DNA from: Escherichia phage PNJ1902
Direction: 5' to 3' (one strand)
Sequence record: OK254197.1
DNA: 64,000 nt
Shown here: in pieces, positions 1 to 64,000 of the stretch
How the letters are laid out: the number at the start of each line of letters is the position of its first letter
How positions within the stretch are numbered: position 1 is the first letter of the stretch
Notes under the pieces: model-generated
Databases searched by the model: none
Told to the model about the DNA's origin: nothing
The model's input: only the letters and a program-made list of their open reading frames with translations
Program-made: the position numbers and the translations under genes

Positions 1-197
1 TTGACCCAACTAATTGAGACAACATTGATATTCTACCTCTAATAGGATAGAGCTTGTATGGTAATTCTTTCCGTTTCTCAAATAGAATAAGTCTACGTTG
101 AGAAAACGTGCCAGGCAACTTCCTGTTATCTAGCACATATTTATTATACCTTGTTGTAATTACGGAATAATCACCTTCTTGCTCAATTGATACAAAC

Positions 198-218
198 GCC
201 CGTAAAGCATATACGGGC
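198..218 (-). terminator. Hairpin downstream of DNA polymerase gene (possible intrinsic terminator)
   Basis: GCCCGTA...TACGGGC 7-bp stem immediately 3' of the minus-strand pol stop; weak T-run. Confidence 0.3.
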
Positions 219-227
219 AATTTGAAA

Positions 228-2795
228 TCAAGCACCGAGAATCCTTCTCACGTTATCCAAATCTTTACATACAGCAATAAACTTATCATCCTTGTATTTG
301 CTATGATCTGGATGCTCTTTATCCATTGCAGCTAGTTTCTTATACTCGAACTCTGCATCAAGTAATACACCCTTGACATAACGAGTATATTCATCATCAT
401 CAATACAAGCGATTGATGGGTGCTGTTTCTTCATCTTACCACAAGAGTAGTCACGAGAACCTCCAGCTTCAGAATCTGAATCAATACCAATCGGACAGCC
501 AGGAATACTGATACCACGGTCTTTCTGAATATTACGAATCAGGATTTCATTGTATTGATCAATCAAGTCTTCACGAACAATAGCAACCACGGAGTCGTGA
601 ACCAGCATAACAATCTTCATCTCTTGTTCTAGGCCAAGAGAAATGATCTCATTATCTGCGTCTACAGCACCTAAAAGGAGACTATCAGAAGAAGCAGACT
701 GAATGATTGCGTTAAATCCAGAACGAATTTCTTCACCCTGAACACCACGGTCTTCGGAATGAATATTATGCAGACGACGCTTACGACCAAAGTGGCTATA
801 GATAAATCCATGATTCTTGATCTGATCGTGGCACTTATCAATCCAACGCTTAAGCTGTGGGAACTGACCGAAGTAAGTTTCAATGTACTCTTTAGCATCT
901 GCAACAGTACACTCTACAAACGGTTCGCCTGTCTTAGCAGCCTGCTCCAGAAGAGCTTCGTTAACAGAATGAGCTACTTTAGCTGGGCCAGAACCATATA
1001 GAATACCAAAGGTGATTGCTTTAGCTGCTTGACGCAGAGCTGGGAATAACTTTTTAACATCACGAGGCTCGCATTGGAGTTTAAATACCATGTGTGCGAT
1101 GTTAGAGTGGAAGTCAGGGTATTTATCAGGTTCATTTCTCATGTTGATAAATACTTGTTGCATATTTCTATCACCAGATAGAACAGCAGCATAATAAACT
1201 TCCGCAGTTGTTAAGTCCCATGCGATTACACGATACCCAGGAGGAGCTACTACACAACCCTTGATAATAGATTCATCACGAGGTAACTGTTGCAGGTTCA
1301 GTTTACCAGAAGAACTCAGACGACCAGAAGTAGTCATATGTTCGTGGAAACCAGTACGAATGCAACCATCAGCATCAATACTCAGAAGAATTTTCTCAAC
1401 GTAAGTAGAGATCAGCTTAGTCAGCTTACGAATCTCTAGTAGAGTCTTAGCAATTGGATGCTGCGTAGACAATTCGTTCAGAGCTTCTGCATCTGTAGAG
1501 TCTGCTCCAGTATCCGTCAATTTACCTGTTGGAGTTAAGCCAACATAGTCAAACAGAAGAACACGGAGTTGTTTAACAGAGTTTGGGTTAAACGCTTCGT
1601 TCTGATCCTTCTCTAGCTGAACGACTTCTGGATAAGTATACAGCTTCTCACGAGCTTTATTCAGATTATGGGTTAACTGGTACTGAGCTTCTTTTAAACG
1701 ATCAATAGAAATAGGTACACCACGATCCTCAACACGCTGGAGAAATACGCAACCAGGCATTAGAACATCATAATACAGACTGCAAAGTTTTTCATTCTTC
1801 TCAATTTTTGGTAAGAAGAAGTTGTGCAAACGTATAGTGGCATCGGTATCTTTTGCAGCGTAAGGCCACATAATATCAAACGGAATTAAATCATAGGTGA
1901 AATCTTCTTTCTTGATTTTATGTGTTTTGCAGTAATCATCCTTGAACTTATCTAGTTCAAAGTCATAGTCACCCATATCGGTATACTTCATTGCTAAAGA
2001 TTTCAAGCCATGAGTACCACGACGCTCATCTAGAACATAATGCTGCAACATGGTATCATGGAGCCTACGTTCTTTATGTGCTTTATCAAAAGTAAGTCCC
2101 AGATGGTACTTATAAAAGTGCATATCAAACTTCAAGTTGTGAAAAACAATAATGTGGTTTTCACTATCCAGAATTTTCTGGAGATAATATACTGCAACCT
2201 CTGTGAGACAATCAGAATCGATATATACACCCTGATACTCTTGGTGAGACATAGAAACACCAAGCAGATAACCATCTCGACAGTATAGTGCTGAGGTTTC
2301 GGAGTCGAATGCGACAGGTCCGATAACCATATTATACACCATCTTGATATATTCTTCCGCCTCATCGGGGTCAGTAATAGGACGGTAATCACCAGCTTTT
2401 GCAATCTTCTCACGACCATTGATAATATCGTGGATACTCTCTACTGTTGCATCAAAAACTGGTTTCATTTCAGGCTTAAAGTGTAACTGGGCTGGGCTGA
2501 TACTCGCAATCCAGTTAGCATATCCATTATACTCTACACGTTTACCAGTATAGTCACCGATACCTTTCTTACCTGCAAAATATAGGAAAGGTTCAGCACC
2601 TACTAGTATAACAAAATCATAATCATTCGGATCAAATGGGTTTTCTGGTGTTCCAATAGTAATATGTTTTTTAAGCAAACGACCAGATAACTTCTCGTTA
2701 CACATATGGAATACATCAACTTCCTCGCCATATAGCTGGAAATGTTTATCGTAACGAGTGTTATTTAGAGCTTTATCAACTACTGCGATTTTCAA
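228..2795 (-). CDS. DNA polymerase, family A (Pol I-like) with 3'-5' exonuclease domain
   Basis: 855 aa; position after primase/helicase as in T5; C-terminal palm region with conserved Pol A-type residues (…RRxAKxxxFGxxYG…, HDS/E motif). Confidence 0.85.
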   Translation of the reverse strand: MKIAVVDKALNNTRYDKHFQLYGEEVDVFHMCNEKLSGRLLKKHITIGTPENPFDPNDYDFVILVGAEPFLYFAGKKGIGDYTGKRVEYNGYANWIASISPAQLHFKPEMKPVFDATVESIHDIINGREKIAKAGDYRPITDPDEAEEYIKMVYNMVIGPVAFDSETSALYCRDGYLLGVSMSHQEYQGVYIDSDCLTEVAVYYLQKILDSENHIIVFHNLKFDMHFYKYHLGLTFDKAHKERRLHDTMLQHYVLDERRGTHGLKSLAMKYTDMGDYDFELDKFKDDYCKTHKIKKEDFTYDLIPFDIMWPYAAKDTDATIRLHNFFLPKIEKNEKLCSLYYDVLMPGCVFLQRVEDRGVPISIDRLKEAQYQLTHNLNKAREKLYTYPEVVQLEKDQNEAFNPNSVKQLRVLLFDYVGLTPTGKLTDTGADSTDAEALNELSTQHPIAKTLLEIRKLTKLISTYVEKILLSIDADGCIRTGFHEHMTTSGRLSSSGKLNLQQLPRDESIIKGCVVAPPGYRVIAWDLTTAEVYYAAVLSGDRNMQQVFINMRNEPDKYPDFHSNIAHMVFKLQCEPRDVKKLFPALRQAAKAITFGILYGSGPAKVAHSVNEALLEQAAKTGEPFVECTVADAKEYIETYFGQFPQLKRWIDKCHDQIKNHGFIYSHFGRKRRLHNIHSEDRGVQGEEIRSGFNAIIQSASSDSLLLGAVDADNEIISLGLEQEMKIVMLVHDSVVAIVREDLIDQYNEILIRNIQKDRGISIPGCPIGIDSDSEAGGSRDYSCGKMKKQHPSIACIDDDEYTRYVKGVLLDAEFEYKKLAAMDKEHPDHSKYKDDKFIAVCKDLDNVRRILGA

Positions 2796-2855
2796 ATTTA
2801 ATCTCCTCTTGGTAAGTAAGTATAACTTCAGTGTTTCTTCTCTAACTTACCAATA

Positions 2856-2886
2856 TATTATACCAAATCTTTAAGCGATTCAGCAA
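2856..2886 (-). promoter_or_regulatory. Putative sigma70 promoter for the polymerase gene
   Basis: RC gives TTGCTG-19 nt-TATAAT; lies in 3' end of primase ORF. Confidence 0.35.
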
Positions 2887-3748
2887 CTAAAATTTCAATA
2901 CGTTTTGCTAACATATCAATTTCATCTTTGTTTAAATCACCTGGATCTTTGCCTTCAGGCAGGAGAAAGTTAGCAACTACAGGTGTTAAACGCGTTTTTG
3001 TACGAATTAGCTTGGCCAACGCTTGTGCAGCTTTATTACCAGAAGCATCATTATCTAGTAAGATAACAACAACTTTTACACCAGCAATAATATAAGGACT
3101 GAACTTATCTGCAATGTTATCTGAAGTGAACTGATGTGTACCAAAGCAGCAAGAAGCATAGTCTATACCATTATCCTCTAGGTTCAGCATATCAAAGATA
3201 CCTTCAACTAGAATAAGAACTGGAGTATTATATCGTACAGGGAAAATCGGTGGTGAAACTTGTTTTGGTTTTACTAAGTATTTAGGAGGGGCAGAACTGT
3301 TTATAGAACGACCCAAAAATAGGATATTGCGTCCAACAGCATCTGTGATTGGGAATACAATTCTGCCTTCCCAGTCTGCTTGGTGTTGGAAAGCAAAATA
3401 TTTCTTCAAGGTCTTAGAACTTATACCTCGGAAATCACCTTCGAAAAGGTAAGCAGATTCAGGAATTGCAAGATTTGTAGATCCATTCCTAATCTCTGAA
3501 ATCTTTTTACGTACCTGCGATAGTCTTGGGGACTGTCGGTACTGAGTCTCATTAAAATAATGGTAAATGCTCGGTATACCTTTACCGAAGCCACAACTCA
3601 AGCAGTGCATAATACCTGTTTCAGGATCAATACGCAAACTTGGGTGTTTATCGTCATGATCTGGATTGAGACAACAGATGAGGATGTCCCCACCTGTGTC
3701 TTTATATTCAATGCCTTTCAGATCAAGTAGTTCTGTTATTCTACTCAT
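2858..3748 (-). CDS. DNA primase (zinc-finger + Toprim)
   Basis: 296 aa; CHC2-type Zn motif (HCLSCGFGKG), Toprim E...DxD (EGIFD ... DNDASG). Confidence 0.7.
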   Translation of the reverse strand: MSRITELLDLKGIEYKDTGGDILICCLNPDHDDKHPSLRIDPETGIMHCLSCGFGKGIPSIYHYFNETQYRQSPRLSQVRKKISEIRNGSTNLAIPESAYLFEGDFRGISSKTLKKYFAFQHQADWEGRIVFPITDAVGRNILFLGRSINSSAPPKYLVKPKQVSPPIFPVRYNTPVLILVEGIFDMLNLEDNGIDYASCCFGTHQFTSDNIADKFSPYIIAGVKVVVILLDNDASGNKAAQALAKLIRTKTRLTPVVANFLLPEGKDPGDLNKDEIDMLAKRIEILVAESLKDLV

Positions 3749-5268
3749 ATATCGCTGGCCTGTTCACCTGTTGAATTTTCAGTTTTGTCTTTCTTAGCAC
3801 GTTTAGGTTGAGCTGGCTTATCCTTCTCAATAGGGATAACGAACTCAGCTTCCATTTGAGATATATCTTCCATTGCTAGGTTGGTAGTGTTATCCATTCG
3901 CAGAGTTTCCCAGTTCATTTTAGGCATAAACTTCACGCTATCAGAAGAACGAGTCTTAACGAAGTCAAACATAATAGCACCTTGACCATTATCAGCTTTT
4001 GCAGCATTAAGATTAGCAGCCATGTCAGCGGAATCAAGAATCCCCTTTGACATACGTGTTCTACCGTCTTGATCGATCTGGTAAGGAGCTACACCAGCCA
4101 CGTTATGTTTCTGGCAGATAGATTTGAAAGACGAGCTAACAACCATCTGTTCTTTCCAGTCATACATATCAATGGTTTTAGAGTCTGGAAGTCGGGTTTG
4201 GTTAATATAGTCCAGTAAAGCTACTGTAACTTTATCTCCATATCTAGCAACTAATTTATTTAGTTCTACGTCAACTGTTGTAATAGACAGCTCAGGGTCA
4301 TAAACAATAATCATAGGAGTATGTAGTTCATATCCCTCTATTAGCTTACTCTCCATATCGTAGAAATCGCTCATCTTAGCCATTGTGTACTGTTTAACGA
4401 AGCTATCGAAAAGCTCTTCACCTCCATTAAACATTCTAGCTCTAGTTCTGGCCAATCTCAACAGAGCTGCACCTTCTAGAGTATTATTACGCATTGCTAA
4501 TGCTGATACACCAGCTAACATGGCTAGATTACGTCTAAATACTTCATGTTCTTTCATCTCAATTGAGAAGTATGGAGCAATATCTCCATTCAAATATTGC
4601 TGAACCTGTATGTTTGAACAGATAATGGATTTACCAGTACCACGCCAACCACCAAGCAGTAACGTTTCTGTGCGAGCTAAACCAATTTGAGCGTCGAACT
4701 CATTACAAATACCAAGAGCGATTAAGTTCAGTTTGGTATCTTCTTCTCTCTGGAAAATACGCATGTTATCTGCGTTGAATACTTTTCCAGTATTCGTTAC
4801 TTTCTCTTCTAATTTTAAGTGAAGGGAGGCAACTCGGTTGAGAATTTCTCCCTGATCCAGCATTGTTAAATCTTGAAGCACGTCTGTTTCTAGAAGCTTC
4901 AGGAATAAATCCTGCGTATATTCGGCTTCTAGGACTTCAAGTGCCTGTTCCATGCTCACTTCTGGAATTTGAGTGTTAGCTAAGACGACTAGAGCTTGAG
5001 AAAGGCGGGCGTTCCTATTAGCTTCAAGCATAAGTGCGTCAATGGACGGCATTGTGTTATATTTTTTATAATAATTCTGGACGGCTTGGTAAATTGAGGA
5101 GAAAGCGTCATTAAAATGATCTTTATGCAGTTTTGAGAATGTTTCCAATGCTATTTGCTTCTGTTCGGAAGCTAGAAGCATCTTCAACACTACAGCTTGC
5201 ACGTTAAACAAGGTCATTCTCCTTTGCACGCTTTCGTGCCTTCTAAATGCAAAAAGGGGAAGGAGCAT
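3745..5268 (-). CDS. DnaB-like replicative helicase
   Basis: 507 aa; Walker A GGWRGTGKS; overlaps primase by 4 nt; RBS GGAGG upstream. Confidence 0.65.
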   Translation of the reverse strand: MLLPLFAFRRHESVQRRMTLFNVQAVVLKMLLASEQKQIALETFSKLHKDHFNDAFSSIYQAVQNYYKKYNTMPSIDALMLEANRNARLSQALVVLANTQIPEVSMEQALEVLEAEYTQDLFLKLLETDVLQDLTMLDQGEILNRVASLHLKLEEKVTNTGKVFNADNMRIFQREEDTKLNLIALGICNEFDAQIGLARTETLLLGGWRGTGKSIICSNIQVQQYLNGDIAPYFSIEMKEHEVFRRNLAMLAGVSALAMRNNTLEGAALLRLARTRARMFNGGEELFDSFVKQYTMAKMSDFYDMESKLIEGYELHTPMIIVYDPELSITTVDVELNKLVARYGDKVTVALLDYINQTRLPDSKTIDMYDWKEQMVVSSSFKSICQKHNVAGVAPYQIDQDGRTRMSKGILDSADMAANLNAAKADNGQGAIMFDFVKTRSSDSVKFMPKMNWETLRMDNTTNLAMEDISQMEAEFVIPIEKDKPAQPKRAKKDKTENSTGEQASDI

Positions 5269-5299
5269 AGCCCCCTCCCCTTAGGTTTAATTTACCAGA

Positions 5300-6067
5300 T
5301 TATTCAGCAGCCGCAGCTTTTGCATCCAGTTTAGCACGCTTAGCGGCACCATCATAGTCCTTAGCAACCAGACCACGACGAGACAGCATAGATTTAACAC
5401 CGCGCTCAGACTTACCAGTTTTCTCAGCGATCTCAGCAACAGTCATGTTAACCAGATCCAGACCTTCTAACAGATCTTCACGAGTTTTAGCACTTGAAGT
5501 TTCCTGTACCGGCATAGCAGCGATACGACCTTCACGAAGCAGGCTCAGAGCTTTACCACGGATCTGCTTGATATTACGACCGAAGTGAGCAGCGATAGCT
5601 TCAATAGTAGCACCAGCAACAACCTGATTAACAAAATCAGTTTCTTCATCCGGAGTAAAGGAACGAACAGCGGCAGCTTTTTCGGTTGGCTTAACAGAAG
5701 CGGTCATTTCCAGACTCAGGATCTTACCCTGTACCTGTTTAGCACCGAACTGACCACCAGCTACAGCAGCAGCGATTTCAGCATAGGTATACTGACCAGC
5801 ATGAGCGTTCAGGAAATCAACCAGTTCAGCTTCCTGCTCAGGAGTCCACGGGGATTTCTGTACTTCGTTAGCTTTTTGTACTTCAAAACCTTCTTTACGC
5901 AGTTTAGAGCCAACAGAGCGAGCAGTAACATCTTTGCCAGTTTCAGCAGCCAGTTCAGCAGCGATAGCAGCTACTTGTTCTTGAGAGATTACAGCAACAC
6001 CCAGAGCAGTGGCTTTTGCTTTCAGAGACTCAGTTACACCTTCTACGTTCCAGTTCAGTTTAGACAT
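5300..6067 (-). CDS. Ala/Lys-rich DNA-binding protein (T5 D5-like)
   Basis: 255 aa, repetitive Ala-rich composition; position between ligase and helicase as in T5. Confidence 0.4.
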   Translation of the reverse strand: MSKLNWNVEGVTESLKAKATALGVAVISQEQVAAIAAELAAETGKDVTARSVGSKLRKEGFEVQKANEVQKSPWTPEQEAELVDFLNAHAGQYTYAEIAAAVAGGQFGAKQVQGKILSLEMTASVKPTEKAAAVRSFTPDEETDFVNQVVAGATIEAIAAHFGRNIKQIRGKALSLLREGRIAAMPVQETSSAKTREDLLEGLDLVNMTVAEIAEKTGKSERGVKSMLSRRGLVAKDYDGAAKRAKLDAKAAAAE

Positions 6068-6842
6068 TATTATTTTTCTCCAATAGTTCTTTAATCGACA
6101 GGATTTCTATCCCATTCGTTTCGGCTTTCTTATAAGATGAGGAAGAACGTTTTGATTCATCCTCACAGATTAGGTATTTGACGTCTTTAGTAACGGATTT
6201 CTTAACCGTATACCCTAGACTTTCTAAATAGTTTGTTGCATCCGTTCTATTTGCAAAATCTTGCAAAGATCCGGTAATACATACCGCGATTCCTTTTGGC
6301 TGGGCAACTAATTCATCTGTAATGATGATATTAGCTTTTGCACCTCTGATACCTGTTGAGAATTTCCACGGTAGTTCGATAACATCCTTGCCTTGTGGGG
6401 AATTTAGCCAGGCTTTATAGTTTTCTCCAGCCTTACCGTCAGCCTTCACATCGTGGAAGCTAGTGCAATTTTGGGATAATTTCTTTGCTGCAACCTCTCC
6501 AATTAGAGGGATTCCTAAAGAACCGAGAACTGAACCAAAGTCAATGTCTCCGCGAACTTTAGTATTTAATTCGCTAATTAACTTAGCGGCAACCTTGCTA
6601 CCCACGGCTCTAACCAAATCTTCTTCGGTTAGGTAAAATAGTTCTGAAATCTTCGTCAGCTCCAGCTTCTCAATAGTTTTTGGGCCAAAGCCCTTTAACT
6701 TCATTTTTGAACAGAAGTTCTCAATTAACTTACTTGATTGCGCTGGACAGTTGGACTTATTCCGACAGAATAATTGTCCGTTGACAAGATCTAGCTTAGA
6801 ACCACAAGAGGGACATTGTGTTGGAATTTCGATTTTCATCAA
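6060..6842 (-). CDS. NAD-dependent DNA ligase, C-terminal part (Zn finger, HhH, BRCT-like)
   Basis: 260 aa; CPSCGSKL...C Zn ribbon, HhH-like GFGPKTIEKL. Confidence 0.8.
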   Translation of the reverse strand: MMKIEIPTQCPSCGSKLDLVNGQLFCRNKSNCPAQSSKLIENFCSKMKLKGFGPKTIEKLELTKISELFYLTEEDLVRAVGSKVAAKLISELNTKVRGDIDFGSVLGSLGIPLIGEVAAKKLSQNCTSFHDVKADGKAGENYKAWLNSPQGKDVIELPWKFSTGIRGAKANIIITDELVAQPKGIAVCITGSLQDFANRTDATNYLESLGYTVKKSVTKDVKYLICEDESKRSSSSYKKAETNGIEILSIKELLEKNNNV

Positions 6843-6869
6843 ATTTCTTCCTTATCAATTTATATAAAT

Positions 6870-6898
6870 ATTATAGCAAGTATTTAAGCATTTAGCAA
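6870..6898 (-). promoter_or_regulatory. sigma70 promoter (T5 early type) for ligase C-part gene
   Basis: RC: TTGCTA-17-TATAAT followed by ATAAATTGA leader. Confidence 0.7.
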
Positions 6899-7041
6899 CT
6901 ACAATTTTAACTAACTTTGCTTACCCTCGCCATAACTTTCTATCCCTCAACTGAATGATAATAGTATATACCTAAGCGGCGAAAATGTCAATAACCACTT
7001 TATAATTCCGATATGGTAGATGGGTAGCAAAGGGTTATGTA

Positions 7042-8013
7042 TTAATCGTATACTCGCTCTACGATGCACGGGATTACACCACCAGCACGAATTACTCGAA
7101 TCTGGCAACCGATCTCTAGATCGAGAGAGTTAATATAATCAACGTTATTAAGAGTCGCTTTAACAATTGTAGCATCATCAATAATTACCGGTTCGAAATA
7201 ACCAACTGGAGTTACTTTACCAGAAGCCCCTACCTGCCATTCAACTTTAGTAAGAGTTGTAATCTCGCCTTCTTCATCCTCTTTAATAGCGAATGCTCCA
7301 CGAGGAAATTTATTAGTCCAGCCTTCACGGAAGAATTTGTTGTTGTCATTAATACGAACAACTTTACCATCCGTCGGAATCCATTTAAAGAAGGAACGCA
7401 CATTAACAACTGTTAAGAAGTCCTCATTCTCTAGCCAGAGCATATCTTTTAAATACGATTCTGTAATACCTACAGATTCAGCAGAACACTGGATACCGTA
7501 TGCAACGAAGATTAGACCACCTTCTCCGATACGTTGTACGAAATCATCACTATCTTTGAGGTTAATAGCACCAGAGGCAAAGTTACGTTTATTTTCTACT
7601 TCTTTTGTAATTAGAACTTCACCAGTGATTTGAGTAGGTACTTTTTGGGAAATCTTTTTAGGGATGTTCAGCAATCTTACGTTGCTTGTGACATCATTCC
7701 CTAGAATGCCATTACCACGAGTTAGTGCTTGAACAAATTCGCCATTAATATATAACAGAGAAATCGCACAACCATCTAACTTATCAGTTTCTACCTGACC
7801 TAATGGATTAAACGGAGGTTTATCTCCACGATTATAATAAACTTTCTGTAAAGAATACATACGATACAGATGTGGAATATCTCCCTTAGGCCCAATCTCT
7901 TCTTCTAACGGAAATCTTTTAATCAGACGATCATATTCTTCGTCAGAGATTAAAGACATGCCTTGATAATATGCTTCTTGACAGCGTTTAATAAATTCTT
8001 TTACATTAGTCAT
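7042..8013 (-). CDS. NAD-dependent DNA ligase, N-terminal part (adenylation + OB fold)
   Basis: 323 aa; adenylation motif KLDG (…TDKLDGCAISLLY…). Confidence 0.8.
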   Translation of the reverse strand: MTNVKEFIKRCQEAYYQGMSLISDEEYDRLIKRFPLEEEIGPKGDIPHLYRMYSLQKVYYNRGDKPPFNPLGQVETDKLDGCAISLLYINGEFVQALTRGNGILGNDVTSNVRLLNIPKKISQKVPTQITGEVLITKEVENKRNFASGAINLKDSDDFVQRIGEGGLIFVAYGIQCSAESVGITESYLKDMLWLENEDFLTVVNVRSFFKWIPTDGKVVRINDNNKFFREGWTNKFPRGAFAIKEDEEGEITTLTKVEWQVGASGKVTPVGYFEPVIIDDATIVKATLNNVDYINSLDLEIGCQIRVIRAGGVIPCIVERVYD

Positions 8014-8044
8014 TTATTTATATCTCTCATCAATTTATATAAAT

Positions 8045-8073
8045 ATTATATAATAAAACTGAGTTGAAAGCAA
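8045..8073 (-). promoter_or_regulatory. sigma70 promoter for ligase N-part gene
   Basis: RC: TTGCTT-17-TATAAT, conserved leader ATAAATTGATGAGAG. Confidence 0.7.
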
Positions 8074-8083
8074 ATACATTTAT

Positions 8084-8116
8084 AAAGAAAAAGCCAAGAA
8101 CTAGGCATTCTTGGCT
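8084..8116 (-). terminator. Intrinsic terminator (minus strand)
   Basis: GCCAAGAA...TTCTTGGC hairpin followed on minus strand by T-run. Confidence 0.55.
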
Positions 8117-8409
8117 TTGAGTTCTTCAGCTCGTTTCTGTACTTCATGTAAAACCTCAGATTCACTAAGAATCTGTGTAAACGCATAGAAAAGCTGTGAT
8201 GTTGTTTCTAGGGTGTAAGGAAAAGAGAAGCCAGATTTCGTTGGAAACCATTCATCATTAATATCAAGAAGCCAGTAACGAATACCCATGTATAGATTCC
8301 CACGAAATTCAGATACTGTTAATCTTACTTGTTCTCCCTCCTTCTCCCAGAGTATGATGGACTGGTCATCAACGTGTCCTTCATAGTTTTGATTTACCTG
8401 TTCGCTCAT
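8101..8409 (-). CDS. Hypothetical protein
   Basis: 102 aa ORF in minus-strand operon. Confidence 0.5.
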   Translation of the reverse strand: MSEQVNQNYEGHVDDQSIILWEKEGEQVRLTVSEFRGNLYMGIRYWLLDINDEWFPTKSGFSFPYTLETTSQLFYAFTQILSESEVLHEVQKRAEELKAKNA

Positions 8410-8459
8410 TTACATATCCCAAATACACAAAAAGCCCCATATAGGGGCTAATTGGTTTC

Positions 8460-8756
8460 TTATCGGCCTACTGGAGAAGCACGATCTAACTCTGATTGGA
8501 GGCTAGTCACACGACGGACTTTCTCGACAGGAATAAAACGGAAGCTATCATTAGTACGAGAGAAGACAAGGATCTCATCATCTTTCGCTTTACGAATACG
8601 TTCACGTTTAATACGCTCAGCCAGATATTTATCTTGGGCTGGATCAAATTCCATCGTACCCTGAAGGTACGTGGTTCCTTTCTGACGAAGTTTCTCGTAA
8701 TGAAGATAAAACTCACCAAATTTTTCACATTGTGCGATAATTTCAGCTTTGGTCAT
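8460..8756 (-). CDS. Hypothetical protein
   Basis: 98 aa ORF. Confidence 0.5.
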   Translation of the reverse strand: MTKAEIIAQCEKFGEFYLHYEKLRQKGTTYLQGTMEFDPAQDKYLAERIKRERIRKAKDDEILVFSRTNDSFRFIPVEKVRRVTSLQSELDRASPVGR

Positions 8757-8792
8757 AACTGTGTTCCTTTTGTTGGTGGATTTATCTAAAAA

Positions 8793-9203
8793 TTACTTAG
8801 TGATAGCTCGGATTGCTTCTGCCAGATGAGCGGCTGCTTTACCGGTCAGTTTGTCGATAATTGCATCATCCAGAAAATCTGGTGCTAGGCCAGCATCAGA
8901 GAATGCTGAACGAAGATCGGCATGAGCTTGGGCTTTGGAAGTACGAGAACCACCAGAAGCTTTTTCTCCAGTAGATGCGCTAGATTTAGAAGCAGAGCCA
9001 GCAGCTTTCTTGATATACAAACCTGCTTTAGTCAGCTTCATACGAAAACCGTTCGGAGTTACACCATTTTCCTGGGCAATTTCGCTAACAATTTCCATGC
9101 TAACACCCGGACGTTCATCCTCTGGGAATTGCTCCATACGAGCAACGTATTCGGAAGACATTTTTTCGAACAGTTCATCAGTCCACTGAGTTGGAGTAGT
9201 CAT
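8793..9203 (-). CDS. Hypothetical protein
   Basis: 136 aa ORF preceded by promoter at 9261-9289. Confidence 0.55.
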   Translation of the reverse strand: MTTPTQWTDELFEKMSSEYVARMEQFPEDERPGVSMEIVSEIAQENGVTPNGFRMKLTKAGLYIKKAAGSASKSSASTGEKASGGSRTSKAQAHADLRSAFSDAGLAPDFLDDAIIDKLTGKAAAHLAEAIRAITK

Positions 9204-9260
9204 ATTTTATATTTCCTTAATTAAGAATTAAACAGAATAGTTCTTTCAAACTATGAGAAT

Positions 9261-9289
9261 ATTATATCAAGAATTATAGGATTAAGCAA
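9261..9289 (-). promoter_or_regulatory. sigma70 promoter
   Basis: RC: TTGCTT-17-TATAAT. Confidence 0.65.
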
Positions 9290-9309
9290 CTGAAATTTTT
9301 CGGTAACTG

Positions 9310-9564
9310 CTACACATCTAGCTCAACAATCTCCCAATCATCCGCTAGAGCTTCTTCTAGAGTAAGGTTTACTTGACGGATAAGTGGGGATTCCATACCG
9401 TTCTCCCACACATGTTCAGTCACTGTACCCTGCTCTACGTTAAATTCTAAAACCACTGTAAAGTGTTTATTATTTTCCCAGCAATCTCGCTGGAGATATT
9501 TTACGTCCCCAGCTTTCAGCAAATCTGTTAGCTTACTCACGGCGTTTTCCTTTTTCTTTATCAA
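9310..9564 (-). CDS. Hypothetical protein
   Basis: 84 aa ORF. Confidence 0.45.
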   Translation of the reverse strand: MIKKKENAVSKLTDLLKAGDVKYLQRDCWENNKHFTVVLEFNVEQGTVTEHVWENGMESPLIRQVNLTLEEALADDWEIVELDV

Positions 9565-10237
9565 ATTTCAAGGCAGCCTTAACAGCTTCATTAATTAATG
9601 AAATTACTTCTTCACGAGTCCACTTGTACCCTAGAGATTTTACGTCAACCCCTAATTTTTCCAGATGTTTAACAGAAGCCAGCTCGTAATTCATATAATG
9701 GACGTTCTGTTGTTTGCCTTCTGATAGAAGCCATACACGATAGCAACCAACAGGATTATCCATTGCTTTTTTGATTTCACCAATACACTGGTATCCAGGA
9801 ACCCAAACAAGCTCACCAACTGCAAATTCTTCTGCTACAGCATCATCAGGAATAATTGGAGGATTCAATGGATCTACAATATCGTTCAAACGAAGTAGAG
9901 CACCATATCGTTCCAGAACAGATTTAACCATTGCTACAGAGCGGTAATTACGATCGGCAATTTCTTCGAAAGAATCACCAGATAAATACTGCTCAATAAC
10001 GTTAGCTAACTCAATGCCTTCAATGAGTGTGCCACGTTTCTTTTTCTTCATTTCGGCAACTTGAATCTGGCGGTCTTGCCATTCTTCAATCATCCTTTCC
10101 ATAGTTGGATTGGATGATACGCCGAGCATTTCACATGCTGCTTTCTTAGTACCACCGTTCTCCAGATGCTCTATAACCTTTTTAAAGACTTCATCCGGGA
10201 TTTCATGGATATGTTTCTTTCTACGAGAACCAGCCAT
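9533..10237 (-). CDS. HTH-containing hypothetical protein
   Basis: 234 aa; N-terminal helix-turn-helix-like segment; first gene after PN25-type promoter. Confidence 0.55.
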   Translation of the reverse strand: MAGSRRKKHIHEIPDEVFKKVIEHLENGGTKKAACEMLGVSSNPTMERMIEEWQDRQIQVAEMKKKKRGTLIEGIELANVIEQYLSGDSFEEIADRNYRSVAMVKSVLERYGALLRLNDIVDPLNPPIIPDDAVAEEFAVGELVWVPGYQCIGEIKKAMDNPVGCYRVWLLSEGKQQNVHYMNYELASVKHLEKLGVDVKSLGYKWTREEVISLINEAVKAALKFDKEKGKRRE

Positions 10238-10268
10238 ATTTAAACTCCTCTCTCAAATTTATGAATCT

Positions 10269-10297
10269 ATTATACAGAAAAATTTTCCTGAAAGCAA
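10269..10297 (-). promoter_or_regulatory. T5 PN25-type early promoter
   Basis: RC of 10243-10305 reads AAAATTTATTTGCTTTCAGGAAAATTTTTCTGTATAATAGATTCATAAATTTGAGAGAGGAG, matching the published T5 PN25 promoter/leader as I recall it. Confidence 0.85.
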
Positions 10298-10305
10298 ATA
10301 AATTT

Positions 10306-10548
10306 TTACGATTCCTTGAGCAAAGAAGCAAGTTCAGCATAGACTTTATCTAACTCAAAGCCGATGCGAAGAGACACGTTTGTTTTCCGTTGTTTAAGTA
10401 ACCACTCGGATATGTTAGGGATGCCAGCTAATCTATGTGGTACCACCCTACATAGCTTCTCCGAAGTGTCGTAAACAGGAACTTTACGCTCTTTTACTGG
10501 GAACTTCCTTGTTTCCCATTTTTTATTCTTCACTGTCATTTCTAGCAC
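10306..10548 (-). CDS. Hypothetical protein
   Basis: 80 aa ORF between PN25 region and helicase gene. Confidence 0.35.
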   Translation of the reverse strand: MLEMTVKNKKWETRKFPVKERKVPVYDTSEKLCRVVPHRLAGIPNISEWLLKQRKTNVSLRIGFELDKVYAELASLLKES

Positions 10549-13312
10549 CTAGCTCTGCCATTGCTTCATCATGCATATGTTTCTCCTCATCAGTCATAAA
10601 CTTATATGGGATTGGCATACACTCGATTTTACAATAGGTTCTGTACCAGTCTACAATATTCTCCGTGTTCATATCCTTACCAATACCCATCATACCAAGA
10701 TACATTCTCGCATATTTTGGGTTAGCACTCTGACCTGTTTTAAGGAAGAAATCTTTCTTCTTACCTTTCAGAGCTTCTATGAATGGTTTGATAGTGACAT
10801 TTGAACACTTCTTAATATCTTCCCAGAACATCTCGTGCATTTTATGGAAGAATGCCGCTCGATCATTCGGTTTATCTTTGATATATTGTTCAACGTGCTC
10901 AACTGTTACATCTTTAATAGACTCAAGATGATAGTAGCGAACAAGAAGTAGTTTAGCCTCATACGCATCTGCATGGCGTGGAGCACAATAATCAGGAGTT
11001 GAATACAAAATGGCTTTGATTCGCTCTTCCGTATACTCTTTTCCTGCACCTTCGATAGTTCCCCAGCTTTCACTGAAAATATCAATAGTTGCACCCTGAT
11101 CAAGCAAGTAATAACGTAAGGTACTAGTATAGTTTCTAGATTCCAGCTCTCTACGACGTGCGTATAATTGCTGTGCTAACTCCAGCCAACCTTCATCAAT
11201 GTTATATTGTTCAGAACCTGCGGAGAATCCACTCGTAGATTTATCAATAAAATAATAAATGTTCTGAGCGCCACGGTCGCGCCTGATTGCTTGGAAACGC
11301 ATGTTTGGCGCTTGGTTACTGGTTCTAGTAATAACGAATACGTTATCAAAGTAGTTGAAGTCAACGCCACTCGTTACGGATGGACTACATAATAAGCAAT
11401 CAATTTGTTGATCAATTAGCTCATTAGTTGTGTAATCCAGAATACGTCGAATATCTACATCAGACGTAGAATTTGAGTGGATTTCCTTAACTAGGGCACC
11501 TGTATTACGACGTAATGCCATACCCTTCTCATTCAGTTCATCCGGCCCACAGTCAGATACTAGGATAGATTTCTCACCCATCTCTAGAGAAGTCTGAAGT
11601 GCAACCCAAATACTGGATTCATCCGGGAACTCATAAGCATGAGCTTTTGACAGCATCTTACGGTGATGGTTGTAAAATGCAACCGGTTTATCAAAATCAA
11701 TTAGAGAACCGTAGGCTTCAATCGTCTCAGCACTAATATCACCATCAGATAAGATTACAGTTTTAGCTGTCATGAGGATGTCACGTAGAACTTGAATACA
11801 TTCGCGACGTTGTTTAACAACGGGGGCGAATAATAGATCATTCATTACAGCGTCACATTCATCAATAAAAATGGTGTCTATTTGACCAATAAAACTCTTG
11901 AACTTATGCAAAGAGTGAATAGTTGTGGACATACGGTCAATAGCGCCACGCTTAAAATTAAGCATATCTACAGACTTATCATATTGTCCTGCACTAAATT
12001 TCTTAGCATTTGAAGATACCAGCGCTCTAGTATTTGTAACTGCTAAAAAGTTGCCAGGAAGAACACCTGCGTCCAGCCATTTAGTTACTGCCGTAGTTTT
12101 ACCAGTACCAAGACTTGCCTTAACAAATGTTATATGGCCTTTTGGGGGCACAATGTTAATCTTCAGGTATGGAACTTCTGGTGGAGAATCCACTTCTAAT
12201 TTCTTGAGTGGAACACCTTTCAGATTTAATGGAATCTCACGTTTAGAATTATTAACAAACGCTTTGAGAGCCTGCTTGCGACCGTTATTAAAGTAATCTT
12301 GAATATTACGACTATTATCTTTAGTTGCAATATATTCAGATAAAGCGGGTTTAATCTCACGTTCTAGCCATGCGAAATCAACACCATCCTCTAATGCTCT
12401 ATGGTATAGTTTGGGGATAATACGCAAGTACACCCCATCCTCAGCTTCTTCCAATTCGCTGATGGTTTCTTCTACTTTATCAGACGCGATCTTTTTGCCT
12501 TTAATTTGGTCAAGTAAGGAATAGAATTCCTCTTTAAACTCTCCTCTAGTTGTTTCATAATCAACCAGATTATTGGGCAAATTTACCTTCGAACCTTTAA
12601 CATACACCAGACGTGGCTTACTCTCCGCTTTAAACGGATCTACAATACCATCGCTAAATAAAGGGTCGGCAAAATAGTGAAGCTGGACAGATGAATAATA
12701 AGCTAAGTCGGCAATGTCAAAACCGAATTTTTGCTTACTACTATCGTTGATGGATGTAAATAAGAACTTTAGCTGACCCTGAGTTACCTTGACGTTAGAT
12801 TCTAGCATTAAGTGCATTCGGATACCTGGTTTTAGGCCAGCCGAAGATGATGCATGAGCAATAAACCCTGCATCAAGAGGAAACATGTCCTCACTAATAC
12901 TATTCAACATCTTAATAATGTGGCGGGCCATGCCTACAAGATTAAACTTGTCGTACCCACCGGTATCTAGGATACCATCCACGTCCATAGCAATAATATT
13001 GCTGGGGTTGGATACATTAAAGTTACCTTTCTTACGCCGCACGTTATTTTTAGGTGCAAGACATCGACCTCGTACCGCAACGATATGAGGATCAGACGTT
13101 AAACGTCTCATAAGTGGTAACATTTCGGCAAGGCTTTGCGGGTCATGCTCTTCTATTACATCAAATTTGAAGGGCATAGAGGCTGGTTTACCTTCTGGAT
13201 GCTCTTTCGAGAATCGCTTGGCAAAGGTATAATCCTCCGCTTTGATTTCTCGCCAAATACCTGTTGCTAAATCACGAGAAAATCCGGCGTGACCTTGAAG
13301 AATAGAAAACAC
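10523..13312 (-). CDS. Large SF2-type helicase / putative replication-origin-binding protein
   Basis: 929 aa; Walker A GTGKTT, Walker B-like IFIDECD. Confidence 0.6.
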   Translation of the reverse strand: MFSILQGHAGFSRDLATGIWREIKAEDYTFAKRFSKEHPEGKPASMPFKFDVIEEHDPQSLAEMLPLMRRLTSDPHIVAVRGRCLAPKNNVRRKKGNFNVSNPSNIIAMDVDGILDTGGYDKFNLVGMARHIIKMLNSISEDMFPLDAGFIAHASSSAGLKPGIRMHLMLESNVKVTQGQLKFLFTSINDSSKQKFGFDIADLAYYSSVQLHYFADPLFSDGIVDPFKAESKPRLVYVKGSKVNLPNNLVDYETTRGEFKEEFYSLLDQIKGKKIASDKVEETISELEEAEDGVYLRIIPKLYHRALEDGVDFAWLEREIKPALSEYIATKDNSRNIQDYFNNGRKQALKAFVNNSKREIPLNLKGVPLKKLEVDSPPEVPYLKINIVPPKGHITFVKASLGTGKTTAVTKWLDAGVLPGNFLAVTNTRALVSSNAKKFSAGQYDKSVDMLNFKRGAIDRMSTTIHSLHKFKSFIGQIDTIFIDECDAVMNDLLFAPVVKQRRECIQVLRDILMTAKTVILSDGDISAETIEAYGSLIDFDKPVAFYNHHRKMLSKAHAYEFPDESSIWVALQTSLEMGEKSILVSDCGPDELNEKGMALRRNTGALVKEIHSNSTSDVDIRRILDYTTNELIDQQIDCLLCSPSVTSGVDFNYFDNVFVITRTSNQAPNMRFQAIRRDRGAQNIYYFIDKSTSGFSAGSEQYNIDEGWLELAQQLYARRRELESRNYTSTLRYYLLDQGATIDIFSESWGTIEGAGKEYTEERIKAILYSTPDYCAPRHADAYEAKLLLVRYYHLESIKDVTVEHVEQYIKDKPNDRAAFFHKMHEMFWEDIKKCSNVTIKPFIEALKGKKKDFFLKTGQSANPKYARMYLGMMGIGKDMNTENIVDWYRTYCKIECMPIPYKFMTDEEKHMHDEAMAELGARNDSEE

Positions 13313-13810
13313 AACAATACTCCTGTGTTGGTTAATCGAAAATCTTTTCTTTAGGACTATTCAGAAAGAATAGAACAACTATTACTACTGTTTACGTAAA
13401 CATCAATTATCATCAAGCAATATGAATAAGTTATCATATCTCAGTGCTGTGCTCTCTTCGCTCATATACAGAATAGAACCTAGGTCATTGGCCGCTAAGC
13501 CGATTCTATTTGTCCTCACTATCCTATTGGTAGGTGACTACTGTACGTGCCGCCATTCGCTGCTCTTTTCGTTCGCACCCCCATATAAAGCTCTGCCTAT
13601 ATAACGAGCTAAATATGCACGGTTTGGATTTACCTTTCCGAATTCAGGGTACACAGATCACTTAATTGAAGATTAACTAATGCAATATAAACACTAGTAA
13701 TAGTTAAAACAACCCTTAATGGGGCAGCCTAACTGTTCCGTATCGCGGATTGTAAACAAGAAAAATTAGCAAAATCAATTTTTACTAATGTCTCTCAATT
13801 CAATATAAAT

Positions 13811-13839
13811 ATTATATCAAGATTTTGGGCATCCGGCAA
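13811..13839 (-). promoter_or_regulatory. sigma70 promoter
   Basis: RC: TTGCCG-17-TATAAT; fires toward helicase gene across ~480 nt ORF-poor leader. Confidence 0.55.
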
Positions 13840-13933
13840 GTAAAATTTTCCGGATGGTGCTATCAGTGTCTTTGAGCATAGAGAAAACCGAGCCAAAATG
13901 ACTCGGTAATCAGAGTTCAGCTAATAAAAATCA

Positions 13934-14323
13934 TTAGTCATTTAATCCCGGAACATAGATCCCAACACGGCTTAACTGTTCTTTAGCTTCTGCGAGAATA
14001 TCTGGAGTGTACTCCCAAATATCATCTTCCACCTGTAAAAGATGGGGCGAACAACCGTCACCAGGCACACGACATATGGCCAAACCACGTGGATGGAATA
14101 TAGAGAAGTTTAGGGCAACAATTAAACCCATAGCGGACAATTCATTCCAGTCCATCTCCCACTCCCTGGCATATCCAGATAGGAAAACGCCAATGCATGG
14201 ATCATCTATTTGCTGCTCAGGAAAAGTGAAGGAGGCTTGTCTTACCCCCAACCAACGTTGTAGCAGCTTCTCCGCACGTTTCACCAAACTAGGGTCAATC
14301 TGACGCCAATATACTTGTTCCAT
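13934..14323 (-). CDS. Hypothetical protein (paralog of 14333-14761)
   Basis: 129 aa; shares PCIG ... MGLxxALN(F/Y) ... (Y/M)(V/I)PGL motifs with neighbour. Confidence 0.55.
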   Translation of the reverse strand: MEQVYWRQIDPSLVKRAEKLLQRWLGVRQASFTFPEQQIDDPCIGVFLSGYAREWEMDWNELSAMGLIVALNFSIFHPRGLAICRVPGDGCSPHLLQVEDDIWEYTPDILAEAKEQLSRVGIYVPGLND

Positions 14324-14332
14324 TCTGCCTCC

Positions 14333-14761
14333 TTAAGCAGTTAAACCTGGGATCATATACCCGAAACGGCGAAGTTTCTGAATCCCCTCATTTACTTCTT
14401 CCGGTGAGTAAGACCAACCATAACGTTCATTAACCTGAAAACCAGGAGATTCACTAGTTTTATAGTTAACAACGAGGCGATGCTTAACAGGCATAAACAG
14501 CTTATAATTTAACGCAAAAACTAAGCCCATTTCGTCTAACTCTTTCCAGCCGACAATCTCTTCAAGACCCTCCTCTACCTGAACAATTAAACCAATACAG
14601 GGAGCCTCATCAATATCATCTTTAAAAGCAAAGGAGATTTCGTTATTCTCACACCATATTTTCAAGGAATTAATAGCCTCATTATACAGGCTAGAGGGGA
14701 GAGTACGCCAAAAGTTAACTAAAATTGGGTTAACTTCTTTAGAGAAGACATTATTGAACAT
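14333..14761 (-). CDS. Hypothetical protein (paralog of 13934-14323)
   Basis: 142 aa; same motif set as neighbour. Confidence 0.55.
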   Translation of the reverse strand: MFNNVFSKEVNPILVNFWRTLPSSLYNEAINSLKIWCENNEISFAFKDDIDEAPCIGLIVQVEEGLEEIVGWKELDEMGLVFALNYKLFMPVKHRLVVNYKTSESPGFQVNERYGWSYSPEEVNEGIQKLRRFGYMIPGLTA

Positions 14762-14763
14762 AT

Positions 14764-15270
14764 TTACACCTTAAATTGTTGTAAGGATTTACACATTTCA
14801 AGATCTGGGCTAAATTCTAGCATATAGCTAACAGCTTTTAAATCTTGAAGATTTATCCCAGTCCTACCGTTGACTATAACCGTTGGATACTGATACATCA
14901 TAGCACCCGCATCATCAAGCACACACCAATGTTTGAGCTTATGATTTTCAACAAAGCGAAGAACAGAATTACCCCTAGATAATCCACCCCCAGTAAAATC
15001 CGTTGTACCAAGAAAACGATCGATAAGACCTAATCTGGTCATAATCTGAACGTTCTCCATTTCATTTCTGACAGAAAACCAAGATGATACTCCAACAATC
15101 ATTATCGGAGAAGGACGAATAAAGTCCTGAAAAGCCTTGAGAAGCGGTTTGAAAACCCAATCACTTCCAAAGAAAATCTTTTCATCATCAGGTGCATGAT
15201 GGTGGGAGATGCTCGAATTGAGCACCCCATCAATATCTAGAAAAATAATTGGAGTATTACTTATTTCCAT
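14764..15270 (-). CDS. HAD-superfamily phosphatase-like protein
   Basis: 168 aa; N-terminal FLDIDGVL (DxDG motif I) and VLDDAG (motif IV-like). Confidence 0.5.
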   Translation of the reverse strand: MEISNTPIIFLDIDGVLNSSISHHHAPDDEKIFFGSDWVFKPLLKAFQDFIRPSPIMIVGVSSWFSVRNEMENVQIMTRLGLIDRFLGTTDFTGGGLSRGNSVLRFVENHKLKHWCVLDDAGAMMYQYPTVIVNGRTGINLQDLKAVSYMLEFSPDLEMCKSLQQFKV

Positions 15271-15466
15271 TTTTGTTCCTTTCTAAGAACGTATCATACT
15301 CAACCGTATCAACATATATAACACCATAGTCATCGGATTTATAGTCCATTTCCCACAGCTCACAGCGATAGCACCAACTACCATCCGCCCACACAAATAT
15401 ATCATCGGGATGTGTATACACAGGTTTAACTATGGACATATCTGTTTCCCTTGCTTCTCGACACAT
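15257..15466 (-). CDS. Hypothetical protein
   Basis: 69 aa ORF. Confidence 0.4.
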   Translation of the reverse strand: MCREARETDMSIVKPVYTHPDDIFVWADGSWCYRCELWEMDYKSDDYGVIYVDTVEYDTFLERNKNGNK

Positions 15467-16262
15467 AAGGTCTACCCTCTAAATGAGCTTCTACACGAGC
15501 AATAAAATTAGGGTCACTAAAAGCATCTACCGCACCTTTACTCCAGTAGGGGATACCACGTTCTTCTAGCTGGTACATCTCACTACGAGTCATACCTTGA
15601 TAGCCCGGTTCCGCCGCTAGGGCACTATCATAGTAGTTAACAACCATAAGTTTCGCAGCAGTCAAATTAAGAACAGGAAATAATTCCCAGTAGAAGTTAA
15701 TTACTTGGTTAGAGCAACCAACCACAATGATCATATCTTGACTGGTAATACCATCAAAAACATTATACATTTCTGCGTATGCAGGAGCATGCTCCCCAAA
15801 GAAGATTACATTAGGTTTAACCCATTTATAATCATCTGGGTCAATAGAATTGTATCCTACATCAATAATCCGTTTATTGCTACTATTGTAGCTATCAGCT
15901 ACAACAACCTCTTTTAAATATCCGTGAATGTGCAGAATGTCACTATGTGGAACGCCAGCACGCTCAATAAGGTCATCAACGTTGGTAGTCAAGTTTACTA
16001 CTTGACCTGGATATTGTTTATACCATTCACCAATACGCAAATGCGCAAGATTGGGTTCAACAGTTTTTAGCTCTTCACGACGCTTGTTGTAAAACATATG
16101 GGTTTTATGGTAAAAATTACCACGAAAGGCATGAATATTACATACTTCTTCTAGGTCATAATCATCCCACAGTGCTTTACCACTAGCAGTATCAGTACGA
16201 AAAGCTCGTACACCACTTTCAACACTCAAACCTGCACCGCTAATAATAATTAATCTACGCAT
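15426..16262 (-). CDS. Sir2 (sirtuin)-family protein, apparently lacking Zn-binding cysteines
   Basis: 278 aa; GAGLSVESGVRAFR (sirtuin GAGISxxSGIPxFR), TNVDDL, catalytic-type HG; no CxxC pairs. Confidence 0.6.
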   Translation of the reverse strand: MRRLIIISGAGLSVESGVRAFRTDTASGKALWDDYDLEEVCNIHAFRGNFYHKTHMFYNKRREELKTVEPNLAHLRIGEWYKQYPGQVVNLTTNVDDLIERAGVPHSDILHIHGYLKEVVVADSYNSSNKRIIDVGYNSIDPDDYKWVKPNVIFFGEHAPAYAEMYNVFDGITSQDMIIVVGCSNQVINFYWELFPVLNLTAAKLMVVNYYDSALAAEPGYQGMTRSEMYQLEERGIPYWSKGAVDAFSDPNFIARVEAHLEGRPYVSRSKGNRYVHS

Positions 16263-16476
16263 TTTTCACCTGTTCTCTGAAGTTTTGCCCAATACTGTCT
16301 AATAGCTCAGCTAATTCTTTATTGCCTTTCTCCATGAAGGTATTGGCAATAACTTCTAGCATAGTAGCGCAGGATTCAACACCATCCTTATAGCCAGTCT
16401 CCCAGTGCTGCATTAATGCGTTTTCCAAAGCGGAGTTTAAACCCTTATCTGGCAGCATCAGCTTCGAGAATGCCAT
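16255..16476 (-). CDS. Hypothetical protein
   Basis: 73 aa ORF. Confidence 0.4.
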   Translation of the reverse strand: MAFSKLMLPDKGLNSALENALMQHWETGYKDGVESCATMLEVIANTFMEKGNKELAELLDSIGQNFREQVKNA

Positions 16477-16648
16477 AAAGTTTCTCCTCTAGTTCCATAA
16501 CACGATTTTCATAAGAGGCACGCAACTTTTCAATTGCCAGCGCACGCACTGTAACCTCATTAGAATTAATAGCTAACTGGGCCAGGTCTTCTGTTTCCAT
16601 ACGTCCGTTGTAAATTAAGCGATATTTAAGATGTTTTACGTTTTTCAT
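16445..16648 (-). CDS. Hypothetical protein
   Basis: 67 aa ORF. Confidence 0.4.
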   Translation of the reverse strand: MKNVKHLKYRLIYNGRMETEDLAQLAINSNEVTVRALAIEKLRASYENRVMELEEKLYGILEADAAR

Positions 16649-16657
16649 TCTTGTTCC

Positions 16658-16939
16658 TTAGTTCTGTACTGTAAACTCATTCTTATCACAGTGAGCATAA
16701 TAATACCCATACATACGATAAATTTTCACAGCCTTAGTAGACCCCTTCGATTCTTCATAATCAATCCAGAGCCACTTGTCTTTACCTACATAATGTACCC
16801 GAAACTTCTTAACTTTCTTATCATTCCATGTTGCAACAACACGACGATAATCAAATCCTCCCAACCAATCTAGAGCCTTACGTTCTTCGCTAGGCTCTCC
16901 AAAATGGGAGACATCTACTTTAGGAAGCAACTCACTCAT
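16658..16939 (-). CDS. Hypothetical protein
   Basis: 93 aa ORF, first gene after promoter 16968-16996. Confidence 0.5.
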   Translation of the reverse strand: MSELLPKVDVSHFGEPSEERKALDWLGGFDYRRVVATWNDKKVKKFRVHYVGKDKWLWIDYEESKGSTKAVKIYRMYGYYYAHCDKNEFTVQN

Positions 16940-16967
16940 AGCTTTCTCCTCTCAAATTTATAAATCT

Positions 16968-16996
16968 ATTATATATAAATTTTTGGCTGAAAGCAA
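16968..16996 (-). promoter_or_regulatory. sigma70 promoter (T5 early type)
   Basis: RC: TTGCTT-17-TATAAT + ATAAATTTGAGAGGAG leader. Confidence 0.7.
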
Positions 16997-17038
16997 ATAA
17001 AATAAAAGCCAGGTCGACTAGCAACCCGGCTGATTAGC

Positions 17039-18913
17039 TTATTTAGCTCGAATATCCTGATGTTTCACCCTGCCCATCACCTCGTGCTGTTTGCCGGGGT
17101 TAAATGGACGAGCACCCGGATTTCCAAGATACCCACAAACTCGACGAGTTACTTCAAGAGTTTCGGGGTCATGATTACCACAGATAGGGCACTTAAATCC
17201 ATCTTCGGATGCTATTGTTTCACCTAAGAATCCACATTTACCACAAGAATCCACTGGGGTATTAATACCGAAATAATGAACCTTACTAGCAGCATAATTA
17301 ATAACCCATTCCAGTGCATCTGGGAATCGTTTCATATCCGGTAGTTCTACATAGGAAATGCACCCACCAGAAGCAATAGGAGTAAAGTTAGATTCATAAT
17401 CAAATTTCACATTGGGAGCAACTTTACGTTCTACATCAAGGTGGTGCGAGTTAGTGTAGTATCCTTTGGACAGAATATCTTCATGCTCTGGGAAATATTC
17501 ACGGTCTAGACGACAAAAACGGTCACATAGGGATTCTGATGGTGTAGCATACAGGCTATAACCTAATTTAGTTTCTTCCTTCTTCTGATCGACTCTATCC
17601 CGCATGTATTGCAATACACGCTGAACAAACTTGATGCAGGTCTCGGACATTGTGTCTACCTCTTTGCCAAACATGAACTGTAGCATTTCATGGCAACCAA
17701 TATACCCTAGAGATACAGAAGCACGGTTATAGAAATGATCGAATACATATTCATCAGGCCCCAAGCGTAACCCAAAGGCTCCTGACATATAGAGGATAGG
17801 TGCAGCTTTAGCTTGAATGTATTTTAAGCGATCAACTCTCCATTCCAACGCTTTTAATGCTGTATCCACACGTAGCTCAAGCAAATCAAAGAATAGATCA
17901 ATATTTCCTTCAGCTTCGATAGCAATTCTAGGCAAGTTTACAGAAACAACACCTAAGTTATTACGACCGGCAGTTTCACCATCTTCTGTAGCAGCTAGGA
18001 ATGAACGGCAGCCCATAGAAACTTTGTAGTCTCCAGTAACCTCTACAACCTTGTCATAGCTGATATAATCTGGATACATACGTTCAGCAGTACATTTCAT
18101 AGCTAACTTCTTGATGTCATAATTAACATCTCCTGGTTTCATATTTACTCCATCACGAAGTACAAATACCAGTTTCGGGAAGATAGCTGTACGTTTATTG
18201 ATACCTAAACCATCCATGCGTACTTTCAGTATTGCTTTCTGTACTAGACGTGCTTCCCAAGAAGTTCCTAGACCAAAACCAAAGGTAATAAATGGACTCT
18301 GACCATTAGAGTTGAACATGGTATTGATTTCATATTCTAAACCCTGACAAGCGTCATAGACTTCTTTTTCAGTCATCTCCGTAGCCATTACGGATGCTTT
18401 GGCTTCATCCTTAGTCCAACGTTTTGCAAACGCATGATTTTTATCATAGGATTTACGTACATAAGGGGCTAATACTTCATCAAGGCGATCTACAGAAGTA
18501 CCACCATACTGATGGGAGCTAACCTGAGTGATAATCTGAGCAGTAATAGCCGCCGCAGTAGTGATAGAGTTTGGAGTGCTAATTTCAGCATTACCAACCT
18601 TCATACCATTCTTCAACATATCTTCCAGAGCTACCAGACAACAGTTAGTCATACCTAATGCAGCATAATCAGCATCATGGAAATGAATATCCCCAATCAT
18701 ATGAGCATTTCGAATCTGAATTGGCATTTCTTCTAGAATCAGATACTTACTCAATTCACCTGCAAGCATATCCCTTTGTGTAGGGAAACGTTCTGAGGGT
18801 TTATTAGCATTATTAAACAGCAGCTCTTCATCTGCTGACCCTTCGATAATCTCTTTGCAGTTTCTAATTAACGCCTGCATTTCTTTATACTTTAATTCTT
18901 CATTGCGATTCAT
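17039..18913 (-). CDS. nrdD: Anaerobic ribonucleoside-triphosphate reductase (class III)
   Basis: 624 aa; C-terminal glycyl-radical motif RVCGYLG and Zn-ribbon CGKCGF...CPICG. Confidence 0.8.
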   Translation of the reverse strand: MNRNEELKYKEMQALIRNCKEIIEGSADEELLFNNANKPSERFPTQRDMLAGELSKYLILEEMPIQIRNAHMIGDIHFHDADYAALGMTNCCLVALEDMLKNGMKVGNAEISTPNSITTAAAITAQIITQVSSHQYGGTSVDRLDEVLAPYVRKSYDKNHAFAKRWTKDEAKASVMATEMTEKEVYDACQGLEYEINTMFNSNGQSPFITFGFGLGTSWEARLVQKAILKVRMDGLGINKRTAIFPKLVFVLRDGVNMKPGDVNYDIKKLAMKCTAERMYPDYISYDKVVEVTGDYKVSMGCRSFLAATEDGETAGRNNLGVVSVNLPRIAIEAEGNIDLFFDLLELRVDTALKALEWRVDRLKYIQAKAAPILYMSGAFGLRLGPDEYVFDHFYNRASVSLGYIGCHEMLQFMFGKEVDTMSETCIKFVQRVLQYMRDRVDQKKEETKLGYSLYATPSESLCDRFCRLDREYFPEHEDILSKGYYTNSHHLDVERKVAPNVKFDYESNFTPIASGGCISYVELPDMKRFPDALEWVINYAASKVHYFGINTPVDSCGKCGFLGETIASEDGFKCPICGNHDPETLEVTRRVCGYLGNPGARPFNPGKQHEVMGRVKHQDIRAK

Positions 18914-18942
18914 TATACTCTCCTTCTCTAACTAAGACTACT

Positions 18943-18971
18943 ATTATAACTCATTCGAGGGCGGATGTCAA
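18943..18971 (-). promoter_or_regulatory. Consensus sigma70 promoter for nrdD
   Basis: RC: TTGACA-17-TATAAT. Confidence 0.7.
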
Positions 18972-19022
18972 CAATATTTTACTATAAAGTTCTGTAACAT
19001 GATCTGAGTCAAAAAATTTTAT

Positions 19023-19051
19023 TTGCCAATCTCTATTAAAAATTGTATAAT
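19023..19051 (+). promoter_or_regulatory. sigma70 promoter
   Basis: TTGCCA-17-TATAAT. Confidence 0.55.
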
Positions 19052-19163
19052 CACGCACTCGTGCACGCGATATAAAATGATTATCTAGTATCACACATCT
19101 CACGTTAAAAGCAAGCAAATTTTTTATTTAAATGCAATATCATAGGCTTATTTAAAATTGTAG

Positions 19164-19192
19164 TTGCTTTTTACTGTATATATTGGTATAAT
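19164..19192 (+). promoter_or_regulatory. sigma70 promoter for phoH operon
   Basis: TTGCTT-17-TATAAT. Confidence 0.65.
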
Positions 19193-19256
19193 ATATTTGT
19201 AAGTTGATAAACAAGATCTTTTTGTTGATCCTCTGTTAGCGAAGTACACTATAGGA

Positions 19257-20018
19257 GTGTTATTTATGGGAAAAGCACGTCAAAAAAGAGAGAACCGCAA
19301 TGGTTCAAGAAAGCGTGGCAACAAATATGAGAACAACGTAATTCAGGCTGATTTTTCTAATGATTACGCTAATCCAGTTGCTAAATCCCTAGTAGGTAAA
19401 AACCGCGAGCAAAAATCATATATCAATATGATCAAGAACAACACAGTGACTGTGGGTATCGGTGAGCCGGGTACTGGTAAAACCTTTATTCCGTCCGTTC
19501 TTGCAGCTCAGGAACTCGTAGACATTCACTCAGATATTGAGCAAGTGATCCTCGTACGTCCTAATGAACCTCTAGGTAAGTCTCTTGGTATGCTTCCTGG
19601 TGATCTAGCGGAAAAGCTAGAGCCTTGGTTGGAACCAATAGCTGATGGTATGAAATGGGCCATCGGCGATCATGCATATAAGGGATATGTCGAACGTCAG
19701 AAAATTAAATTTTTGGCTATCGAACATGCTCGTGGCAGAACTTTCAACAACTCCTATGTAATTGTCGATGAAGCTCAGAATATTTCCGTTGAGGCAATGA
19801 TTTGTCTCCTAACTCGTGTAGGACAAGACTGCCGTTTAATTATCTGCGGAGATATAGCTCAGAAAGACATTAAAGGTGACTCAGGTCTAGCACTCCTTAT
19901 GGAAGTCTATGAAAAATACGAAAATGCCCCATTCTCAATGATCGAATTGATTGATAACGTTCGTTCTGCTGAGTCTAAAGCATTCTATGACATTTTTAAA
20001 GACATGGGGAAGGTGTAA
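19257..20018 (+). CDS. phoH: PhoH-like ATPase
   Basis: 253 aa; Walker A GEPGTGKT; Walker B VIVDEAQN. Confidence 0.8.
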   Translation: MLFMGKARQKRENRNGSRKRGNKYENNVIQADFSNDYANPVAKSLVGKNREQKSYINMIKNNTVTVGIGEPGTGKTFIPSVLAAQELVDIHSDIEQVILVRPNEPLGKSLGMLPGDLAEKLEPWLEPIADGMKWAIGDHAYKGYVERQKIKFLAIEHARGRTFNNSYVIVDEAQNISVEAMICLLTRVGQDCRLIICGDIAQKDIKGDSGLALLMEVYEKYENAPFSMIELIDNVRSAESKAFYDIFKDMGKV

Positions 20019-20019
20019 T

Positions 20020-20262
20020 ATGGGAAACGTCGTTCATCTGAGCCGTAAAACTAAAATACATCGTACTTCACTGAGTGCTGCTAATATGATTACACGTAAG
20101 GAAGGGGAAGAAAGTCCTAAGACAACCCTAGCGTGGAAAATTGTAACCTCAAATCCAAATAAACCATTCAATTATAACGAGCTGAGCACCTCCATAGATA
20201 TTCTATTAAAAGAGGCAGCTAGAGCTAAAGTAATTGAACAAGCTAAAAAGCTAGACTGGTAA
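20020..20262 (+). CDS. Hypothetical protein
   Basis: ~80 aa; ATG overlapping phoH stop; table ORF 19951 has a longer, probably spurious N-terminus. Confidence 0.45.
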   Translation: MGNVVHLSRKTKIHRTSLSAANMITRKEGEESPKTTLAWKIVTSNPNKPFNYNELSTSIDILLKEAARAKVIEQAKKLDW

Positions 20263-20268
20263 TATACA

Positions 20269-20301
20269 GGGCCTGGGTATGAAAATACCCGGGCCTTTTC
20301 T
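20269..20301 (+). terminator. Intrinsic terminator
   Basis: GGGCCTGGGTAT...ATACCCGGGCC hairpin + TTTTCT. Confidence 0.65.
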
Positions 20302-20383
20302 ATCAGAAAATTTTATTTGCCTAATGACCGATAATAAAGTAGAATATTCCTTAAATCCTGATAACTATAAAAAGGAAAGCCAA

Positions 20384-22714
20384 ATGAGCCATCGCATTGA
20401 AAAAGTAATTAAACGTGACGGTACTGTAGAAGACTTTGCTCCCGAAAAAATCAATGGTTGGGCAGAGTATGGTTGCAAAACAGTTGATGTAAGTTGGTCA
20501 GCCATTACTATGGCTGCTCAAAAAACTCTGCCTAAAGGGGTTGTAGATTCCGACACTCTGATGGATGCATTAATTAAAGCTGCTGAAAGTCTTATTAAAG
20601 ATAATCCAGCATATGATGTGCCAGCAAAGGAATTACGTCTTGCGCAAATGCGTAAACGCCTTTATGATTCTTTCGAACCACCTTCTCTACGCTTCTTCCA
20701 TGATCACATGGTTAGCGTAGGTGCATGGGAAGACATGAGTGCATGGATTACCGATGAGCAATTTGAAGCTCTGAATCAAGTTATCGACCATGATCGTGAT
20801 CGTCTTTTTACTAGTGGTGGACTGAAACAGTTCTTTGATAAGTATTCCCGTCGTAACATAGCCACTGGTGAAATTTATGAAACTCCGCAGTTTGCCTACA
20901 TGGGTATGGCAATGGCGATGTTATCTCAACCTAACTGGACAATTCTAGATGCAATCGACCTCTACAACGCAATGTCACTCCACAAAATCAACGTTCCTAC
21001 GCCGCCACTGGTTGGTCTGCGCTCTAGTGACCGTGGATTTGCTAGTTGCTGTCTCGTGGATTCCACTGACACGTTGGATTCAATCGACACCGCCGAGCAC
21101 ATCGTCTTCAAAATGGTCGCAGCCAGAGCGGGAATCGGGTATCATCTTGAAAGCCGATCAATTGCTGATCCGGTGCGAAATGGGGCATTCCCGCATTCCG
21201 GAAAACTGCCATATTATCGACACATTGACCGCTCAGTAAAGGCCAATACTCAGCAAACTCGTGGTGGTTCTGCCACAGTGTCTTATCCGTACTTCGACCC
21301 TGAAATCATTCAATTGATGCAGGTTAAGCAACAACGTGCTACAGATGAGAATAAAATCGATAAGATGGATTATTCTCTGAGCTTTAACAATCTTTTGTTA
21401 AAACGTTATCTTAAAAACGAAGATATTACGCTAATGTCATACTTCTATGCTCCAGAAGTTCATGAAGCGTTTTATAGTGATGACGAGGCTAAATTTGAAG
21501 AAATCTACGTGGCAGCGGAGAAACGTGTGGCATCTCTTACAAAGATCGACCACGAAGGAAAAACAGTTCCTGCAGCTCCTAAAGTCTCTGCAAAAGAAAT
21601 CCTAGATACTTGGCTACGTATCCGAATGGAAACAGGACGTATGTATGCTCACCACATTGGGGAATCTAATCGTCACGGTAACTTCCTTGATCCGATCCGT
21701 ATGACAAACCTTTGTGTTGAAATTACTCAGCCTACACGCCCGTTCCATCACATTACAGAGCTGTACAAGACAAAAGAGCAGCTTGATCAAATGAAGCCGG
21801 AGGATATTGGTGAAGTATCTCTGTGTAACTTAGGTGGTGTTGTACTTGGACGCATGGAATCTCTGGCTGAGTGGGAAAAAACTTGCTACATCCTTCTGAA
21901 ATTCGTTGATACAATTATTGAAATTCAGGATTATCCGTTCCCAACTATGGAATATACGGCTAAGAAACGTCGTAATGTTGGTATTGGCCTGATGAACGCA
22001 GCAGGTGCAATGGCAGCAGAAGGTCTGGCTTACGAAGGTATTGAAGCTCGTAACTGGATTCACCGTGAGGCTGAAAAACTGTCTTACTTCCTGCATAAAG
22101 CCTCTGTACGCCTAGCTAAAGAACAGGGTGCATGTGAGTGGTTTGATCGTACTAAACCATCTAAAGGAATCCTGGTAATCGACACGTACAAGAAAACTGT
22201 TGATGAACTGGTATCCGTAGGTCTAGAAATGGATTGGGAGTCTCTGCGTGCAGATATTCTGAAATATGGTATGCGTAACTCTGTTCTGACTGCTCAGATG
22301 CCAGGAGAAAGTTCTTCTGTTCTGTTAGGTGTTACTAACTCTATCGAACCACCTCGTAAGATTGTATCTATCAAGGGTAGTGCAGTAAATAAAGTAATTG
22401 CAATTGCTCCAGGTGCAACCGATTGGGAAACGTTAATGAGCTATAAACTGGCTTATGATGTAGATCGTATCGAGTGGATCAAGTGGGTAGCAACTATGCA
22501 GAAATTCTTCAGTCAGTCTATCAGTACGAATATGTACTATGACTACACCAAGTTTGAGAATGAAATCATTCCTGGCCCAGTAGTAGTTCGTGATTTCATG
22601 ACTGCTGTTAAGTATGGATGGAAAACTTGGTATTATGCTAACTTCAATACCGCAAATGGTGGAGGTGCTGGAGAAGAAGCAGCCGGTTGTGCATCCGGTG
22701 GTTGTACTATTTAA
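20384..22714 (+). CDS. nrdA: Ribonucleoside-diphosphate reductase large subunit (class Ia)
   Basis: ~776 aa from ATG at 20384 (MSHRIEKVIKRDGT ATP-cone start) with RBS AAAGGAAAG; catalytic-site cysteines present. Confidence 0.85.
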   Translation: MSHRIEKVIKRDGTVEDFAPEKINGWAEYGCKTVDVSWSAITMAAQKTLPKGVVDSDTLMDALIKAAESLIKDNPAYDVPAKELRLAQMRKRLYDSFEPPSLRFFHDHMVSVGAWEDMSAWITDEQFEALNQVIDHDRDRLFTSGGLKQFFDKYSRRNIATGEIYETPQFAYMGMAMAMLSQPNWTILDAIDLYNAMSLHKINVPTPPLVGLRSSDRGFASCCLVDSTDTLDSIDTAEHIVFKMVAARAGIGYHLESRSIADPVRNGAFPHSGKLPYYRHIDRSVKANTQQTRGGSATVSYPYFDPEIIQLMQVKQQRATDENKIDKMDYSLSFNNLLLKRYLKNEDITLMSYFYAPEVHEAFYSDDEAKFEEIYVAAEKRVASLTKIDHEGKTVPAAPKVSAKEILDTWLRIRMETGRMYAHHIGESNRHGNFLDPIRMTNLCVEITQPTRPFHHITELYKTKEQLDQMKPEDIGEVSLCNLGGVVLGRMESLAEWEKTCYILLKFVDTIIEIQDYPFPTMEYTAKKRRNVGIGLMNAAGAMAAEGLAYEGIEARNWIHREAEKLSYFLHKASVRLAKEQGACEWFDRTKPSKGILVIDTYKKTVDELVSVGLEMDWESLRADILKYGMRNSVLTAQMPGESSSVLLGVTNSIEPPRKIVSIKGSAVNKVIAIAPGATDWETLMSYKLAYDVDRIEWIKWVATMQKFFSQSISTNMYYDYTKFENEIIPGPVVVRDFMTAVKYGWKTWYYANFNTANGGGAGEEAAGCASGGCTI

Positions 22715-22723
22715 TAAAAACAA

Positions 22724-22750
22724 GGAGATCTTCGGGTCTCCTTTTTCTTT
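22724..22750 (+). terminator. Intrinsic terminator
   Basis: GGAGATCTTCGGGTCTCC hairpin + TTTTTCTTT. Confidence 0.65.
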
Positions 22751-22820
22751 GAAATTTTACTTGCTAATCGCTACCAGATTTGCTATAATATTCCTGAAAT
22801 AGTGAGAAAGAGGAAAATCA

Positions 22821-23966
22821 ATGACTACTTTACTAAACCTGAATTGGGATCATACTAACGCTGACCTTTTCCTGGGAGATTCTCTCGGTATCGCAGATTA
22901 TGTACGTGTAGCACACCCAGAACTAGAACGTCTAGCACTTTTGCAACGCTCTCAATTTTGGACTGAAACTGAAATCAGTCTAGAAGCAGATAAGAAACAA
23001 TGGCCTAATCTCCCACGTGAAATTCAGGAAATTACACTCCTGAACTTAGCATGGCAGACTCAAACTGATTCCTTTATCAGTCGTGCTCCTGAAGCAGCTA
23101 TTATGCCGCTTGTAAGTCGTCCAGAATTGGAAGGTATGCTCAAACAGTGGAGCTATTTTGAAGACCTGCATAGTCGTGCTTATAGCAATATTATTCGTAA
23201 TGTGCTAACTGATCCAGCAGAATTTATTGATTCTGTAACCAAAAACCAAGAAGCATTCGCACGCATCGCTGATTCTGTTGAACTATTCGATGAACTGTAC
23301 CAGTTAGGTCAGTATTTCATCGCAGTACGCGATCATCGTGGTGACAATACATATCCAGAAACTGAGTTCCCTGAAGTTAAACGTGAAACTCAGGCTAAAC
23401 TATTAGACGCTTACTTTGCGATCTACGGTCTGGAAGCAATGCAGTTTTACGCATCCTTTGCATGTACCTTTGCATTAGCAGAAAACGATATTCTGCAAGG
23501 TATTGCTAAAAATCTGCAATTAATCGCTAAAGATGAAGCTCTGCACACTCAGATGTCCAAAGCAATCATCCAGATTATGTTTCAACAATTTGACAAAGAT
23601 CTGGTAGAGGAAGCAGTGGCTAAAGCACCAGCACAGCTCCTGAAAACTCTGAAAACTGAAATTGAATGGGGTCATTTCATTTTCAAAGGTCGTAGTCTGA
23701 TTGGCTTGAATGCAGAACTTCTAGAAGAATATCTGTACTTTGTGGGGCGTAATGCATTTATGCACATCGGTGTAGAATGGCCAAGTAACCTGCCGGTAAT
23801 CACCAAGAACCCTATTCCATGGATCATGAACTGGTTGGATACCACTTCTTTACAGCCTGCTCCACAAGAAATCCAGATTGGTGCAGCATATCGTGTAGGT
23901 CAGGTAACTGAGACCTCTACTGATACTCTGAAAGATCTGGGCAATGAATTTGGAGATTTCTTATGA
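22821..23966 (+). CDS. nrdB: Ribonucleoside-diphosphate reductase small subunit
   Basis: 381 aa; di-iron ligand pattern and position after nrdA. Confidence 0.8.
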   Translation: MTTLLNLNWDHTNADLFLGDSLGIADYVRVAHPELERLALLQRSQFWTETEISLEADKKQWPNLPREIQEITLLNLAWQTQTDSFISRAPEAAIMPLVSRPELEGMLKQWSYFEDLHSRAYSNIIRNVLTDPAEFIDSVTKNQEAFARIADSVELFDELYQLGQYFIAVRDHRGDNTYPETEFPEVKRETQAKLLDAYFAIYGLEAMQFYASFACTFALAENDILQGIAKNLQLIAKDEALHTQMSKAIIQIMFQQFDKDLVEEAVAKAPAQLLKTLKTEIEWGHFIFKGRSLIGLNAELLEEYLYFVGRNAFMHIGVEWPSNLPVITKNPIPWIMNWLDTTSLQPAPQEIQIGAAYRVGQVTETSTDTLKDLGNEFGDFL

Positions 23967-24496
23967 TAACGGCATTATATGCAGTTGGGCCGAATGGGGA
24001 GTTCGGCCTCCGAGGTAAACTCCCCTGGGGTTCCTTCAAAGAAGAACTAGATGCTTTCTACTCTCAACTGGACGTGTTGAACCCAGATAACATCATCATT
24101 GGTGCGGGCACTTATTTAGCACTTCCAGAAGTTGTTCGGCAACGTATGATTGGAGAATCTGACCTCTTTATTCGTGCGGATCGTCCTCTGCCTGATGATA
24201 TTAAACATGGTATTTACACTCCAATTTCTAAGATTGGGGATACATTACCTACATTCTTAAAAGATCAACAGACAGTGGTTTTAGGTGGCGCAACATTATT
24301 GTACGAAATGTATATTCATGGACATATTGAAAGTGCTTTTGTATCCACAATCTTTAGTAATCAAAAACTAGAGGCAGATGTACATCTGGATAATACGATT
24401 CTAGATTACAACTATGAATCTACTCGTTTAGTTTACGCAACTGGCGCAAACAGTGATAACAGCCTGCGATTTGTACAGGAATTGGTTACTTATTAA
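23963..24496 (+). CDS. Dihydrofolate reductase
   Basis: 177 aa; overlaps nrdB stop; sits between nrdB and thymidylate synthase. Confidence 0.65.
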
Positions 24497-25350
24497 TGGA
24501 TCAGTATATCGAAGTTGGAAAACGTATTCTATCAGAGGGTCAGTGGGTAACGAATCCTAGAACAGGGGTTCGTTGCCTAACTATTATTGACGCAGATTTT
24601 ACTTTTAACGTAGGTGCAGGTGAATTCCCCCTTATTACTACCCGTAAGGCGTTTGCAAAACAAGCAATAATGGAAATGATTGGGTATCTACGTGGATATG
24701 ACTCAGCAGCACAATTCCGCGCTATTGGTGTTAACACATGGAATGCTAATGCAAATGAAAACTTAGCTTGGCTAGACAATCCATACCGTAAAGGTGAGGA
24801 TGATATGGGGCGAGTCTATGGTGTTCAAGGACGTCAGTGGACTAATTCCGATGGTCTTATGTTTGACCAACTAGCCAAGATTTATCATAATCTGAAGAAG
24901 GGCATTGATGATCGTGGGGAAATTCTAACATTCTGGAATCCGGGAGAGTTCTCAAAGGGTTGCTTACGTCCATGTATGCACACTCATCAGTTCTCTATTT
25001 TGGGAGATACATTATACCTGAACTCTTTCCAGAGATCTAATGACTTCCTGTTAGGCCAAGTATTTAACATGGTTCAGTGCTATACGCTTCTAGCATTAAT
25101 GGCACAGATTACAGGCCTTAAACCAGGAATTGCACGCCAGAAGATTATCAATCTTCATATCTATGAGGATCAGTATAATGTTTTGATGGAGCATAAGCAA
25201 TTCGATCGTGAACCTTTTGCACATCCTACTCTAGAAATCAATCCAAATATCCGAACTCTGGAGGATGTATTGACCTGGGTAAGTAAGGATGATTTTACTG
25301 TCCGTGGTTACGAACACCACCCTGCTATTGCATATCCATTCACTGTGTAA
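24496..25350 (+). CDS. Thymidylate synthase
   Basis: 284 aa; active-site region CLRPCMHT... Confidence 0.75.
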
Positions 25351-25356
25351 TTTAAA

Positions 25357-25380
25357 TAGCCCTTCGGGGCTATTATATTT
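25357..25380 (+). terminator. Intrinsic terminator
   Basis: TAGCCCTTCGGGGCTA hairpin + T-rich tail. Confidence 0.55.
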
Positions 25381-25443
25381 AAATTTCATTTGCTTATTTA
25401 GTGAAATTTAAATATAATATATTTTATAAATTGGAGGCATATA

Positions 25444-25725
25444 ATGATCTCAGCCAAAGAAGCTCAAGAACTTGCAGGATTAACAGAAGTACCTGCATTT
25501 CTAAAGTTTATAGAAGAAAAGATCGTAGAAGCTGCTAAGTCTGGAAATACAGAAGTAATTATTCGAGATAATCCTTACGCTAGGTGGCTATATAATCCTA
25601 GAGAAATGCCAGGAGCAGCTAAATCGGTACTAAAAACCTTATCGGATAAGGGGTATCATATCTCTCAATACTACCGAGAAGCTGCCTTTGTAGACATGGG
25701 TCTTAAAATTAGTTGGGAGGTATAA
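25444..25725 (+). CDS. Hypothetical protein
   Basis: 93 aa ORF. Confidence 0.5.
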   Translation: MISAKEAQELAGLTEVPAFLKFIEEKIVEAAKSGNTEVIIRDNPYARWLYNPREMPGAAKSVLKTLSDKGYHISQYYREAAFVDMGLKISWEV

Positions 25726-26201
25726 TGTCGGTTTTCCACATTTACACAGATGGTGCTTGTAAGTCTAACCCAGGTCCAGGTGCTTGGGGTTTTATTGTCT
25801 ATAATGATAACGACGATCGTTTAGGTTCTAAATCTGGTTATAATCCTAAAACTACAAATAATGAGATGGAACTCACAGCTATTGTAGAGGCTTTACGTTG
25901 GTCTGTTAAAAAAGATAATAGACCAATTGCTATCTATACTGACTCTGCTTATTGCAAAAATGGCATGGAAAGTTGGATGTTTTCTTGGCAAAGGAAAGGC
26001 TGGAAGAAAGCAGATGGTGAAGCTCCTCTTAATCTAGAACTTTGGCAGGAAGCATTTAAATTAACACAGCAGTATATCAACTTTCATAATACTAACCCTA
26101 CCTTTATTAAGGTTAAAGGACACTCTGGTATTAGTGGTAATGAAGCTGTAGATGCATTGTGTAATACAGTTATTACTGAAGCTGAAATGGCTGAGATGTA
26201 A
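25725..26201 (+). CDS. Ribonuclease H
   Basis: ~158 aa from ATG 25725 (RBS GGGAGG); MSVFHIYTDGACKSNPGPGAWG... RNase HI N-terminus. Confidence 0.75.
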   Translation: MSVFHIYTDGACKSNPGPGAWGFIVYNDNDDRLGSKSGYNPKTTNNEMELTAIVEALRWSVKKDNRPIAIYTDSAYCKNGMESWMFSWQRKGWKKADGEAPLNLELWQEAFKLTQQYINFHNTNPTFIKVKGHSGISGNEAVDALCNTVITEAEMAEM

Positions 26202-26221
26202 TAAATAAATTAAAAATTCAC

Positions 26222-26250
26222 TTGCTTAAAGCCCTCTAATTTAGTATAAT
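26222..26250 (+). promoter_or_regulatory. sigma70 promoter (T5 early type)
   Basis: TTGCTT-17-TATAAT preceded by AAAAATTCA. Confidence 0.65.
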
Positions 26251-26277
26251 ATTCGTATTGAAAGTGAGGAGGGCTTT

Positions 26278-26562
26278 ATGCGGATTTATAACTCAAATTC
26301 ATTAGGATTTAAGCCATTGAGAAAACGTGCACAATCACCTCGTCAAATAAGAAAGGCTAATATTGGTGAGCCAGAAACACGTCTTCCACCTCCTCCAGAG
26401 CAACGTTTAGTTTATCTGGACGAAGAGTTAGCTGAACGCGAAAGAAAAGCTCAAGAAGAGATTGAGCGTAAGAAAATGTGTACTGCTCCAGCCTACTCCA
26501 AAGGAGCTTATCAGTATATCTATACAGCCGAGGAGGCTAAAGATGCGGGGCGTAAAAAATGA
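26278..26562 (+). CDS. Hypothetical protein
   Basis: 94 aa ORF. Confidence 0.5.
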   Translation: MRIYNSNSLGFKPLRKRAQSPRQIRKANIGEPETRLPPPPEQRLVYLDEELAERERKAQEEIERKKMCTAPAYSKGAYQYIYTAEEAKDAGRKK

Positions 26563-27008
26563 AGATTACCGAATTTAAAGGTACTTATAGTTTCTTATCT
26601 AACTTTTATTTATCACCAATTACTTTCGAATACCTAAACGAGATATGGCATGCTGATACTGTAGAACATGCTTTTCAGGCTATGAAATCCGACCAAAAAG
26701 ATGATGTAGCTCATGTACTGCGCTCCCTAAATGCAGGAGTTGCCAAACGTAGAGGACGTAAATTAACTCTACGCTCTGACTGGGATAAGGTAAAAGATGA
26801 TGTAATGCTAGAGCTTTTACGGTTAAAGTTTGCAATCCCTGATTTGAGAGACAAACTGTTAGCAACAAAAAATGCAACTTTGATCGAAGGAAATACCTGG
26901 GGAGATACATATTGGGGTGTTTGCCGAGGCATCGGGGATAATACTCTAGGTGTTCTTTTGATGCAGGTAAGGTCTGAAATTAAAAGAAGCTTACAGTTAA
27001 TAAATTAA
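26559..27008 (+). CDS. NADAR/YbiA-like domain protein
   Basis: 149 aa; LSNFY...HAFQAMK motifs typical of the YbiA/NADAR family. Confidence 0.5.
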   Translation: MKITEFKGTYSFLSNFYLSPITFEYLNEIWHADTVEHAFQAMKSDQKDDVAHVLRSLNAGVAKRRGRKLTLRSDWDKVKDDVMLELLRLKFAIPDLRDKLLATKNATLIEGNTWGDTYWGVCRGIGDNTLGVLLMQVRSEIKRSLQLIN

Positions 27009-27016
27009 AAATTCAT

Positions 27017-27045
27017 TTGCTAAATGCTTCAAATTCTCGTATAAT
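27017..27045 (+). promoter_or_regulatory. sigma70 promoter (T5 early type)
   Basis: TTGCTA-17-TATAAT. Confidence 0.7.
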
Positions 27046-27083
27046 ATACTTCATAAATTGATAAACAAAAAGGAAAACAAATA

Positions 27084-27599
27084 ATGGCTAAGCAGAAAAA
27101 CGCAAAAACTCAAGCAGCTCCGGCAGTTAAAACTTTCCCGCAGACCGAGGCTAATCGCAAAGCTCGCCTGGAACGTCACCTGCGTAAGCATCCTACCGAT
27201 ACCCAGGCTGCGCAAGCACTGAATAATCCGGCTCCGATTCGTCAGAAGCCTAAAGCTAAAAATGCCACCCGTAAATCCTACAAAATGGTTATGTATGTAG
27301 AAAATTACGGCCACAAATCTGTCCCAGTTTCCCTGAGCTTTAACGCTGGGGCTGAATTGTTCTCTCGTAATGGTATGTCTATGAAAGACTATGAGAAGGC
27401 AGTTAACCAGAAGCGTAAACCAACAGCAGATGTATTGCGCGATACTCGTGGACAGTTTGGTTCTGTTAAGCCAAATATCTTTGGCGTAGAGTATAGTAAA
27501 GATAATGTTCGTGCTCTGTGTTACGGTGTAGGCATTAAGTTCACGGGTGATTCTGCTTGTAAATCTGCTAAACCAGCTCGTAAGCGTAAAGCGAAGTAA
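27084..27599 (+). CDS. Basic hypothetical protein
   Basis: 171 aa, Lys/Arg-rich termini. Confidence 0.55.
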   Translation: MAKQKNAKTQAAPAVKTFPQTEANRKARLERHLRKHPTDTQAAQALNNPAPIRQKPKAKNATRKSYKMVMYVENYGHKSVPVSLSFNAGAELFSRNGMSMKDYEKAVNQKRKPTADVLRDTRGQFGSVKPNIFGVEYSKDNVRALCYGVGIKFTGDSACKSAKPARKRKAK

Positions 27600-27609
27600 T
27601 AGATAAATA

Positions 27610-27623
27610 GGGGCGAAAGCCCC
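27610..27623 (+). terminator. GC hairpin (weak terminator candidate)
   Basis: GGGGCGAAAGCCCC, no clear T-run. Confidence 0.3.
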
Positions 27624-27663
27624 TACAATCGATTAATTCTCTAACTAATCAAGGATATTTTTT

Positions 27664-27879
27664 ATGTTCTCTAAGAAACCACGTTCTGTTACTGAAATTG
27701 TTGCTTCCTTTACCACTATCACTGATGAGCTTCAAGCTCGTATTGAGGCTGATCAAAAAATCGCAGCTGATATTCAGAAACAGCAGGAAGAACTCGCTTT
27801 AAAGTTGGCTGAAACTAACAAGAGTGAAAAATCTGCCCAAACTATTATGGAAAATATCCTTAAACTGCTGGGCAAGTGA
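27664..27879 (+). CDS. Hypothetical protein
   Basis: 71 aa ORF. Confidence 0.45.
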   Translation: MFSKKPRSVTEIVASFTTITDELQARIEADQKIAADIQKQQEELALKLAETNKSEKSAQTIMENILKLLGK

Positions 27880-27887
27880 TTTAAATC

Positions 27888-27908
27888 AGGGGGCAAAAGC
27901 CCCTCTTA
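27888..27908 (+). terminator. Hairpin terminator candidate
   Basis: AGGGGGCAAAAGCCCCT + CTTATTT. Confidence 0.4.
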
Positions 27909-27920
27909 TTTGGAGAAACT

Positions 27921-28142
27921 ATGCGTAATTTTGTAGCAAAGAATGATTTTAACCGTGCTAGCACCCATAAGTCAGCTAGGGATTATACACGACTTTCTAG
28001 TCATGAGGTAATGGATTTAGCAGTGGATGAGTTAGACTTAGATGACCCCTATATGGAAGAGAACTGGGATGTCAGTGAGGATATGCTTCCTGGTTTTAAA
28101 GACCCCAAGAAGTGGGAGTCTATTAAAGAGACAGCTCTTTAA
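27921..28142 (+). CDS. Hypothetical protein
   Basis: 73 aa ORF. Confidence 0.45.
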   Translation: MRNFVAKNDFNRASTHKSARDYTRLSSHEVMDLAVDELDLDDPYMEENWDVSEDMLPGFKDPKKWESIKETAL

Positions 28143-28170
28143 TAGTTTTCTACACAATAAAGGATAAGTT

Positions 28171-28872
28171 ATGAAAGTAAAACCATTTGGTATGCTAGAT
28201 ATTGAATCTCTAGGAACTCCAGGAGATTGTGGTACTACTCATATCGCAATGCCTTCTTTCGCTTTTGTGGCTATGCATGGAATTGATAAAGACCCTGATC
28301 TAGTATTTGTTACTTTGGATGTGCAAGATCAACTTAATTCTGGTGCCAAAGTTACAGCATCTACTCTAGCATTCTGGATGGATCAAGCTAAAAATAGTCC
28401 GTCTGCTATCCACATTATGGAAGCTATGAAGGAACGTAATCCAAAACTGATTGCCTTCCAAAATGGTAAACATCATTGCACTAATAAATTAGGCTCAAAC
28501 TATGCTGCCTTCTCTATGGCTCAAAATATTATGGAGTTGGCTCTAGGCGAAAATGCTTTGTATTATGGCAATGGCCCAGAGTTTGATATGACTATCTACT
28601 CTGCAAATACGTTCCATGCTGGAACCAATGAAGAGGTAGTTCCGTGGAAATTCTGGAATTTGGGCAATGTTCGATCTCTTCGTAATCTCTGGATGCAAGC
28701 TGGATACAGTTATAAAGCTCTAGAGACCGAAGGTATTAGCTGGGCAATAGCTAAAATGGAGAAGATGGACACTATTCGTTATGGGATCTATCCGGTTAAG
28801 CACGACCCAGCATTCGATGCCTTAGTTGAGAGCTATTGTGTTGCAGCTATGATCGAAAAAATGAAAATTTGA
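28171..28872 (+). CDS. Putative DEDDh-type 3'-5' exonuclease
   Basis: 233 aa; Exo I-like LDIES and Exo III-like HDPAFDAL motifs. Confidence 0.45.
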   Translation: MKVKPFGMLDIESLGTPGDCGTTHIAMPSFAFVAMHGIDKDPDLVFVTLDVQDQLNSGAKVTASTLAFWMDQAKNSPSAIHIMEAMKERNPKLIAFQNGKHHCTNKLGSNYAAFSMAQNIMELALGENALYYGNGPEFDMTIYSANTFHAGTNEEVVPWKFWNLGNVRSLRNLWMQAGYSYKALETEGISWAIAKMEKMDTIRYGIYPVKHDPAFDALVESYCVAAMIEKMKI

Positions 28873-28873
28873 T

Positions 28874-28902
28874 TTGCTTCCGGCTCCAAAATTCTGTATA
28901 AT
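28874..28902 (+). promoter_or_regulatory. sigma70 promoter (T5 early type)
   Basis: TTGCTT-17-TATAAT. Confidence 0.65.
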
Positions 28903-28942
28903 ATATTCATAAATTTGAGAAAACAATAAAAGGAAAACAAAT

Positions 28943-29125
28943 ATGCCAGTATCTAAAAATGTTCGTAAAAATGGTAAGAAAGCTACTCGTGATCTGGGTA
29001 TCCGTCGTATGGCTGAACGTCAATCAGGTATCCAGAAAATCTTTAATCTACTAAATCGTGCTAATCCTAAAATTGATAACAGTAACGATACTGTTCTGCG
29101 CACTCTGCTGGCAATTGGTCTGTAA
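28943..29125 (+). CDS. Hypothetical protein
   Basis: 60 aa ORF. Confidence 0.4.
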   Translation: MPVSKNVRKNGKKATRDLGIRRMAERQSGIQKIFNLLNRANPKIDNSNDTVLRTLLAIGL

Positions 29126-29178
29126 TAGACCAAATTTAAACAAATTCAAATCTCAAACTTCATATAAGGAAGCAAATA

Positions 29179-29817
29179 ATGACTACTCGTATTTCTAAAA
29201 CTCGTGCTCTGGCAACTATCAAATCTCTGGAAGCTAAAATCCGTAAAGCTACTGAACAGCAGCTTCTGATCGCTGTTGGTGAAGGTAAGGATAAAAACCA
29301 GGTTGTAGTTGGCGCTGCAATCGAAGTAGCCGATCTGTCTACTCGTATTAAGACTGATTTCCAGTCTCTGCTGGATATGATGTCTAAGCGTGATAGTATC
29401 AAATCTGCTCTGATTAAGAGCAATGCAGAAACAATCGTTGAGATTGGTTCTCGTAAGATGACTGTTGCGGAAGCAATTGAAGCTAAGCGTTCTATGGAGC
29501 TTAAAGCTCAGCTGCTGGCTAACATGCGTAAGCAGTTCCATGCCGCTACGGTTAAGTTTAATACGCAGAAAGCACAGTTTGACGCTAAATATGAGCGTTT
29601 GCAGGATAGCATGGCTACCCGCGATAAGAAAACTTCCGAAGATGAAGTTAAAATGCAGCTCAACCTGCTGGAACTCAAGAATACTCCATTCTTGATTGAT
29701 CCGCTGGAACTGGAGAAGCTGATTAAGCAGCATGACGAGGAATACCAGGACTTTGCAACAAATGTTGACTTTGTTCTGTCCGAGTCTAACGCCTCTACCT
29801 TCATTGAAGTAGAGTAA
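29179..29817 (+). CDS. Coiled-coil hypothetical protein
   Basis: 212 aa; overlapping reverse-strand ORFs judged spurious. Confidence 0.55.
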   Translation: MTTRISKTRALATIKSLEAKIRKATEQQLLIAVGEGKDKNQVVVGAAIEVADLSTRIKTDFQSLLDMMSKRDSIKSALIKSNAETIVEIGSRKMTVAEAIEAKRSMELKAQLLANMRKQFHAATVKFNTQKAQFDAKYERLQDSMATRDKKTSEDEVKMQLNLLELKNTPFLIDPLELEKLIKQHDEEYQDFATNVDFVLSESNASTFIEVE

Positions 29818-30200
29818 TAATTTAAAAGCTAGTAAATCGGTAGACGAAAGCCTAAGCATCTTACCTCGCAGCAGCGGTTGAAATACGAGGTTAAATAAGA
29901 CCGCTGACCATACTATAAAGTATAATCTATTGGAGATTATGTTTATTACACCAGCCTTTTAAGCTGACACGTAAGAACAAAGCGTCGTTGATATTACCGA
30001 CACAACTTCAAAGATCAACATTTAAGTATGAAAGCTGAAAAGTTTAAAGAACTCAAACTTCTAAACTTCTAAAGCTAAAAGATGCAAAGTATTCGTTGAT
30101 GATTCAAACCCTAGATCAAAGGTACATGGCTCATAAGATATGGCCTGTGGCGCCTCTAGGCTGTTTATCGGTTTACTAGTTTCACAATTTAAAAATGTAT

Positions 30201-30229
30201 TTGCTAATCTACTAAATTATATGTATAAT
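30201..30229 (+). promoter_or_regulatory. sigma70 promoter (T5 early type)
   Basis: TTGCTA-17-TATAAT. Confidence 0.65.
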
Positions 30230-30259
30230 ATATTTTTAAATTGATGAAACGAGGCTATT

Positions 30260-30577
30260 ATGACTTTTCATATTTTGATTGATGATGTGCGTAATCTTCA
30301 CGGAATGGACATTATCATTCGAACCCCAGAAGCCGCTGTAGAGTTTCTGAATAAAACTGATACCACAGGCCATTTTGTTTATATGGATAATGACTTGGCT
30401 GTAGATGGTATGGAAGGTTATCAAATTCTTCGTTTACTCTTAGAATTTGGGCAGAGACCAAAGAAAGTGGTACTAGTAACCTCGAACCCAGTAGCTAAGC
30501 AAAATATGCGTAATGATTTGCTTGACTTAGGGTATAAAGAAAATCCCAATCGTGTTGAATATGATTGGCAGGAGTAA
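30260..30577 (+). CDS. Stand-alone receiver (CheY-like) domain protein
   Basis: 105 aa; DD near N-terminus, central Asp, VVLVTS and downstream Lys consistent with receiver fold. Confidence 0.4.
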   Translation: MTFHILIDDVRNLHGMDIIIRTPEAAVEFLNKTDTTGHFVYMDNDLAVDGMEGYQILRLLLEFGQRPKKVVLVTSNPVAKQNMRNDLLDLGYKENPNRVEYDWQE

Positions 30578-30582
30578 AAAGA

Positions 30583-31032
30583 ATGAAGGCAGCTTTGCTT
30601 TTAGTAGCTGCCCTTACCTTCAGCTTTAGTAGTCAGGCATCGCACGATGCAAAAGAAATAGATTGCATTGCTAAAAATATCTATTTCGAGAGTCGTGGTG
30701 AGGGCATAAAGGGAATGACGGCGATTGCACATGTTACTAAAAACCGTGTAAACTCCGGTAAATTCCCAGATTCCTACTGTAAAGTAGTATATCAGTCTAA
30801 CCAGTTCTCTTGGGTATCTAAGAGACCAAAAGTTGATAAAACCGATGAGGCTTGGCAAACAGCCAAGAATTTAGCTAGAGTGATATACTACGTTGATTTA
30901 CCACAAGATCCTACACATGGAGCACTATACTTCCATAGTGGTAAAGATAAACCTTATTGGACAAAGAAGTTTAAGAAAACAACTAAGATTAAGGGACATA
31001 CGTTTTATAAACCTGTTGTCACTAAAACTTAA
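30583..31032 (+). CDS. Secreted SleB-like cell-wall hydrolase
   Basis: ~149 aa from ATG 30583; signal peptide then NIYFESRGEG...AHV..NR motif. Confidence 0.6.
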   Translation: MKAALLLVAALTFSFSSQASHDAKEIDCIAKNIYFESRGEGIKGMTAIAHVTKNRVNSGKFPDSYCKVVYQSNQFSWVSKRPKVDKTDEAWQTAKNLARVIYYVDLPQDPTHGALYFHSGKDKPYWTKKFKKTTKIKGHTFYKPVVTKT

Positions 31033-31040
31033 AAATTTAC

Positions 31041-31069
31041 TTGCTTAAATACTTAAATTTCTGTATAAT
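31041..31069 (+). promoter_or_regulatory. sigma70 promoter (T5 early type)
   Basis: TTGCTT-17-TATAAT. Confidence 0.65.
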
Positions 31070-31100
31070 ACTTCCATAAACTAATGAGAGGAAGCGAAAT

Positions 31101-31271
31101 ATGAAATCAGTTGTAATTATTGGTGTTAACACTCGCGGTATTCGTACTACGAAAACTGTTAAAACATCTAACGTGGCTGAAATTACTACTAACCCTAAAA
31201 AGTTTGATTTCGCCAAAGTCTCGGCAGTTATGACAGAACAATCTTTTAACCAAGCGTTAGGAATGAAATAA
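31101..31271 (+). CDS. Small hypothetical protein
   Basis: 56 aa ORF with RBS GAGGAAG, below 60-aa table cutoff. Confidence 0.4.
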   Translation: MKSVVIIGVNTRGIRTTKTVKTSNVAEITTNPKKFDFAKVSAVMTEQSFNQALGMK

Positions 31272-31714
31272 TGGAAGAGAATATTTTAGATGTTTTGCGT
31301 AGAGCTTTGCAGGATTCTAAGTTTAATGGTTCTGATAAAGAAGTCGCTAAAAGCTACCAGACCATAATCGGGGATCTTCAGCGTATTGATAAAGATTTCA
31401 TCACTTCTGAACAATTTGTGTCTTATCTCAAAGCTCAACTAAAAAGCATTAACCAGATGAAAGCTAAACTTCATGGTCAAGATCTTGATAGTTATAGCTT
31501 GCAGTCTGCTCAGTATGAGTACATTCTAAATAAATGGTTGCAGGAGTATCTGCCTCCTCAGTTATCTGATACTGAGATTCGTAAATACTTTGCAGAATTA
31601 GTTAAGCTAAACCCTGGAATTACAAAGGGTATGCTGATGAAAGCGATTAAGGAAGAATTTCCTGGGCGTTATGATGGCGGTACTGCTGCTCAGATTGCTG
31701 GCGAATTTAATTAA
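31271..31714 (+). CDS. GatB/YqeY-domain protein
   Basis: 147 aa; C-terminal ...MLMKAIKEEFPGRYDGGTAAQIAGEF typical of YqeY family. Confidence 0.5.
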   Translation: MEENILDVLRRALQDSKFNGSDKEVAKSYQTIIGDLQRIDKDFITSEQFVSYLKAQLKSINQMKAKLHGQDLDSYSLQSAQYEYILNKWLQEYLPPQLSDTEIRKYFAELVKLNPGITKGMLMKAIKEEFPGRYDGGTAAQIAGEFN

Positions 31715-31722
31715 AAATTTAT

Positions 31723-31751
31723 TTGCTAAATGCCTTTAAATTCTGTATAAT
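31723..31751 (+). promoter_or_regulatory. sigma70 promoter (T5 early type)
   Basis: TTGCTA-17-TATAAT; fires into ~800-bp ORF-free segment. Confidence 0.7.
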
Positions 31752-31973
31752 ATATTCATAAATTAGGGAACAGCGAGCCGATTACGCTGAGTGCAGAATC
31801 CCAACCGGAGCGCATTGAATAGAGTCGGTGGGTTAGTTGTAAAACTAGTACACAGGGGGCGGCAATCCCGGTTAGTGGCTAGAACGTGTAAAATGAGGCG
31901 TCTGAAACCTCTCCCCTAAACTCTTCTCTAATTTATAAATAGTGGGGTGTGGAAATCACTTATGTAGTAACAC

Positions 31974-32047
31974 TGCCGTCCTAGTATAATTGGTATTATC
32001 AAGCCGTAACTGGTGGAAGATGTAGGTTCGAATCCTACGGTCGGTAA
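31974..32047 (+). ncRNA. tRNA-like element (degenerate)
   Basis: GTAGGTTCGAATCCTAC T-arm and 6/7 bp acceptor pairing, tRNA-sized, but no clean D or anticodon arm. Confidence 0.25.
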
Positions 32048-32548
32048 GAACTGGATAACTGGTGCTTTTAATGTAAAAGCTTCCGAGGTTAGTTGCGCAC
32101 TGCCTAAACCACGCGGTAGTTGGTTCCAGACTAGCCAACCAGTCTGCTGAATAGTTTTATTACGATTTAACTATGTCCAGACTAAAGAAGAACTTTAGAA
32201 GGTATTCTAGGATAGTGAAGTTCTTTCTCCATATCGGAGTAGTTTTTCAAGCTATCCACAAAGTGGGAAATGCTGACATGAGAGATGTCACTAATGGTGC
32301 ACAATAGCACAGGTAATTCGCGATAATTCCTGTTGAGTAGCAGCAAAAGGCGGGAAGTCATGACCCCAAGCCTAACCGAGTCCTCAATATACCGCAGGAC
32401 ATAACCACTAAGTCACCCTGACTTAAACTGGAAAATAATAGACGTTACCGTATTTTGTCTTGAAATACTTAATGAGTGAGACTTATGACTCTCCCGGTAT
32501 CGTCTGTATTTTTAAGAGTTTTTACGAGAGTTCTTAAAAATACTTAAA

Positions 32549-32623
32549 CGGGGTGTAGTCTAAGGGAGAGGCAGGAGTCTTCTAAATTCCTTTATGCAGG
32601 TTCGAATCCTGTCACCTCGGCCA
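32549..32623 (+). tRNA. tRNA-Arg (anticodon UCU), tentative
   Basis: Hand fold: acceptor CGGGGTG/CACCTCG, anticodon stem GGAGT/ATTCC loop CTTCTAA, T-arm GCAGG-TTCGAAT-CCTGT, encoded CCA. Confidence 0.45.
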
Positions 32624-32657
32624 ATTTTATTAACTGTAACTAAAACAAAGGAAATAT

Positions 32658-33605
32658 ATGTTTGCTACTAAAAACACTAAAGAACTGACTTATGAGCAAA
32701 AATTAATGCGTAATATCAAACGTTGGGGTATTGGGGCTGCAGTTGGTTTGGTAGGTTTAGTTCTGGCTCTTAACTCTTACACTGTTGTTCAAGACGGTAC
32801 TGTTAAAACCCAGACTTTCCTGGGTAAAGTTGACCCTAGCCCAGTATTACCCGGCTTTCATATTGTAAATCCTTTTGCTTCTTTCGATACTTTTAGTACT
32901 AAAGATATTGCTCTAAAATTAGATAAACTTCAGGTTCCTAGTCAGGATAAGTTTAAATCCACTGTTGACCTGACTGTTATGTTGCAGTTTGATGGTTCTA
33001 AGGCACCGATTAACCGTATTAATGCAGGTACTCAGGATCAAGCATTAGACAAATATGTAACTGAAAAATTACTGTCTACTATTCGTGAGTTTGGTAAGTC
33101 TGTACCTAAAGCACAAGATTTATTTGATGCTAAAATTCAGGCTCAATTGCAAACCGCAATTCAACAGGAAGTTGAAGAGTATGCACGCCCATATGGTTAC
33201 ACAGTTAAGCAGGTGTTTCTTCAGGATATTACTTTGCCACCGGTAATCATGGAACAGGTACAGAATACCAAAGTTCGTGAAGAGCAAGTTAACGCTGCGA
33301 AAGCTGAACTTGCCCGCGTTGAACAGGAAGCACAGCAAAAAGTTAAACAAGCAGAAGCAGATCGTGAAGCTCGCAACAACCAAGCTATTGCTAATGAACG
33401 TGACGCAGATGCTAAACTGTACGCAGCTAAGAAAGAAGCTGAAGCTAACGCCGCACTGCAACGTACCATTACTCCTGAGATGATTCGTTGGAAACAACTG
33501 GAAGTTGAAATGATTCGTGCTCAGAAGTATCAAGGTGGTGTACCTCAGACTGTAGTTGGCACTGGCTATGATGGTCAAATGATTATGGATATGCGTAACA
33601 AGTAA
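32658..33605 (+). CDS. SPFH/band-7 (prohibitin-like) membrane protein
   Basis: 315 aa; N-terminal TM helix, SPFH-like core, C-terminal Ala/Gln/Glu coiled coil. Confidence 0.55.
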   Translation: MFATKNTKELTYEQKLMRNIKRWGIGAAVGLVGLVLALNSYTVVQDGTVKTQTFLGKVDPSPVLPGFHIVNPFASFDTFSTKDIALKLDKLQVPSQDKFKSTVDLTVMLQFDGSKAPINRINAGTQDQALDKYVTEKLLSTIREFGKSVPKAQDLFDAKIQAQLQTAIQQEVEEYARPYGYTVKQVFLQDITLPPVIMEQVQNTKVREEQVNAAKAELARVEQEAQQKVKQAEADREARNNQAIANERDADAKLYAAKKEAEANAALQRTITPEMIRWKQLEVEMIRAQKYQGGVPQTVVGTGYDGQMIMDMRNK

Positions 33606-33630
33606 TAGTTACACGTAATCTTCGAACTAA

Positions 33631-33662
33631 GCCCGCGTTTTCTCCGAGAGCGCGGGCTTTTC
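33631..33662 (+). terminator. Intrinsic terminator
   Basis: GCCCGCG...CGCGGGC hairpin + TTTT. Confidence 0.7.
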
Positions 33663-33683
33663 TGTATTTAAGGCAAAAGAAAA

Positions 33684-33712
33684 AGCCCCTAAGTCTTTCG
33701 ACTAGGGGCTTT
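33684..33712. terminator. Bidirectional hairpin terminator candidate
   Basis: AGCCCCTAAG...CTAGGGGCT flanked by A-run upstream and T downstream; lies between convergent genes. Confidence 0.5.
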
Positions 33713-33929
33713 ACTGTTTGGTTCTTTAGAACCATATACTCTTGTTACAGCAACCACCCATACGGGAGGCCAATCTTGACTGAAAATCTACTCTAGGGGG
33801 CAGGATAAGAGTAGGCTTAAAGGCAAACGGATTGAACGCCGGTATTTGCGTAAACATTGCTGGAGAGCAACAACGTGCTACAGGCATTGGGCAGCACGAA
33901 ACAGATTTTCTGCAACACATAATTCCTCC

Positions 33930-34346
33930 TTAGGAGTTATTACCACCATTTTGAGCTTTTGCAACTTGGCTTTGGCAGAAGCTATTAAACTTACCCATAA
34001 GTGATACAAGCTGCTTCCCATCCTCTGTCTTTGCGAAGTCTTCGAAAAGGGCTAGTACTGCCTGTCCTTCCGCAGAAACCTGCGGTTGTTGGGTTTGTTG
34101 CTGAACTTGCTGCTGCGGCATCTGTTGCTGCATTTGTTGGGGCATTTGCGACTGCCCGCTCATTTGCTGCATCATTTGCATAGGACTCACACTTCCAGGG
34201 TTTTGCTGGAGTTGTTGCTGCATCTGTTGCGCTTCTGCTAAACGCTGTTGCAATTGTTGTAAGTAGGGGTTATCCAGACCCGGAATGGGCTGCTGGGAGC
34301 CCATACTTTGATTAAGTCCGTTATTTACAAAACCATATTTACTCAT
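33930..34346 (-). CDS. Gln-rich low-complexity protein
   Basis: 138 aa; long Q/M-rich repeats. Confidence 0.45.
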   Translation of the reverse strand: MSKYGFVNNGLNQSMGSQQPIPGLDNPYLQQLQQRLAEAQQMQQQLQQNPGSVSPMQMMQQMSGQSQMPQQMQQQMPQQQVQQQTQQPQVSAEGQAVLALFEDFAKTEDGKQLVSLMGKFNSFCQSQVAKAQNGGNNS

Positions 34347-34367
34347 AATGGGCTCCTCCCCTTAATA

Positions 34368-35354
34368 TTAAGCCGGCAGTTTAGCCTGCAGACCAGCCAG
34401 AGTCTGAGTGATAGCACCAAGACTTAAAGCGATTTGATTAATTACCTGACCGTTAGCACCACTACCCGCAGCGATTGCTTCACGTAGGCGACATGCGTCT
34501 AACTCGTCCTGGATACGTGCAGTAGTTACACCAGCGATCGCAGTCTGAAGTTCACAGCAACATTCAGCGATCTGACGTTCCAGAGAGTTCTGGTTAGCAC
34601 ACATCTGAGCCTGAACAGCGGCAAACTGGTTATTAGTTTGTAAAGTCTGCTGGAAAGCGATCTGTGCAGAATCAAACTTATCTTGTGCACGAGCTATCTG
34701 GTTAGCTGCGAAAGATTGATCAATCTGGCGAGAAAGATCGAACTGACCCTGAATAACGTTGCGAGTTTCCTGGCAGATCTGATTAGACAGATTAGCACCT
34801 GTACCATAGATCGTAGTTAGTACAGACTGAGTATCACGGCTCTGGTTTTGGGATGTCTGGCTAAAACCATTGTTAACTGCGCTTAAAACAGCCCCAGTAC
34901 CCTGGTTAGCTTCTGTACGAGTAGTGTTAATAGCTGCTAGAATACTAGCGGTATCTTGATTCTGAAGTACTGCATCAACTGCGCTACCATCACCAACTAC
35001 ACCACGTCCACCGAATCCACCGAAACCACCGAATCCGCCTGTTAATAGAGCACCGATTAGGATAGCTCCGAATAGTCCCATACCTTCACCACCGAAAGCA
35101 CCTGCGTTTGCTGGGTAACCACCTAGTAGGCCAGGGAAGCCACTAGTGAATACGTTTACTGGTTCTTGCATTTTATGTTTTCCATGTTTATGACAATGTT
35201 CATCATCGTCATCTTCTTCATCATCATGTTCACGATGTTTTTCTTCGTAGGCTCTGACCTTCTCCCACTTTTTCTTATCTGATTCCTCGTGACGGTGCAG
35301 TTCTGCTGCAACGCTAGCGACGGTCTCAGGACTCTTAGCTACTTCTTCTGTCAT
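34368..35354 (-). CDS. Gly-rich membrane-associated hypothetical protein
   Basis: 328 aa; acidic/His-rich N-terminus, GGFGGFGGFGG glycine-zipper segment, Q/A-rich coiled region. Confidence 0.5.
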   Translation of the reverse strand: MTEEVAKSPETVASVAAELHRHEESDKKKWEKVRAYEEKHREHDDEEDDDDEHCHKHGKHKMQEPVNVFTSGFPGLLGGYPANAGAFGGEGMGLFGAILIGALLTGGFGGFGGFGGRGVVGDGSAVDAVLQNQDTASILAAINTTRTEANQGTGAVLSAVNNGFSQTSQNQSRDTQSVLTTIYGTGANLSNQICQETRNVIQGQFDLSRQIDQSFAANQIARAQDKFDSAQIAFQQTLQTNNQFAAVQAQMCANQNSLERQIAECCCELQTAIAGVTTARIQDELDACRLREAIAAGSGANGQVINQIALSLGAITQTLAGLQAKLPA

Positions 35355-35419
35355 TTTTTAACACCTCCTAGTATATAGAAAATGTGTGTCTCTTTGATCA
35401 CTCATCCATAACATATACT

Positions 35420-35447
35420 TTACACTACCCCAACAAAAATGTCAAGG
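35420..35447 (-). promoter_or_regulatory. Putative sigma70 promoter
   Basis: RC: TTGACA-17-TAAAGT. Confidence 0.35.
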
Positions 35448-35561
35448 GGTCTTTAAAAATTGCCCCCGGATTTTTAGTGGGGTCACAAATTTTGGTCCTC
35501 ACCACTTATCTGCTACCCTTAAGTGCCCTATGATTTTCCTCTAAAAAGTTAAAAATTTTGA

Positions 35562-35590
35562 TTGCTTGAATGCTAAATTCTCTGTATAAT
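35562..35590 (+). promoter_or_regulatory. sigma70 promoter (T5 early type)
   Basis: TTGCTT-17-TATAAT + ATAAATTTGAGAGAGG leader. Confidence 0.7.
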
Positions 35591-35620
35591 ATATCTATAA
35601 ATTTGAGAGAGGAATAAGAT

Positions 35621-36139
35621 ATGAATGTTGATGAGCTAACACAGCACCTCTTATCTAGAGGATTTGATACAGATAAATATCATTGCTGGTTAAGCCCGGA
35701 AGGGTGGCTAACAGTCCCATTGTATGACTTCTCTGGGATGTTGCGGGGCTATCAGACGTATAATCCTTCTGCTCCAAAAGGGCATGGTAAGTGCCCCTTT
35801 GAGGCTAAATATTTTACCTACTCCACTACACAGTGTGTATGGGGACTAGAAACTCTCAATGGAGATGAAAAAGTAGTATTGATTGCTGAATCTGTATTTA
35901 AGGCAGTTGCATTACATAATGCTGGTTATCCAGCCCTAGCAATGTTGGGTTCTACCCCAGGAAAAGCGTTATTAAAGCAACTGAAATTACTACCTTTTAA
36001 ATTGGTAGCTGTCGGGGATAATGATCCTGCGGGTGAAAAATTTGCTAGAAAATTGAACGGCTTTGTTTCTCCTGTAGATGTGGATGAGATGTCTACCGAA
36101 AACTTGAAAAATTTTCTTGCTATGAAGCTAAATTTCTAA
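35621..36139 (+). CDS. Toprim-domain protein
   Basis: 172 aa; conserved Glu (LIAES) and DxD (GDNDPAG). Confidence 0.5.
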   Translation: MNVDELTQHLLSRGFDTDKYHCWLSPEGWLTVPLYDFSGMLRGYQTYNPSAPKGHGKCPFEAKYFTYSTTQCVWGLETLNGDEKVVLIAESVFKAVALHNAGYPALAMLGSTPGKALLKQLKLLPFKLVAVGDNDPAGEKFARKLNGFVSPVDVDEMSTENLKNFLAMKLNF

Positions 36140-36160
36140 TATAATATATCTTATAAATTC

Positions 36161-36249
36161 GGAAGAATAGCATAACGGTATTGCAGCAGATTGCTAATCT
36201 GTCGGTTTGAAATATAGCCTTGTGGGTTCGATTCCCACTTCTTCCGCCA
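36161..36249 (+). tRNA. tRNA-Ser (anticodon GCU), class II
   Basis: Hand fold: acceptor GGAAGAA/TTCTTCC, loop TTGCTAA, long variable arm, T-arm GTGGG-TTCGATT-CCCAC, CCA encoded. Confidence 0.55.
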
Positions 36250-36255
36250 GATTTT

Positions 36256-36333
36256 GGTTCTCAAGCTCATATGGTATGAGCACCCGGCTCATAACCGGAA
36301 GGTACGTAGGTTCGAATCCTCGGGGAGCCACCA
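36256..36333 (+). tRNA. tRNA with CAU anticodon (Met/Ile2), tentative
   Basis: Acceptor GGTTCTC/GGGAGCC (2 GU), loop CTCATAA, TTCGAAT T-loop with weak 3-bp T-stem. Confidence 0.45.
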
Positions 36334-36351
36334 ATTAAATAGAGGTCACAA

Positions 36352-36540
36352 ATGGATCTATATATAGTTTATGTTGTGTTTATTCAAGATAGAGAATACC
36401 CGGATGAATATAAAAAAGGATATAGGCTAGCCAGAGCTACCTCTGAAGCCCAAGCTATGGATAAAGTGGCAGATTATATGATTACGGTAGAAAACGTACA
36501 CTATATAGACTACCTCGAAGCCTCAAAAGTAATTGACTAA
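36352..36540 (+). CDS. Hypothetical protein
   Basis: 62 aa ORF. Confidence 0.45.
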   Translation: MDLYIVYVVFIQDREYPDEYKKGYRLARATSEAQAMDKVADYMITVENVHYIDYLEASKVID

Positions 36541-36549
36541 GGAGACTAT

Positions 36550-36735
36550 ATGTCCAAGTTTCAAGAACTCAAGCAAGAGCTAGAAGAATGTGCCTGCCCT
36601 GAGTGTAGGGGAATTGGTGAAAGTTCTGATGCAGAAGCAGGAGATACTTTTTGCAATATCTGGGTTTGCCCAAATTGCAGTGGTACAGGTATTAATCCTA
36701 ACTGTGGTATTTCCCTAGATATTGAACGAGGATAA
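36550..36735 (+). CDS. Cys-rich small protein
   Basis: 61 aa; CxxC...CxxC pattern. Confidence 0.45.
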   Translation: MSKFQELKQELEECACPECRGIGESSDAEAGDTFCNIWVCPNCSGTGINPNCGISLDIERG

Positions 36736-36836
36736 TACCTATGAAACTAAAAGATTATTATATTGGTTGGTTTGTGGGACTAGTAGTAGGATTTTCACTA
36801 GGCTATAATATGTATCAACTAATAAACTGATTACAC

Positions 36837-36913
36837 GGGGGTGTAATCGAATTGGCATAGGTACTGGACTTAAAATTCAGGTTTTGTGGGTTCGAATCCC
36901 ACCACCCCTACCA
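36837..36913 (+). tRNA. tRNA with apparent UAA anticodon but class I (short variable arm) architecture
   Basis: Acceptor GGGGGTG/CACCCCT, anticodon stem CTGGA/TTCAG loop CTTAAAA, 5-nt variable loop, T-arm GTGGG-TTCGAAT-CCCAC, CCA encoded. Confidence 0.45.
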
Positions 36914-37088
36914 AATTAAGGAAATAAGATGTATAGACATCCACCTCCGCCAACACGTCGTTCTAGGGAAGTTATCCTCATGGAATTGACTAAAAACTTC
37001 AAGGCAACTCTTGAAGACAGAGATCTAGGCACGGATGAAGACATTGATTTTATTTGTAGACTATTAAAGATGAAACTGGAGAAAAAAC

Positions 37089-37295
37089 ATGGCTAATCCT
37101 GAAATTACAGCACAACGTTTCATGCTTAAAGGCATGATTGCTGAGGCAGGTATAACTCAAGAGGTTGCAGATTTTCATAAGCAATTTCTTGACATTATAA
37201 CTCTAGCTAAAGAGACTGGAGAAAAAGAGCATGGAGCGGCAATTATGGCTATATCTCTTATTAGTCTAGACTTGGCTGAAGAATCTGGAATTTAG
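37089..37295 (+). CDS. Hypothetical protein
   Basis: 68 aa ORF. Confidence 0.45.
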   Translation: MANPEITAQRFMLKGMIAEAGITQEVADFHKQFLDIITLAKETGEKEHGAAIMAISLISLDLAEESGI

Positions 37296-37325
37296 CTCCT
37301 CCAAACAGAATTTTTAAAAATGTAC

Positions 37326-37355
37326 TTGCCTTTTGCTTTAAATTTCTGATATAAT
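37326..37355 (+). promoter_or_regulatory. sigma70 promoter
   Basis: TTGCCT-18-TATAAT. Confidence 0.6.
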
Positions 37356-37385
37356 AGTTATATAAATTGATGAAGGAGTTAATGA

Positions 37386-37661
37386 ATGCAAAATCGTGTT
37401 ATAGCAGCTGGTATTGAAAGTGCAATCTGTAAATCCTGGGAAGGCTGGGAAGGTGAGATTGAATGGCTTTATTTCTACGATGTAGAACTTCTGCCGGAAA
37501 TTAAAGCTAAATGTATTGAAGCTGGCATGGCTCCAGATGCAAAAGCTGATATTGATATTTCAATGTCTGAACTTAAAGGTCGTGTAATTACTGTTAGTGA
37601 TGAGGGCGAAGAAGTTTTCGAACTTCCGTTCTCCTTAACTGTCGCTCCTAAGTTCGACTAA
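37386..37661 (+). CDS. Hypothetical protein
   Basis: 91 aa ORF with RBS AAGGAG. Confidence 0.5.
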   Translation: MQNRVIAAGIESAICKSWEGWEGEIEWLYFYDVELLPEIKAKCIEAGMAPDAKADIDISMSELKGRVITVSDEGEEVFELPFSLTVAPKFD

Positions 37662-37692
37662 CTAATACAGCACTGAGCAAGTTCTTTAAAAT

Positions 37693-37726
37693 TTGACTTG
37701 CTCAGTGCCTTAAAACTTGGTATAAT
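37693..37726 (+). promoter_or_regulatory. sigma70 promoter driving tRNA cluster
   Basis: TTGACT/TTGCTC-17-TATAAT. Confidence 0.65.
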
Positions 37727-37793
37727 AGTTATCTAATTTGGAAACATATTTAAAAGTGTTTAAATTAGAATTTTTTTGAATACTTCTAAATAT

Positions 37794-37881
37794 GGGGAAA
37801 TATTCTGTAAGTGGTAGCAGAGCTGACTGTAAATCAGTTGTCATTGCGACTCGGGTGGTTCGACTCCATCTTTCCCCACCA
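37794..37881 (+). tRNA. tRNA-Tyr (anticodon GUA), class II
   Basis: Acceptor GGGGAAA/TTTCCCC, loop CTGTAAA, ~15-nt variable arm, T-loop TTCGACT, CCA. Confidence 0.6.
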
Positions 37882-37887
37882 ATTTAA

Positions 37888-37964
37888 GTCCTGTTAGACA
37901 AACTGGTAAAGTCACTACCCTTTCAAGGTAGGATTTGCGGGTTCGATCCCCGCACAGGACGCCA
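37888..37964 (+). tRNA. tRNA-Glu (anticodon UUC)
   Basis: Acceptor GTCCTGT/ACAGGAC, anticodon stem CTACC/GGTAG loop CTTTCAA, T-arm GCGGG-TTCGATC-CCCGC, CCA. Confidence 0.65.
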
Positions 37965-37972
37965 ATTCCTGC

Positions 37973-38049
37973 ATTCCTAGAGTGTTACTGGACAGCATGT
38001 CGGTCTCCAAAACCGTACGGTCTAGGTTCGAGTCCTAGTAGGTTTGCCA
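37973..38049 (+). tRNA. tRNA-Trp (anticodon CCA), acceptor stem with two U-U mismatches
   Basis: Anticodon arm CGGTCTCCAAAACCG as in E. coli tRNA-Trp; T-arm CTAGG-TTCGAGT-CCTAG; acceptor ATTCCTA/TAGGTTT. Confidence 0.5.
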
Positions 38050-38055
38050 AAATTT

Positions 38056-38130
38056 GCACCTTTAGCTGAGATGGATTAGCGCTTGCCTGAAGAGCTTGAG
38101 AGGTTCGTTCGATACGAACAGGGTGCACCA
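38056..38130 (+). tRNA. tRNA-Phe (anticodon GAA), tentative
   Basis: Acceptor GCACCTT/AGGGTGC, loop CTGAAGA at canonical position, anticodon stem with two U-U mismatches, T-arm GTTCG-TTCGATA-CGAAC. Confidence 0.45.
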
Positions 38131-38147
38131 ATTTGAAGGAGCTGCTT

Positions 38148-38420
38148 ATGCATCCTGAAAACTTCTTTATTTACTGCGCGGATAAGTCGCTGAAACGTAG
38201 AATTAACAAAGTCTATCATTATCGTGCTAGTCAACAGCCTTATGTATACGCTTTTGACGGTGATCACATTCCATTAGAACAATTATCTTGTGATTACATG
38301 ATATTGAAGAACTTTGACGAGACAAAGATCTCAAGCGTTCACAATCGACAGAATCCATTAACGTGGAAATATAAGAAGAAAAAGAAAGGCATCAAATTCT
38401 TAAAAAATGTAGTTGCTTAG
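38148..38420 (+). CDS. Hypothetical protein
   Basis: ~90 aa from ATG 38148 with RBS AAGGAG (table start 38133 is TTG). Confidence 0.5.
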   Translation: MHPENFFIYCADKSLKRRINKVYHYRASQQPYVYAFDGDHIPLEQLSCDYMILKNFDETKISSVHNRQNPLTWKYKKKKKGIKFLKNVVA

Positions 38421-38441
38421 TTTCCAAAAGTTCTGTATAAT
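38413..38441 (+). promoter_or_regulatory. sigma70 promoter
   Basis: TTGCTT-17-TATAAT. Confidence 0.65.
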
Positions 38442-38489
38442 AATTACATAAATTGAACTGGAGAAGCAACATGATAGAATAAGATAAAT

Positions 38490-38565
38490 CGACCGTTGGC
38501 TGAATGGCTTAGGCGAAGGATTGCAAATCCTTTTTATGTGAGTTCAAATCTCATGCGGTCGTCCA
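38490..38565 (+). tRNA. tRNA-Cys (anticodon GCA)
   Basis: Acceptor CGACCGT/GCGGTCG, anticodon stem AAGGA/TCCTT loop TTGCAAA, T-loop TTCAAAT, CCA. Confidence 0.6.
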
Positions 38566-38717
38566 ATTTGCTGAAAGAATTGTTTTAACAATTCAGGCAC
38601 GCGTAGGAACACTGTCTCCGTAATTGAAAGATGAGGCACGGTTTGGAGAGGTATGCCGCTACACGCTACGGTGCTAACTCCGTCTAGGTGAAAATCCTAG
38701 TCAGCAATATAAATTTA

Positions 38718-38800
38718 GGGTCGTTAGCCAAGCGGTTTGGCGGTGGACTGTTAATCCATGTCGAAAGACAACGTAGGTTCGAATCCTACACGGCCCGCCA
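38718..38800 (+). tRNA. tRNA with class II architecture (13-nt variable arm, G73) but apparent GUU anticodon
   Basis: Acceptor GGGTCGT/ACGGCCC, 3-bp D stem, anticodon stem GTGGA/TCCAT loop CTGTTAA, variable hairpin GTC-GAAA-GAC, T-arm GTAGG-TTCGAAT-CCTAC. Confidence 0.4.
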
Positions 38801-38902
38801 AATTCTGTGTAGAGTTAAGTAAACCGGTAGCCAACCAGCTATCATTGCTGACATCGAATTCAGCCACAGATACCATTTTCATTAATAACTGAGGAAACAA
38901 GC

Positions 38903-39088
38903 ATGTCCAAGAATGTAATTGCGCAGCTAGAAGTTCATCGTGATAGCACTATCAACAATATTGAAGTTGAGAAGAAATACATCGAAGAACTTAAACATGA
39001 TATACTAGTAAGTCTTAATCGTCTTAATGTACGAAAAGAGTTTCTTAAGGAACTTAATGCAGCTATTGAAAAACTCAAAGCTGAGTAA
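38903..39088 (+). CDS. Hypothetical protein
   Basis: 61 aa ORF with RBS GAGGAAACAAGC. Confidence 0.45.
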   Translation: MSKNVIAQLEVHRDSTINNIEVEKKYIEELKHDILVSLNRLNVRKEFLKELNAAIEKLKAE

Positions 39089-39097
39089 ATGAATTAT

Positions 39098-39174
39098 GCG
39101 ACAGGGGCTGGCTTGGTAATGGTACTCCCCTGTCACGGGAGAGAATGTGGGTTCGAATCCCATCGGTCGCGCCA
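39098..39174 (+). tRNA. tRNA-Asp (anticodon GUC)
   Basis: Anticodon stem CTCCC/GGGAG loop CTGTCAC, T-arm GTGGG-TTCGAAT-CCCAT, CCA. Confidence 0.6.
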
Positions 39175-39200
39175 AATTAAACTAGCACGAGAAATATGCT

Positions 39201-39548
39201 ATGATTAATGCTAAAGAAGAGTTGTTACTTGCCCTAAAGAATACTAATTCTGAAGTTAAGTGTATTAAGATAGAATTCGGTTATTATGGAGACAAAGAAG
39301 TTTGGGTATTGCCCGTAGGTTATACAGAAAAAGATATTGAAGATTTTCTAAATAATCTAGACTTTAAATATGACTCGGGTTTCGGTGGACAATTGCTTTA
39401 TGGTAACGTATGGTTTACTGATGGAACTTGGTTAGAACGTGGTGAATATGATGGTTCTGAATGGTGGGAGTATAAGACTACACCAGCAATCCCTGAGGAA
39501 TGCCGAACAATTAATGGTGAAGTAGATAATACTTTACGGTTAAACTAA
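39201..39548 (+). CDS. Hypothetical protein
   Basis: 115 aa ORF. Confidence 0.55.
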   Translation: MINAKEELLLALKNTNSEVKCIKIEFGYYGDKEVWVLPVGYTEKDIEDFLNNLDFKYDSGFGGQLLYGNVWFTDGTWLERGEYDGSEWWEYKTTPAIPEECRTINGEVDNTLRLN

Positions 39549-39553
39549 TAAAA

Positions 39554-39660
39554 TTTCAGTGCAGAACACGGAGCTAGCAATTCGGAAGTGCTGACTCATG
39601 ATAAGCTGCCTATGTACTTGCGAAGCGGTCGTGTCCAAGACTCGGACTCTTGCACTGAAA
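39554..39660 (+). ncRNA. Hairpin-closed structured element (candidate small RNA)
   Basis: 10-bp terminal inverted repeat TTTCAGTGCA/TGCACTGAAA enclosing ~87 nt, no ORF. Confidence 0.3.
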
Positions 39661-39670
39661 ACAATCAAAC

Positions 39671-39791
39671 ATTCTAGCGTGGTTGATGGGGAAACCAGCT
39701 TGGCTAGGGCAGAAGCTCGTTCGATTCGAGTGAAAGAATGGTTCTCGTAAGTCCGCACAAGTGATAACAGGTTCGAGTCCTGTCTAGAATG
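39671..39791 (+). ncRNA. tRNA-like cloverleaf with ~48-nt insertion in the anticodon loop
   Basis: Perfect 7-bp acceptor ATTCTAG/CTAGAAT, D stem TGGT/ACCA, anticodon stem GCTTG/CAAGT enclosing 55 nt, T-arm ACAGG-TTCGAGT-CCTGT. Confidence 0.4.
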
Positions 39792-39806
39792 ACACTATAA
39801 AGTTTA

Positions 39807-39920
39807 CTTATTATGTAGGTTCCGATAGATCGGCGGGTCTATTCTGGCATTTAAGAGAGGTCTCGCAAACTTCTTTGTCAGCCGTGGGGTTGGTAGCCTC
39901 CAGGTGGCCTACACAATAAG
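39807..39920 (+). ncRNA. Hairpin-closed structured element (candidate small RNA)
   Basis: 13-bp inverted repeat CTTATTATGTAGG/CCTACACAATAAG (12/13 match) enclosing ~88 nt with internal CCGATAGATCGG hairpin. Confidence 0.3.
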
Positions 39921-39940
39921 TAAATTTATTAAAAATTCAT

Positions 39941-39969
39941 TTGCTATTCTGCTTAATTCTCTGTATAAT
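39941..39969 (+). promoter_or_regulatory. sigma70 promoter (T5 early type)
   Basis: TTGCTA-17-TATAAT. Confidence 0.7.
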
Positions 39970-40001
39970 ATATTTTATAAAGTGAAGAGAAGGAAAGCAA
40001 A

Positions 40002-40160
40002 ATGAAACACAAGATAGCTCAAGTTTTTATGGCATTATGGTGTATGCCAGTAGCTATAACAGCATTTAATCTAGATACTTTTACTATAGAAGAAAAATGT
40101 ATCGGGTTAGTTAGCGGCTTTAGTATGCTGGGCTTATCCTTGTTGTGGTTGAAGAAATAA
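40002..40160 (+). CDS. Small hydrophobic protein
   Basis: 52 aa ORF with RBS AGGAAAG, hydrophobic core; below table cutoff. Confidence 0.4.
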   Translation: MKHKIAQVFMALWCMPVAITAFNLDTFTIEEKCIGLVSGFSMLGLSLLWLKK

Positions 40161-40164
40161 TATT

Positions 40165-40242
40165 CTCCGTGTAGCTCAGTTTGGCCAGAGCGTTTCGTTT
40201 GGGGCGATAGGGTCGGGGGTTCAAATCCTCCCACGGAGACCA
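40165..40242 (+). tRNA. tRNA-Pro (anticodon UGG)
   Basis: Acceptor CTCCGTG/CACGGAG, D arm GCTC...GAGC, loop TTTGGGG, T-loop TTCAAAT, CCA. Confidence 0.55.
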
Positions 40243-40248
40243 AACAAT

Positions 40249-40326
40249 TGCGGGTTAGATCTCTGGTAGAGATCGCTAGTCTCATAAGCTAGAAAGAGGT
40301 AGGTTCGATTCCTGCACCCGCTTCCA
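40249..40326 (+). tRNA. tRNA with CAU anticodon and unpaired 1:72 (initiator-like), tentative
   Basis: Acceptor TGCGGGT/ACCCGCT with U1-U72 mismatch, D stem GATC/GATC, anticodon stem CTAGT/GCTAG loop CTCATAA, CCA. Confidence 0.5.
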
Positions 40327-40346
40327 TTTTAATAGAGGATTTCGAA

Positions 40347-40514
40347 ATGAAAGTATTTCGATTAGTAGTAAGTGACAAACGTTTAGGTAAGAATACATCA
40401 AAATCCTTAATCGCTCATTACGGTAAAAATTGGGATGAAGTAATGGCAGAGTTTAATACTAATCACCCTTACTTGAAAGTTCACTCTATTAAAGAAGTAT
40501 ACAATGGTTACTAA
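40347..40514 (+). CDS. Small hypothetical protein
   Basis: 55 aa ORF with RBS GAGGA; below table cutoff. Confidence 0.35.
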   Translation: MKVFRLVVSDKRLGKNTSKSLIAHYGKNWDEVMAEFNTNHPYLKVHSIKEVYNGY

Positions 40515-40515
40515 T

Positions 40516-40594
40516 AGATCGCTAGCTCAATAGGTTTAGTAGCATCCGACTTTTAATCGGAAGGTTCTGGGTTCGAGTCCCAGGCGATCTACCA
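40516..40594 (+). tRNA. tRNA-Lys (anticodon UUU)
   Basis: Acceptor AGATCGC/GCGATCT, anticodon stem TCCGA/TCGGA loop CTTTTAA, T-arm CTGGG-TTCGAGT-CCCAG, CCA. Confidence 0.6.
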
Positions 40595-40612
40595 ATTTCA
40601 AGAAAAACGCAG

Positions 40613-40641
40613 TTGCTTGATGCTTAATTTCTTGTTATAAT
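40613..40641 (+). promoter_or_regulatory. sigma70 promoter
   Basis: TTGCTT-17-TATAAT; followed by ~230 nt ORF-free transcribed spacer. Confidence 0.65.
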
Positions 40642-40879
40642 ATTTATATAAATTGATGAGGAGAGATCCTCATCATAGTTCACTAAGGTATTAGCTCGAC
40701 CTAGGACTGGCTGCCAAAAAGCACGATCCCTTCTACTTGGGAGAAGTTCTAGATTAGTCCACTAGATTCAGCGGCAACTGAATAGTGTATCGGGTTTGCG
40801 AGATGACGCAGTTCCTTCCGCTCGAAGCGAAGGTGCTGTAGTTACGCCGAGCTAATAGCCTTAGTAAACTAAAGATTTT

Positions 40880-40954
40880 GGGCGGTTAGTTTATCTGGGA
40901 AAATACCTGACTTGCACTCAGGAGTGAGGAGTTCGACTCTCCTACTGTCCACCA
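40880..40954 (+). tRNA. tRNA-Ala (anticodon UGC)
   Basis: Anticodon stem CCTGA/TCAGG loop CTTGCAC, T-arm AGGAG-TTCGACT-CTCCT, CCA. Confidence 0.6.
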
Positions 40955-40972
40955 AATTAAAGGGTATGTAGT

Positions 40973-41473
40973 ATGAAGGTAGCTAAAAATGGGAGAAAAG
41001 ATAACTTAAATGAGTTAGAAATATTCCTCCACAATAACAAACTAGACGTAACCGCTAGTAATTACATGCAAATAGCTCTATGGTATAATGGGTATATAGT
41101 TAGGAAGGCCAATCCTAGTAAGGATAAGAAGTCAAATACATACCAAAAGAGACTAGAGCATAGCTATCAAAGATCCCTAAGAGTAGTACAGCTTTATTGT
41201 TATATCAATAATATAAATAATAAGCTGGGATATATTTATATAATATCTAATCCAGCTTTTCCAGGCTGGTTTAAAGTAGGAGCAGCCAAAGATGCTGAGA
41301 CTAGATTAAATACCTATCAAACATACTCCCCTTTTCGGGACTATGTATTAGAGTATTATAAACTAGTAGATAATTATGAACTCAAAGAAAAAGAAATCCT
41401 AAGTTCTTTTTCATCTAGAAATAATGAGTGGGTTCATGCTCCACTTGAAGAAATAATTGCTTGCGTGGCGTAA
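40973..41473 (+). CDS. T5orf172-domain (GIY-YIG-like) protein
   Basis: 166 aa; GYIYIISNP...KVGAA...RLNTYQT motif; 3' end overlaps tRNA-Leu start by ~15 nt. Confidence 0.55.
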   Translation: MKVAKNGRKDNLNELEIFLHNNKLDVTASNYMQIALWYNGYIVRKANPSKDKKSNTYQKRLEHSYQRSLRVVQLYCYINNINNKLGYIYIISNPAFPGWFKVGAAKDAETRLNTYQTYSPFRDYVLEYYKLVDNYELKEKEILSSFSSRNNEWVHAPLEEIIACVA

Positions 41474-41541
41474 TTGGTAGACGCGCGATCCTTAGGAGTT
41501 CGTGTTAATTCGTGTGGGTTCGAGTCCCTCCGCAAGCACCA
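41459..41541 (+). tRNA. tRNA-Leu (anticodon UAG), class II
   Basis: Perfect acceptor GCTTGCG/CGCAAGC, Leu-type D arm, loop CTTAGGA, long variable arm, A73, CCA. Confidence 0.55.
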
Positions 41542-41653
41542 AATTTGATGGTCAGAGTAAATTAAACCTACTATCTCGGTTGAGCTGTTTTAATGGGTTC
41601 GAATCCCAGCGAGGCGTAACTGCCTGGTGTGATAGGGGCATCATCTTATTATT

Positions 41654-41744
41654 GGAAGAGCAAATCGAATTGGCGACGAAAACCGCTTGGAAAGTGGCTG
41701 ACTGGTAAAACGGCTTGAGAGTTCAAATCTCTCCTCTTCCGCCA
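41654..41744 (+). tRNA. tRNA-Ser (anticodon GGA), class II
   Basis: Acceptor GGAAGAG/CTCTTCC, loop TTGGAAA, ~18-nt variable arm, T-arm GAGAG-TTCAAAT-CTCTC, G73, CCA. Confidence 0.5.
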
Positions 41745-41757
41745 AACAATTTATATG

Positions 41758-41851
41758 GTAGGTCAATCCAACGGCTGGCGCTGGACTCCGACTTGAAATC
41801 GGTTGATCGTAGTGATACGGTGTAAGGGTTCGATCCCCTTACCTACCTCCA
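41758..41851 (+). tRNA. tRNA-Ser (anticodon UGA), class II
   Basis: Perfect acceptor GGTAGGT/ACCTACC, loop CTTGAAA, long variable arm, T-loop TTCGATC, CCA. Confidence 0.5.
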
Positions 41852-41856
41852 AATCT

Positions 41857-41988
41857 TGAAGTATGCCGGAATTGGTAGACGGGGCTGCCTAAAAGGTTTA
41901 TAGAGAACATCCACTCTCTACAACATACCTCATAAAGCGGCTGAGATAAATGGTCTATCTCGTGAAGGTTCAAGTCCTTCTGCTTCTT
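41857..41988 (+). ncRNA. Class II tRNA-like cloverleaf with ~41-nt insertion in the anticodon loop
   Basis: Acceptor TGAAGTA/TGCTTCT (6/7, U1-U72), U8-G9, Leu-type D arm, anticodon stem GCTGC/GCGGC enclosing 48 nt, variable hairpin GAGATA...TATCTC, T-arm GAAGG-TTCAAGT-CCTTC; no encoded CCA. Confidence 0.4.
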
Positions 41989-42102
41989 GATACATCTATG
42001 GCTCAAAGTGTAACGGTGCTATTTGATGCTCTTAGTAAGACTTCCCCGACATGCGTTCGGGAGTAAGCTGCTAAGGCTAGGGTAGAAGAGTTTCGGAGAG
42101 CC

Positions 42103-42222
42103 GCCACAATTGAAAATTCGTACTCGTCTTGAGCTGCGTGCAATAGGAGATAACTTGATTAGTATTCTAGAACATGCTAATTGAGGAAGGTTTCGCTAAC
42201 CCTGCGAGTTTTCAATTGTGGC
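42103..42222 (+). ncRNA. Hairpin-closed structured element abutting tRNA-His
   Basis: 14-bp perfect inverted repeat GCCACAATTGAAAA/TTTTCAATTGTGGC enclosing ~92 nt; right arm overlaps tRNA-His 5' end. Confidence 0.3.
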
Positions 42223-42294
42223 TATATCATAATTGGTTAATGATCCTGATTGTGAATCAGGCCTATGTGGATTCGAATTCCACTAGCCACCCCA
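42218..42294 (+). tRNA. tRNA-His (anticodon GUG)
   Basis: Perfect acceptor GTGGCTA/TAGCCAC, anticodon stem CCTGA/TCAGG loop TTGTGAA, T-arm GTGGA-TTCGAAT-TCCAC, C73, CCA. Confidence 0.6.
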
Positions 42295-42319
42295 AATTAA
42301 CTTAAATAGGAAATAAAAT

Positions 42320-42514
42320 ATGGCTGATTTCTGCAAACAATGCTCCATTGATATGTGGGGCAGAGATACTGGTGATCTTTCTGGTTTGATTACAGAAGCT
42401 GAAGTTAAAGAAGGCTACGGTGCTGTTGTGATTTGCGAGGGATGCGGAGTTATTCGAGTAGATCATGAAGGCAAACGTTTGGAAGAATCTGAGCCAACAA
42501 CAATTTTTCCGTAG
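42320..42514 (+). CDS. Cys-rich small protein
   Basis: 64 aa; CxxC...CxxC; RBS GGAAATAAAATATG. Confidence 0.5.
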   Translation: MADFCKQCSIDMWGRDTGDLSGLITEAEVKEGYGAVVICEGCGVIRVDHEGKRLEESEPTTIFP

Positions 42515-42526
42515 AATAAAAATTAT

Positions 42527-42602
42527 TGGGATGTAGATCAATTGGCAGATCGTCGGCCTCTGACTCCGAAGGTTCCACGTTCGATCCGTGGCATCCCAGC
42601 CA
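42527..42602 (+). tRNA. tRNA-Gln (anticodon CUG)
   Basis: Perfect acceptor TGGGATG/CATCCCA, D stem GATC/GATC, loop CTCTGAC, T-arm CCACG-TTCGATC-CGTGG, CCA. Confidence 0.6.
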
Positions 42603-42608
42603 AATAAT

Positions 42609-42684
42609 TGGAGAGTAGTGTAACGGTTAGCACAACGGCCTTTGACTCCGTTAATGGTAGGTTCGATTCCTCCTTCTCCAGCCA
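42609..42684 (+). tRNA. tRNA-Gln (anticodon UUG)
   Basis: Acceptor TGGAGAG/TTCTCCA, anticodon stem ACGGC/TCCGT loop CTTTGAC, T-loop TTCGATT, CCA. Confidence 0.55.
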
Positions 42685-42692
42685 AACAATAA

Positions 42693-42768
42693 GCGGTTAA
42701 GCACACGGGTTGTGCCGCAGGCCTTCCAAGCCTCGCTGAGTAGGGTTCGATTCCCTCTAGCCGCTCCA
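42693..42768 (+). tRNA. tRNA-Gly (anticodon UCC)
   Basis: Anticodon arm GGCCTTCCAAGCC as in E. coli tRNA-Gly(UCC), 3' end GCTCCA. Confidence 0.6.
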
Positions 42769-42784
42769 ACTTTAAGGAAACGTT

Positions 42785-43039
42785 ATGCACGTTTTTGAAT
42801 TTCGTAATAAAAGTACCGATAAACGAGTTATTGTTATTGGGGAAACATACCGAGCATACGAACAAACTGACGGCTCTGTTATCCTGAATGATGAGAAAGG
42901 AGGTTTTAGCTTTTATCCAGAAGAACCTTATGAAGAGTTTCGAAAACAATTTAACCTAGACTGGAGAAAGCATTTAAACACTGTTGCTTCATCTGTAATA
43001 CTGCCAACTACCAGTACTGAGTCCTCTAATGGCCGATAA
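42785..43039 (+). CDS. Hypothetical protein
   Basis: 84 aa ORF with RBS AAGGAAACG. Confidence 0.5.
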   Translation: MHVFEFRNKSTDKRVIVIGETYRAYEQTDGSVILNDEKGGFSFYPEEPYEEFRKQFNLDWRKHLNTVASSVILPTTSTESSNGR

Positions 43040-43193
43040 CCTAAAAGTAAAGATCGATAAACAAAAGAAACGTGTAGAAGTAGAGATTGGTGAAGAACGT
43101 GTAGCCTTCACCTTTGAATTTCTACAACAAATGGCAATGACAGTTATGACTGACAAGTCTCCTATTATTGAAAAAGAAATCCCGTTGGAATAA
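43029..43193 (+). CDS. Small hypothetical protein
   Basis: 54 aa ORF overlapping previous stop; below table cutoff. Confidence 0.35.
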   Translation: MADNLKVKIDKQKKRVEVEIGEERVAFTFEFLQQMAMTVMTDKSPIIEKEIPLE

Positions 43194-43201
43194 CGGGTTC
43201 T

Positions 43202-43288
43202 GCTGGGTTGGCAGAATGGTTGAATGCACCTGATTTGTAATCAGGAGGAGTAATCCCGTTGCAGGTTCGAATCCTGTGCCCAGCACCA
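43202..43288 (+). tRNA. tRNA with class II architecture (15-nt variable arm, A73) but apparent UGU anticodon
   Basis: Acceptor GCTGGGT/GCCCAGC, 3-bp D stem with 11-nt loop, anticodon stem CCTGA/TCAGG loop TTTGTAA, T-arm GCAGG-TTCGAAT-CCTGT, CCA. Confidence 0.4.
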
Positions 43289-43302
43289 ATTTAAGGATTA
43301 GT

Positions 43303-43470
43303 ATGTTTAAACTCCTAGTAGTTATCTGGTATAGCCAATCAAACAGAGCTAATACCTCTCACGTTATAGACTTTAATACTAAAAATGAAGCTGAAGAAGC
43401 ATATGCTAATTTAATACAACGTAATAAAGAATCTCGTAGTATAGTTTATGAAGTGACTAAACTTTATTAA
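43303..43470 (+). CDS. Hypothetical protein
   Basis: 55 aa from ATG 43303 with RBS AAGGA. Confidence 0.4.
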   Translation: MFKLLVVIWYSQSNRANTSHVIDFNTKNEAEEAYANLIQRNKESRSIVYEVTKLY

Positions 43471-43478
43471 AAATTCAT

Positions 43479-43507
43479 TTGCCTTCTCTCTTATTTCTTG
43501 TTATAAT
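43479..43507 (+). promoter_or_regulatory. sigma70 promoter (T5 early type)
   Basis: TTGCCT-17-TATAAT + ATAAATTAATGAGAGG leader. Confidence 0.65.
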
Positions 43508-43537
43508 ATTTATATAAATTAATGAGAGGGAAACCAA

Positions 43538-43831
43538 ATGAAACGTTATCTTTCTGTTATGTTCCAAACTGGTGGTCAACGCTATACTTATGAATTTCCT
43601 AGCTCTTGGAAGATCAAAGAAGGTGATCAAGTAGTAGTGTTAACACCGCGCGAGGGTTTCAAGGTAGTAACGGTTAAGCAAGTATTTCCAAAAGATCGTG
43701 AACCAGCTAAAGGCATTCGCTATAAGATGATTCATGGTGTAGTTCGTCAAGTACCACGAGCGGAAGTCGAAATCAAAGTAGATAAAGATGGTAAACTTAA
43801 ATATACCTCTTGCTTAGACGAGTTGCTATAA
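43538..43831 (+). CDS. Hypothetical protein
   Basis: 97 aa ORF. Confidence 0.55.
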   Translation: MKRYLSVMFQTGGQRYTYEFPSSWKIKEGDQVVVLTPREGFKVVTVKQVFPKDREPAKGIRYKMIHGVVRQVPRAEVEIKVDKDGKLKYTSCLDELL

Positions 43832-44037
43832 TGAGAATTACTTTCACAGAAAAGATTATGGGTAATGGTGTTATGATCATTACCGCATGGGATGGTAATC
43901 AGTGGTGTAGTGTTTCAGGTATTAAGCCTGAAGAACAAACACTAGAAAATATCTCAAAGATTAAGCGAAGAATGGCAGAACGTGCACGACTTCCAGGTGC
44001 GCCTAGAAATGGTAAACGTTCTGCAATTAAATATTAA
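43831..44037 (+). CDS. Hypothetical protein
   Basis: 68 aa from ATG 43831 (TAATG overlap). Confidence 0.45.
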   Translation: MRITFTEKIMGNGVMIITAWDGNQWCSVSGIKPEEQTLENISKIKRRMAERARLPGAPRNGKRSAIKY

Positions 44038-44038
44038 T

Positions 44039-44115
44039 GCTTCGGTAGCTTAGCGATCTAAAGCACTCGGCTGATAACCGAGAGATCGGGGGTTTAAATC
44101 CCTCCCGGAGTACCA
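44039..44115 (+). tRNA. tRNA-Ile (anticodon GAU)
   Basis: Acceptor GCTTCGG/CCGGAGT, anticodon stem CTCGG/CCGAG loop CTGATAA, unusual T-loop TTTAAAT, CCA. Confidence 0.55.
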
Positions 44116-44211
44116 AATTTAGGAATTAAGACTATGCGTCCAGGAAAGTTTAAAAAAGCTAATTGGTCTAAAGAGTATAAAGAATACTTACTTAGTCTAG
44201 TAAAACATAAC

Positions 44212-44287
44212 AGTTAGTTGGCAGAGTGGTTATGCACCTCCTTCATACGGAGCGACTACAGTGGTTCAAATCCACTACTAACTACCA
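44212..44287 (+). tRNA. tRNA with CAU anticodon (Met or Ile2)
   Basis: Perfect acceptor AGTTAGT/ACTAACT, loop TTCATAC, T-arm AGTGG-TTCAAAT-CCACT, CCA. Confidence 0.55.
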
Positions 44288-44324
44288 TTAAAATAGCTAG
44301 AGATAGCTAAATTTAGGAGCAGCT

Positions 44325-44519
44325 ATGTTAACAATTAAAATAATGTCAGCCAAGAATGGTGAACATATCCATACGGGCAAAAGCGTAAGCTTTAATCCTA
44401 GAAATAAGAGATTGGCTATAGTTGGAGTAGATCAAGCCATCTTTTTAAAAGAAGATGAAGTAGCATACGTCATGAACCAAACTGGTAAGACAGTTTCCGT
44501 ATACTATGGAAAAGTATAA
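44325..44519 (+). CDS. Hypothetical protein
   Basis: 64 aa ORF with RBS AGGAGC. Confidence 0.5.
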   Translation: MLTIKIMSAKNGEHIHTGKSVSFNPRNKRLAIVGVDQAIFLKEDEVAYVMNQTGKTVSVYYGKV

Positions 44520-44561
44520 AGAATAAAGAGCTGAGCCAAATTCTAACATCGGGGAGATCTA

Positions 44562-44930
44562 ATGAAAGCATATCAAAATCTTAAATCTGGCGTAATTAAC
44601 CTTGTTCATGAAAATCAGATTATTCAGCTATACTCCGACAATGGTGAACTTAAACAGAAAGTTCTAGTTGAAGATCTAGAAGGTATCACACCACAATTCG
44701 ATCCCGAAGCCTTCCGTGAAGTCAAAGTGGAAGTCGCCCCTCAAATCGAAGGTGGTCAGCACCTAAATGTCAATGTGTTAAGCCGTGATCAGCTTTTGGA
44801 TGCGCAGAAACATCCTGAAAAATATCCTCAGTTGACCATCCGTGTTTCCGGGTACGCTGTACGTTTTAATGCACTGACTCGTGAACAGCAGAACGACGTT
44901 ATTAGTCGTACATTTACTCAGGCGATGTAA
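44562..44930 (+). CDS. Hypothetical protein
   Basis: 122 aa ORF with RBS GGGGAG. Confidence 0.55.
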
Positions 44931-45011
44931 TGGGGTTTGGATACGATTTCTACCAGCTACGCAAGGTAGTCGAGCAAACTCCATTTATCTCCCAAGTTTT
45001 AGGAGAAATGT

Positions 45012-45317
45012 GTGGATCGAGCATTAAGACGCCATCACCGGCAACGTGTGAAGAACAACCGCAAGAAGTATTGGACAGTCTTTCCACATGAAGAAAGCCC
45101 TAAGCGGTTAGGTATTGTCACTACTACTCCTTGCATCTGTTCTTGTTGGATGTGTGGGAACCCTCGCAAATACTATAAGAATAGTAAAGCAGGCATGAAA
45201 ACCTCGGAGATCCGGAAAATGGAAGCGATGATTGCTGACATCACCTATACTGGTGGTATTTCAAATGATGAATTTGATGGCTTCGTGGCGTTCGAAGATG
45301 AACGCCCCGATCTGTAA
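45012..45317 (+). CDS. Cys-containing hypothetical protein
   Basis: 101 aa; probable GTG start 6 nt after AGGAG. Confidence 0.5.
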   Translation: MDRALRRHHRQRVKNNRKKYWTVFPHEESPKRLGIVTTTPCICSCWMCGNPRKYYKNSKAGMKTSEIRKMEAMIADITYTGGISNDEFDGFVAFEDERPDL

Positions 45318-45326
45318 TTAATAACA

Positions 45327-45362
45327 AACCCCAGCTATTGAATAAGTAGTCTGGGGTTTTTC
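45327..45362 (+). terminator. Intrinsic terminator
   Basis: AACCCCAG...CTGGGGTT hairpin + TTTTCT. Confidence 0.65.
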
Positions 45363-45438
45363 TGTATAAAGGTACATAATATATGTATAATAAAATTCAT
45401 CCACATTAGGTTAATTTAAAAGACTTAATGGAGGTAAT

Positions 45439-45786
45439 ATGAGCCGTACTTACCGTAAACAATCTGGTGATCAGTGGTGGAAGTCTAAAGAACAATTCTC
45501 TCAAGAATATTCTTTCCTCAAAGAAAATGGCTACTGGATTCGTGTTATTTATGCCAAATCTTGGGATGACATCAAGAAAGAAATGAAGGAAGCAACCATT
45601 CGTAATGAGAAAAAGGATGGTTATAACTGGAATTCTATTAGTAAGAATGTTAAGTGGCATTCTAATAAAATGGTTCGTCAAGGGAATCGTCAAGAACTCC
45701 ACCGCGTGATGAAAGATCCAGAAAATTATGACTATAATCGCGATCATGACATGCGTAAGCGTGGATTATGGTGGTGCTATGACTAA
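45439..45786 (+). CDS. Hypothetical protein
   Basis: 115 aa ORF with RBS GGAGGT. Confidence 0.55.
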   Translation: MSRTYRKQSGDQWWKSKEQFSQEYSFLKENGYWIRVIYAKSWDDIKKEMKEATIRNEKKDGYNWNSISKNVKWHSNKMVRQGNRQELHRVMKDPENYDYNRDHDMRKRGLWWCYD

Positions 45787-45803
45787 ATTCTGAAATAATT
45801 CAT

Positions 45804-45832
45804 TTGCTAAACCTCTCTTTTCTTGCTATAAT
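45804..45832 (+). promoter_or_regulatory. sigma70 promoter (T5 early type)
   Basis: TTGCTA-17-TATAAT. Confidence 0.7.
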
Positions 45833-45862
45833 ATGTTTATAAATTGATGAGAGAGGTTTGAA

Positions 45863-46144
45863 ATGAAAACTCGTCTAGACTGTGCTGTTCATGTTCTTGA
45901 ACATGATGTTGCAGGAACCTGTATGTCTTACCACGAAGCAGGTCGTTTAATTAAAGAACGTGTGGCAGATGTGTGCGGATTGAAGATTACTGCTGAGGAA
46001 GCTGATGATCTTTTAGGCCAAGCACTGGAGAAAACCGAAATGTTTCTCTGCGATTCTTGTTCTTGGTGGTGTGAAGCTCACGAACGTTCTTTCAACGATT
46101 ATGATGTATGTCGTGACTGTAGTGGGGAGGATGAAGATGAATAA
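45863..46144 (+). CDS. Cys-rich (Zn-binding-like) small protein
   Basis: 93 aa; CDSCSWWC ... CRDC. Confidence 0.5.
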   Translation: MKTRLDCAVHVLEHDVAGTCMSYHEAGRLIKERVADVCGLKITAEEADDLLGQALEKTEMFLCDSCSWWCEAHERSFNDYDVCRDCSGEDEDE

Positions 46145-46436
46145 GTTTATTATTGCACTGGTGATCTCCGCAGTTAGTTTAGGTTCTCTAGCGTCTACCA
46201 AAGTTTCTATGAAAAATGGCAGTGTTAAAGTCCAACAGAACGGCATTATTACCGAGTATGGTAAAGTTCGTGATGTTAAGGAACGTAATGGTAAAGTAGA
46301 AATCTATACTAATAAAAACTTCTCTACTCCAGCCGTTACTATTAGCAAACGCGGTGAAATAACCACTCAACGTACTAATAGCTCCAGTTCTTTTACTTGT
46401 CGTTATGATTGCGACTTTGAAGGTGAAGATGAATAA
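46137..46436 (+). CDS. Secreted/lipoprotein-like small protein
   Basis: ~99 aa from ATG 46137; N-terminal signal peptide. Confidence 0.5.
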   Translation: MNKFIIALVISAVSLGSLASTKVSMKNGSVKVQQNGIITEYGKVRDVKERNGKVEIYTNKNFSTPAVTISKRGEITTQRTNSSSSFTCRYDCDFEGEDE

Positions 46437-46824
46437 TTTAGACCCTAGAATTAAATTTGCAATTACAGAAATCCAAGATCAAATTGATGAGGATTTCACT
46501 GTTTGGTCAAGGTCTGGTAATGGAGAATATTGCCAGCTTTATAGTATGAAAATGGGTATCTCAATTGAGCTTAATATCAACTCTGAAGGTAGAGTAGAAG
46601 CCCGACCCATGTTCAGTGTTCCAGGCTTCTCTGGATTTGTTGCAGGTATAAAATTGTGTCTACCAAATAACCATCTTCATCGAGTTATTTGTCAGCTAGA
46701 GACTATTAAGCATTTCTTACCAGAAGGTAACATTAATGACTACTACCATGAAGTTGTAGCAGCTCATATGATGAAAGAAACTAAACGTAGGAGAGAAGAA
46801 CGTGAAAAGACTAAACATCAATAG
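46429..46824 (+). CDS. Hypothetical protein
   Basis: 131 aa from ATG 46429 overlapping previous stop. Confidence 0.5.
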   Translation: MNNLDPRIKFAITEIQDQIDEDFTVWSRSGNGEYCQLYSMKMGISIELNINSEGRVEARPMFSVPGFSGFVAGIKLCLPNNHLHRVICQLETIKHFLPEGNINDYYHEVVAAHMMKETKRRREEREKTKHQ

Positions 46825-47098
46825 CACGGTGCAGATTCCAGCAACTAAGGATGTTTTAACATTCCTACGTAGTGAGAATACCCAGTTTTGGCATGACTAT
46901 ATTCAGGAAAATAAAAATAATCCAGATGTAGTTGCCTTTGCCAAAAAACGTATCGAAGAATATAAAGATCCAGAGATTAAAGATGGGATGATTACTATGC
47001 AATTGTGGGTAGCCATGAATACGTTTGGACCCACTATGAGTCTAGGAGTTACTCCACTGTTTACTAATATTCTAATTAATGAAAAGGATCTGAAATGA
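46802..47098 (+). CDS. Hypothetical protein
   Basis: 98 aa ORF (possible GTG start). Confidence 0.45.
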   Translation: MKRLNINSTVQIPATKDVLTFLRSENTQFWHDYIQENKNNPDVVAFAKKRIEEYKDPEIKDGMITMQLWVAMNTFGPTMSLGVTPLFTNILINEKDLK

Positions 47099-47379
47099 TT
47101 ATCTCTCCATTTGCTCTTTGGTTCGTCATTGGATCTATAGTAGCTATTTACAGCTTGGTTGATGATCTGTATATTTCTAAGAATAAAGATGTAATATTAT
47201 ACGTTATACATAAAACTCGACCGTTAGATCTGTCTCCTCTTGATGATAAAACATTACTCAGATGTGCTAGATCTATGATATTTATTGTGGATATTCTTCT
47301 AGGCCCAACATCTGTGTTTTTCTTTTATAGAAAAACTCGTAATATGAAAAAATTTAAAGCTGAAATGCAGAATACCTAA
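47095..47379 (+). CDS. Small membrane protein
   Basis: 94 aa with two hydrophobic segments. Confidence 0.5.
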   Translation: MIISPFALWFVIGSIVAIYSLVDDLYISKNKDVILYVIHKTRPLDLSPLDDKTLLRCARSMIFIVDILLGPTSVFFFYRKTRNMKKFKAEMQNT

Positions 47380-47489
47380 AGAACTCGCGTAGGACCGAGT
47401 TGCGTCACCTGCAACTGTTACGGATAAGGGAGTCGTGCCCCTTAGTGCGGTAAGTGGTGAGGTGGCTGCTAGCCCTAACTGGAGATAAT

Positions 47490-47834
47490 ATGACTATATT
47501 ACTAATTCTTGTTACAACCTGGTTTTTAATCAGTGCTGGATATGCGATAGCTATTATTAGACATTTGGATGAATATTCTGCTGAATGGTTTGTTAAGTAT
47601 CTACGTATTGATGATCAAGAACAGAAGTTTAAAGATGAAAAGCAGAAAAAAGCAGTAAATAATATGACAGCCAAAGAATACTTGTTCTACATGCGTATTG
47701 TAGGGTTCTTTGGACTATTAGTTGCTGGCCCAATTGGTTCCACCATTGCTCCATATAAGGAAACAGTTGCTGACATCAAATTGTGGAGAAATGCAGGGGT
47801 ACTGCACAAAGCTAGAAAAACTAATATTACATAA
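47490..47834 (+). CDS. Membrane protein
   Basis: ~114 aa from ATG 47490 (RBS GGAGATAAT); hydrophobic helices. Confidence 0.5.
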   Translation: MTILLILVTTWFLISAGYAIAIIRHLDEYSAEWFVKYLRIDDQEQKFKDEKQKKAVNNMTAKEYLFYMRIVGFFGLLVAGPIGSTIAPYKETVADIKLWRNAGVLHKARKTNIT

Positions 47835-47877
47835 GATTGACACTAAGTCAACTTACTAGCAAAAGCAAATAATGACA

Positions 47878-47915
47878 AAGCCCAGCCTGCACTTTTGCGA
47901 CTGGGCTATTTTTAT
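47878..47915 (+). terminator. Intrinsic terminator
   Basis: AGCCCAGC...GACTGGGCT hairpin + ATTTTTAT. Confidence 0.65.
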
Positions 47916-47928
47916 AATAAAATTTTAG

Positions 47929-47957
47929 TTGCTTAGATGCCCAAACTTTTGTATAAT
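47929..47957 (+). promoter_or_regulatory. sigma70 promoter (T5 early type)
   Basis: TTGCTT-17-TATAAT. Confidence 0.7.
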
Positions 47958-47988
47958 ATGTTTATAGATTGAGGCAAGAGGATTAAAT

Positions 47989-48687
47989 ATGAGGATTATT
48001 TCTAAGTTCGCCGATGTGTATGATTTGCAGAACAGTTTGTTCGACCCAGATCGTGTGTGGGAACGTAAAACTGAGGAGTTACTGGTTAAAGTAACTGATG
48101 ATGCAGAAAAGAACATTGTGCATACTCGCCAGGTATTTCGTGATGGTTCGCTATCTTTCCATGGTGATTTCGAATATTTTGTAAACCCACTATTTGTTGC
48201 AGGTGAAGTTTACTGGTTACACGAGCTGTACTGCTGGCATCCAGCATTTAGCTTCAAAACGTTTAATCTCGACACTATGTTCGATAAAATGGAAGAGATG
48301 GGATTGCATGCTCGCTCTTACTTAATGGATAAGAGTCGTGGAGATGTTCGTGAAACAATGCGTGATTTGCTCGCTGAAGCAAAACCTAAAGCAGAACGTA
48401 TCTTATCCGAACTGCGTGTACCGATTGCATATGTGAAAGGTATTAAAAAGAACGATAACGATGATGTTCGTAACTTCGTGATTCAGACTAACATTCGTTT
48501 CCATCAGTCAGGTATTCCGTGGCAGGAAATTGAAAGTAACTTATACCGTTTACACCAAGTTCTCGAACAGTATATCTTCGGTGTACTAGGAACTGGTGAG
48601 CCTGATATGATTAAAGTATCAGATAAAGACAGGTTAGCAGCGCATGGATTTGATACAAAAACTTCTTTCAGGAATATGGCACGGTAA
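47989..48687 (+). CDS. Hypothetical protein
   Basis: 232 aa ORF with RBS AAGAGGA. Confidence 0.6.
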   Translation: MRIISKFADVYDLQNSLFDPDRVWERKTEELLVKVTDDAEKNIVHTRQVFRDGSLSFHGDFEYFVNPLFVAGEVYWLHELYCWHPAFSFKTFNLDTMFDKMEEMGLHARSYLMDKSRGDVRETMRDLLAEAKPKAERILSELRVPIAYVKGIKKNDNDDVRNFVIQTNIRFHQSGIPWQEIESNLYRLHQVLEQYIFGVLGTGEPDMIKVSDKDRLAAHGFDTKTSFRNMAR

Positions 48688-49093
48688 GTGGTATATCCTG
48701 GGAGCAGGTCTAGCGATAGGCATCGGGTTCGGTGCTTATCACTTAGTAGATAGAGTGGAGACTTTAGCGGGAGATCTTGCAGTAGCTACTAAAAAGATCT
48801 CTTCTCTAGAGACTTCCCTTAATAAGGTGAAAGCTGAAAGCGAACTTCGTGAGACTAGAATGAATCAGTATTTCACAATGAATAATATTTCGCAAGCAGA
48901 TCTAGACAAAAAGATTAAGCAGCTAGATAAAGCTCTTAGTCGTCAAGATGTTATCGCTGCAAAGCCTGGATTGGTAACATTAATTGCTAAAAAGCAGAAT
49001 AAAGAGTTCGAGGAAAGATTAGCATGTTTAACTGGAAACTTGGAGTACTGCTCGCAGCCACAATCACAATCACAGGCTGTGCAGAAGAAATAA
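48644..49093 (+). CDS. Membrane-anchored coiled-coil protein
   Basis: 149 aa; N-terminal TM helix. Confidence 0.45.
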   Translation: MDLIQKLLSGIWHGKWYILGAGLAIGIGFGAYHLVDRVETLAGDLAVATKKISSLETSLNKVKAESELRETRMNQYFTMNNISQADLDKKIKQLDKALSRQDVIAAKPGLVTLIAKKQNKEFEERLACLTGNLEYCSQPQSQSQAVQKK

Positions 49094-49377
49094 AACCAGA
49101 GCCATCTCATGAGTTAAAGCAAGCTCATGTAGACTGGCCTAAAGGACTTCAACCTTGTAGCTTTGACTTTAAGTTTGAAAAGAAATTAGCTACAAATGGA
49201 GAAGATGGCGTAGTAGTTGTTATACCATACAAAGATTGGAATGCAAAAGCAAAATGTGAGGAAGCAGTTTACTCTTACATTTCACGACTGACTGGTATGG
49301 TCTGCTTCTATCGTCAAGATTTACAAGAAAAACGTTGCTTAGTTTACTATCCACCCATTACAAATAGGAAAGATTAA
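49024..49377 (+). CDS. Putative lipoprotein
   Basis: 117 aa; signal peptide with lipobox ITGC. Confidence 0.5.
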   Translation: MFNWKLGVLLAATITITGCAEEIKPEPSHELKQAHVDWPKGLQPCSFDFKFEKKLATNGEDGVVVVIPYKDWNAKAKCEEAVYSYISRLTGMVCFYRQDLQEKRCLVYYPPITNRKD

Positions 49378-50129
49378 TGTCAGTATTAGTCGGTTTACAT
49401 GGTGAAGCTGGTTCGGGAAAAGATACCGTTGCAAAATTAATTATCGATTGGTGTAATGACACATATCCAACGTGTTTATCACGTCGTTACAGTTTTGCTA
49501 AGCCCGTTTATGAACTTGCATCTGTAATCCTCGGTGTAACTCCAGAGTTTCTAGGAGAGCGCAAGGGAAAAGAGATTGACCAATGGTTTACGGTCACACA
49601 ATCTCAATTGGAGCGAGCCAGAGATGTGTGGTTTAAGTACGGTATCGATAAGTTTGAAGATTTCTCGTACGTTTGGCCTATTTTTGAGGAAAAATATCTT
49701 AATCCTCAACAACTTATCTCAGAGAGTAAAGAAGACGGACTTTATAGTTTATTTATTTCTCCGAGAAAAATGTTACAGCTCGTAGGGACAGAGCTAGGAA
49801 GGCAGCTGGTGCATGAACGCATTTGGCTCATAATTCTGGAGCAATCCATCGCTAAAGACGACCCAGATGTCGCCGTAATAACAGATGTTAGATTCCCCAA
49901 TGAAGGAGAGTTACTCAGAGAAACAAACCATTTAGATATGGATTCTTTGATAGTAAATGTAGTGCCCGCTGAGCAGAAGTTCACTATTAAATCAGATCAT
50001 CCATCTGAAAGTGGTATTCCTGCAAAATATATTACTCACGAATTAGTTAATAAATTCGATGGTATCAATAACCTTAAACTAGAAGTTTATAACTTCTGTG
50101 ACTTAGAGCTAGAACCACTAGTTGGATAA
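49377..50129 (+). CDS. Deoxynucleoside monophosphate kinase-like P-loop protein
   Basis: 250 aa; Walker A GEAGSGKDT at N-terminus. Confidence 0.55.
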   Translation: MSVLVGLHGEAGSGKDTVAKLIIDWCNDTYPTCLSRRYSFAKPVYELASVILGVTPEFLGERKGKEIDQWFTVTQSQLERARDVWFKYGIDKFEDFSYVWPIFEEKYLNPQQLISESKEDGLYSLFISPRKMLQLVGTELGRQLVHERIWLIILEQSIAKDDPDVAVITDVRFPNEGELLRETNHLDMDSLIVNVVPAEQKFTIKSDHPSESGIPAKYITHELVNKFDGINNLKLEVYNFCDLELEPLVG

Positions 50130-50141
50130 TCAAGGATCGCT

Positions 50142-50741
50142 ATGACTAATAAAAAAGAAGAAAAGACTAACCTGTTTCACTCCATTCGCCAATCTAATGA
50201 GTATACCTTTTTCTTTGATGAAGAATTAGGCCCGCCGGATGAATACCGTGATTTATCAATGGTACTTATGCAGGCACATGAGGACGACGAAATTAATCTG
50301 ATGATTAATGGCCCGGGTGGTTATGTTGATACTGCTGCACAGTTATCTAACTTAATTGCTAATTGCCGTGGAACAGTTATAGGACATCTGGTTGGTCCTA
50401 GTGCTTCTGCTTACTGCACAATTTTCCTATCCTGTCATGGATGGGTAGTACATCCACATGCTACGCTAATGGGACACACGTTCTCTGGCGGATTCTGTGA
50501 GAAGGGTCAAGAAATCAAGAAAGCCTATGAATCTTACAACAAGTTCGTAGAAGATATGATGTTAGATGTCTACTATCCGTTCTTCTCAATAGACGAAATC
50601 GACGAGATGGTAAAAGACAACAAAAATATCTATCTAGATAGCAAAGAAATCCATAAGCGTATTGAAATCTTGGCAAAATATCGATCTGAGCAATATAATA
50701 AAGCCCAGTTACCTCAACCAGAAGAGCATAACGAAGGGTAA
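50142..50741 (+). CDS. ClpP-like serine protease
   Basis: 199 aa; INGPGGYV (ClpP INSPGG-like), downstream Ser and His. Confidence 0.55.
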   Translation: MTNKKEEKTNLFHSIRQSNEYTFFFDEELGPPDEYRDLSMVLMQAHEDDEINLMINGPGGYVDTAAQLSNLIANCRGTVIGHLVGPSASAYCTIFLSCHGWVVHPHATLMGHTFSGGFCEKGQEIKKAYESYNKFVEDMMLDVYYPFFSIDEIDEMVKDNKNIYLDSKEIHKRIEILAKYRSEQYNKAQLPQPEEHNEG

Positions 50742-50750
50742 GTAATTTTA

Positions 50751-50784
50751 AGCCAGGGTTTAACGACCCTGGCTTTTCTTTTAT
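50751..50784 (+). terminator. Intrinsic terminator
   Basis: AGCCAGGG...CCCTGGCT hairpin + TTTTCTTTT. Confidence 0.7.
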
Positions 50785-50897
50785 CTAAAATTCTTCTTGA
50801 CAACGACAAAATTTTATGCTCCAGAAGTGATCTTTAAAAACACATTGTAATTTTCCTCCAAAATTAGTATAATGGTACTGGTTAGAGGAGGTTACAA

Positions 50898-51554
50898 TTG
50901 GAAAAGTTCTTACAATTATTAACGGTACTGCTCCAAGAAGCGAAAGATCCAGCATCGCTTCTTAAACGTCTGCTAACTATCTTAGTTGCTGTCATTATTT
51001 TCTTATTTGTTAGTAATACTAGTGAGGTGATGTCATTCTTAAAGACTTTCTCCACGTCTGCGGTTCTACAGGATGTTCAAACTCAAAGGATAGATAACTT
51101 TCCTAATGTAGCTAGAGAAAAGAGCATGGTACTCTTTTCTCAAACGGGTGCGGATGCTGTTTTTGTCGTCAAGTATAAACCCGATGCCATTAATGATTAT
51201 TCTAACATTATTGCATGGGAAAGCAATGCGCAATTAGATAGGGCTGACTTGGCCGATAAAGCGGTAAATAAAACGTCTGAGCTATATAGACGTCACTTGG
51301 AAGGCTTTAACTACGCATCGGATTTAAGTGTAAAAGTAAATAAATACATGGGGTTAAATATACCTGCGTTTAAGAACGTTACTTTTAATTACATATACAC
51401 TTGTCCGTATTTCAATCTAAACAATATCTATGCTGGATATATTGGTATTGCTTGGAAAGATAATCCTGTAGATGCAGCCGATTCTGAGAAATTTAACGAG
51501 TATTTAACAAAGCTCTGTTCCCCACAACAGAGATCTTTAGGTAGATCAATATGA
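50898..51554 (+). CDS. Putative holin
   Basis: 218 aa; N-terminal TM segment; immediately upstream of and overlapping endolysin gene. Confidence 0.55.
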   Translation: MEKFLQLLTVLLQEAKDPASLLKRLLTILVAVIIFLFVSNTSEVMSFLKTFSTSAVLQDVQTQRIDNFPNVAREKSMVLFSQTGADAVFVVKYKPDAINDYSNIIAWESNAQLDRADLADKAVNKTSELYRRHLEGFNYASDLSVKVNKYMGLNIPAFKNVTFNYIYTCPYFNLNNIYAGYIGIAWKDNPVDAADSEKFNEYLTKLCSPQQRSLGRSI

Positions 51555-51964
51555 GTTTTAAATTTGGTAAAAATAGCGAAAAACAATTAGCTACCGTTAA
51601 GCCAGAGCTACAAAAAGTAGCTCGTAGAGCTTTAGAATTATCTCCGTATGATTTCACGATCGTACAGGGTATTCGTACAGTAGCACAAAGTGCCCAGAAT
51701 ATCGCTAATGGTACTTCATTTTTAAAAGATCCTAGTAAAAGCAAGCATATTACTGGGGATGCACTTGATTTTGCTCCATACATTAATGGCAAAATTGATT
51801 GGAATGATTTAGAAGCATTTTGGGCAGTTAAAAAGGCTTTTGAACAAGCTGGTAAAGAACTAGGCATTAAACTTCGCTTTGGTGCTGATTGGAATGCTTC
51901 GGGAGATTATCATGATGAAATAAAACGTGGTACCTATGATGGCGGTCATGTCGAACTAGTTTAA
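51551..51964 (+). CDS. Endolysin, L-alanyl-D-glutamate peptidase (M15 family)
   Basis: 137 aa; Zn-ligand pattern H-x6-D (HITGDALD) and C-terminal GGH. Confidence 0.75.
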   Translation: MSFKFGKNSEKQLATVKPELQKVARRALELSPYDFTIVQGIRTVAQSAQNIANGTSFLKDPSKSKHITGDALDFAPYINGKIDWNDLEAFWAVKKAFEQAGKELGIKLRFGADWNASGDYHDEIKRGTYDGGHVELV

Positions 51965-51975
51965 TTAATAACTTA

Positions 51976-51998
51976 GGCGGGAATATTCCCGCCTTTTT
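51976..51998 (+). terminator. Intrinsic terminator
   Basis: GGCGGGAATATTCCCGCC + TTTTT. Confidence 0.75.
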
Positions 51999-52041
51999 AG
52001 GCAAAGGGGGCTTTAATAATTTTTGAAGATAGGAGAAAGCC

Positions 52042-52458
52042 ATGTTTGCAGAACTATTCACTATGATGCTGCTAGGTATCTGGAAAATAAGTCTAGTAGT
52101 ATTCGTTTTAATGATAGTCTTTACTATCCTTGCATTAACTACCCGAAATAGCTTATTAATAAAGGTTATTCACGGACTAGAGTATATAATTATGGGTTCA
52201 TTCGGCGTTTGTAAATGCAATTGCCATAGAGATACGAAATATTGTTGGTTATGGATGGAACTAGAGAATCCTATATCCATAGCTTTGGCTGTTTCATTCG
52301 GCATGATTCTTATGGCCCTTACTCTAGCATTAATACCTTTGATGTTAGCTGGGGGAGTTACAGCGTATTTCACCCTTTTCTCCCCGATACTTATGTACTC
52401 AATTTACCCAATAACTATGTATCTAGTTAGGAAAAGATTTATACATACAGTAGATTAA
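52042..52458 (+). CDS. Multi-pass membrane protein
   Basis: 138 aa; several hydrophobic helices. Confidence 0.5.
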   Translation: MFAELFTMMLLGIWKISLVVFVLMIVFTILALTTRNSLLIKVIHGLEYIIMGSFGVCKCNCHRDTKYCWLWMELENPISIALAVSFGMILMALTLALIPLMLAGGVTAYFTLFSPILMYSIYPITMYLVRKRFIHTVD

Positions 52459-52471
52459 GATAAAAAAGTAG

Positions 52472-52500
52472 TTGACTTTTAGCCCTAGTTATTATATAAT
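52472..52500 (+). promoter_or_regulatory. sigma70 promoter
   Basis: TTGACT-17-TATAAT. Confidence 0.7.
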
Positions 52501-52533
52501 ATATACATAAATTAGTTAAGAGAGGTATATATT

Positions 52534-52965
52534 ATGTCTGATCGTTTCTATACTCAAATGGCGGAACATTTTCGTATACCACATTACGAGCTAAACATTG
52601 CACTCCGTGATCATGACTCTCCTGAGTACAAAAAGCTCGAAAAGAAAGCGGAAAAATCTATTGATACAAAGGTAGGTGCATCTATGTCTAAGGGCAAAAA
52701 GTTAACTCGTCTTGATCTTAATAAAATTTTAACTGAACTTTTGGGTACTGATATTGAAGGTGCTAAATTACCGCTTCTTGTACTAGAGACTATGATTAAA
52801 AAGGTCAAAAATAAAGAGTATAAAAAGGTAGAAGTCCCAGAAGGCAGATTGAAGGCTCCTTATCAGGAAGCATTAACCGAGTGTTTGGGTGTAAATCTTG
52901 ATCTAAGCACCGCAACCGTAAAAACTATGAAAAACTTCTTAGAGGCCATTAATAACTATGAGTAA
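52534..52965 (+). CDS. Hypothetical protein
   Basis: 143 aa ORF with RBS AGAGAGG. Confidence 0.55.
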   Translation: MSDRFYTQMAEHFRIPHYELNIALRDHDSPEYKKLEKKAEKSIDTKVGASMSKGKKLTRLDLNKILTELLGTDIEGAKLPLLVLETMIKKVKNKEYKKVEVPEGRLKAPYQEALTECLGVNLDLSTATVKTMKNFLEAINNYE

Positions 52966-53248
52966 ATTAGTATATCTATTGAAAGGTTCCACTTGCAATC
53001 CTTGCAAAATGTTTGAGCCAGTATTTGATAAAGTAGTCAATGACTATAATTTGGAAATCCATAAAGAGACTGATAATACAGAATTAATGCAGAAATTTGG
53101 TGTGCGCCAAGTTCCTGTAGTAGTTCTGGCAGATCGCTTACCTAATGGTCGAGTAGAAGCTAATCATATTCTGATTGGACGTCAGCTTCGTAAAGAAACT
53201 ATGCACGAAGCTATTAAAAATTTCCTGGATGATAATCCAGAGGACTAA
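52958..53248 (+). CDS. Thioredoxin/glutaredoxin-like protein
   Basis: 96 aa; CNPC redox motif near N-terminus. Confidence 0.5.
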   Translation: MSKLVYLLKGSTCNPCKMFEPVFDKVVNDYNLEIHKETDNTELMQKFGVRQVPVVVLADRLPNGRVEANHILIGRQLRKETMHEAIKNFLDDNPED

Positions 53249-53255
53249 TAAACAA

Positions 53256-53286
53256 AGCCTGATCTTAGCTGATCAGGCTTTTATTT
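53256..53286 (+). terminator. Intrinsic terminator
   Basis: AGCCTGATC...GATCAGGCT hairpin + TTTATTTT. Confidence 0.65.
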
Positions 53287-53289
53287 TAC

Positions 53290-53318
53290 TTGCTTTTTGC
53301 TAAAAATTTTGGTATAAT
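53290..53318 (+). promoter_or_regulatory. sigma70 promoter
   Basis: TTGCTT-17-TATAAT. Confidence 0.6.
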
Positions 53319-53345
53319 AATTATATAAATTGATTGGAGGATTAA

Positions 53346-53591
53346 ATGTTAGCGGAACAAGCAAAACGTTTAGCCAGGATAAATAGAGCTACACTCCTTA
53401 AGAGCAGAAAGAAACCATATAAATACGTTAAAAAGAGAATAGTTTCTTCTGTGGAGATTGGGGGTTCTTTTGTACAGTTTAATCGTGATGAAATTAGTTA
53501 TGAAGCTATAAAAGCCCTATATAAAGAGGGTTATAATCTCCAACTATCTAATGATTATGGCACAACTATTTTAACTGTTATTTGGGAATAA
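53346..53591 (+). CDS. Hypothetical protein
   Basis: 81 aa ORF with RBS GGAGGA. Confidence 0.5.
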   Translation: MLAEQAKRLARINRATLLKSRKKPYKYVKKRIVSSVEIGGSFVQFNRDEISYEAIKALYKEGYNLQLSNDYGTTILTVIWE

Positions 53592-54457
53592 TTATGAAAA
53601 AAGAATTTAATGTACATAAAACTCTAGTAGTGCCGGATGACGCCAACTTGTTTTTCGTTGGTGATATTCATGGATGCAACGATTTACTAGAAGATGCGTT
53701 GAAATTAGCTGGGTATAATAGCAAAAAAGATTATGTAGTATGTGTTGGTGACTTAATTGACCGAGGCACACAAAACTTACAAGTTTTAGCCAAATTCCTG
53801 TATAATCCACGTTTTATTAGTGTCCGTGGTAATCATGACCAATTTATGATTGTAGGAGATTGGGCTAATTGGATGTATAATGGTGGTATGTGGGCCATGA
53901 ATGAACTAGATGCAGACACCATTAAAAATATTGCCGAAGATATGGCTGAAAAAATGCCAGTATTCCTAACTGTTAGACATCGTGGTAAGAAATTTGGTGT
54001 TGTTCACGGTGGTGTACCTTTTACATACAAAGAATGTGGTAATGAAGTAGAAACCCCAGTATGGGATAATCTTATTGCACAAGTAGAAGCAGCTAAGGAA
54101 GACCCACATGACCATCCTGGATACCATATTGAACCATATTTATGGGATCGAGATGTAATCCAAGAAATAGGCTTCTACTTGTCCAAAAATAGTGAGGAAC
54201 ACCCGTATTTCCAGCGTTATGCAGGATTTAAAGAAAAATACATGGTAGAAGTGCCAGAAGTTAAAGGTGTAGATTTCGTGTTTCACGGACATACTGGAGT
54301 TCCTTACCCACTTCTTTATAAGAACCGTGTTTATCTTGATACTGGCGGTGTTTTCAACGGGCAGTTGACGGTTGCGCAAGTTAACGATGAAACTGGCAAA
54401 ATCACCACATTTACCACACTCCGGGAAGATAGCTGTGGTGTACAGAGGGTTCTTTAA
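53582..54457 (+). CDS. Ser/Thr protein phosphatase (calcineurin-like metallophosphoesterase)
   Basis: 291 aa; GDIHG, GDLIDRG, GNHD motifs. Confidence 0.75.
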   Translation: MGIIMKKEFNVHKTLVVPDDANLFFVGDIHGCNDLLEDALKLAGYNSKKDYVVCVGDLIDRGTQNLQVLAKFLYNPRFISVRGNHDQFMIVGDWANWMYNGGMWAMNELDADTIKNIAEDMAEKMPVFLTVRHRGKKFGVVHGGVPFTYKECGNEVETPVWDNLIAQVEAAKEDPHDHPGYHIEPYLWDRDVIQEIGFYLSKNSEEHPYFQRYAGFKEKYMVEVPEVKGVDFVFHGHTGVPYPLLYKNRVYLDTGGVFNGQLTVAQVNDETGKITTFTTLREDSCGVQRVL

Positions 54458-54978
54458 TGAAAGTTTGTTTTTGGAGTGATCTCCACTTGGGGCATGCAAA
54501 TATTACTAAATTCAGACCAATCTTCTCTACTATGGAAGAGCATGACGAATTTATTATGGATACTATTACATCCGTGAAAGATAAGCGTACAGTATTCTAT
54601 ATTTTAGGAGACGCATTTGTATCTAGAAATGGTTTGGAAAAGTTCGAAAAACTCTTTGGCAATGTTAGAACTACGTTAGTTTTGGGAAACCACGACTTAG
54701 AACGAGAAGGATTATCTTTCAAAGACTTAATAGGGGTTGTAGATAACGTACAATCACTAGTTAAGTATAAAAACTTCTGGCTTTCCCATGCTCCAATACA
54801 CCATGGGGAGCTGAGGGGTAAGAAGAACTTACATGGGCATACTCACTTTGAGCTAATGGGGGATCCTCGTTATATTAACGTTTGTGTCGAGTATGCAAAA
54901 TCACCAGTACGTCTGGAAGACATCATGAGTGGTAAGTATACCTCACATGATAAAACTAGCTGGATGTTAAATGTCTAA
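54457..54978 (+). CDS. Calcineurin-like metallophosphoesterase
   Basis: 173 aa; GDAFVSRNG, GNHD, HGHTH motifs. Confidence 0.6.
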   Translation: MKVCFWSDLHLGHANITKFRPIFSTMEEHDEFIMDTITSVKDKRTVFYILGDAFVSRNGLEKFEKLFGNVRTTLVLGNHDLEREGLSFKDLIGVVDNVQSLVKYKNFWLSHAPIHHGELRGKKNLHGHTHFELMGDPRYINVCVEYAKSPVRLEDIMSGKYTSHDKTSWMLNV

Positions 54979-55086
54979 GTATATAGCTGAGGCTATTATT
55001 AAACGAATCATACAAGCGATAGCAATACTTATAATCATTTGTATTGCTATTGGTACAGGATTAGGCATTTTAATTAAAAGTTTTAT

Positions 55087-55115
55087 TTGCTAAAATGCTT
55101 AAGTTTCTGTATAAT
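55087..55115 (+). promoter_or_regulatory. sigma70 promoter (T5 early type)
   Basis: TTGCTA-17-TATAAT. Confidence 0.7.
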
Positions 55116-55145
55116 TACTTTATAAATTGATGAGAAGGAATCAAA

Positions 55146-55577
55146 ATGAACAAAGTTGATAAAGCTCTAGTTTTCGCAGCAGCAGATAAGTTTGAACAAG
55201 TTAAGGCAACTTTCCGAACCTTGTTCCAGTCTTACGTTCAGGATAAGTCTAATCCTATCTCTGAACGTTTGATGGTCTGGGAATGTCATGCTTGCAATGC
55301 CCTATTAATTGCGGATTATCGTAGCGATATAGATAAAGATCTGTGCGAAATTCTTATCGCTGAGGAGGCAGAACGTTATCAGTTAATCTCTTTCCAAGAT
55401 TTGGCGGAGCATATCATTCCTGATGATCTTTGGGATAAATACTATGGGGATCCTGAAGATGAAGGAATGACTCCAGAAGCCTGTATTGAGCTAATCTGCA
55501 AAAATCATCCTGAAATTGCAGAGAAATTTGAAAAAGTTTTTGCTTCTGAGTTCTCCGGCGTTGTTAACGATTGGTAA
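55146..55577 (+). CDS. Hypothetical protein
   Basis: 143 aa ORF with RBS GAAGGAA. Confidence 0.55.
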   Translation: MNKVDKALVFAAADKFEQVKATFRTLFQSYVQDKSNPISERLMVWECHACNALLIADYRSDIDKDLCEILIAEEAERYQLISFQDLAEHIIPDDLWDKYYGDPEDEGMTPEACIELICKNHPEIAEKFEKVFASEFSGVVNDW

Positions 55578-55594
55578 GTAATTAAAAAATTCAG

Positions 55595-55623
55595 TTGCTT
55601 TAAGCCTTAAAATTCTGTATAAT
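55595..55623 (+). promoter_or_regulatory. sigma70 promoter (T5 early type)
   Basis: TTGCTT-17-TATAAT. Confidence 0.7.
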
Positions 55624-55655
55624 AAGTTCATAAATTAATGAGAGAGGAAATTCTA

Positions 55656-55907
55656 ATGGAAAACATGACTAAAAACGAAATGGCTAACGTTCTGGCAATT
55701 CTCCTCGACATGCAGGGTTTTGAGGGTCAGCTCATGAAGATGTCTATTCCGGCAATGAAAAAGATGTATGATTCTCTAAATAAGAATGCTATGGCATTCA
55801 ACCTCGCAAAACAGGAAGCACGTTTTGCGAAAGAACATCAGGCTACTGCTGAACGCCGTGCAGCATCTTTTGAGCGTGAAGTTAAGCAACTGAAAGGTAA
55901 GAAATAA
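55656..55907 (+). CDS. Hypothetical protein
   Basis: 83 aa from ATG 55656. Confidence 0.5.
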   Translation: MENMTKNEMANVLAILLDMQGFEGQLMKMSIPAMKKMYDSLNKNAMAFNLAKQEARFAKEHQATAERRAASFEREVKQLKGKK

Positions 55908-56070
55908 TGGAAAGAGTATCAATCTCAATACTGTCATTCCTTATAGGAATACTAATATATAATATAGTTGCTCTTAATGTACACTTAACTGAGGTAGACA
56001 AATCTCTCCATGAGTTAAATGTAGAAATGTGTAAATTAGTCCCGGATAACGAAAAATGTAGGGGTACTTA

Positions 56071-56352
56071 ATGTTAATTGAAATTCTTATTGGATTGCTA
56101 GTGCTTATGACACTAGTAGCTATAGGTGGGATTATTGGTATTGTAAGCATACGAAAAAATATGGAGAGTATGCTTATTACTAATAGTGGACTTCATTGCC
56201 GCTTAATAGAACAAGAACAAGATATTGAACTAGCGCAAAGACGCTCAGATATTCTAAAAGAAAAACTAAACAATATTGAAGCAATAGCTGGGAATACAAA
56301 ATTACCTAATAAAGTAATGCGTGCACAGATAATTACGGAGATTAAAAAATGA
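56071..56352 (+). CDS. Small membrane protein
   Basis: 93 aa; N-terminal TM helix. Confidence 0.45.
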   Translation: MLIEILIGLLVLMTLVAIGGIIGIVSIRKNMESMLITNSGLHCRLIEQEQDIELAQRRSDILKEKLNNIEAIAGNTKLPNKVMRAQIITEIKK

Positions 56353-56594
56353 TGATGTTTATTCTAGCGTTTTATCTAATTGTGGTTGGTGTACTGGTTA
56401 CTAAGTATCACACATGGGCACCAAAGAATGTTGTTAAGGTAGCTTTATTTGTTATTCCAGTTCCACTTATTATCTTTTCTATGCTACTGGTAATGTTAGT
56501 TGGTAAAGTAACAAAAACCGATATTAAACGAATTGCGGATGAATTGCAACAGTCTTGTGATATGGTAGAGGACATTCTTAAAGATGAAGCTTAA
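56349..56594 (+). CDS. Small membrane protein
   Basis: 81 aa; two hydrophobic segments. Confidence 0.45.
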   Translation: MMMFILAFYLIVVGVLVTKYHTWAPKNVVKVALFVIPVPLIIFSMLLVMLVGKVTKTDIKRIADELQQSCDMVEDILKDEA

Positions 56595-56910
56595 TTTTAA
56601 TGAATTAAATACCTTACATGAGATATTACAGTTTGTGAATAATAATATTAGTATTCCAGATAATACATTAGAAGTTCTCATGTTAATCGAGAAAAAGGTA
56701 GGGATTGAAATTGAGGACTCTTGGAAACCACTTTCTGTATTAACACCTCTTAATATGAAAGTGATAGTTAAAAATATCGATACTGGTGAAGAATGTAAGA
56801 TGATTCGTAAAGAGCTAGCTGATAGTTATTCACCAAAGTCTGTAGTAATGTATCATGATGACACACCTAAGGTTCTACAGACAGCTAATTACGTATGGCG
56901 TCTCCCATGA
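56584..56910 (+). CDS. Hypothetical protein
   Basis: 108 aa ORF. Confidence 0.5.
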   Translation: MKLNFNELNTLHEILQFVNNNISIPDNTLEVLMLIEKKVGIEIEDSWKPLSVLTPLNMKVIVKNIDTGEECKMIRKELADSYSPKSVVMYHDDTPKVLQTANYVWRLP

Positions 56911-57009
56911 TTGATTTAGTACCAATTACTGCGGGGCTATTAGCACTATTAGTGCTTGCAGTTTTTATTATAGTGGAGCAGGCCAAAGTAATAAGGAGAC
57001 TTAAAAACA

Positions 57010-57210
57010 ATGATAAAACGTCTTGTTTATCAGGCACCAAAGATTGTAACTGAGTATTTTGTATTACTGCCTCAGATTGTATTTCTAACAGCATTATTTA
57101 ATATACTTTTTCGACATCTAGGAATAACAGAAAATATCTTCTACACTTCTGGACTACTTCCTTTTATGTACGAAGGCATCATCGTGGCAATTAACGGAGT
57201 TCGTAAATGA
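57010..57210 (+). CDS. Small membrane protein
   Basis: 66 aa ORF. Confidence 0.4.
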   Translation: MIKRLVYQAPKIVTEYFVLLPQIVFLTALFNILFRHLGITENIFYTSGLLPFMYEGIIVAINGVRK

Positions 57211-57668
57211 CAGCACTACAACAACTACAGAATTACTGGTTTGATAACCAATTTAACGATCTCTTCATCCAGTTGTTTGTCGAAACGAACGGACGCTTCA
57301 ACTACCGATTCTTTAATAAGTTTCACGAAACAAAATTCTCGCATACAGAAATTAATACAGCGATCCAAGACCTAACTGGTTCTAAAGTAGTTCAATATCG
57401 TGAAGTAGACTTTACACCAGATTGTTTTGGGTTTGAATTGTTTAAGAAAGCATATAAATTTGGTAAGTTTGAGGATGCTCGTCAATGGGTTCATGATTTC
57501 TGGTACAACACTGATATTGTTCCTAGTCGTGTACTGATTCTTAACTGGATTGCTAAACAACATCCGCCTAAAGCTCAATCGTCCTTCTTACCAACTGACA
57601 CAGGAAACCTCTACCATGACAGAAAAGAAAAATCCATTGCTGGAGCAGATGAAGGAATGGGAGAGTAA
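57207..57668 (+). CDS. Hypothetical protein
   Basis: 153 aa ORF. Confidence 0.55.
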   Translation: MTALQQLQNYWFDNQFNDLFIQLFVETNGRFNYRFFNKFHETKFSHTEINTAIQDLTGSKVVQYREVDFTPDCFGFELFKKAYKFGKFEDARQWVHDFWYNTDIVPSRVLILNWIAKQHPPKAQSSFLPTDTGNLYHDRKEKSIAGADEGMGE

Positions 57669-57987
57669 TATTGAATCTGGTCTAGTAGACGGAGAAGATA
57701 TTGTTAACTCCATGTTAGAAGTAACAATAGATAATATTGATCCTATTTTGGCCAGTGAAACTTCAGATCTTATAGGACTTTCTATTGCATTTGATTCTTT
57801 GGGTCGGTTAGCCTTAGATGACGAAGAGATAACTAAAGAAGATCTTGCGAAGGCCATGGATATGGCTATTGTAGCTTACATTAGTAAACGCACTGATGAA
57901 CTCGGCAAACAGATCAAAAAGCGTGATACAACATTAAATCTTATGGAAACGGCCACTATTTTAAGAAGTGGTAAACAACTTCATTAA
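57616..57987 (+). CDS. Hypothetical protein
   Basis: ~123 aa from ATG 57616. Confidence 0.45.
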   Translation: MTEKKNPLLEQMKEWESNIESGLVDGEDIVNSMLEVTIDNIDPILASETSDLIGLSIAFDSLGRLALDDEEITKEDLAKAMDMAIVAYISKRTDELGKQIKKRDTTLNLMETATILRSGKQLH

Positions 57988-57994
57988 TTCTAGA

Positions 57995-58026
57995 GGCCAG
58001 GACTTAATTGTTCTGGCCTTTTGTGT
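57995..58026 (+). terminator. Intrinsic terminator
   Basis: GGCCAG...CTGGCC hairpin + TTTTGTGTTT. Confidence 0.6.
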
Positions 58027-58041
58027 TTCAAGGAACTTCAG

Positions 58042-58245
58042 ATGCAAGTATATGTACTTACTAGAGATATAAATGAGTATAATCAGGATGGTGAATATTT
58101 TGTAAAGGTATTCGCTGAAAAGCCAAGTAAACAACAATTATTAGATGCTGGAGTACCAGAAGACCAGGCTAAGTGTATACTACAAGATAAAGAATTTACT
58201 GGTGATGCTTACGAATGTTTCTACCTTAGCTGTGAGAATATCTAA
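58042..58245 (+). CDS. Hypothetical protein
   Basis: 67 aa from ATG 58042. Confidence 0.45.
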   Translation: MQVYVLTRDINEYNQDGEYFVKVFAEKPSKQQLLDAGVPEDQAKCILQDKEFTGDAYECFYLSCENI

Positions 58246-58246
58246 T

Positions 58247-58693
58247 ATGAGAGAAAAAGTAAATGAATTACTAATCGAGGAAGCTAACAACTTTCCAATA
58301 AACAGGTTTATCAAATCGGATGGATCTATTAATAGAACTAAGATTAAGCAGCTACATCCTGACTTTCAACAAGAAGCACTAAACCTTATATTTATCAAGA
58401 AAGCTATTGCAGTTCATGGAGCTTTCTTTGGATATGAGCGTGTAAATTACAAAACAATGCAACAGCAAGTCGAGATCTATTGTCCAGATCATGATGGTTA
58501 TTACTGGCAAACTGCTAGATCTCATTTAGAAGGGCATGGTTGTCGACTGTGTGCACACAAGGTTGTGCAGCGTGTCACAGATTATGGAACCTATACCGTA
58601 CCAGCATGTTATCATAAATTTGTAGTTGACGATAATCATATAGTTTGGTATAATAAGTTTTCAAAGTTAAGAATGGAGATAAATAGTGAGTAG
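58247..58693 (+). CDS. Hypothetical protein, paralog of N-terminal half of 60714-61442
   Basis: ~148 aa; shared stretch KQLHPDFQQEALNLIFI...GYERVNYKT...QTARSHLEGHGC. Confidence 0.55.
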   Translation: MREKVNELLIEEANNFPINRFIKSDGSINRTKIKQLHPDFQQEALNLIFIKKAIAVHGAFFGYERVNYKTMQQQVEIYCPDHDGYYWQTARSHLEGHGCRLCAHKVVQRVTDYGTYTVPACYHKFVVDDNHIVWYNKFSKLRMEINSE

Positions 58694-58976
58694 CTATATT
58701 ATATGGTCAAATCCATTAGCAGCACTTAGTAACAAACTATTTAAAACAACATGGGGCTATAATGAAATAGACTTAAGCAGTCGCCCCATACCAAATACAT
58801 GCTCTCTAGTCCCAGATCTGTATAAAGTAGTAATAAATAACGTAGAATATTTGGTTGACGAATTTGACAGAAGGTATATACTAGAGTGCATTTATGATAA
58901 CAATACATCAATGAATGAACTAATAGATCATGCCCAAATGTGTGATAAAAGCTGGATGTTAATATGGAAATCATAG
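58686..58976 (+). CDS. Hypothetical protein
   Basis: 96 aa ORF. Confidence 0.45.
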   Translation: MSSYIIWSNPLAALSNKLFKTTWGYNEIDLSSRPIPNTCSLVPDLYKVVINNVEYLVDEFDRRYILECIYDNNTSMNELIDHAQMCDKSWMLIWKS

Positions 58977-59197
58977 CAATTATTTTAGTAGTTATGTTAT
59001 TCATCGTAGTACTTGTATCTTTTGCTATTATGCGTAGAGCTAGAGAACTAGCAGAAGATCTAATAAAATTACGTGGTGAGGTAGCGGGTCTAAAACTACA
59101 ACGTGAAGCTCTCAAGCTATTCGTAGCTCAAGGTAGTGTAGAGCATACAGCAGAAGACTTCATCATATATCTCAAACGTTACATGGGAGTTAAATAA
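58964..59197 (+). CDS. Small membrane protein
   Basis: 77 aa; N-terminal TM helix. Confidence 0.45.
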   Translation: MEIIAIILVVMLFIVVLVSFAIMRRARELAEDLIKLRGEVAGLKLQREALKLFVAQGSVEHTAEDFIIYLKRYMGVK

Positions 59198-59382
59198 TGG
59201 AAACTCTTTTTCTTTTAATGCTCGTAGGTTCTCTGTTACTAATACTAGCACTTCTACTAATCTGCAACATTCTTAACAACAAGAATCTAGAATTAAAGTG
59301 TGAGAACCAAATCCTTAATCGTGAACTTAAACAATATAACATCGCAGCCCATAAACTATTAGACAAACTGGAGAATAAATAA
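59197..59382 (+). CDS. Small membrane protein
   Basis: 61 aa; hydrophobic N-terminus. Confidence 0.4.
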   Translation: METLFLLMLVGSLLLILALLLICNILNNKNLELKCENQILNRELKQYNIAAHKLLDKLENK

Positions 59383-59996
59383 TGTTTACACAACAACCTA
59401 TTCAAGTAGTACCAGACCATGAACTGAACACATGGGATTATAGCTTTAAAGATTTAATTGCTACTGTACAATTCAAATCTATGAAGCTAACATTTGCACA
59501 CAATGACCTTAGAGCCTGTAAAGATCTTGAAAGTAAGCTCGAAGATGCTCGTAAGATTTTTGGCAAGGCTCGCATCCCAGCTGATAATCTAATTAACGCA
59601 TTAATCGATGCAGGGTACAAACTTGTGAAGACTGAGGTGAACCGCCCTAGTACTCCAGTGACTATTAGAGATCCGTGGCAGTCAGGGACAATCTCAATGC
59701 TGAATAACTCCGATAAAAGATTAATGTCGGATTTGCACAATGTTCCTTGTGGGGGTGTGGTAAGTAGTACGCAGTCATATAAGTTTGCGGAAGATTACGG
59801 CCCTTCTGTACAGTTGAAACATACTCAAGAAGCTTTTGAATCTGATATGCAAAGCGTAGCACCTGCGGATGCTGGAGTTTCTAGGAGTTCTGTTTGTACT
59901 ATTCATTTTAATAATCCTAGTAAACATGGAAGTTTAGAGGATGCTATTATGGAGGCGTTGGGAGCTGCTCTTAATGAAGATAAGAGAGGTAATTAA
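59382..59996 (+). CDS. Hypothetical protein
   Basis: 204 aa ORF. Confidence 0.55.
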   Translation: MFTQQPIQVVPDHELNTWDYSFKDLIATVQFKSMKLTFAHNDLRACKDLESKLEDARKIFGKARIPADNLINALIDAGYKLVKTEVNRPSTPVTIRDPWQSGTISMLNNSDKRLMSDLHNVPCGGVVSSTQSYKFAEDYGPSVQLKHTQEAFESDMQSVAPADAGVSRSSVCTIHFNNPSKHGSLEDAIMEALGAALNEDKRGN

Positions 59997-60721
59997 TGAG
60001 TATAAAAAAGAATTTAGCAGAGATTATTAAGTTAGCTAGAGCTTGTAATGGGAAATATGTTTCTCAGCTTAATGAACTAGAGGCACATGCAGTAGCATTT
60101 TGTGCAGAGTTTTATCCTGCATACCTTAATGCTAGTGGACAGCCCAAATATAATAAAGATGCAGGAGAAGTTACGTTAGCTCCTTCATATATTAGCTTGC
60201 GTCGTCTAATCCAAACTGTTGATCCTACTATTAAAGGATTCTCAGCAGATTCATTCCACGTCTTTGCAGATAAAGAACTCCCGTATTTTAAAGAAGGAAA
60301 TGCAAAGTCATGTTTAGAATGTTATCCAAATATTCTGATGATTCCTCAAAAGCAATGTAAATACGATCATCTTCCTAGACTTACAAAGAAAGTAGAACCA
60401 CCTTATTCTTCTCTATCTGAATTAAAGCTAGGAATTGTATCTACACTTGCGCAGGTTCATCTAAGTATAGTTGACGACTCAACAACATCTAATCCTATTC
60501 TAGATGCTGCACACTTTGAAATTTTACGTGATCCTGAACAAGCTAGAAAAGTTGCAAAGTCTGTTAAGTTTGATATATCAACAATTCTTGACACTAAACA
60601 AGAAACTAGACCTAGAGGAAGTGTAGATTATTCTGCACTAAATTCCGAGTCATCTTATTTAGCAACATTCCTTTTCATGGCGTCAAAAGGGGTTATTCTA
60701 AAGGTTAATAAAGATGGATGA
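59996..60721 (+). CDS. Hypothetical protein
   Basis: 241 aa ORF. Confidence 0.55.
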   Translation: MSIKKNLAEIIKLARACNGKYVSQLNELEAHAVAFCAEFYPAYLNASGQPKYNKDAGEVTLAPSYISLRRLIQTVDPTIKGFSADSFHVFADKELPYFKEGNAKSCLECYPNILMIPQKQCKYDHLPRLTKKVEPPYSSLSELKLGIVSTLAQVHLSIVDDSTTSNPILDAAHFEILRDPEQARKVAKSVKFDISTILDTKQETRPRGSVDYSALNSESSYLATFLFMASKGVILKVNKDG

Positions 60722-61442
60722 TTTACGTGCTGAAATTAATAAAAAGCTACGCGAGGAAGCCAGGAGGTTTCCTCTTAAAAACTTTTTGAAGTCAAATGGC
60801 TCTACTAATATAACGAAGATTAGGCAACTTCACCCTGACTTCCAACAAGAGGCCTTAAACCTTATCTTTATTAGGAAAGCTTTAAAAGTCCAGAAAGAAG
60901 AGTATGGGTATGAAAGAGTTAATTATAAGACAGCCAATCAGTTAGTAGAGATATGGTGCTATAAACACAAAGGATACTTTATGCAAACTGCTAGATCTCA
61001 CCTAGATGGGCACGGTTGTTTACAATGTGCTAGAGAAAGCAACCTCAATACACCTATCGAGAAACCGGAAGTAGAAGAAGATGTTCAGTTCCCCACATAT
61101 CTCTATATCTTCTCTAATAAAGATCAGTCTAGGAAGAAATTAAAGACAAAGATTGGGGTTTCTAGAGAGCCACATCAAAGGTTTAAGAATCTAGAGTATG
61201 ATAAATTACGTGTGCCGGGTTTTGAAGATATGGAAGTATTTGGTATCTACCAATATAAGAAAGGATCGAAAGAACTCGCTTACAAAATAGAACACCAAGC
61301 ACATAAATTTTTCGAGAATAAATTTGCTAATCATTATAAATTCGATGGAGCAAAAGAGATATTCAACATTAAAGCTGTAGAGGCAGAAGAATATCTATTA
61401 AGTCAAGGTTGCATAAAAATTTACCCAACTCCAAACTCATGA
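60714..61442 (+). CDS. Two-domain protein: N-terminal domain paralogous to 58247-58693 plus C-terminal T5orf172 (GIY-YIG-like) domain
   Basis: 242 aa; C-terminal YLYIFSN...KIGVSREP...RFKNL motif. Confidence 0.55.
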   Translation: MDDLRAEINKKLREEARRFPLKNFLKSNGSTNITKIRQLHPDFQQEALNLIFIRKALKVQKEEYGYERVNYKTANQLVEIWCYKHKGYFMQTARSHLDGHGCLQCARESNLNTPIEKPEVEEDVQFPTYLYIFSNKDQSRKKLKTKIGVSREPHQRFKNLEYDKLRVPGFEDMEVFGIYQYKKGSKELAYKIEHQAHKFFENKFANHYKFDGAKEIFNIKAVEAEEYLLSQGCIKIYPTPNS

Positions 61443-61469
61443 CAAAAATTTAAAAGTAACGAAATTTGC

Positions 61470-61499
61470 TTGACATTCGTGAGAATAATGTGTTATAAT
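61470..61499 (+). promoter_or_regulatory. Consensus sigma70 promoter firing into the repeat locus
   Basis: TTGACA-18-TATAAT, no ORF downstream. Confidence 0.55.
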
Positions 61500-61851
61500 A
61501 ATCTCATAGATTAAAAACATCAACTTGTTTTTACCTCTAGGCCGTAGATTTACATCATTCCTCGTAGGAAAACACTTGATGACGGTTCTGCTCGCAGGTT
61601 CTCGTCAATTGTTCTTCCACACCGAGACTTAGGAGGATGTATCAAATCGCACGCGCCTAGAGGGGCTAACTCTCATGAAATGGGGGTATATTTACTTTTA
61701 AATAACTAAAAATATTTAAAGGCAATATCTGTGTTCAAGATGATACACCGGTTGCCTCTCATCTGCTAGGATGGCACAACACTTTCTCCTAGACTCCTAA
61801 GTTTCTAGGAATAGTTGAACACTACCTCTAGCGTTTACACTAAACTTTAAA

Positions 61852-62587
61852 TCGGATTTGCACATGTTCTAGGGCAGTTTTTCACCTACTATAAATATCC
61901 TAGGCCGGTTTTCCTATACAGGGCGGTTATGGGGAGGGCGGTTATTTCTAGACAACATTTTTTGAAAACACATTTCTGGATTTTACTGTCGGATTTGCAC
62001 ATTGTGTTTCTAGAAATTTATGGTCGGATTTGCACAATTGCCTAAGTTTTTAGGAACATATAATCTCCTGAAAATGGCAGCATTATTTCGGGCCGAAGGC
62101 CCATGTTTGCCTGAGTTTTTGGAGCCACAGAAATTTTCACTTGTCAAACTATTTTGCCCCATTTTGCTAATAAAATTTTACTTTATCTCCTCTAATCTCA
62201 AATTAACCTAAATCTTCTCAACTCTTCCCCAAAATCCCCGCAAATCGGGTGCCCCGCACCAAACATGCGCCCCTCCAGTTTCTCCTCTTATTTTCTCTCG
62301 CTCTCTCATCTTCTCCCCAAACCCACACAATCACACACCCTCCAATCGAAGTCACAAAAATCTTGTCGGATTCGCACATCTTAATCCTAGAAAAACCATG
62401 TCGGATTTGCACATACCCCACAGGATTCGAACGCAGTTCGTGATTGCTGGAGTTTTTGGGAAAATTCATTGTCGGATTTGCACACTATAAAAATTTTTCG
62501 GGTCGGATTTGCACACTACCAAAAATTGTCGGATTCGCACATACACGCCCGCACGTAACACCCGTGGAGCAATGTCGGATTTGCACA
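61852..62587 (+). repeat. Array of 9 direct repeats GTCGGATT(T/C)GCACA
   Basis: Copies at 61852, 61988, 62023, 62365, 62400, 62471, 62502, 62528, 62574, all same orientation. Confidence 0.8.
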
Positions 62588-62616
62588 AAAGCGCAGGGCA
62601 ATTGCCCTGCGCTAAA

Positions 62617-62830
62617 ATACGAATGATAATAAGAATCATTCTCATTTAAAAAGCGGAATGAGAATGATAATAATTCGCATTTAGAAAGTGAAATGATAAT
62701 CATTATCATTTAAAAAGCGGAATGATTCTCATTTAAGAAGTGAAACGATTCTCATTTAAGAAGTGAAACGATTCTCATTTAGAAAGTGAAATGCAAATGA
62801 TAATGATTCTCATTTAAGAATGGAAGTGAG
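62617..62830 (+). repeat. Tandem ~22-bp repeats (GATTCTCATTTAAGAAGTGAAAC-like)
   Basis: At least 8 imperfect copies; two identical adjacent units around 62727-62772. Confidence 0.7.
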
Positions 62831-62847
62831 AAACACTATTATTTAAG

Positions 62848-62929
62848 TTATCCACAGACTTATCAACAGCACGATTTGACTTGACAAAATTCTAGCCGTT
62901 TTGAAGCGTTATCAACAGACTTATCCACA
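62848..62929 (+). promoter_or_regulatory. Cluster of four DnaA-box-like 9-mers
   Basis: TTATCCACA at 62848 and 62921; TTATCAACA at 62860 and 62909; same orientation. Confidence 0.55.
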
Positions 62930-63150
62930 GCTTATCCTACTGTATAAATATACAGTATTCCTACGCAGCGAATAATTCTAATATACCGCTAAAACGCTCT
63001 CAAACGCATTCTAACGCGTTTAATTTTGTTGGGGATACTAAAACAAGGGCAAAATTGGAGGAGGCTTGAAAATTAGTTAGCCCGCTAACGATCACACAAG
63101 GCGACACGTAACACCCTAACCATTAGCAGGCTAACCATCGCGGGCGCGGT

Positions 63151-63173
63151 CAAATGAGAATGATTCTCATTTG
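63151..63173. repeat. Perfect 23-bp palindrome
   Basis: CAAATGAGAAT-G-ATTCTCATTTG. Confidence 0.7.
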
Positions 63174-63213
63174 AGAATTGGGGGCACTTCCAGATAGTTG
63201 CGCCCCGTGATTA

Positions 63214-63408
63214 TTAGTCGGGTAGTCGATGCGTGATTTTTTCCTCCTCCCCATAGGAATCTACCAAATACTGATAATAACCATCGTGATCATAAATCAC
63301 TTTATCATAATCGCCACGCTCGACCGCTTGTCGGTTTTCCGGCGTATCGGGCACGTAAAAAATATCAACCATTGTACTAGTTTTGGTTACAACAATTTTA
63401 TTGCTCAT
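63214..63408 (-). CDS. Hypothetical protein
   Basis: 64 aa ORF beyond the repeat locus. Confidence 0.4.
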   Translation of the reverse strand: MSNKIVVTKTSTMVDIFYVPDTPENRQAVERGDYDKVIYDHDGYYQYLVDSYGEEEKITHRLPD

Positions 63409-63681
63409 AATAACGCCCTAGTAAATATATTTTTGCCAATAGTGGCGAACGTTATCGCCACCAGCGGAATCATTAGCGGCCTTACTATTACCAACGAAAG
63501 TATATAATCTCATTAGTATTATTTTCCTTGCATTAATTTATATATAACGAACATCCCGCAAAACTGCCCTAATATAGTGCAGACAACAAGGGATAACACA
63601 ATATTGCCGATCATGTTATAAGTAACCATACCAGTAATAAGGGATAGCGCATACCCTAGCAAAGCAATATAAACAGCCATA

Positions 63682-63978
63682 TTATTTACCTATTTTTCGA
63701 AACGCTGTTTCAATACTATCAGCCGTGGATTGAATATATGCGCCTTTCATTATCAGGCGCTCAGTGCATACTTTACGGAAAATATTAATAAAATCATCTT
63801 CATTTTCTGCGATTAATGCCTCACCCATAACCTGAACGTCGCAAGATGCAAAGGTCAAAAATTGAAACGCTAGTTCACGGGCAACGACCGCATTGATTTT
63901 ATAATGCGCCTTTCCCTCGTAAATATTAATAACGCCCTTATATGCTGGCGAAAGCTGGTTTAAATAGTTTGCTAACAA
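63682..63978 (-). CDS. Hypothetical protein
   Basis: 98 aa ORF. Confidence 0.45.
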   Translation of the reverse strand: MLANYLNQLSPAYKGVINIYEGKAHYKINAVVARELAFQFLTFASCDVQVMGEALIAENEDDFINIFRKVCTERLIMKGAYIQSTADSIETAFRKIGK

Positions 63979-64000
63979 TGCCGGGCGGCAGTTAGCAACA

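Follow-up and report, generated by a model that had tools for sequence, protein, structure and literature searches.

RNAX of Escherichia phage PNJ1902, a probable multi-domain structured RNA with a tRNA-like cap in T5-like phages

Introduction

What does a strong phage promoter make when it fires into some 800 nucleotides that hold no gene? The question is raised by positions 31752-32548 of a 64,000-nt stretch of Escherichia phage PNJ1902 (record OK254197.1; hereafter the window), a gene-free region with a T5-type early promoter on one side and tRNA-Arg(UCU) on the other. We propose that this segment is probably the PNJ1902 version of RNAX, a non-coding, multi-domain structured RNA of about 790 nt; what we say below of its function is a guess held with low confidence.

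Large and intricately folded RNAs are rare among bacteria and their phages, and the function of most of them is unknown. GOLLD and ROOL are phage RNAs of more than 500 nt that are highly structured, non-coding and encoded beside tRNA islands, with tRNAs sometimes lying inside GOLLD itself (PMC12286853). The 3′ part of GOLLD is conserved and its 5′ part variable; both RNAs form multimers built by loop-loop contacts, and their function is unknown (PMC12286853). They come mostly from prophages and metagenomes, and are difficult to manipulate.

Results

The locus and its counterpart in T5

PNJ1902 is a T5-like phage (Tequintavirus). In the T5 GenBank record (AY543070), a misc_RNA named rnaX is placed at 40848-41566, noted as 'stable RNA with unknown functions' and listed as a single 719-nt species running from promoter P 16-17 to tRNA-Arg. 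T5 40848-41566 and the window region are 93.1% identical over 84% of the query, and the gene order is the same in both phages: a YqeY-like gene, the promoter, RNAX, tRNA-Arg(UCU) and an SPFH gene. Judged by alignment, 31752-32548 is the homologue of rnaX ('RNAX'). The region is also 99.8% identical in Salmonella phages Th1 and PHB06 and in Escherichia phage fp01. Although the T5 and window elements are the same gene, the window copy includes a 5′ module of about 150 nt not present in T5, and lacks an 87-nt insert, flanked by a duplication, that T5 carries. Neither structure nor family nor function is given in the T5 record, and literature searches on RNAX, T5 stable RNA and T5 tRNA-like RNA yielded no paper specific to it. 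The transcript is already catalogued in T5, its 'stable' label rests on the GenBank note, and what is new here is the comparative picture.

The promoter, at 31723-31751 on the plus strand (-35 at 31723-31728, -10 at 31746-31751), reads TTGCTA-17-TATAAT, agrees with the consensus at 10 of 12 positions and is the top-scoring site of the region. Promoter-like sites are not enriched in the region as a class (seven observed, 8.0 expected), so the case is carried by homology and conservation rather than by the scan: the site aligns with T5 'P 16-17' and is kept in all relatives examined. The strong promoter of the original prediction is thereby upheld. Transcription of RNAX probably starts near 31758. 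The segment does end in a tRNA-Arg gene, as had been noticed; it lies at 32549-32623 (plus strand, ARAGORN call tct) and is co-transcribed with RNAX. A scan of the region found no plus-strand terminator between the promoter and 33629; a terminator lies at 33629-33659, and a single promoter serves RNAX, tRNA-Arg and the Band_7 (SPFH) gene. A cut by RNase P at the 5′ end of tRNA-Arg would set the 3′ end of RNAX.

Open reading frames are not conserved

The claim that no ORF of 60 aa or more follows the promoter holds for the plus strand within 31752-32548, while the minus strand carries a TTG-start ORF of exactly 60 aa at 31956-32138. Five small ORFs are candidates, three on the plus strand (42, 45 and 44 aa) and two on the minus strand (60 and 59 aa), and some genome records annotate ORFs inside the RNAX region as hypothetical proteins. 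All five candidates carry in-frame stops, frameshifts, truncations or missing starts in relatives that keep the nucleotide sequence. The 44-aa ORF at 32173, which had been singled out as a possible peptide, is cut to 13 codons by a 1-nt deletion in T5 and interrupted by stops in SB13, YZU-L1 and a Klebsiella phage, and the suggestion is not supported. A clear protein encoded by homologous regions had been named as the finding that would count against a non-coding segment; no relative has a conserved ORF over the conserved core. Substitutions in RNAX track base-pairing, not codons.

Compensatory changes point to a folded RNA

We tested covariation on an alignment of 16 sequences, with 36 pairs and 500 shuffles. 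The proposed partners are paired in 88.8% of cells, against 33-42% when partners are slid. Both sides have changed in 22 of the 36 pairs, a count that none of the 500 shuffles matched, and these compensatory changes support the folding. None of the 500 shuffles reached the observed values for four of five measures, and four did so for the fifth. G-U pairs are frequent (for instance, UG in nine of the 16 sequences at two stalk pairs), which assigns the structure to the plus-strand RNA. The case for structure rests on this covariation because thermodynamic stability is unexceptional: relative to shuffled sequence, folding energy gives z = -0.82 over the region in full and -0.37 over its 5′ part alone. 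An initial all-against-all covariation scan was too noisy for long-range pairs, and from it local helices alone were used. No helix linking the 5′ and 3′ ends of RNAX was found, and its domains may therefore act separately.

Domains of RNAX

All features below are on the plus strand. Domain 1 (31758-31936) is an optional 5′ module closed by helix P1, which pairs 31758-31770 with 31924-31936. Inside it, a hairpin (31771-31775 with 31785-31789) is joined by a pseudoknot between its loop, 31777-31783, and 31822-31829. In T5 and AKFV33 the domain has shrunk to the bare P1 hairpin, and atrejo, CitS1 and KFSSM carry a homing-endonuclease ORF in its stead. Some relatives have such ORFs, either at the site of the 5′ module or behind the 3′ hairpin.

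Domain 2 (31942-32112) is a conserved four-way junction closed by GUGG at 31942-31945 and CCAC at 32109-32112. This closing helix covaries, GUGG:CCAC becoming AUGG:CCAU in YZU-L1, ACGG:CCGU in My1 and AUGGG:CCCAU in PM135; it was tallied by hand because MAFFT failed on short versus long versions of the third branch. Three branches leave the junction: a stalk, P3 (a hairpin at 32064-32080) and a third hairpin that pairs 32087-32092 with 32100-32104. The stalk (31955-32063) pairs 31955-31968 with 32050-32063 around a conserved G-G mismatch and bears the tRNA-like element at its tip. Its eight tested pairs are 99.2% paired, several with five to seven both-side changes, and RNAalifold independently recovers the stalk and extends it further. 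A T-loop-like hairpin, GUG-UCGAAAU-CAC at 31947-31959, was rejected, since covariation puts those bases in the stalk.

The central region (32113-32347) is a mosaic of hairpin modules reshuffled between relatives. One of its hairpins, 32119-32123 with 32135-32139, covaries from GUUGG:CCAAC to GUUGA:UCAAC; we do not claim an H-type pseudoknot at 32119-32146, of which the first stem alone is kept in relatives. Beyond it lies a hairpin with a palindromic loop (described below), followed by a segment at 32380-32431 in which a covarying hairpin (32380-32384 with 32396-32400) precedes a conserved AACCAC motif (32403-32408) and a hairpin of AGUCA and UGACU (32411-32415 with 32419-32423); CCA at 32405-32407 pairs with UGG at 32429-32431.

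The 3′ three-way junction (32440-32505) is closed by 32440-32450 with 32495-32505 and holds two hairpins (32450-32455 with 32463-32468, and 32474-32477 with 32488-32491) with a conserved unpaired UUAAU between them. A terminal hairpin of at least 13 bp (32506-32543), highly conserved, marks the 3′ end of the conserved RNA and stops 5 nt upstream of tRNA-Arg in the PNJ1902 window. The 13-bp stem that had been noticed at 32505-32545 is real: 32506-32518 with 32531-32543 form 12 Watson-Crick pairs and one G-U pair, which both the MFE fold and RNAalifold recover and extend. The layout of junction plus terminal hairpin is predicted independently in divergent lineages whose sequences differ.

A tRNA-like element without a working anticodon arm

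The degenerate tRNA-like element reported at 31974-32047 is confirmed in essentials. The Rfam tRNA model (RF00005) matches 31975-32046 on the plus strand with 35.5 bits, where the gathering score is 29, skipping the anticodon arm and leaving 18 nt unaligned. Like a tRNA, the element has an acceptor stem, a D arm with GG and a T arm (GGUUCGAAUCC), all three of them conserved. It differs from a tRNA in its anticodon arm, which has 3 bp and a 6-nt loop rather than a 5-bp stem and a 7-nt loop, in mismatches in the acceptor and D stems (a U-U mismatch in the acceptor) and in its lack of an encoded CCA: an invariant AAGA follows the 3′ strand of the acceptor, whereas tRNA-Arg encodes CCA. ARAGORN does not call the element in the window, and in relatives it either makes no call or assigns an 'anticodon' that varies from phage to phage (SeC tca, Ser cga, Ser act). 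The stalk persists where its tip has been exchanged: GSW6 has a mini version, and PM135 an ordinary hairpin. Read from this covariation, the element is the tip of a covarying stalk in a larger fold, and not a decaying stand-alone tRNA gene.

A similar architecture is found in the bacterial Y RNA YrlA, where a tRNA-like domain sits at the end of a long stem built from its flanks. The YrlA mimic likewise has T and D arms and no working anticodon arm. RNAX differs in being many times larger, in having no recognised Ro/Rsr-binding helix and in giving no Rfam match to the Y-RNA families.

A palindromic loop that does not vary

A hairpin at 32348-32373 (plus strand) carries the palindrome GUCAUGAC at 32357-32364 in its loop, above an inner stem (32352-32354 with 32364-32366) and an outer stem that covaries (32348-32351 with 32370-32373). 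Every one of the 45 distinct sequences holds the loop core AGUCAUG, and 44 of them read AGUCAUGA. Within the window, GTCATGAC is found once only; by chance, about one hexamer in 64 is a 6-nt palindrome. Because the loop never varies, its self-pairing lies beyond the reach of covariation.

Spread among phages

RNAX is found in hundreds of Demerecviridae genomes, with lengths from about 650 to 1340 nt, and nearly every T5-like genome retains it. Matching phage records numbered 580 with the window as query, 527 with the Klebsiella version and 431 with the Pectobacterium version. Its carriers include phages of Escherichia, Salmonella, Klebsiella, Yersinia, Erwinia (KEY), Pectobacterium (My1) and Proteus (PM135). 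Between phages of Escherichia, Pectobacterium and Proteus, blocks of sequence stay almost unchanged. Some phages do without the 5′ module or the tRNA-like tip, which are thus dispensable there. Compared across these genomes, RNAX is one conserved multi-domain RNA family of T5-like phages, assembled from conserved and swappable modules. The original view of a structured leader or precursor is supported in part, as far as it concerns a transcribed and structured non-coding RNA up to tRNA-Arg; the RNA is more than a leader.

We found no sequence paralogue elsewhere in the window and no RNAX in contigs of other phage families with an SPFH homologue. Complete E. coli genomes gave no match at BLAST sensitivity, so that, at this sensitivity, RNAX is not a mimic of a host RNA. 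The pattern GGAGTCATGACC-N(15-45)-AACCAC proved too unspecific for a scan of bacterial genomes; among the matches listed, blastn of 112 loci shows no similarity to RNAX. A metagenome scan with the 3′ hairpin pattern gave 72 loci, of which eight were RNAX, all of them close relatives, with no distant new members. A scan of viral contigs for the 5′ module, with a pattern that was too narrow, gave four loci.

Comparison with known RNA families

Rfam searches at permissive thresholds over the region, the surrounding 16 kb and four relatives gave tRNA matches only, weak sRNA and miRNA matches being put down to chance. The GOLLD and ROOL models matched neither the 901-nt region (E up to 10) nor the four relatives (E up to 0.1). 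RNAX nonetheless resembles these RNAs in location, in size class and in its variable 5′ and conserved 3′ layout, and it too has an embedded tRNA-like element and a conserved palindromic loop. It has the genomic context of GOLLD, being phage-encoded, longer than 500 nt, adjoined by a tRNA cluster and provided with a tRNA-like element. The absence of an Rfam match makes this an analogy of kind only. RNAX further differs in that we found no long-range helix to hold the entire molecule together and in that its hosts are enterobacterial T5-like phages. Multimers are known for GOLLD and ROOL; in RNAX the palindrome GUCAUGAC is the only hint of them.

The T5 tRNA cluster has seven other annotated small stable RNAs. 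T5 RNAI, RNAIII, RNA1, RNA2 and RNA3 are, like RNAX, co-transcribed with phage tRNAs and stable, and some are tRNA-like, but they measure 70-170 nt against the 650-1340 nt of the multi-domain RNAX. The species 1 and 2 RNAs of phage T4 are further small stable RNAs of phage tRNA clusters. A tmRNA was rejected, with no ARAGORN or Rfam call in the window or relatives, as was a group I intron, with no Rfam match and no interrupted gene, the element lying between a promoter and an intact tRNA. Apparent resemblances to a td-intron segment and, in the larger variants ('AGUCCGG'), to RNase P RNA had no Rfam support and were dropped.

Discussion

Host RNA polymerase can start at the conserved T5-type early promoter, and no terminator stands between it and tRNA-Arg. 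With compensatory changes in support, the RNA folds as separately closed domains: an optional 5′ pseudoknot domain, the four-way junction, the mosaic middle and a 3′ domain that takes in the palindromic-loop hairpin, the three-way junction and the terminal hairpin. Going by what is established for tRNAs, RNase P would free RNAX by its cut at the start of tRNA-Arg, and the terminal hairpin would shield the 3′ end so made. Such shielding would explain why the T5 annotators called the RNA 'stable'. Lacking a usable anticodon arm and a CCA, the tRNA-like cap cannot decode, and it probably keeps the elbow formed by D-loop and T-loop. The cap would most likely serve as a handle for factors that recognise the elbow, such as RNase P and proteins that modify or bind tRNAs, or else as a structural cap. 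The tRNAs of T5 are targets of host defence nucleases (PMC13056530), and with low confidence we suggest that RNAX might be an RNA scaffold or decoy in a conflict over tRNAs between T5-like phages and the bacteria they infect. Self-association through the palindromic loop may be part of this, by analogy with GOLLD and ROOL at their tRNA clusters. Carried further, RNAX could be a third, unrelated family of giant tRNA-cluster phage RNAs beside GOLLD and ROOL, its monomers joined through the conserved palindromic loop and its cap, or elbow-docking modules, engaging tRNAs or tRNA-handling enzymes during infection; this extended proposal is quite unlikely as it stands.

The locus might instead encode a poly-precursor that RNase P, Z, E or III cuts into several independent small stable RNAs, with the tRNA-like element as a punctuation mark. 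Every domain has its own local closing helix, modules are shuffled, lost and swapped among phages, and the mosaic middle agrees no less with a set of independent modules than with a single molecule. The small stable RNAs in the same T5 cluster provide precedents, the acceptor/T-arm stack with a U at -1 would suit RNase P, and RNase III might cut the long AU-rich terminal hairpin. However, the T5 annotators listed RNAX as one 719-nt species, a single helix encloses the whole 170-nt junction domain, and the flanks of the tRNA-like element pair over at least 12 covarying bp, which would hold the pieces together even after excision. We consider such a precursor unlikely. It is highly improbable that the structure serves only the expression of tRNA-Arg and the SPFH/Band-7 gene, by controlling or stabilising it. 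Sharing one promoter, up to the terminator at 33629-33659, is what such a cis-acting leader would need, but RNAX is conserved even where other ORFs part it from tRNA-Arg or the SPFH gene (GSW6, YZU-L1, KFSSM, My1, phiR2-01 and Klebsiella phages), excision of tRNA-Arg would uncouple leader and mRNA, and 650-1340 nt of covarying structure far exceed the needs of known leaders.

Folded primer RNAs are known, such as ColE1 RNA II, as are the R-loop origins of phage T4, and a strong promoter firing into a long, structured, ORF-free region might recall a replication origin with its priming transcript. Yet the locus has no GC-skew turning point (the window minimum lies near 19-20 kb), many G-U pairs are specific to the plus strand, and the transcript continues into tRNA and mRNA and is annotated in T5 as a stable RNA, all of which makes a DNA-level element extremely unlikely. 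Equally hard to credit is non-functional debris, left by the decay of tRNA genes and by recombination where a tRNA cluster evolves fast. The tRNA-derived element, the coming and going of modules and the insertion of homing endonucleases nearby would fit such debris, but helices are maintained by compensatory changes across three subfamilies, blocks are nearly unchanged and almost every T5-like genome has kept the RNA. Small peptides, such as that of the 44-aa ORF at 32173, have next to no probability, for although the short ORFs exist and some are annotated, every one is broken in relatives and substitutions follow base-pairing.

A multi-domain structured RNA thus remains our preferred reading of RNAX, and its setting is favourable for experiment. 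Its promoter belongs to one of the strongest classes in E. coli, and for T5, a model phage, there are standard genetics, host mutants and numerous characterised defence systems that target tRNAs. Natural variants that have no 5′ module, a hairpin for the cap or a shuffled middle offer ready comparisons of structure and function. If RNAX were indeed a third family, the role of giant phage RNAs would become directly testable in tractable T5 and its relatives. For annotation, the short 'hypothetical proteins' that many genome records place inside the region can be taken as spurious with near certainty, and none of the 'tRNA-OTHER', 'tRNA-Sec' and 'tRNA-Ser' calls within RNAX is a decoding tRNA.

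A homologue of the T5 stable RNA RNAX

The 961 bases around the ORF-free segment at 31752-32548 are 99.8% identical to the corresponding sequence of Salmonella phages Th1 and PHB06 and Escherichia phage fp01. High-identity matches to these bases occur in 441 phage records, and those that are well annotated all belong to Tequintavirus or Epseptimavirus (Demerecviridae, T5-like phages). The window carries a cluster of 21 tRNA genes (ARAGORN), as T5 likewise carries a tRNA cluster. At exactly the same locus, running from promoter P 16-17 to tRNA-Arg, the T5 record (GenBank AY543070) annotates a 719-nt misc_RNA, 'rnaX', labelled 'stable RNA with unknown functions'. The segment and T5 RNAX represent one and the same gene. 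Because of that annotation the transcript was already catalogued; it is not itself new, having been annotated two decades ago. A full-text literature search found no paper dealing with RNAX, and the searchable literature yielded nothing on its structure, family or role.

The T5 record lists seven other stable RNAs of unknown function within the tRNA cluster (RNAI, RNAIII, RNA1, RNA2H, RNAIV, RNA2 and RNA3), located between tRNA genes. Their window equivalents lie at about 36000-45000 (T5 equivalents in the retrieved sequence L082), and the ORF-free gaps of the window that are homologous to these sites may hold more conserved structured RNAs. Four further loci in the window are unreported or differently reported by ARAGORN: 36256-36330 matches the Rfam tRNA model at 40.3 bits, while 37794-37877, 41757-41847 and 42692-42765 match the tRNA-Sec model below threshold. 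T5 has tRNA-Ile2, Ser and Gly annotated at the corresponding places, and all four are probably further phage tRNAs or tRNA-like RNAs.

Transcription and gene neighbourhood

Every element listed in the original prediction is present in the window. The promoter at 31723-31751 (TTGCTA-17-TATAAT) agrees with the consensus at 10 of 12 positions and is the best site in the region. Shuffled sequence contains at least as many promoter-like sites overall (8.0, against 7 here), so the case for this promoter rests on homology and conservation: it aligns with T5 promoter P 16-17, and neither its -10 box nor its start region varies among relatives. Directly after the segment, at 32549, ARAGORN places the start of tRNA-Arg(tct), as had been proposed. 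No terminator-like site precedes this tRNA on the + strand. The first lies past the next gene, 3' of the SPFH gene, where a strong hairpin of 14 pairs (8 G-C) spans 33629-33659. T5 has an annotated efficient bidirectional terminator at this position, adjoining a major DNA nick site.

The gene upstream of the RNA gives a weak, sub-threshold hit to YqeY (25.4 bits; cut-off 27), a protein similar to the tRNA-binding tail of GatB. Because Klebsiella phages lack this neighbour, it does not point to a constant protein partner. Elsewhere in the window, cumulative GC skew reaches its minimum at about 19000-20000, at the switch of skew sign, which probably reflects a change of gene orientation.

Coding potential

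The segment does lack any + strand ORF of at least 60 aa; a TTG ORF on its minus strand just reaches that length, at 60 aa. Five candidate ORFs were translated and sought in 19 relatives: + strand frames of 42, 45 and 44 aa, and - strand frames of 60 and 59 aa. All five are interrupted by stops, shortened or left without a start in relatives that otherwise conserve the nucleotide sequence. The 44-aa ORF put forward in the original prediction is shortened in T5 by a 1-nt deletion. On this comparative evidence, the region reads as non-coding. Many public records call strings of 30-65-aa 'hypothetical proteins' inside the RNA (e.g., 1620-2534 of L080 and 1667-1804 of L003, both retrieved relatives), or place 'tRNA-OTHER', 'tRNA-Sec', 'tRNA-Ser' or 'tRNA-Pro' features there; these calls are very likely annotation artefacts.

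A four-way junction with a tRNA-like cap

The predicted degenerate tRNA-like element is recognised by the Rfam tRNA model at 31975-32046 (35.5 bits; gathering score 29). In that match 18 nt at the anticodon arm stay unaligned; ARAGORN makes no tRNA call for the element. We tested covariation on a 16-sequence alignment of 31938-32096. The model tested pairs 31960-31968 with 32050-32058 around the tRNA-like element and includes the tRNA-like arms and a hairpin, P3, at 32064-32080. Standard pairs occupied 88.8% of cells, compared with 33-42% when partners were slid by 1-3 columns, and 22 of the 36 tested pairs had changes on both sides. For four of five measures the observed value was reached by none of 500 shuffles; for the fifth, the count of further pair types, it was reached by 4 of 500. 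RNAalifold independently predicted the same stalk and extended it to 31955 paired with 32063, with individual pairs showing 5-7 double changes. The covarying stalk therefore makes the tRNA-like element the tip of a stalk of at least 12 bp, not a free-standing gene.

Within this cap, covariation is seen in the T arm and the acceptor stem, and the D-loop GG and the T-loop are conserved. The anticodon arm has 3 bp and a 6-nt loop, no CCA follows the element, and the 'anticodon' assigned by ARAGORN differs in each relative or is missing. GSW6-type phages have a miniature cap, and Proteus phage PM135 has a plain hairpin in its place on the same stalk. The junction is closed by GUGG (31942-45) pairing with CCAC (32109-12), replaced by AUGG:CCAU in YZU-L1, ACGG:CCGU in My1 and AUGGG:CCCAU in PM135. 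The closing helix of the third branch is also kept while its sequences vary (GGCAG:CUGCC, GACAG:CUGUC, GCUG:CAGC, GCUA:UAGC, AACA:UGUU, UGGC:GCCA). Together, the stalk, hairpin P3, third branch and closure make up a predicted four-way junction, conserved as far as Proteus phages.

The 5' module and 3' domain

The 5' module is enclosed by a helix of 31758-70 with 31924-36. It contains a CAGCG/CGCUG hairpin (CAGCA/UGCUG in My1 and PM135) whose loop, GCCGAUU, pairs with downstream GAGUCGGU; the equivalent pairings are GCUGACU with GAAUCAGU in KEY and GCAGACU with GAAUCUGU in My1 and PM135. In the 3' domain, the loop of the hairpin at 32352-66 holds the palindrome GUCAUGAC, an 8-mer that occurs once in the 64-kb window and whose core, AGUCAUG, is present in 45 of 45 distinct sequences. 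A further hairpin (32380-84 with 32396-400) shows 3-4 pair types at each position. A three-way junction and then a long terminal hairpin are predicted independently in divergent versions from Tequintavirus, Epseptimavirus, Yersinia, Klebsiella, Erwinia and Pectobacterium phages, despite differing sequences. The long stem in the original prediction is this terminal hairpin (32506-32518 with 32531-32543), and it ends the conserved region even where ORFs intervene before tRNA-Arg (GSW6, My1, phiR2-01 and Klebsiella phages).

Many of the maintained pairs are G-U, so the structure belongs to the + strand RNA, not to duplex DNA. On the other side, the energy predicted for the fold does not stand out (z = -0.82 for the whole region, -0.37 for the 5' part), and no helix joining the two ends of the whole RNA was found, with tests of limited rigour for long-range pairs.

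A modular family in T5-like phages

Homologous ORF-free regions lie 3' of the same promoter in Epseptimaviruses (GSW6, bastian, SB13, EscoHU1, atrejo, CitS1, YZU-L1, KFSSM), Yersinia phage phiR2-01, Klebsiella Sugarland-like phages, Erwinia phage KEY, Pectobacterium phage My1 (another subfamily) and Proteus phage PM135 (another genus, with a different motif order). As a query, the window version matched 580 phage records, the Klebsiella version 527 and the Pectobacterium version 431. The length of the element between the -10 box and the 3' hairpin is 649-651 nt in the AKFV33 type, 732 nt in T5, 797 nt in the window, about 955, 1045 and 1216 nt in other relatives, and 1258-1338 nt in Klebsiella phages.

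Swappable parts alternate with blocks conserved in most lineages. The 150-nt 5' module (31771-31920) occurs at this single locus in 318 records; T5 and AKFV33 lack it and retain just its closing hairpin. A homing-endonuclease-type ORF takes its place in atrejo, CitS1 and KFSSM (L086 759-1238, L085 758-1240 and L087 1017-1499), and in GSW6, YZU-L1, KFSSM and My1 such ORFs sit downstream of the 3' hairpin, ahead of tRNA-Arg (loci in this set include L044 2047-2556, L084 1733-2242 and L078 3038-3583). This makes the RNA's borders hot spots where mobile genes insert. The middle (32113-32347 and equivalents) is built of recurring hairpin modules whose order and combination differ by phage, and alignments of this mosaic are unreliable. 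A short motif, GUGGGAA or GUGGGAC, is repeated beside several of its hairpins. An 87-nt insert in T5 (L002 3060-3146) has a copy of the AGTCACCTTGAC hairpin and AAACTGGAA on either side, a local duplication whose copies are separated by new sequence. In PM135 the palindromic-loop hairpin precedes the junction domain (L081 6690-7400), and a second T5-type promoter with about 280 nt of ORF-free sequence lies between tRNA-Arg and tRNA-Tyr (L081 7960-8265).

Rfam searches of the region and its relatives returned tRNA and no other family. No paralogue was found elsewhere in the 64-kb window, nor any match in the E. coli genomes searched or in contigs of other phage families carrying the neighbouring SPFH gene; searches beyond T5-like phages used exact patterns, which would miss distant relatives. 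The 3' hairpin pattern was matched in 72 metagenome contigs (L211-L282). The 64 without other RNAX similarity, several of them gut-sample contigs of about 100 kb, are most likely chance matches in AT-rich genomes.

Possible roles of RNAX

The nearest in kind to RNAX are GOLLD and ROOL, large ornate phage-encoded RNAs near tRNA islands, both of unknown function; tRNAs are sometimes embedded in GOLLD, whose 3' part is conserved and whose 5' part varies (PMC12286853). RNAX matches neither Rfam model, and we therefore class it as a separate family within the large structured RNAs of phages.

Four features of the locus are established: the promoter is conserved and of strong type, no terminator lies ahead of the tRNA, the conservation is non-coding, and the multi-domain fold covaries. 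We consider it probable that they describe one functional structured RNA. The main rival, a transcript cut into several independent small RNAs, seems unlikely, and any specific activity of RNAX deserves much less weight than the existence of one functional RNA. For such an RNA, standard tRNA biology suggests that RNase P cleavage at the 5' end of tRNA-Arg would set the 3' end just past the terminal hairpin, which would in turn protect it. The conserved palindromic loop looks like a loop-loop homodimer contact, a hint rather than evidence. Since the cap retains a tRNA elbow and cannot decode, our preferred reading is of a handle or mimic presented to elbow-binding factors. A role as a tRNA-related scaffold or decoy is plausible, because T5-like phages are attacked by tRNA-cleaving defences (PMC13056530).

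Follow-up and report, generated by a model that had tools for sequence, protein, structure and literature searches.

A predicted SPFH/band-7 membrane protein of T5-like phages and its possible role as an accessory scaffold

What kind of protein is encoded at the end of the T5-type tRNA region, and why would a phage carry a member of the SPFH/band-7 superfamily? Genes of this kind recur in viruses, BFVD showing them in numerous further phages as well as in giant viruses, and the reason for their presence in phages is still called unclear in a 2026 paper (PMC13239085). We have analyzed one such locus in Escherichia phage PNJ1902 (sequence record OK254197.1), within a stretch of 64,000 nucleotides that we term the window. 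Both the gene and the SPFH label are known and catalogued in GenBank, to which little is added here; some records carry the name 'SPFH domain / band 7 family protein', among them that of Salmonella phage SP33, whose protein is identical, and Nolan et al. (2006; PMC1524935) listed a Pfam SPFH match for RB43ORF139c, 44RRORF098c and Aeh1ORF064c. These three proteins, together with T5.080 and the 'ORF trn 1.1' of phage 5, are orthologues of the window protein. We found no functional study, interaction partner, expression data or phenotype for the T5.080-type family in the searchable literature.

The gene and its transcription unit

The 315-codon ORF is a real gene. Its product is 95% identical in amino acid sequence to T5.080 of phage T5, and 99.7% identical to the 'ORF trn 1.1' protein of Salmonella phage 5. 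Comparison with T5.080 gives a dN/dS of 0.06 at a dS of 0.47 (Nei-Gojobori), and thus the ORF is protein coding, with its plus-strand frame under strong purifying selection. Over the surrounding 2.4 kb the identity is 99% with Salmonella phage Th1 and 97-99% with a large number of further T5-like phages (Demerecviridae, Tequintavirus and relatives), and 450 phage records match. The 21 tRNA genes in the window correspond to the T5 tRNA region. The locus order is the same as that of T5.080, running from promoter P16-17 through RNAX, tRNA-Arg and the ORF to a bidirectional terminator, and there is no difference of substance between the two. The features are collected in Table 1.

Two minus-strand ORFs within the coding sequence (33120..33578 and 33221..33469) were considered as genes and rejected. 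Both lie opposite the Ala/Glu-rich helix of a plus-strand frame that has the low dN/dS, and they are by-products of the Ala/Glu-rich region.

Table 1. Coordinates of the features of the SPFH locus in the window and of the segments of the encoded protein
Feature	Position	Strand	Basis and remarks
Sigma-70-type promoter-like site, TTGCTA-17-TATAAT	31723..31751	+	10/12 hexamer matches; matches annotated early promoter P16-17
Equivalent of non-coding RNAX	31764..32548	+	Annotation of orthologous T5 and phage 5 loci; stable RNA
tRNA-Arg (anticodon UCU)	32549..32623	+	ARAGORN, Rfam and phage 5 annotation; ends 34 nt before the ATG
Ribosome-binding site AAGGA	32648..32652	+	Sequence; RBS also annotated there in phage 5
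CDS, 315 aa	32658..33605	+	ATG start; predicted SPFH/band-7 membrane protein; orthologue of T5.080 and phage 5 'ORF trn 1.1'
N-terminal tail, residues 1-23	32658..32726	+	Lys/Arg-rich, 6 K/R versus 2 D/E; predicted cytoplasmic
TM anchor, residues 24-40	32727..32777	+	Hydropathy; helix 12-38 in the model
SPFH alpha/beta core, residues 41-192	32778..33233	+	Pfam, alignment, model and Foldseek; holds the family-invariant VPSQDK.K (residues 93-100)
Long Ala/Glu-rich helix, residues 195-270	33240..33467	+	Alignment, composition, model and Foldseek; counterpart of the 'wall' helix in SPFH cages
Second helix and two short C-terminal strands, residues 273-315	33474..33602	+	Alignment and model; corresponds to the cap region
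First terminator, GC-rich hairpin and T-run	33629..33659	+	-24.1 kcal/mol; z -4.5
Bidirectional rho-independent terminator	~33674..33717	both	-21.7 kcal/mol; hairpin on either strand, with z -3.4 and -4.5

How is the gene transcribed? A preliminary description of this DNA had taken it to be an independent unit flanked by strong terminators. Downstream this is sustained, since there are two hairpins with T-runs; upstream there is no terminator, and the gene is preceded by the tRNA-Arg and RNAX. This layout indicates that the gene is probably the final part of a unit comprising promoter, RNAX, tRNA and ORF. By the annotation of the orthologous loci, an early transcript most likely joins RNAX, the tRNA and the mRNA, with the gene as its last cistron. 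The curated T5 and Salmonella phage 5 records place P16-17 ~0.9 kb upstream of the ORF, before RNAX and the tRNA-Arg, and positions 9-83 of the phage 5 locus correspond to 31703-31777 of the window. The promoter-like site found there is probably where the transcription unit starts. RNAX is a stable RNA of 720-785 nt in the same two sets of records. The tRNA-Arg is probably co-transcribed with the ORF and then processed off the mRNA. An additional tRNA-like element at 31975-32046 within the RNAX stretch scores 35.5 bits with the Rfam tRNA model (gathering score 29), but ARAGORN calls no tRNA there.

The second downstream hairpin is annotated as ter1 in the records for T5 and phage 5, where it is described as an 'efficient bidirectional terminator', and it is common to the coding sequence and to a convergent minus-strand operon (35354..33726). 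The sole upstream hairpin, an AU-rich one at 32506-32543 immediately preceding the tRNA, was assessed as a terminator and rejected. It lacks a U-run and is without statistical significance, its z score being -1.8 and 11 of 200 shuffled sequences folding equally well. In an Rfam search over 31500-34000 only tRNA reached the gathering score, all sRNA and ctRNA matches over the terminators lying below it.

Within the first terminator, the sequence A/GCGC at 33649/33650 agrees with the nick consensus of T5. The T5 major single-strand interruption is annotated at the equivalent site, 45 nt after the stop codon (T5 39746-39747), corresponding to 32.6% of the genome (39746/121750).

Architecture, membrane topology and the HflK/C comparison

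The protein is almost certainly a divergent SPFH/band-7 member of the T5.080 type, as judged from sequence profiles and a structural model. The preliminary description had named a profile search beforehand as the check on which its SPFH core should stand or fall. On running this search, Pfam Band_7 (PF01145) matches residues 52-225 over profile positions 13-176 of 176, with 63.9 bits, far over the gathering score of 23.6. PF01145 is also carried by all the listed homologues. The transmembrane anchor proposed in the same description is likewise borne out by a single hydrophobic segment, with a best 19-residue Kyte-Doolittle window of 1.81, and this segment is kept in all 26 aligned members of the family. 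Of the 'long Ala/Gln-rich coiled coil' the length stands, in that the region is modelled as a single helix, but its composition is better called Ala/Glu-rich, with 28% Ala, 15% Glu and 11% Gln over residues 206-270. The hydrophobic periodicity of this helix has mixed peaks at 3.5, 4.0 and 11, and was not counted as evidence. Conservation in the 26-member alignment is strong, above all in the part following the transmembrane segment, predicted to be periplasmic, and in most of the C-terminal segment. Indeed, residues 273-315 are mostly highly conserved across the family (TITPEMIRWK...GGVPxTVVG).

A single-chain AlphaFold2 model was built on the 26-member family alignment. The mean pLDDT is 78.9, with a pTM of only 0.46. 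The modelled order is a transmembrane helix, the SPFH core, an uninterrupted 76-residue helix, a second helix (residues 273-291) and the C-terminal strands. Compared with the PDB by Foldseek, the model gives near-full-length matches over ~260-310 aligned columns. The best are to the cages of erlin1/2 and of prohibitin PHB1/2 (9vvj, 9o9u, 8rrh and 9o9z; E 1.5e-14 to 3e-12), erlin1/2 leading at 1.5e-14 and prohibitin 1/2 at 3e-13. These are followed by HflK/C (7vhq, 3.6e-12), stomatin (1e-11), QmcA (1.4e-10), flotillin (3e-8) and major vault protein (1e-6). Superposition on the solved chains leaves a large rmsd (11-26 A), owing to a different angle of the helices to the core.

How close is the kinship with these proteins? 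The erlins and prohibitins are eukaryotic hetero-oligomers having 16-20% identity to the phage protein, so that the relationship is one of superfamily only. In sequence, every solved SPFH protein is only a remote relation. A profile of the family searched against the PDB matches QmcA best, with an E value of 2.7e-7, ahead of the prohibitins (~1e-4) and HflC (0.005). An NCBIfam scan (maximum E of 1) gives no family match besides a chance SecD hit, and neither an HflK nor an HflC model. From the best E value and the lack of an NCBIfam family, we conclude that it has no orthologue in prohibitin, HflK/C or QmcA; the earlier term 'prohibitin-like' thus holds at the level of the superfamily and not as orthology. 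QmcA (8z5g) resembles the phage protein in being a homo-oligomeric SPFH protein of a single gene, with an N-terminal anchor, a core and a long helix. It differs in having only ~20% identity, and in being paired with the NfeD partner YbbJ (named in the 8z5g title), whereas the phage gene has no NfeD neighbour.

By analogy with solved structures, and from the model, the protein is quite likely to be a cage-forming scaffold, those solved relatives sharing only 16-20% identity with it. The alignment lends indirect support. The length of the long helix varies among relatives by insertions of exactly 11 or 22 residues only, as fits a helix held in register in the wall of a packed barrel.

The same family has been filed under a different name. 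PHROG_200, entitled 'lipoprotein', matches at an E value of 1.5e-85, and the product name is common in GenBank and RefSeq records. Yet there is not one cysteine in the 315-aa protein, making a lipobox impossible, and 23 of the 26 family members also have none; a lipobox-like context occurs only in that of Morganella phage Mm5 (...IGSC...). The label is therefore wrong for the protein of the window, which has next to no chance of being a lipoprotein. The PHROG 200 name is wrong for most members, for which 'SPFH/band-7 membrane protein' would be fitting.

On which side of the membrane does the SPFH domain lie? The N-terminal tail has more Lys and Arg than Asp and Glu in all 26 aligned members, while the 15 residues following the transmembrane segment are near neutral. 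Under the positive-inside rule this would place the N terminus inside, with the SPFH domain and helices in the periplasm. On this rule alone we predict that the domain probably faces the periplasm. The SPFH domain of HflK/C is periplasmic, and erlin and prohibitin are type-II anchored, with their SPFH domains on the non-cytosolic side. QmcA faces the cytoplasm, and so its orientation differs from that predicted for the phage protein.

The predicted topology raises the possibility that the protein mimics HflK/C, binding or caging the host FtsH, or co-assembling with or displacing HflK/C, and so altering the turnover of phage or host membrane proteins by FtsH. In the HflK/HflC-FtsH complexes (7vhq, 7wi3 and 9cz2) the domain order is the same, the N-in periplasmic topology is shared by prediction, and the model matches HflK/C structurally. 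One homologue in a Vibrio phage is labelled 'putative modulator of FtsH protease' and another (JGI) 'regulator of protease activity HflC', although these are labels and not tests. Against this, HflK/C is a hetero-oligomer, an obligate pair of two paralogues, while the phage has a single SPFH gene of marginal sequence similarity; HflC is a weaker match than QmcA and prohibitin in the PDB profile search, and the HflK and HflC models are missing from the NCBIfam result. Moreover, the classic lambda cII logic has no bearing on T5, a strictly lytic phage. We regard such mimicry as unlikely.

Distribution, dispensability and genomic neighbours

How general is this protein among phages and bacteria? 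A tblastn search finds it in 737 phage records. Identity is 90-100% in T5-like phages of Salmonella and Escherichia, 73-76% in Privateer-like phages of Proteus and Salmonella, and ~63% in Aeromonas T4-like phages. In RB43 and the T4-like phages of Klebsiella, Enterobacter, Citrobacter and Cronobacter it is 80-85% over residues 39-313, the N terminus being different. Several Vibrio phages have 23-44% identity over the SPFH core. Searching 1.84 billion cluster representatives with the family profile returned only 1983 proteins at E <= 1e-3, falling to 86 when the limit is set at 1e-30, and the family is thus a narrow clade inside the SPFH superfamily. Other viral proteins of the same fold are found in BFVD (E 2.6e-18 to 1e-12), in Vibrio phage pVa5, Rhizobium phage Pasto, the Streptomyces phage StarPlatinum (a 'band-7-like membrane protein') and giant viruses (Band 7). 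These are only 14-21% identical to the window protein, indicating either separate acquisitions or very old divergence.

A scan of species-representative genomes gave 13 copies on chromosomes, every one from Providencia or Morganella, with 55-60% identity. One further match, listed under a Flagellimonas assembly, comes from the mis-binned genome of a T4-like phage. The Morganella morganii copy lies between a TetR/alcohol-dehydrogenase pair and an HlyD/ABC-C39 exporter, and that of Providencia vermicola has an Asp/Glu racemase on one side and a 2-thiouracil desulfurase on the other. The 6 kb to each side of the Morganella and Providencia copies are free of phage genes, and the neighbours differ between the genera. 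Neighbour-joining brings the chromosomal sequences together in a tight group, nested among metagenomic sequences on phage-like contigs. One such contig, that of sequence P0113, is 78 kb long, carries RNR, DHFR, thymidylate synthase and RNase H, and has the local order of the window, namely Hydrolase_2, YqeY, a non-coding gap and Band_7. Another, that of sequence P0096, resembles Proteus phage Privateer. The nesting suggests transfer from phage to Morganellaceae and not the reverse, the direction being taken from a simple distance tree that falls short of proof.

Is the gene required? The T5 st0 record is 113,238 bp, compared with 121,750 bp for the wild type, and the deletion junction lies between T5p066 and T5p079. 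The SPFH protein has no tblastn match in a 14-kb stretch of st0 across this junction, while the positive comparison, wild-type T5, has a 95% identical copy. When aligned to window 31000-36200, the st0 junction stretch covers the first 275 bases only. From the missing match and the point at which the alignment stops, st0 is without the SPFH gene, RNAX, the tRNA-Arg and the convergent operon. The deletion is of 8.5 kb, with tRNAs and T5.077-079 also lost, and so affects more than the SPFH gene. T5 st0 is a viable strain in wide use, and the gene is therefore accessory; its dispensability is shown for laboratory E. coli only. A natural T5-like phage, NG_S8, has just a C-terminal fragment of the gene.

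The neighbouring genes offer few associations. The eight ORFs around the gene give Pfam matches to cREC_REC, Hydrolase_2, DUF7616, YqeY and Toprim, with three having no match. Neither an NfeD gene nor a second SPFH paralogue is present nearby in any phage lineage inspected. Across six phage and two bacterial contexts there is no conserved partner beyond the loose recurrence of a SleB/CwlJ-type hydrolase (PF07486), which in the window is at 30565-31032 and has a signal peptide.

This recurrence is the basis for considering a role in the envelope or in the timing of lysis, whereby the protein would stabilize the inner membrane until lysis, or organize the secreted hydrolase. The hydrolase lies <=2 kb from the SPFH gene in four settings, those of the T5-like window, the distant T5-like P0113 contig, Privateer (where it is annotated as an endolysin) and the Privateer-like P0096 contig. 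In T4-like phages the SPFH gene is located in the tk-rI region. It immediately follows rI and rI.-1 in RB43, and is 2.7 kb from rI in phiAS4. The links to the hydrolase and rI are weak, however, and may simply reflect synteny inherited within plastic regions. In T5-type records the hydrolase and the SPFH gene belong to separate transcription units with their own promoters; T5 st0 keeps the hydrolase, is without the SPFH gene and still grows; and the Vibrio phages have neither neighbour. A function in the envelope or in lysis timing is given little credence.

The distribution could also be read as that of a gene of conflict. A dome of the protein on the periplasmic side of the inner membrane might exclude superinfecting phages by hindering the entry of their DNA, or act as a shield against membrane-targeting effectors of abortive infection, weakening pore-forming suicide proteins of the host. 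This is an accessory gene, not needed in the laboratory, that moves as a single cassette between unrelated virulent lineages, a pattern typical of conflict genes; thus T5-like and RB43-like proteins share 83% amino acid identity over residues 39-313, with different N-termini. Its location in the early region would fit. On the other side, a PADLOC scan returned 0 families at E <= 1, the literature offers no support, and the Providencia and Morganella copies lie in housekeeping neighbourhoods and not in defence islands. We consider this idea improbable too. Indeed, exclusion or protection from suicide, an effect on FtsH and an envelope or lysis-timing function rank about equally, and all low.

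A possible role for the phage SPFH protein

The reading towards which we lean, on balance, is that of a homo-oligomeric SPFH scaffold providing a conditional, accessory benefit. Early in infection a transcript would run from P16-17 through RNAX and the tRNA-Arg to the ORF, ending at the two downstream terminators. The protein would insert with its N terminus inside, so that the SPFH domain and helices are periplasmic, as in HflK/C. By analogy with the cages of HflK/C, QmcA, prohibitin and erlin, copies of the protein would then self-assemble on the periplasmic side of the inner membrane, forming a homo-oligomeric dome and fencing off a patch of membrane. The dome may corral or exclude host inner-membrane proteins or lipids, and this would confer a conditional advantage, possibly by keeping the infected envelope working, or by altering the access of membrane proteases or incoming agents to the membrane. 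No essential step of the lytic cycle would be performed by the SPFH protein. We hold it improbable that any specific target named at present is the right one.

A bolder proposal, which we think doubtful, is that T5.080-type proteins are a phage-specific SPFH clade whose periplasm-facing cage seizes a host membrane machine, such as FtsH/HflKC or some other, or shields against competitors or suicide effectors. The cassette would have been traded among T5-, T4- and Privateer-like phages and those of Vibrio, and domesticated by Providencia and Morganella. If true, this would be a first virus-encoded organizer of membrane microdomains with a defined role in bacterial infection.

The T5-type gene provides a convenient model for asking why unrelated virulent phages and giant viruses carry SPFH scaffolds. 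It has the advantages of being a single gene, of a viable deletion strain in st0, of high conservation, and of chromosomal relatives in the Morganellaceae.

Non-coding elements on either side of the SPFH gene

The stretch that runs from the promoter-like site to the tRNA-Arg gene is the counterpart of RNAX, a name used in the annotation of T5 and Salmonella phage 5, where it is given as a stable RNA. It contains a tRNA-like element, since the Rfam tRNA model matches positions 31975-32046 within it at 35.5 bits (gathering score 29); ARAGORN called no tRNA at this position.

Downstream of the gene, the first 'terminator' hairpin contains a sequence, A|GCGC, that fits the T5 nick consensus (Pu pGCGC). 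Its position, 45 nt past the stop codon, is equivalent to that of the major single-strand interruption annotated in the T5 record, which lies at 39746/121750, i.e. 32.6% of the genome. From this agreement in both sequence and place, the hairpin probably doubles as a nick site.

Features in the neighbourhood of the SPFH gene
Feature	Position	Strand	Remarks
cREC_REC (cyclic-phosphate processing receiver) domain protein	30260-30577	+	
SleB/CwlJ-type cell-wall hydrolase (PF07486)	30565-31032	+	signal peptide; after cREC_REC gene
RNAX counterpart	31764-32548	+	non-coding, ~785 nt
A|GCGC	33649/33650		within hairpin 33629-33659
Three-gene operon	35354..33726	-	convergent to SPFH gene
ORF, 328 aa	34368..35354	-	
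ORF, 138 aa	33930..34346	-	
ORF, 64 aa	33726..33920	-	

Neighbouring genes

The PF07486 hydrolase is not the canonical T5 endolysin. In four phage contexts, no more than 2 kb separates a hydrolase of this family from the SPFH gene.

The convergent operon is of odd composition. The 328-aa protein has an N-terminus rich in His, Asp and Glu, a hydrophobic glycine-zipper stretch (GGFGGFGGFGG) and a Q/N/A-rich tail, while the 138-aa protein contains much poly-Gln and the 64-aa protein is Cys-rich. No Pfam match was obtained for any of the three ORFs. They are the counterparts of T5.077-T5.079, which, like the SPFH gene, are missing from the deletion strain T5 st0.

The SPFH family in phages and chromosomes

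Within the 26-member family alignment, long-helix lengths differ between members by exactly 11 or 22 residues at columns 263-297 (approximately residues 245-250 of the window protein).

One homologue (76% identity) is found on a 178,077 bp contig in the assembly of Flagellimonas marina, a marine member of the Flavobacteriia. This contig is as large as a complete T4-like phage genome; it probably entered the assembly as contamination or through mis-binning of a phage. Stand-alone homologues with 55-60% identity to the phage protein are present on Providencia and Morganella chromosomes (loci L010-L022 of our genome scan, at about 5970-6940 of each), surrounded by ordinary metabolic genes, which are not the same in Providencia as in Morganella. 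These chromosomal sequences are nested within those borne by phages in a distance tree, which suggests that a phage gene was domesticated.

Follow-up and report, generated by a model that had tools for sequence, protein, structure and literature searches.

An independently lost three-gene cassette of T5-like phages with its own promoter and terminator encodes a putative membrane-anchored protein with a long predicted helix and a conserved cysteine triplet

The minus-strand cassette described here is, by sequence comparison, a three-gene unit orthologous to T5.077-T5.078-T5.079 of T5-like phages. We interpret it as a self-contained, dispensable accessory operon whose products may form a membrane-anchored complex with a conditional advantage, a reading that has about an even chance of being correct. 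As annotation the locus is ordinary, and the cassette is deposited in hundreds of genomes. It lies within a window of 64,000 nt, the whole stretch of DNA analyzed, which is from a T5-like phage with 98.5% identity to Salmonella phage WP85 and Escherichia phage fp01.

Identity and layout of the cassette

The cassette consists of the following genes:

34368..35354, minus strand: gene 1, 328 aa, T5.077 orthologue, phrog_8119
33930..34346, minus strand: gene 2, 138 aa, T5.078 orthologue, phrog_7894
33726..33920, minus strand: gene 3, 64 aa, T5.079 orthologue

The coordinates and lengths of genes 1 and 2 are exactly those given in an earlier sequence-only reading of this DNA, which had also called for a comparison with the T5 annotation. 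That comparison settles the identity of the locus as T5.077, T5.078, T5.079, promoter P12, and a bidirectional terminator. The records of T5 and BF23 annotate the same three ORFs (in BF23 as 'ORF 326aa / 138aa / 64aa'), P12, the bidirectional terminator, and a nick site. Gene order, orientation, the flanking SPFH and Toprim genes, the positions of promoter and terminator, and the neighboring nick consensus are all the same as in the window. Amino acid identity to T5 is approximately 79% to 89% for gene 1, 96% for gene 2, and 100% for gene 3, and the differences are allelic only, involving the His/acid tract, part of the helix, and a 12-nt gap. The position of gene 1 between the SPFH and Toprim/NadR genes is orthologous to that of T5.077, and the synteny of its locus is shared with T5, BF23, SP15, STG2, and SpoonbillGilly.

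Genes 1 and 2 had been described as a convergent pair; they are in fact arranged in tandem on the minus strand, with 21 nt between them. It is the cassette as a unit that is convergent with the plus-strand SPFH gene (32658-33605) and divergent from the plus-strand Toprim gene (35621-36139). The further statement that no other minus-strand gene lies between 19 and 63 kb is approximately right if gene 3, which had been overlooked, is added. Two additional ORFs annotated in WP85 were considered. The minus-strand CDS at window positions 29146-29859 has no match, while an overlapping plus-strand ORF matches phrog_1491 (7e-81), and a 50-aa ORF (33583-33735) was dismissed as a fourth cassette gene because it crosses the terminator hairpins. 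A full-text literature search with the names T5.077, T5.078, and T5.079 returned no paper, and published data on these genes were taken from supplementary tables; the locus is outside the coverage of the paper on T5 pre-early genes.

Promoter, leader, and terminator

The cassette is framed by its own transcription signals:

35417..35445, minus strand: sigma-70-type promoter TTGACA-17 nt-TAAAGT with an A/T-rich upstream element, found by promoter scan; P12 of T5 and BF23
35355..35416, minus strand: 5' UTR with Shine-Dalgarno sequence AGGAGGTG, read from the sequence; invariant among close relatives
33671..33713, no strand assigned: intrinsic terminator hairpin AGCCCCTAAGTC-TTTC-GACTAGGGGCT, read from the sequence; predicted hairpin at the transcript 3' end

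A promoter candidate proposed earlier at 35420-35447 coincides with the TTGACA-17-TAAAGT element (35445 to 35417, minus strand) at the T5/BF23 P12 position. P12 is annotated as an early promoter. The 127 nt upstream of the gene 1 ATG are 98% identical across six phages, and a TTGACA-17-TA(A/G)AGT architecture also precedes the distant orthologues in loci L004 and L005, so that it is kept even where the proteins are only ~43% identical. RNA structure prediction for the 5' UTR was not significant (z = -1.0). At the downstream end, the cassette transcript contains the hairpin followed by UUUUUCUUUU; this hairpin corresponds to the 'bidirectional terminator ter1' of T5 and BF23, and the only Rfam matches, weak and sub-threshold, are located at the terminator hairpins. 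In our reading, transcription of the cassette would start at P12, its own sigma-70 promoter, run counter to the neighboring early genes, and stop at the intrinsic terminator.

Coding signals and selection

On the evidence of comparative sequence analysis, all three cassette genes are real and under purifying selection, with dN/dS values of 0.15 to 0.19 for gene 1, 0.11 to 0.27 for gene 2, and 0 to 0.5 for gene 3. Strong Shine-Dalgarno sites are present ahead of all three, those of genes 1 and 2 being of the AGGAGG type. Together with full-length matches of gene 1 to phrog_8119 (E 1.7e-203, residues 1-328) and of gene 2 to phrog_7894 (E 2.7e-80, residues 1-138), the ribosome-binding sites and low dN/dS indicate that these two genes are not chance ORFs.

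Gene 1 combines a putative membrane segment with a long predicted helix

Gene 1 encodes, in order, an N-terminal charged domain, a Gly-zipper hydrophobic segment, and a long helix that carries a CCC motif:

35172..35231, minus strand: His/acid low-complexity stretch EHDDEEDDDDEHCHKHGKHK, aa 42-61; hypervariable between phages in the alignment
35007..35084, minus strand: Gly-zipper hydrophobic, putative transmembrane segment GMGLFGAILIGALLTGGFGGFGGFGG, aa 91-116, from hydropathy and alignment
34380..34952, minus strand: continuous predicted alpha-helix, aa ~135-325, ~190 residues, roughly 28.6 nm, from AF2
34554..34562, minus strand: Cys triplet C265-C267, codons TGT TGC TGT, in the motif Q-[LIM]-A-[ED]-C-C-C-[ED]-x-[KR]

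The EHDDEEDDDDEHCHKHGKHK stretch, the GGFGGFGGFGG run, and the Q/A-rich C-terminal part (16% A and 14% Q in residues 121-328) that the sequence-only reading had pointed out are all found in the protein. The features that it emphasized are, however, the least conserved parts of the cassette proteins: the His/acid stretch is hypervariable, and the Q/M linker of gene 2 varies in length. In some relatives the His/acid stretch grows to HHYHHHHHEHYEEDDEDDEE..., and in distant orthologues its counterpart is short, acidic, and His-less. The conserved and informative features are ones that had been missed, namely the ~190-residue helix, the CCC motif, the gene 2 C-terminal domain, and the MCC peptide gene. 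The N-terminus of gene 1 additionally contains a conserved motif, ELxxHExxDKK.

The Gly-zipper segment reaches a Kyte-Doolittle 19-residue maximum of 1.72 at residue 94. It is conserved down to ~40% identity among gene 1 orthologues, with G91, G93, G107, G110, and G112 invariant in the alignment. An earlier suggestion that the cassette proteins resemble membrane-active or condensate-forming proteins is thus reasonable in its first part for the 328-aa protein, which has this one conserved segment; for condensate formation we found nothing in support. The segment would anchor gene 1 in the inner membrane. The 90-residue charged N-terminal domain argues for an N-in topology with a periplasmic rod, and a cytoplasmic rod is favored by short acidic N-tails, an Arg immediately following the segment, and superfamily homologues that have neither a transmembrane segment nor a signal sequence. 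Searches of gene 1 against Pfam and NCBIfam gave no meaningful match (RIFIN only below threshold, 15.7 bits versus a cut-off of 32), and none of the curated Pfam glycine-zipper membrane families was matched.

The helix was modeled with AF2 from a 212-aa C-terminal construct and a 116-sequence alignment, which yielded a helix over construct residues 19-209 at a mean pLDDT of 90.4; the full-length model, built from a 16-sequence alignment, was unusable (pLDDT 47). A Foldseek search of the PDB with the helix model returned 0 matches, as expected for a single helix. The hydrophobic periodicity of 3.6 to 3.7 fits a hendecad coiled coil and an amphipathic surface helix equally well. The CCC triplet is invariant in the 16-sequence gene 1 alignment, and the local heptad register places its residues at positions d, e, and f. 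The long helix may oligomerize gene 1 into a rod of ~28 nm, which the Cys triplet could lock through inter-chain disulfides or metal binding.

Genes 2 and 3

Gene 2, immediately downstream of the T5.077 orthologue, encodes a protein of 28% Q and 8% M. Its N-terminus carries the helix motif YLQQLQQRL, and a variable Q/M/P linker leads to a C-terminal domain that is conserved (EGQAVLALFE-FAKTEDGKQLVS-GKFNSFCQS); the protein also has a conserved Cys. Orthologues range from 106 to 146 aa, and the Q/M tract is a linker of variable length. The label 'kapc' (cAMP-dependent protein kinase catalytic subunit), given to gene 2 in AY587007 and copied elsewhere, is spurious; the protein has 138 aa, versus ~250 residues for a kinase domain, and no Pfam match lies below E 0.11, kinase families not being among the matches.

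Gene 3 begins 9 nt after gene 2, the T5.078 orthologue, with an SD site AAGGAGG, and ends at the terminator ter1. Its counterpart is annotated as CDS T5.079 in the T5 record and is a singleton in PHROGs. The peptide is basic (+7), contains 12% Cys and 12% Pro, and starts with MCCRKSVSCC; only two of its four CC pairs are conserved. Genes for MCC-type peptides also follow gene 2 in L004, L005, and L006. Neither gene 2 nor gene 3 has a hydrophobic segment long enough for a signal peptide or membrane anchor (Kyte-Doolittle maxima of 0.45 and 0.85, respectively). Both products, the Q-rich protein of gene 2 and the basic, Cys-rich peptide of gene 3, would be partners of gene 1.

A phage superfamily with a CCC-bearing helix

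Gene 1 belongs to a superfamily that includes PHROG families 8119, 9288, and 16490, with 171 representatives at 50% identity (E<=1e-3). Members of the three PHROGs have in common a Gly-rich hydrophobic segment, an N/Q/S/T/A-rich helix, and the CCC motif, which occurs with its conserved flanking context in 112 of 159 representatives. As judged from these alignments, the motif Q-[LIM]-A-[ED]-CCC-[ED] defines a phage superfamily without a Pfam family. The T5-type branch differs from the other PHROG branches in its extra charged N-terminal domain and its gene 2 and gene 3 partners; the other branches have different neighbors, some with CGCGC-type C-termini and some without the hydrophobic segment.

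Genes 2 and 3 co-occur solely with T5-type gene 1. The trio stays together in L004 and L005, where gene 1 is only ~43% identical, and is also present in an unrelated, GC-rich 62-kb phage backbone beside terminase and portal genes (L006, 'Pseudomonas phage RSP'). More distant superfamily members are found after tail genes, after lysis genes, or near crAss ring proteins, and given these varied contexts a single function may not apply to the whole superfamily. A contig scan with the T5-clade alignment produced only four weak matches, in gut MAGs. A fixed spacing between the transmembrane segment and CCC (a 'ruler') was rejected, since the distance ranges from 66 to 175 residues, most commonly in the 140-160 bin. 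The periodicity of gene 1 is compatible with Apolipoprotein/LEA-type 11-mer helices; in Pfam, the Apolipoprotein family is matched only by two distant members (P0070 and P0107), both below threshold (40.5 bits versus 90).

Dispensability, loss, and genomic neighborhood

In a CRISPRi-ART knock-down screen of T5, T5.077, T5.078, and T5.079 were all scored 'Not Fit' (PMC11879866, supplementary files 8 and 16). The cassette is present in about 215 to 222 of ~448 related phage records, and about half of T5-like genomes do not have it, DaisyDussoix and TrudiRoth being natural examples of such phages. Three cassette-less genomes have three different junctions, and two of them retain cassette relics, a distribution from which the cassette is best described as an independently lost accessory module. 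It is bounded by a promoter and a terminator of its own, is present in some genomes and absent from others, and is dispensable according to the literature, as expected of an autonomous accessory cassette ('moron').

The primers for fragment F9 of Azam et al. (PMC11555353) match window positions 35324-35354 and 33930-33961 exactly. Because of this match, genes 1 and 2 can be placed in the ~8-kb region that the viable phages SP15m and T5n have lost by spontaneous deletion. Against the retrons Eco2 and Eco7, F9, which contains genes 1 and 2 but lacks gene 3, gave no rescue, and rescue was obtained with F6 and F8 only (PMC11555353); for Ec83, a preprint reports only that F7 and F8 were protective. 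The published study placed genes 1 and 2 under an arabinose-inducible promoter in E. coli, which tolerated both cloning and expression, and the accessible text does not mention toxicity (PMC11555353). Gross toxicity of the two genes is therefore unlikely. The gene adjacent to the cassette is an orthologue of the anti-retron gene ORF75/Rad, and the preprint describes the tRNA-rich region around the cassette as an anti-defence island and reports that the deletion phage T5n plates lower on AVAST type 2. PADLOC found no match for genes 1-3 or the SPFH neighbor.

Possible functions of the cassette

In our preferred reading, that of a dispensable accessory operon, the complex would be active in the early phase of infection, at the cell envelope, and would confer a conditional advantage, for example by excluding competing phages or countering host defence, and would not be needed for replication, assembly, or lysis. 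Comparable autonomous promoter-genes-terminator units set against local transcription are phage morons and accessory cassettes such as lambda bor/lom, or the T4 superinfection-exclusion membrane proteins imm/sp, which are likewise dispensable, variably present, and encode an early membrane-anchored protein, the anchor of the cassette being putative. Unlike these examples, the cassette has three proteins and a predicted 28-nm helix, and it has no sequence or fold relationship to any characterized exclusion protein. Several observations weigh against the preferred reading: the one defence function tried, rescue from retrons Eco2 and Eco7 by F9, came out negative; PADLOC, NCBIfam, and Pfam returned no matches; and distant members occur in varied contexts.

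A broader proposal, which we consider unlikely, is that CCC-helix proteins are a so far unrecognized, phage-wide class of membrane-anchored, Cys-locked single-helix rods of 20 to 30 nm, with the cassette as its T5-type conflict module. Such a class would extend over T5-like, RSP-like, crAss-like, Edwardsiella, Aeromonas, and Firmicute phages, with at least 171 clusters at 50% identity. The T5-type rod, Q-rich adaptor, and MCC peptide would then serve as a new kind of envelope conflict module that could exclude superinfecting phages or neutralize a non-retron defence system, and the cassette could be the determinant of the lower T5n plating on AVAST type 2 described in the preprint.

It is unlikely that the proteins form a metal-handling complex at the membrane. 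In such a complex, a metal (for instance Zn, Cu(I), or Ni) or a soft metalloid would be bound by the CC-pair peptide, the Cys triplet at d, e, and f, and the His/acid tract. The vicinal Cys pairs of MerT and ArsD are soft-metal ligands of this kind. Consistent with such binding are the His-rich acidic N-terminal tracts (with runs of as many as about eight His in some relatives), the invariant CCC, the four CC pairs of gene 3, the conserved Cys of gene 2, and the CGCGC-type tails that end many superfamily members. However, distant orthologues keep the acidity alone and have no His, conservation among the gene 3 CC pairs is limited to two, no metal-binding family in Pfam or NCBIfam was matched, and a lytic phage has no obvious need for metal handling.

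Quite unlikely, too, is an envelope-fusion or lysis accessory, similar to spanins or class I fusion proteins, that would bridge the periplasm and perturb or fuse membranes, with its Cys residues in inter-chain disulfides like those of the i-spanin Rz. Consistent with this are the placement of the Gly-rich hydrophobic segment ahead of a helix whose length of ~28 nm approximates the periplasmic width, and the conserved Cys within that helix. The i-spanin Rz and o-spanin Rz1 provide a parallel in the single anchor (putative in gene 1), the long helical domain with conserved Cys, and a small Pro- and Cys-rich gene in the operon; no sequence similarity between Rz/Rz1 and the cassette proteins was found. 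A spanin pair was rejected on several grounds. A lipoprotein partner with signal peptide and lipobox is missing from the cassette, as the N-terminal regions of genes 2 and 3 are not hydrophobic and gene 3 is without a lipoprotein signal. The cassette is situated in the early tRNA region, away from the lysis genes and behind a promoter annotated as early, and the knock-down of each gene costs no fitness. Half of T5-like phages are viable isolates without it. The best PDB sequence matches are to influenza HA2, in which a Gly-rich hydrophobic fusion peptide directly precedes a long coiled-coil helix, and the hexamer GLFGAI in gene 1 matches the start of the HA2 fusion peptide. In gene 1, though, the hydrophobic segment is internal, behind the 90-residue N-terminal domain, and the helix is predicted; the likeness is at most an analogy. 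The HA2 match is insignificant (PDB profile search, full E 0.013, domain E 2.6), and with 0 Foldseek matches in the PDB, membership in the class I viral fusion proteins was rejected.

The idea put forward in the sequence-only reading, that these are low-complexity toxic proteins acting by composition through membrane disruption or prion-like, Q-rich condensates, has a comparably small probability. The 28% Q of gene 2 with its Q/M/P tract and the Gly-rich and Q/A/N-rich regions of gene 1 agree with it, yet the low-complexity tracts are the most variable parts, and selection acts on the CCC context, the gene 2 C-terminal domain, and ELxxHExxDKK of gene 1. The arabinose-driven expression of genes 1 and 2 in E. 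coli, with toxicity unmentioned in the accessible part of the source, also argues against it.

We regard as very improbable a virion-associated ejection or pilot protein whose hydrophobic segment and long helices would form a DNA-entry channel, as for phiX174 H and podovirus ejection proteins. The composition of gene 1 presumably resembles that of Gly-zipper-plus-coiled-coil pilot proteins, and distant superfamily members lie beside tail genes (eiAU gp08) or near crAss-like ring proteins. The T5-like cassette, however, is in the early tRNA region with an early-annotated promoter, and it is dispensable and absent from half of relatives; its proteins are not known to be among the published T5 virion proteins. 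Finally, that the ORFs are chance or decaying, non-functional reading frames, as frequent natural loss and a knock-down without fitness cost might suggest, is almost certainly wrong and, judging from the pattern of conservation, already refuted by dN/dS well below 1, intact orthologues in more than 220 genomes and in distant phages with saturated synonymous divergence, a strong SD site for each gene, and the conserved promoter.

Conclusions

The spurious kinase label on gene 2 can be corrected in existing records, as can the omission of the T5.079-type third gene, which is often uncalled in annotations. The predicted ~28 nm helix and the invariant Cys triplet tie three PHROGs into one superfamily without a Pfam model. 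Since the cassette is independently lost, lies beside a proven anti-retron gene, and falls in a spontaneously deleted region, it is a sensible candidate for a function in host range, exclusion, or counter-defence. Such a function, if established, would provide a role for a widespread family of phage membrane proteins.

Layout of the minus-strand cassette

The window comes from a T5-like phage (Demerecviridae, Markadamsvirinae). Its region 33600-35700, matched by 410 phage records, shows 98.5% identity to Salmonella phage WP85 and Escherichia phage fp01 and holds three minus-strand genes, termed the cassette together with their promoter and terminator.

Features of the cassette and its downstream boundary
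35445->35417, minus strand: promoter TTGACA-17-TAAAGT, upstream of gene 1
34368..35354, minus strand: gene 1, 328 aa
33930..34346, minus strand: gene 2, 138 aa
33726..33920, minus strand: gene 3, 64 aa, co-oriented, beginning 9 nt past gene 2
about 33684-33710: cassette terminator hairpin, downstream of the cassette, with a U-run next on the cassette transcript
33629-33659, plus strand: second hairpin, terminator of the convergent SPFH gene, holding GA/GCGC

The sequence-only reading had placed genes 1 and 2 exactly, and all the sequence features it described for them are present, as is the promoter at the position it proposed. Its "convergent pair" is in fact a tandem on the minus strand with a spacing of 21 nt, and its two-gene description, correct in that both genes are real, overlooked gene 3; the observation is thus real and partly mis-described. 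The comparison with T5 that it proposed finds the same unit in the T5 reference as T5.077, T5.078, and T5.079. There the unit is preceded by promoter P12 and followed by an "efficient bidirectional rho-independent terminator", with a major single-strand nick shortly after it. The BF23 record has an identical layout (ORFs of 326, 138, and 64 aa). The locus is already known, annotated as hypothetical, and non-essential according to published data.

The 127 nt preceding the gene 1 start codon are 98% identical across six phages, against only 77% to 92% for their coding DNA, and the same promoter architecture stands ahead of orthologues whose proteins are only about 43% identical. Gene 3 has a perfect Shine-Dalgarno sequence (AAGGAGG). 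The GA/GCGC at about 33648-33653 in the SPFH terminator hairpin is a match, by consensus only, to the T5 nick site (Pu^GCGC) and lies where T5 and BF23 annotate their major single-strand interruption (32.6% nick).

Conservation, loss, and genomic neighbours

All three ORFs are genuine genes. Intact copies are present in about 220 phage records, and dN/dS values (Nei-Gojobori) are 0.15 to 0.19 for gene 1, 0.11 to 0.27 for gene 2, and 0 to 0.5 for gene 3. The trio stays together in two distant T5-like contigs (L004 and L005) and in a GC-rich 62-kb phage backbone, represented by contig L006 and "Pseudomonas phage RSP" (unverified), where it adjoins terminase and portal genes; in all these contexts the small protein of gene 3 has an MCC start and at least one further CC pair. 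The presence of the trio in this backbone suggests that it moves between unrelated phages as one unit. The L006 module spans 5001-6601 of a backbone of about 62 kb, the RSP record is MK443266 (L009), and gene 1 of this module has 43% identity overall and 60% in the C-terminal half. Gene 3, left unannotated in many deposited genomes, has the best-conserved DNA in the cassette (91% to 98% identity), with a dS against T5 of about 0.07 and a value of 0.46 for gene 1.

The cassette is found in about 215-222 of about 448 related records. In those lacking it, the SPFH gene directly adjoins a Toprim gene or a NadR gene. Phage DaisyDussoix lacks window positions 33668-35577, HZ_ZJUN2 retains the P12 -10 region and 5' UTR as a relic, and TrudiRoth retains the terminator and the final 29 nt of gene 3. 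Because the three cassette-less genomes compared show three different junctions, two of them with relics, the cassette is ancestral and was repeatedly lost, which fits a conditionally useful accessory module.

On one side lies a 172-aa Toprim protein (35621-36139, plus strand), usually annotated as "DNA primase" and orthologous to T5.076 and SP15 ORF75. On the other is a convergent SPFH/Band-7 membrane protein (32658-33605, plus strand; Pfam 2.5e-17), annotated as "lipoprotein" and equivalent to T5.080, which is kept in phages without the cassette. Two minus-strand CDSs of WP85 look spurious: one (window 33583-33735) crosses both terminator hairpins, and the other (29146-29859), a minus ORF without a match, overlaps a plus-strand ORF (29179-29817) that matches phrog_1491 at 7e-81. 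Two Rfam tRNA-like elements, neither called by ARAGORN, lie at 36256-36330 (plus strand, 40.3 bits), the position of T5 tRNA-Ile2(CAU), and at 31975-32046 (plus strand, 35.5 bits), upstream of tRNA-Arg, where the T5 annotation lists the stable "RNAX".

Published experiments

In the CRISPRi-ART screen of T5 (PMC11879866), T5.077, T5.078, and T5.079 are annotated as "unknown function" and score "Not Fit". T5.080 likewise scores "Not Fit", and the neighbouring T5.076 carries an anti-retron label. A preprint (bioRxiv 10.1101/2023.03.15.532788) reports T5.076/SP15 ORF75 as "Rad", a gene acting against retrons, and the PMC11879866 supplement gives it an anti-defense label. Azam et al. (bioRxiv 10.1101/2023.03.15.532788; Nat Commun 2024, PMC11555353) described viable T5 and SP15 variants with spontaneous loss of a tRNA-rich region of ~8 kb, called an "anti-defense island" in the preprint (bioRxiv 10.1101/2023.03.15.532788), and cloned this region in nine fragments (PMC11555353). 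The primers for fragment F9 match the window exactly at 35324-35354 (minus strand) and 33930-33961 (plus strand), the ends of genes 1 and 2, and F9 therefore corresponds to these two genes. In that study, F9 gave no phage rescue from retrons (PMC11555353); rescue is described only for F6 (tRNA-Tyr) and F8 (ORF75/Rad) (PMC11555353), to which the preprint adds F7 for Ec83. The preprint (bioRxiv 10.1101/2023.03.15.532788) also records that the T5 deletion variant, T5n, plates lower on AVAST 2, and does not map the determinant.

Cassette proteins and the wider CCC-helix family

In the gene 1 protein (net charge -15), the charged N-terminal domain contains a conserved helix, ELxxHExxDKK. Its other parts are an acidic tract, hypervariable and rich in His in some lineages only; the conserved motif MQEPVNVF; a hydrophobic Gly-zipper segment (residues about 91-116); and a long N/Q/A/S/T-rich region carrying an invariant C265-C267. 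AF2 gave a pLDDT of 47 with a 16-sequence alignment; when given 116 aligned superfamily sequences, it predicted (pLDDT 90.4) a single unbroken helix over residues about 135-325, roughly 28.6 nm long. The hydrophobic periodicity of the helix is 3.6-3.7, and the local heptad register places the three cysteines at d, e, and f.

In the gene 2 protein, a Q/M/P linker whose length varies joins a short helix motif at the N-terminus to a conserved C-terminal domain, about 45 residues long and containing one conserved Cys. The protein lacks a kinase domain, and the label "cAMP-dependent protein kinase catalytic subunit (kapc)", propagated in AY587007, HMD-P3, Sepoy, and others, is unfounded. Gene 3 is a basic 64-aa peptide (12% Cys, 12% Pro, net charge +7) with an MCC start and four CC pairs. 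Neither the gene 2 nor the gene 3 sequence contains a hydrophobic segment fit for a signal peptide or anchor, and both genes are restricted to the T5-like and RSP-like clade.

An exhaustive profile search for the wider family recovered 171 cluster representatives at E<=1e-3. The superfamily comprises three PHROGs of unknown function (8119, 9288, and 16490), and no Pfam, NCBIfam, or PADLOC family was found for it. The motif Q-[LIM]-A-[ED]-CCC-[ED]-x-[KR] is present in 112 of 159 superfamily representatives; 50 of these 112 CCC-bearing members have a Gly-rich hydrophobic segment and the remainder lack it. Among the members from Firmicute phages, some have C-terminal tails of the CGCGC type. Members also occur in Butyrivibrio virus Ceridwen, Edwardsiella phage eiAU, Aeromonas phage phiWae15, and crAss-like contigs, with different gene neighbours in each; the eiAU gene sits directly after tail genes. 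The distant CCC-helix genes differ in their downstream partners: Ceridwen has a 151-aa protein with a different composition (L010 6670-7125), and eiAU and phiWae15 have proteins of 92-121 aa with a common ELVDLAAAC motif (L011 6541-6906 and L012 5349-5627).

The cassette is well supported as an autonomous, dispensable three-gene early operon whose products are a putatively membrane-anchored protein with a long helix and two small partner proteins. Gene 1 may oligomerise via its Gly-zipper segment and helix, and the Cys triplet could lock the assembly through disulfide or metal, its oxidised or reduced state hinging on the topology of gene 1. The role of the cassette would lie in conflict at the envelope, either with other phages or with the host. 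Spanin-like and metal-handling functions, condensate formation by the cassette proteins, and a role as virion proteins are rival readings, each with resemblance as its only positive evidence. What gives the locus modest interest is the protein family, uncharacterised, widespread among phages, and marked by its distinctive helix and CCC motif.
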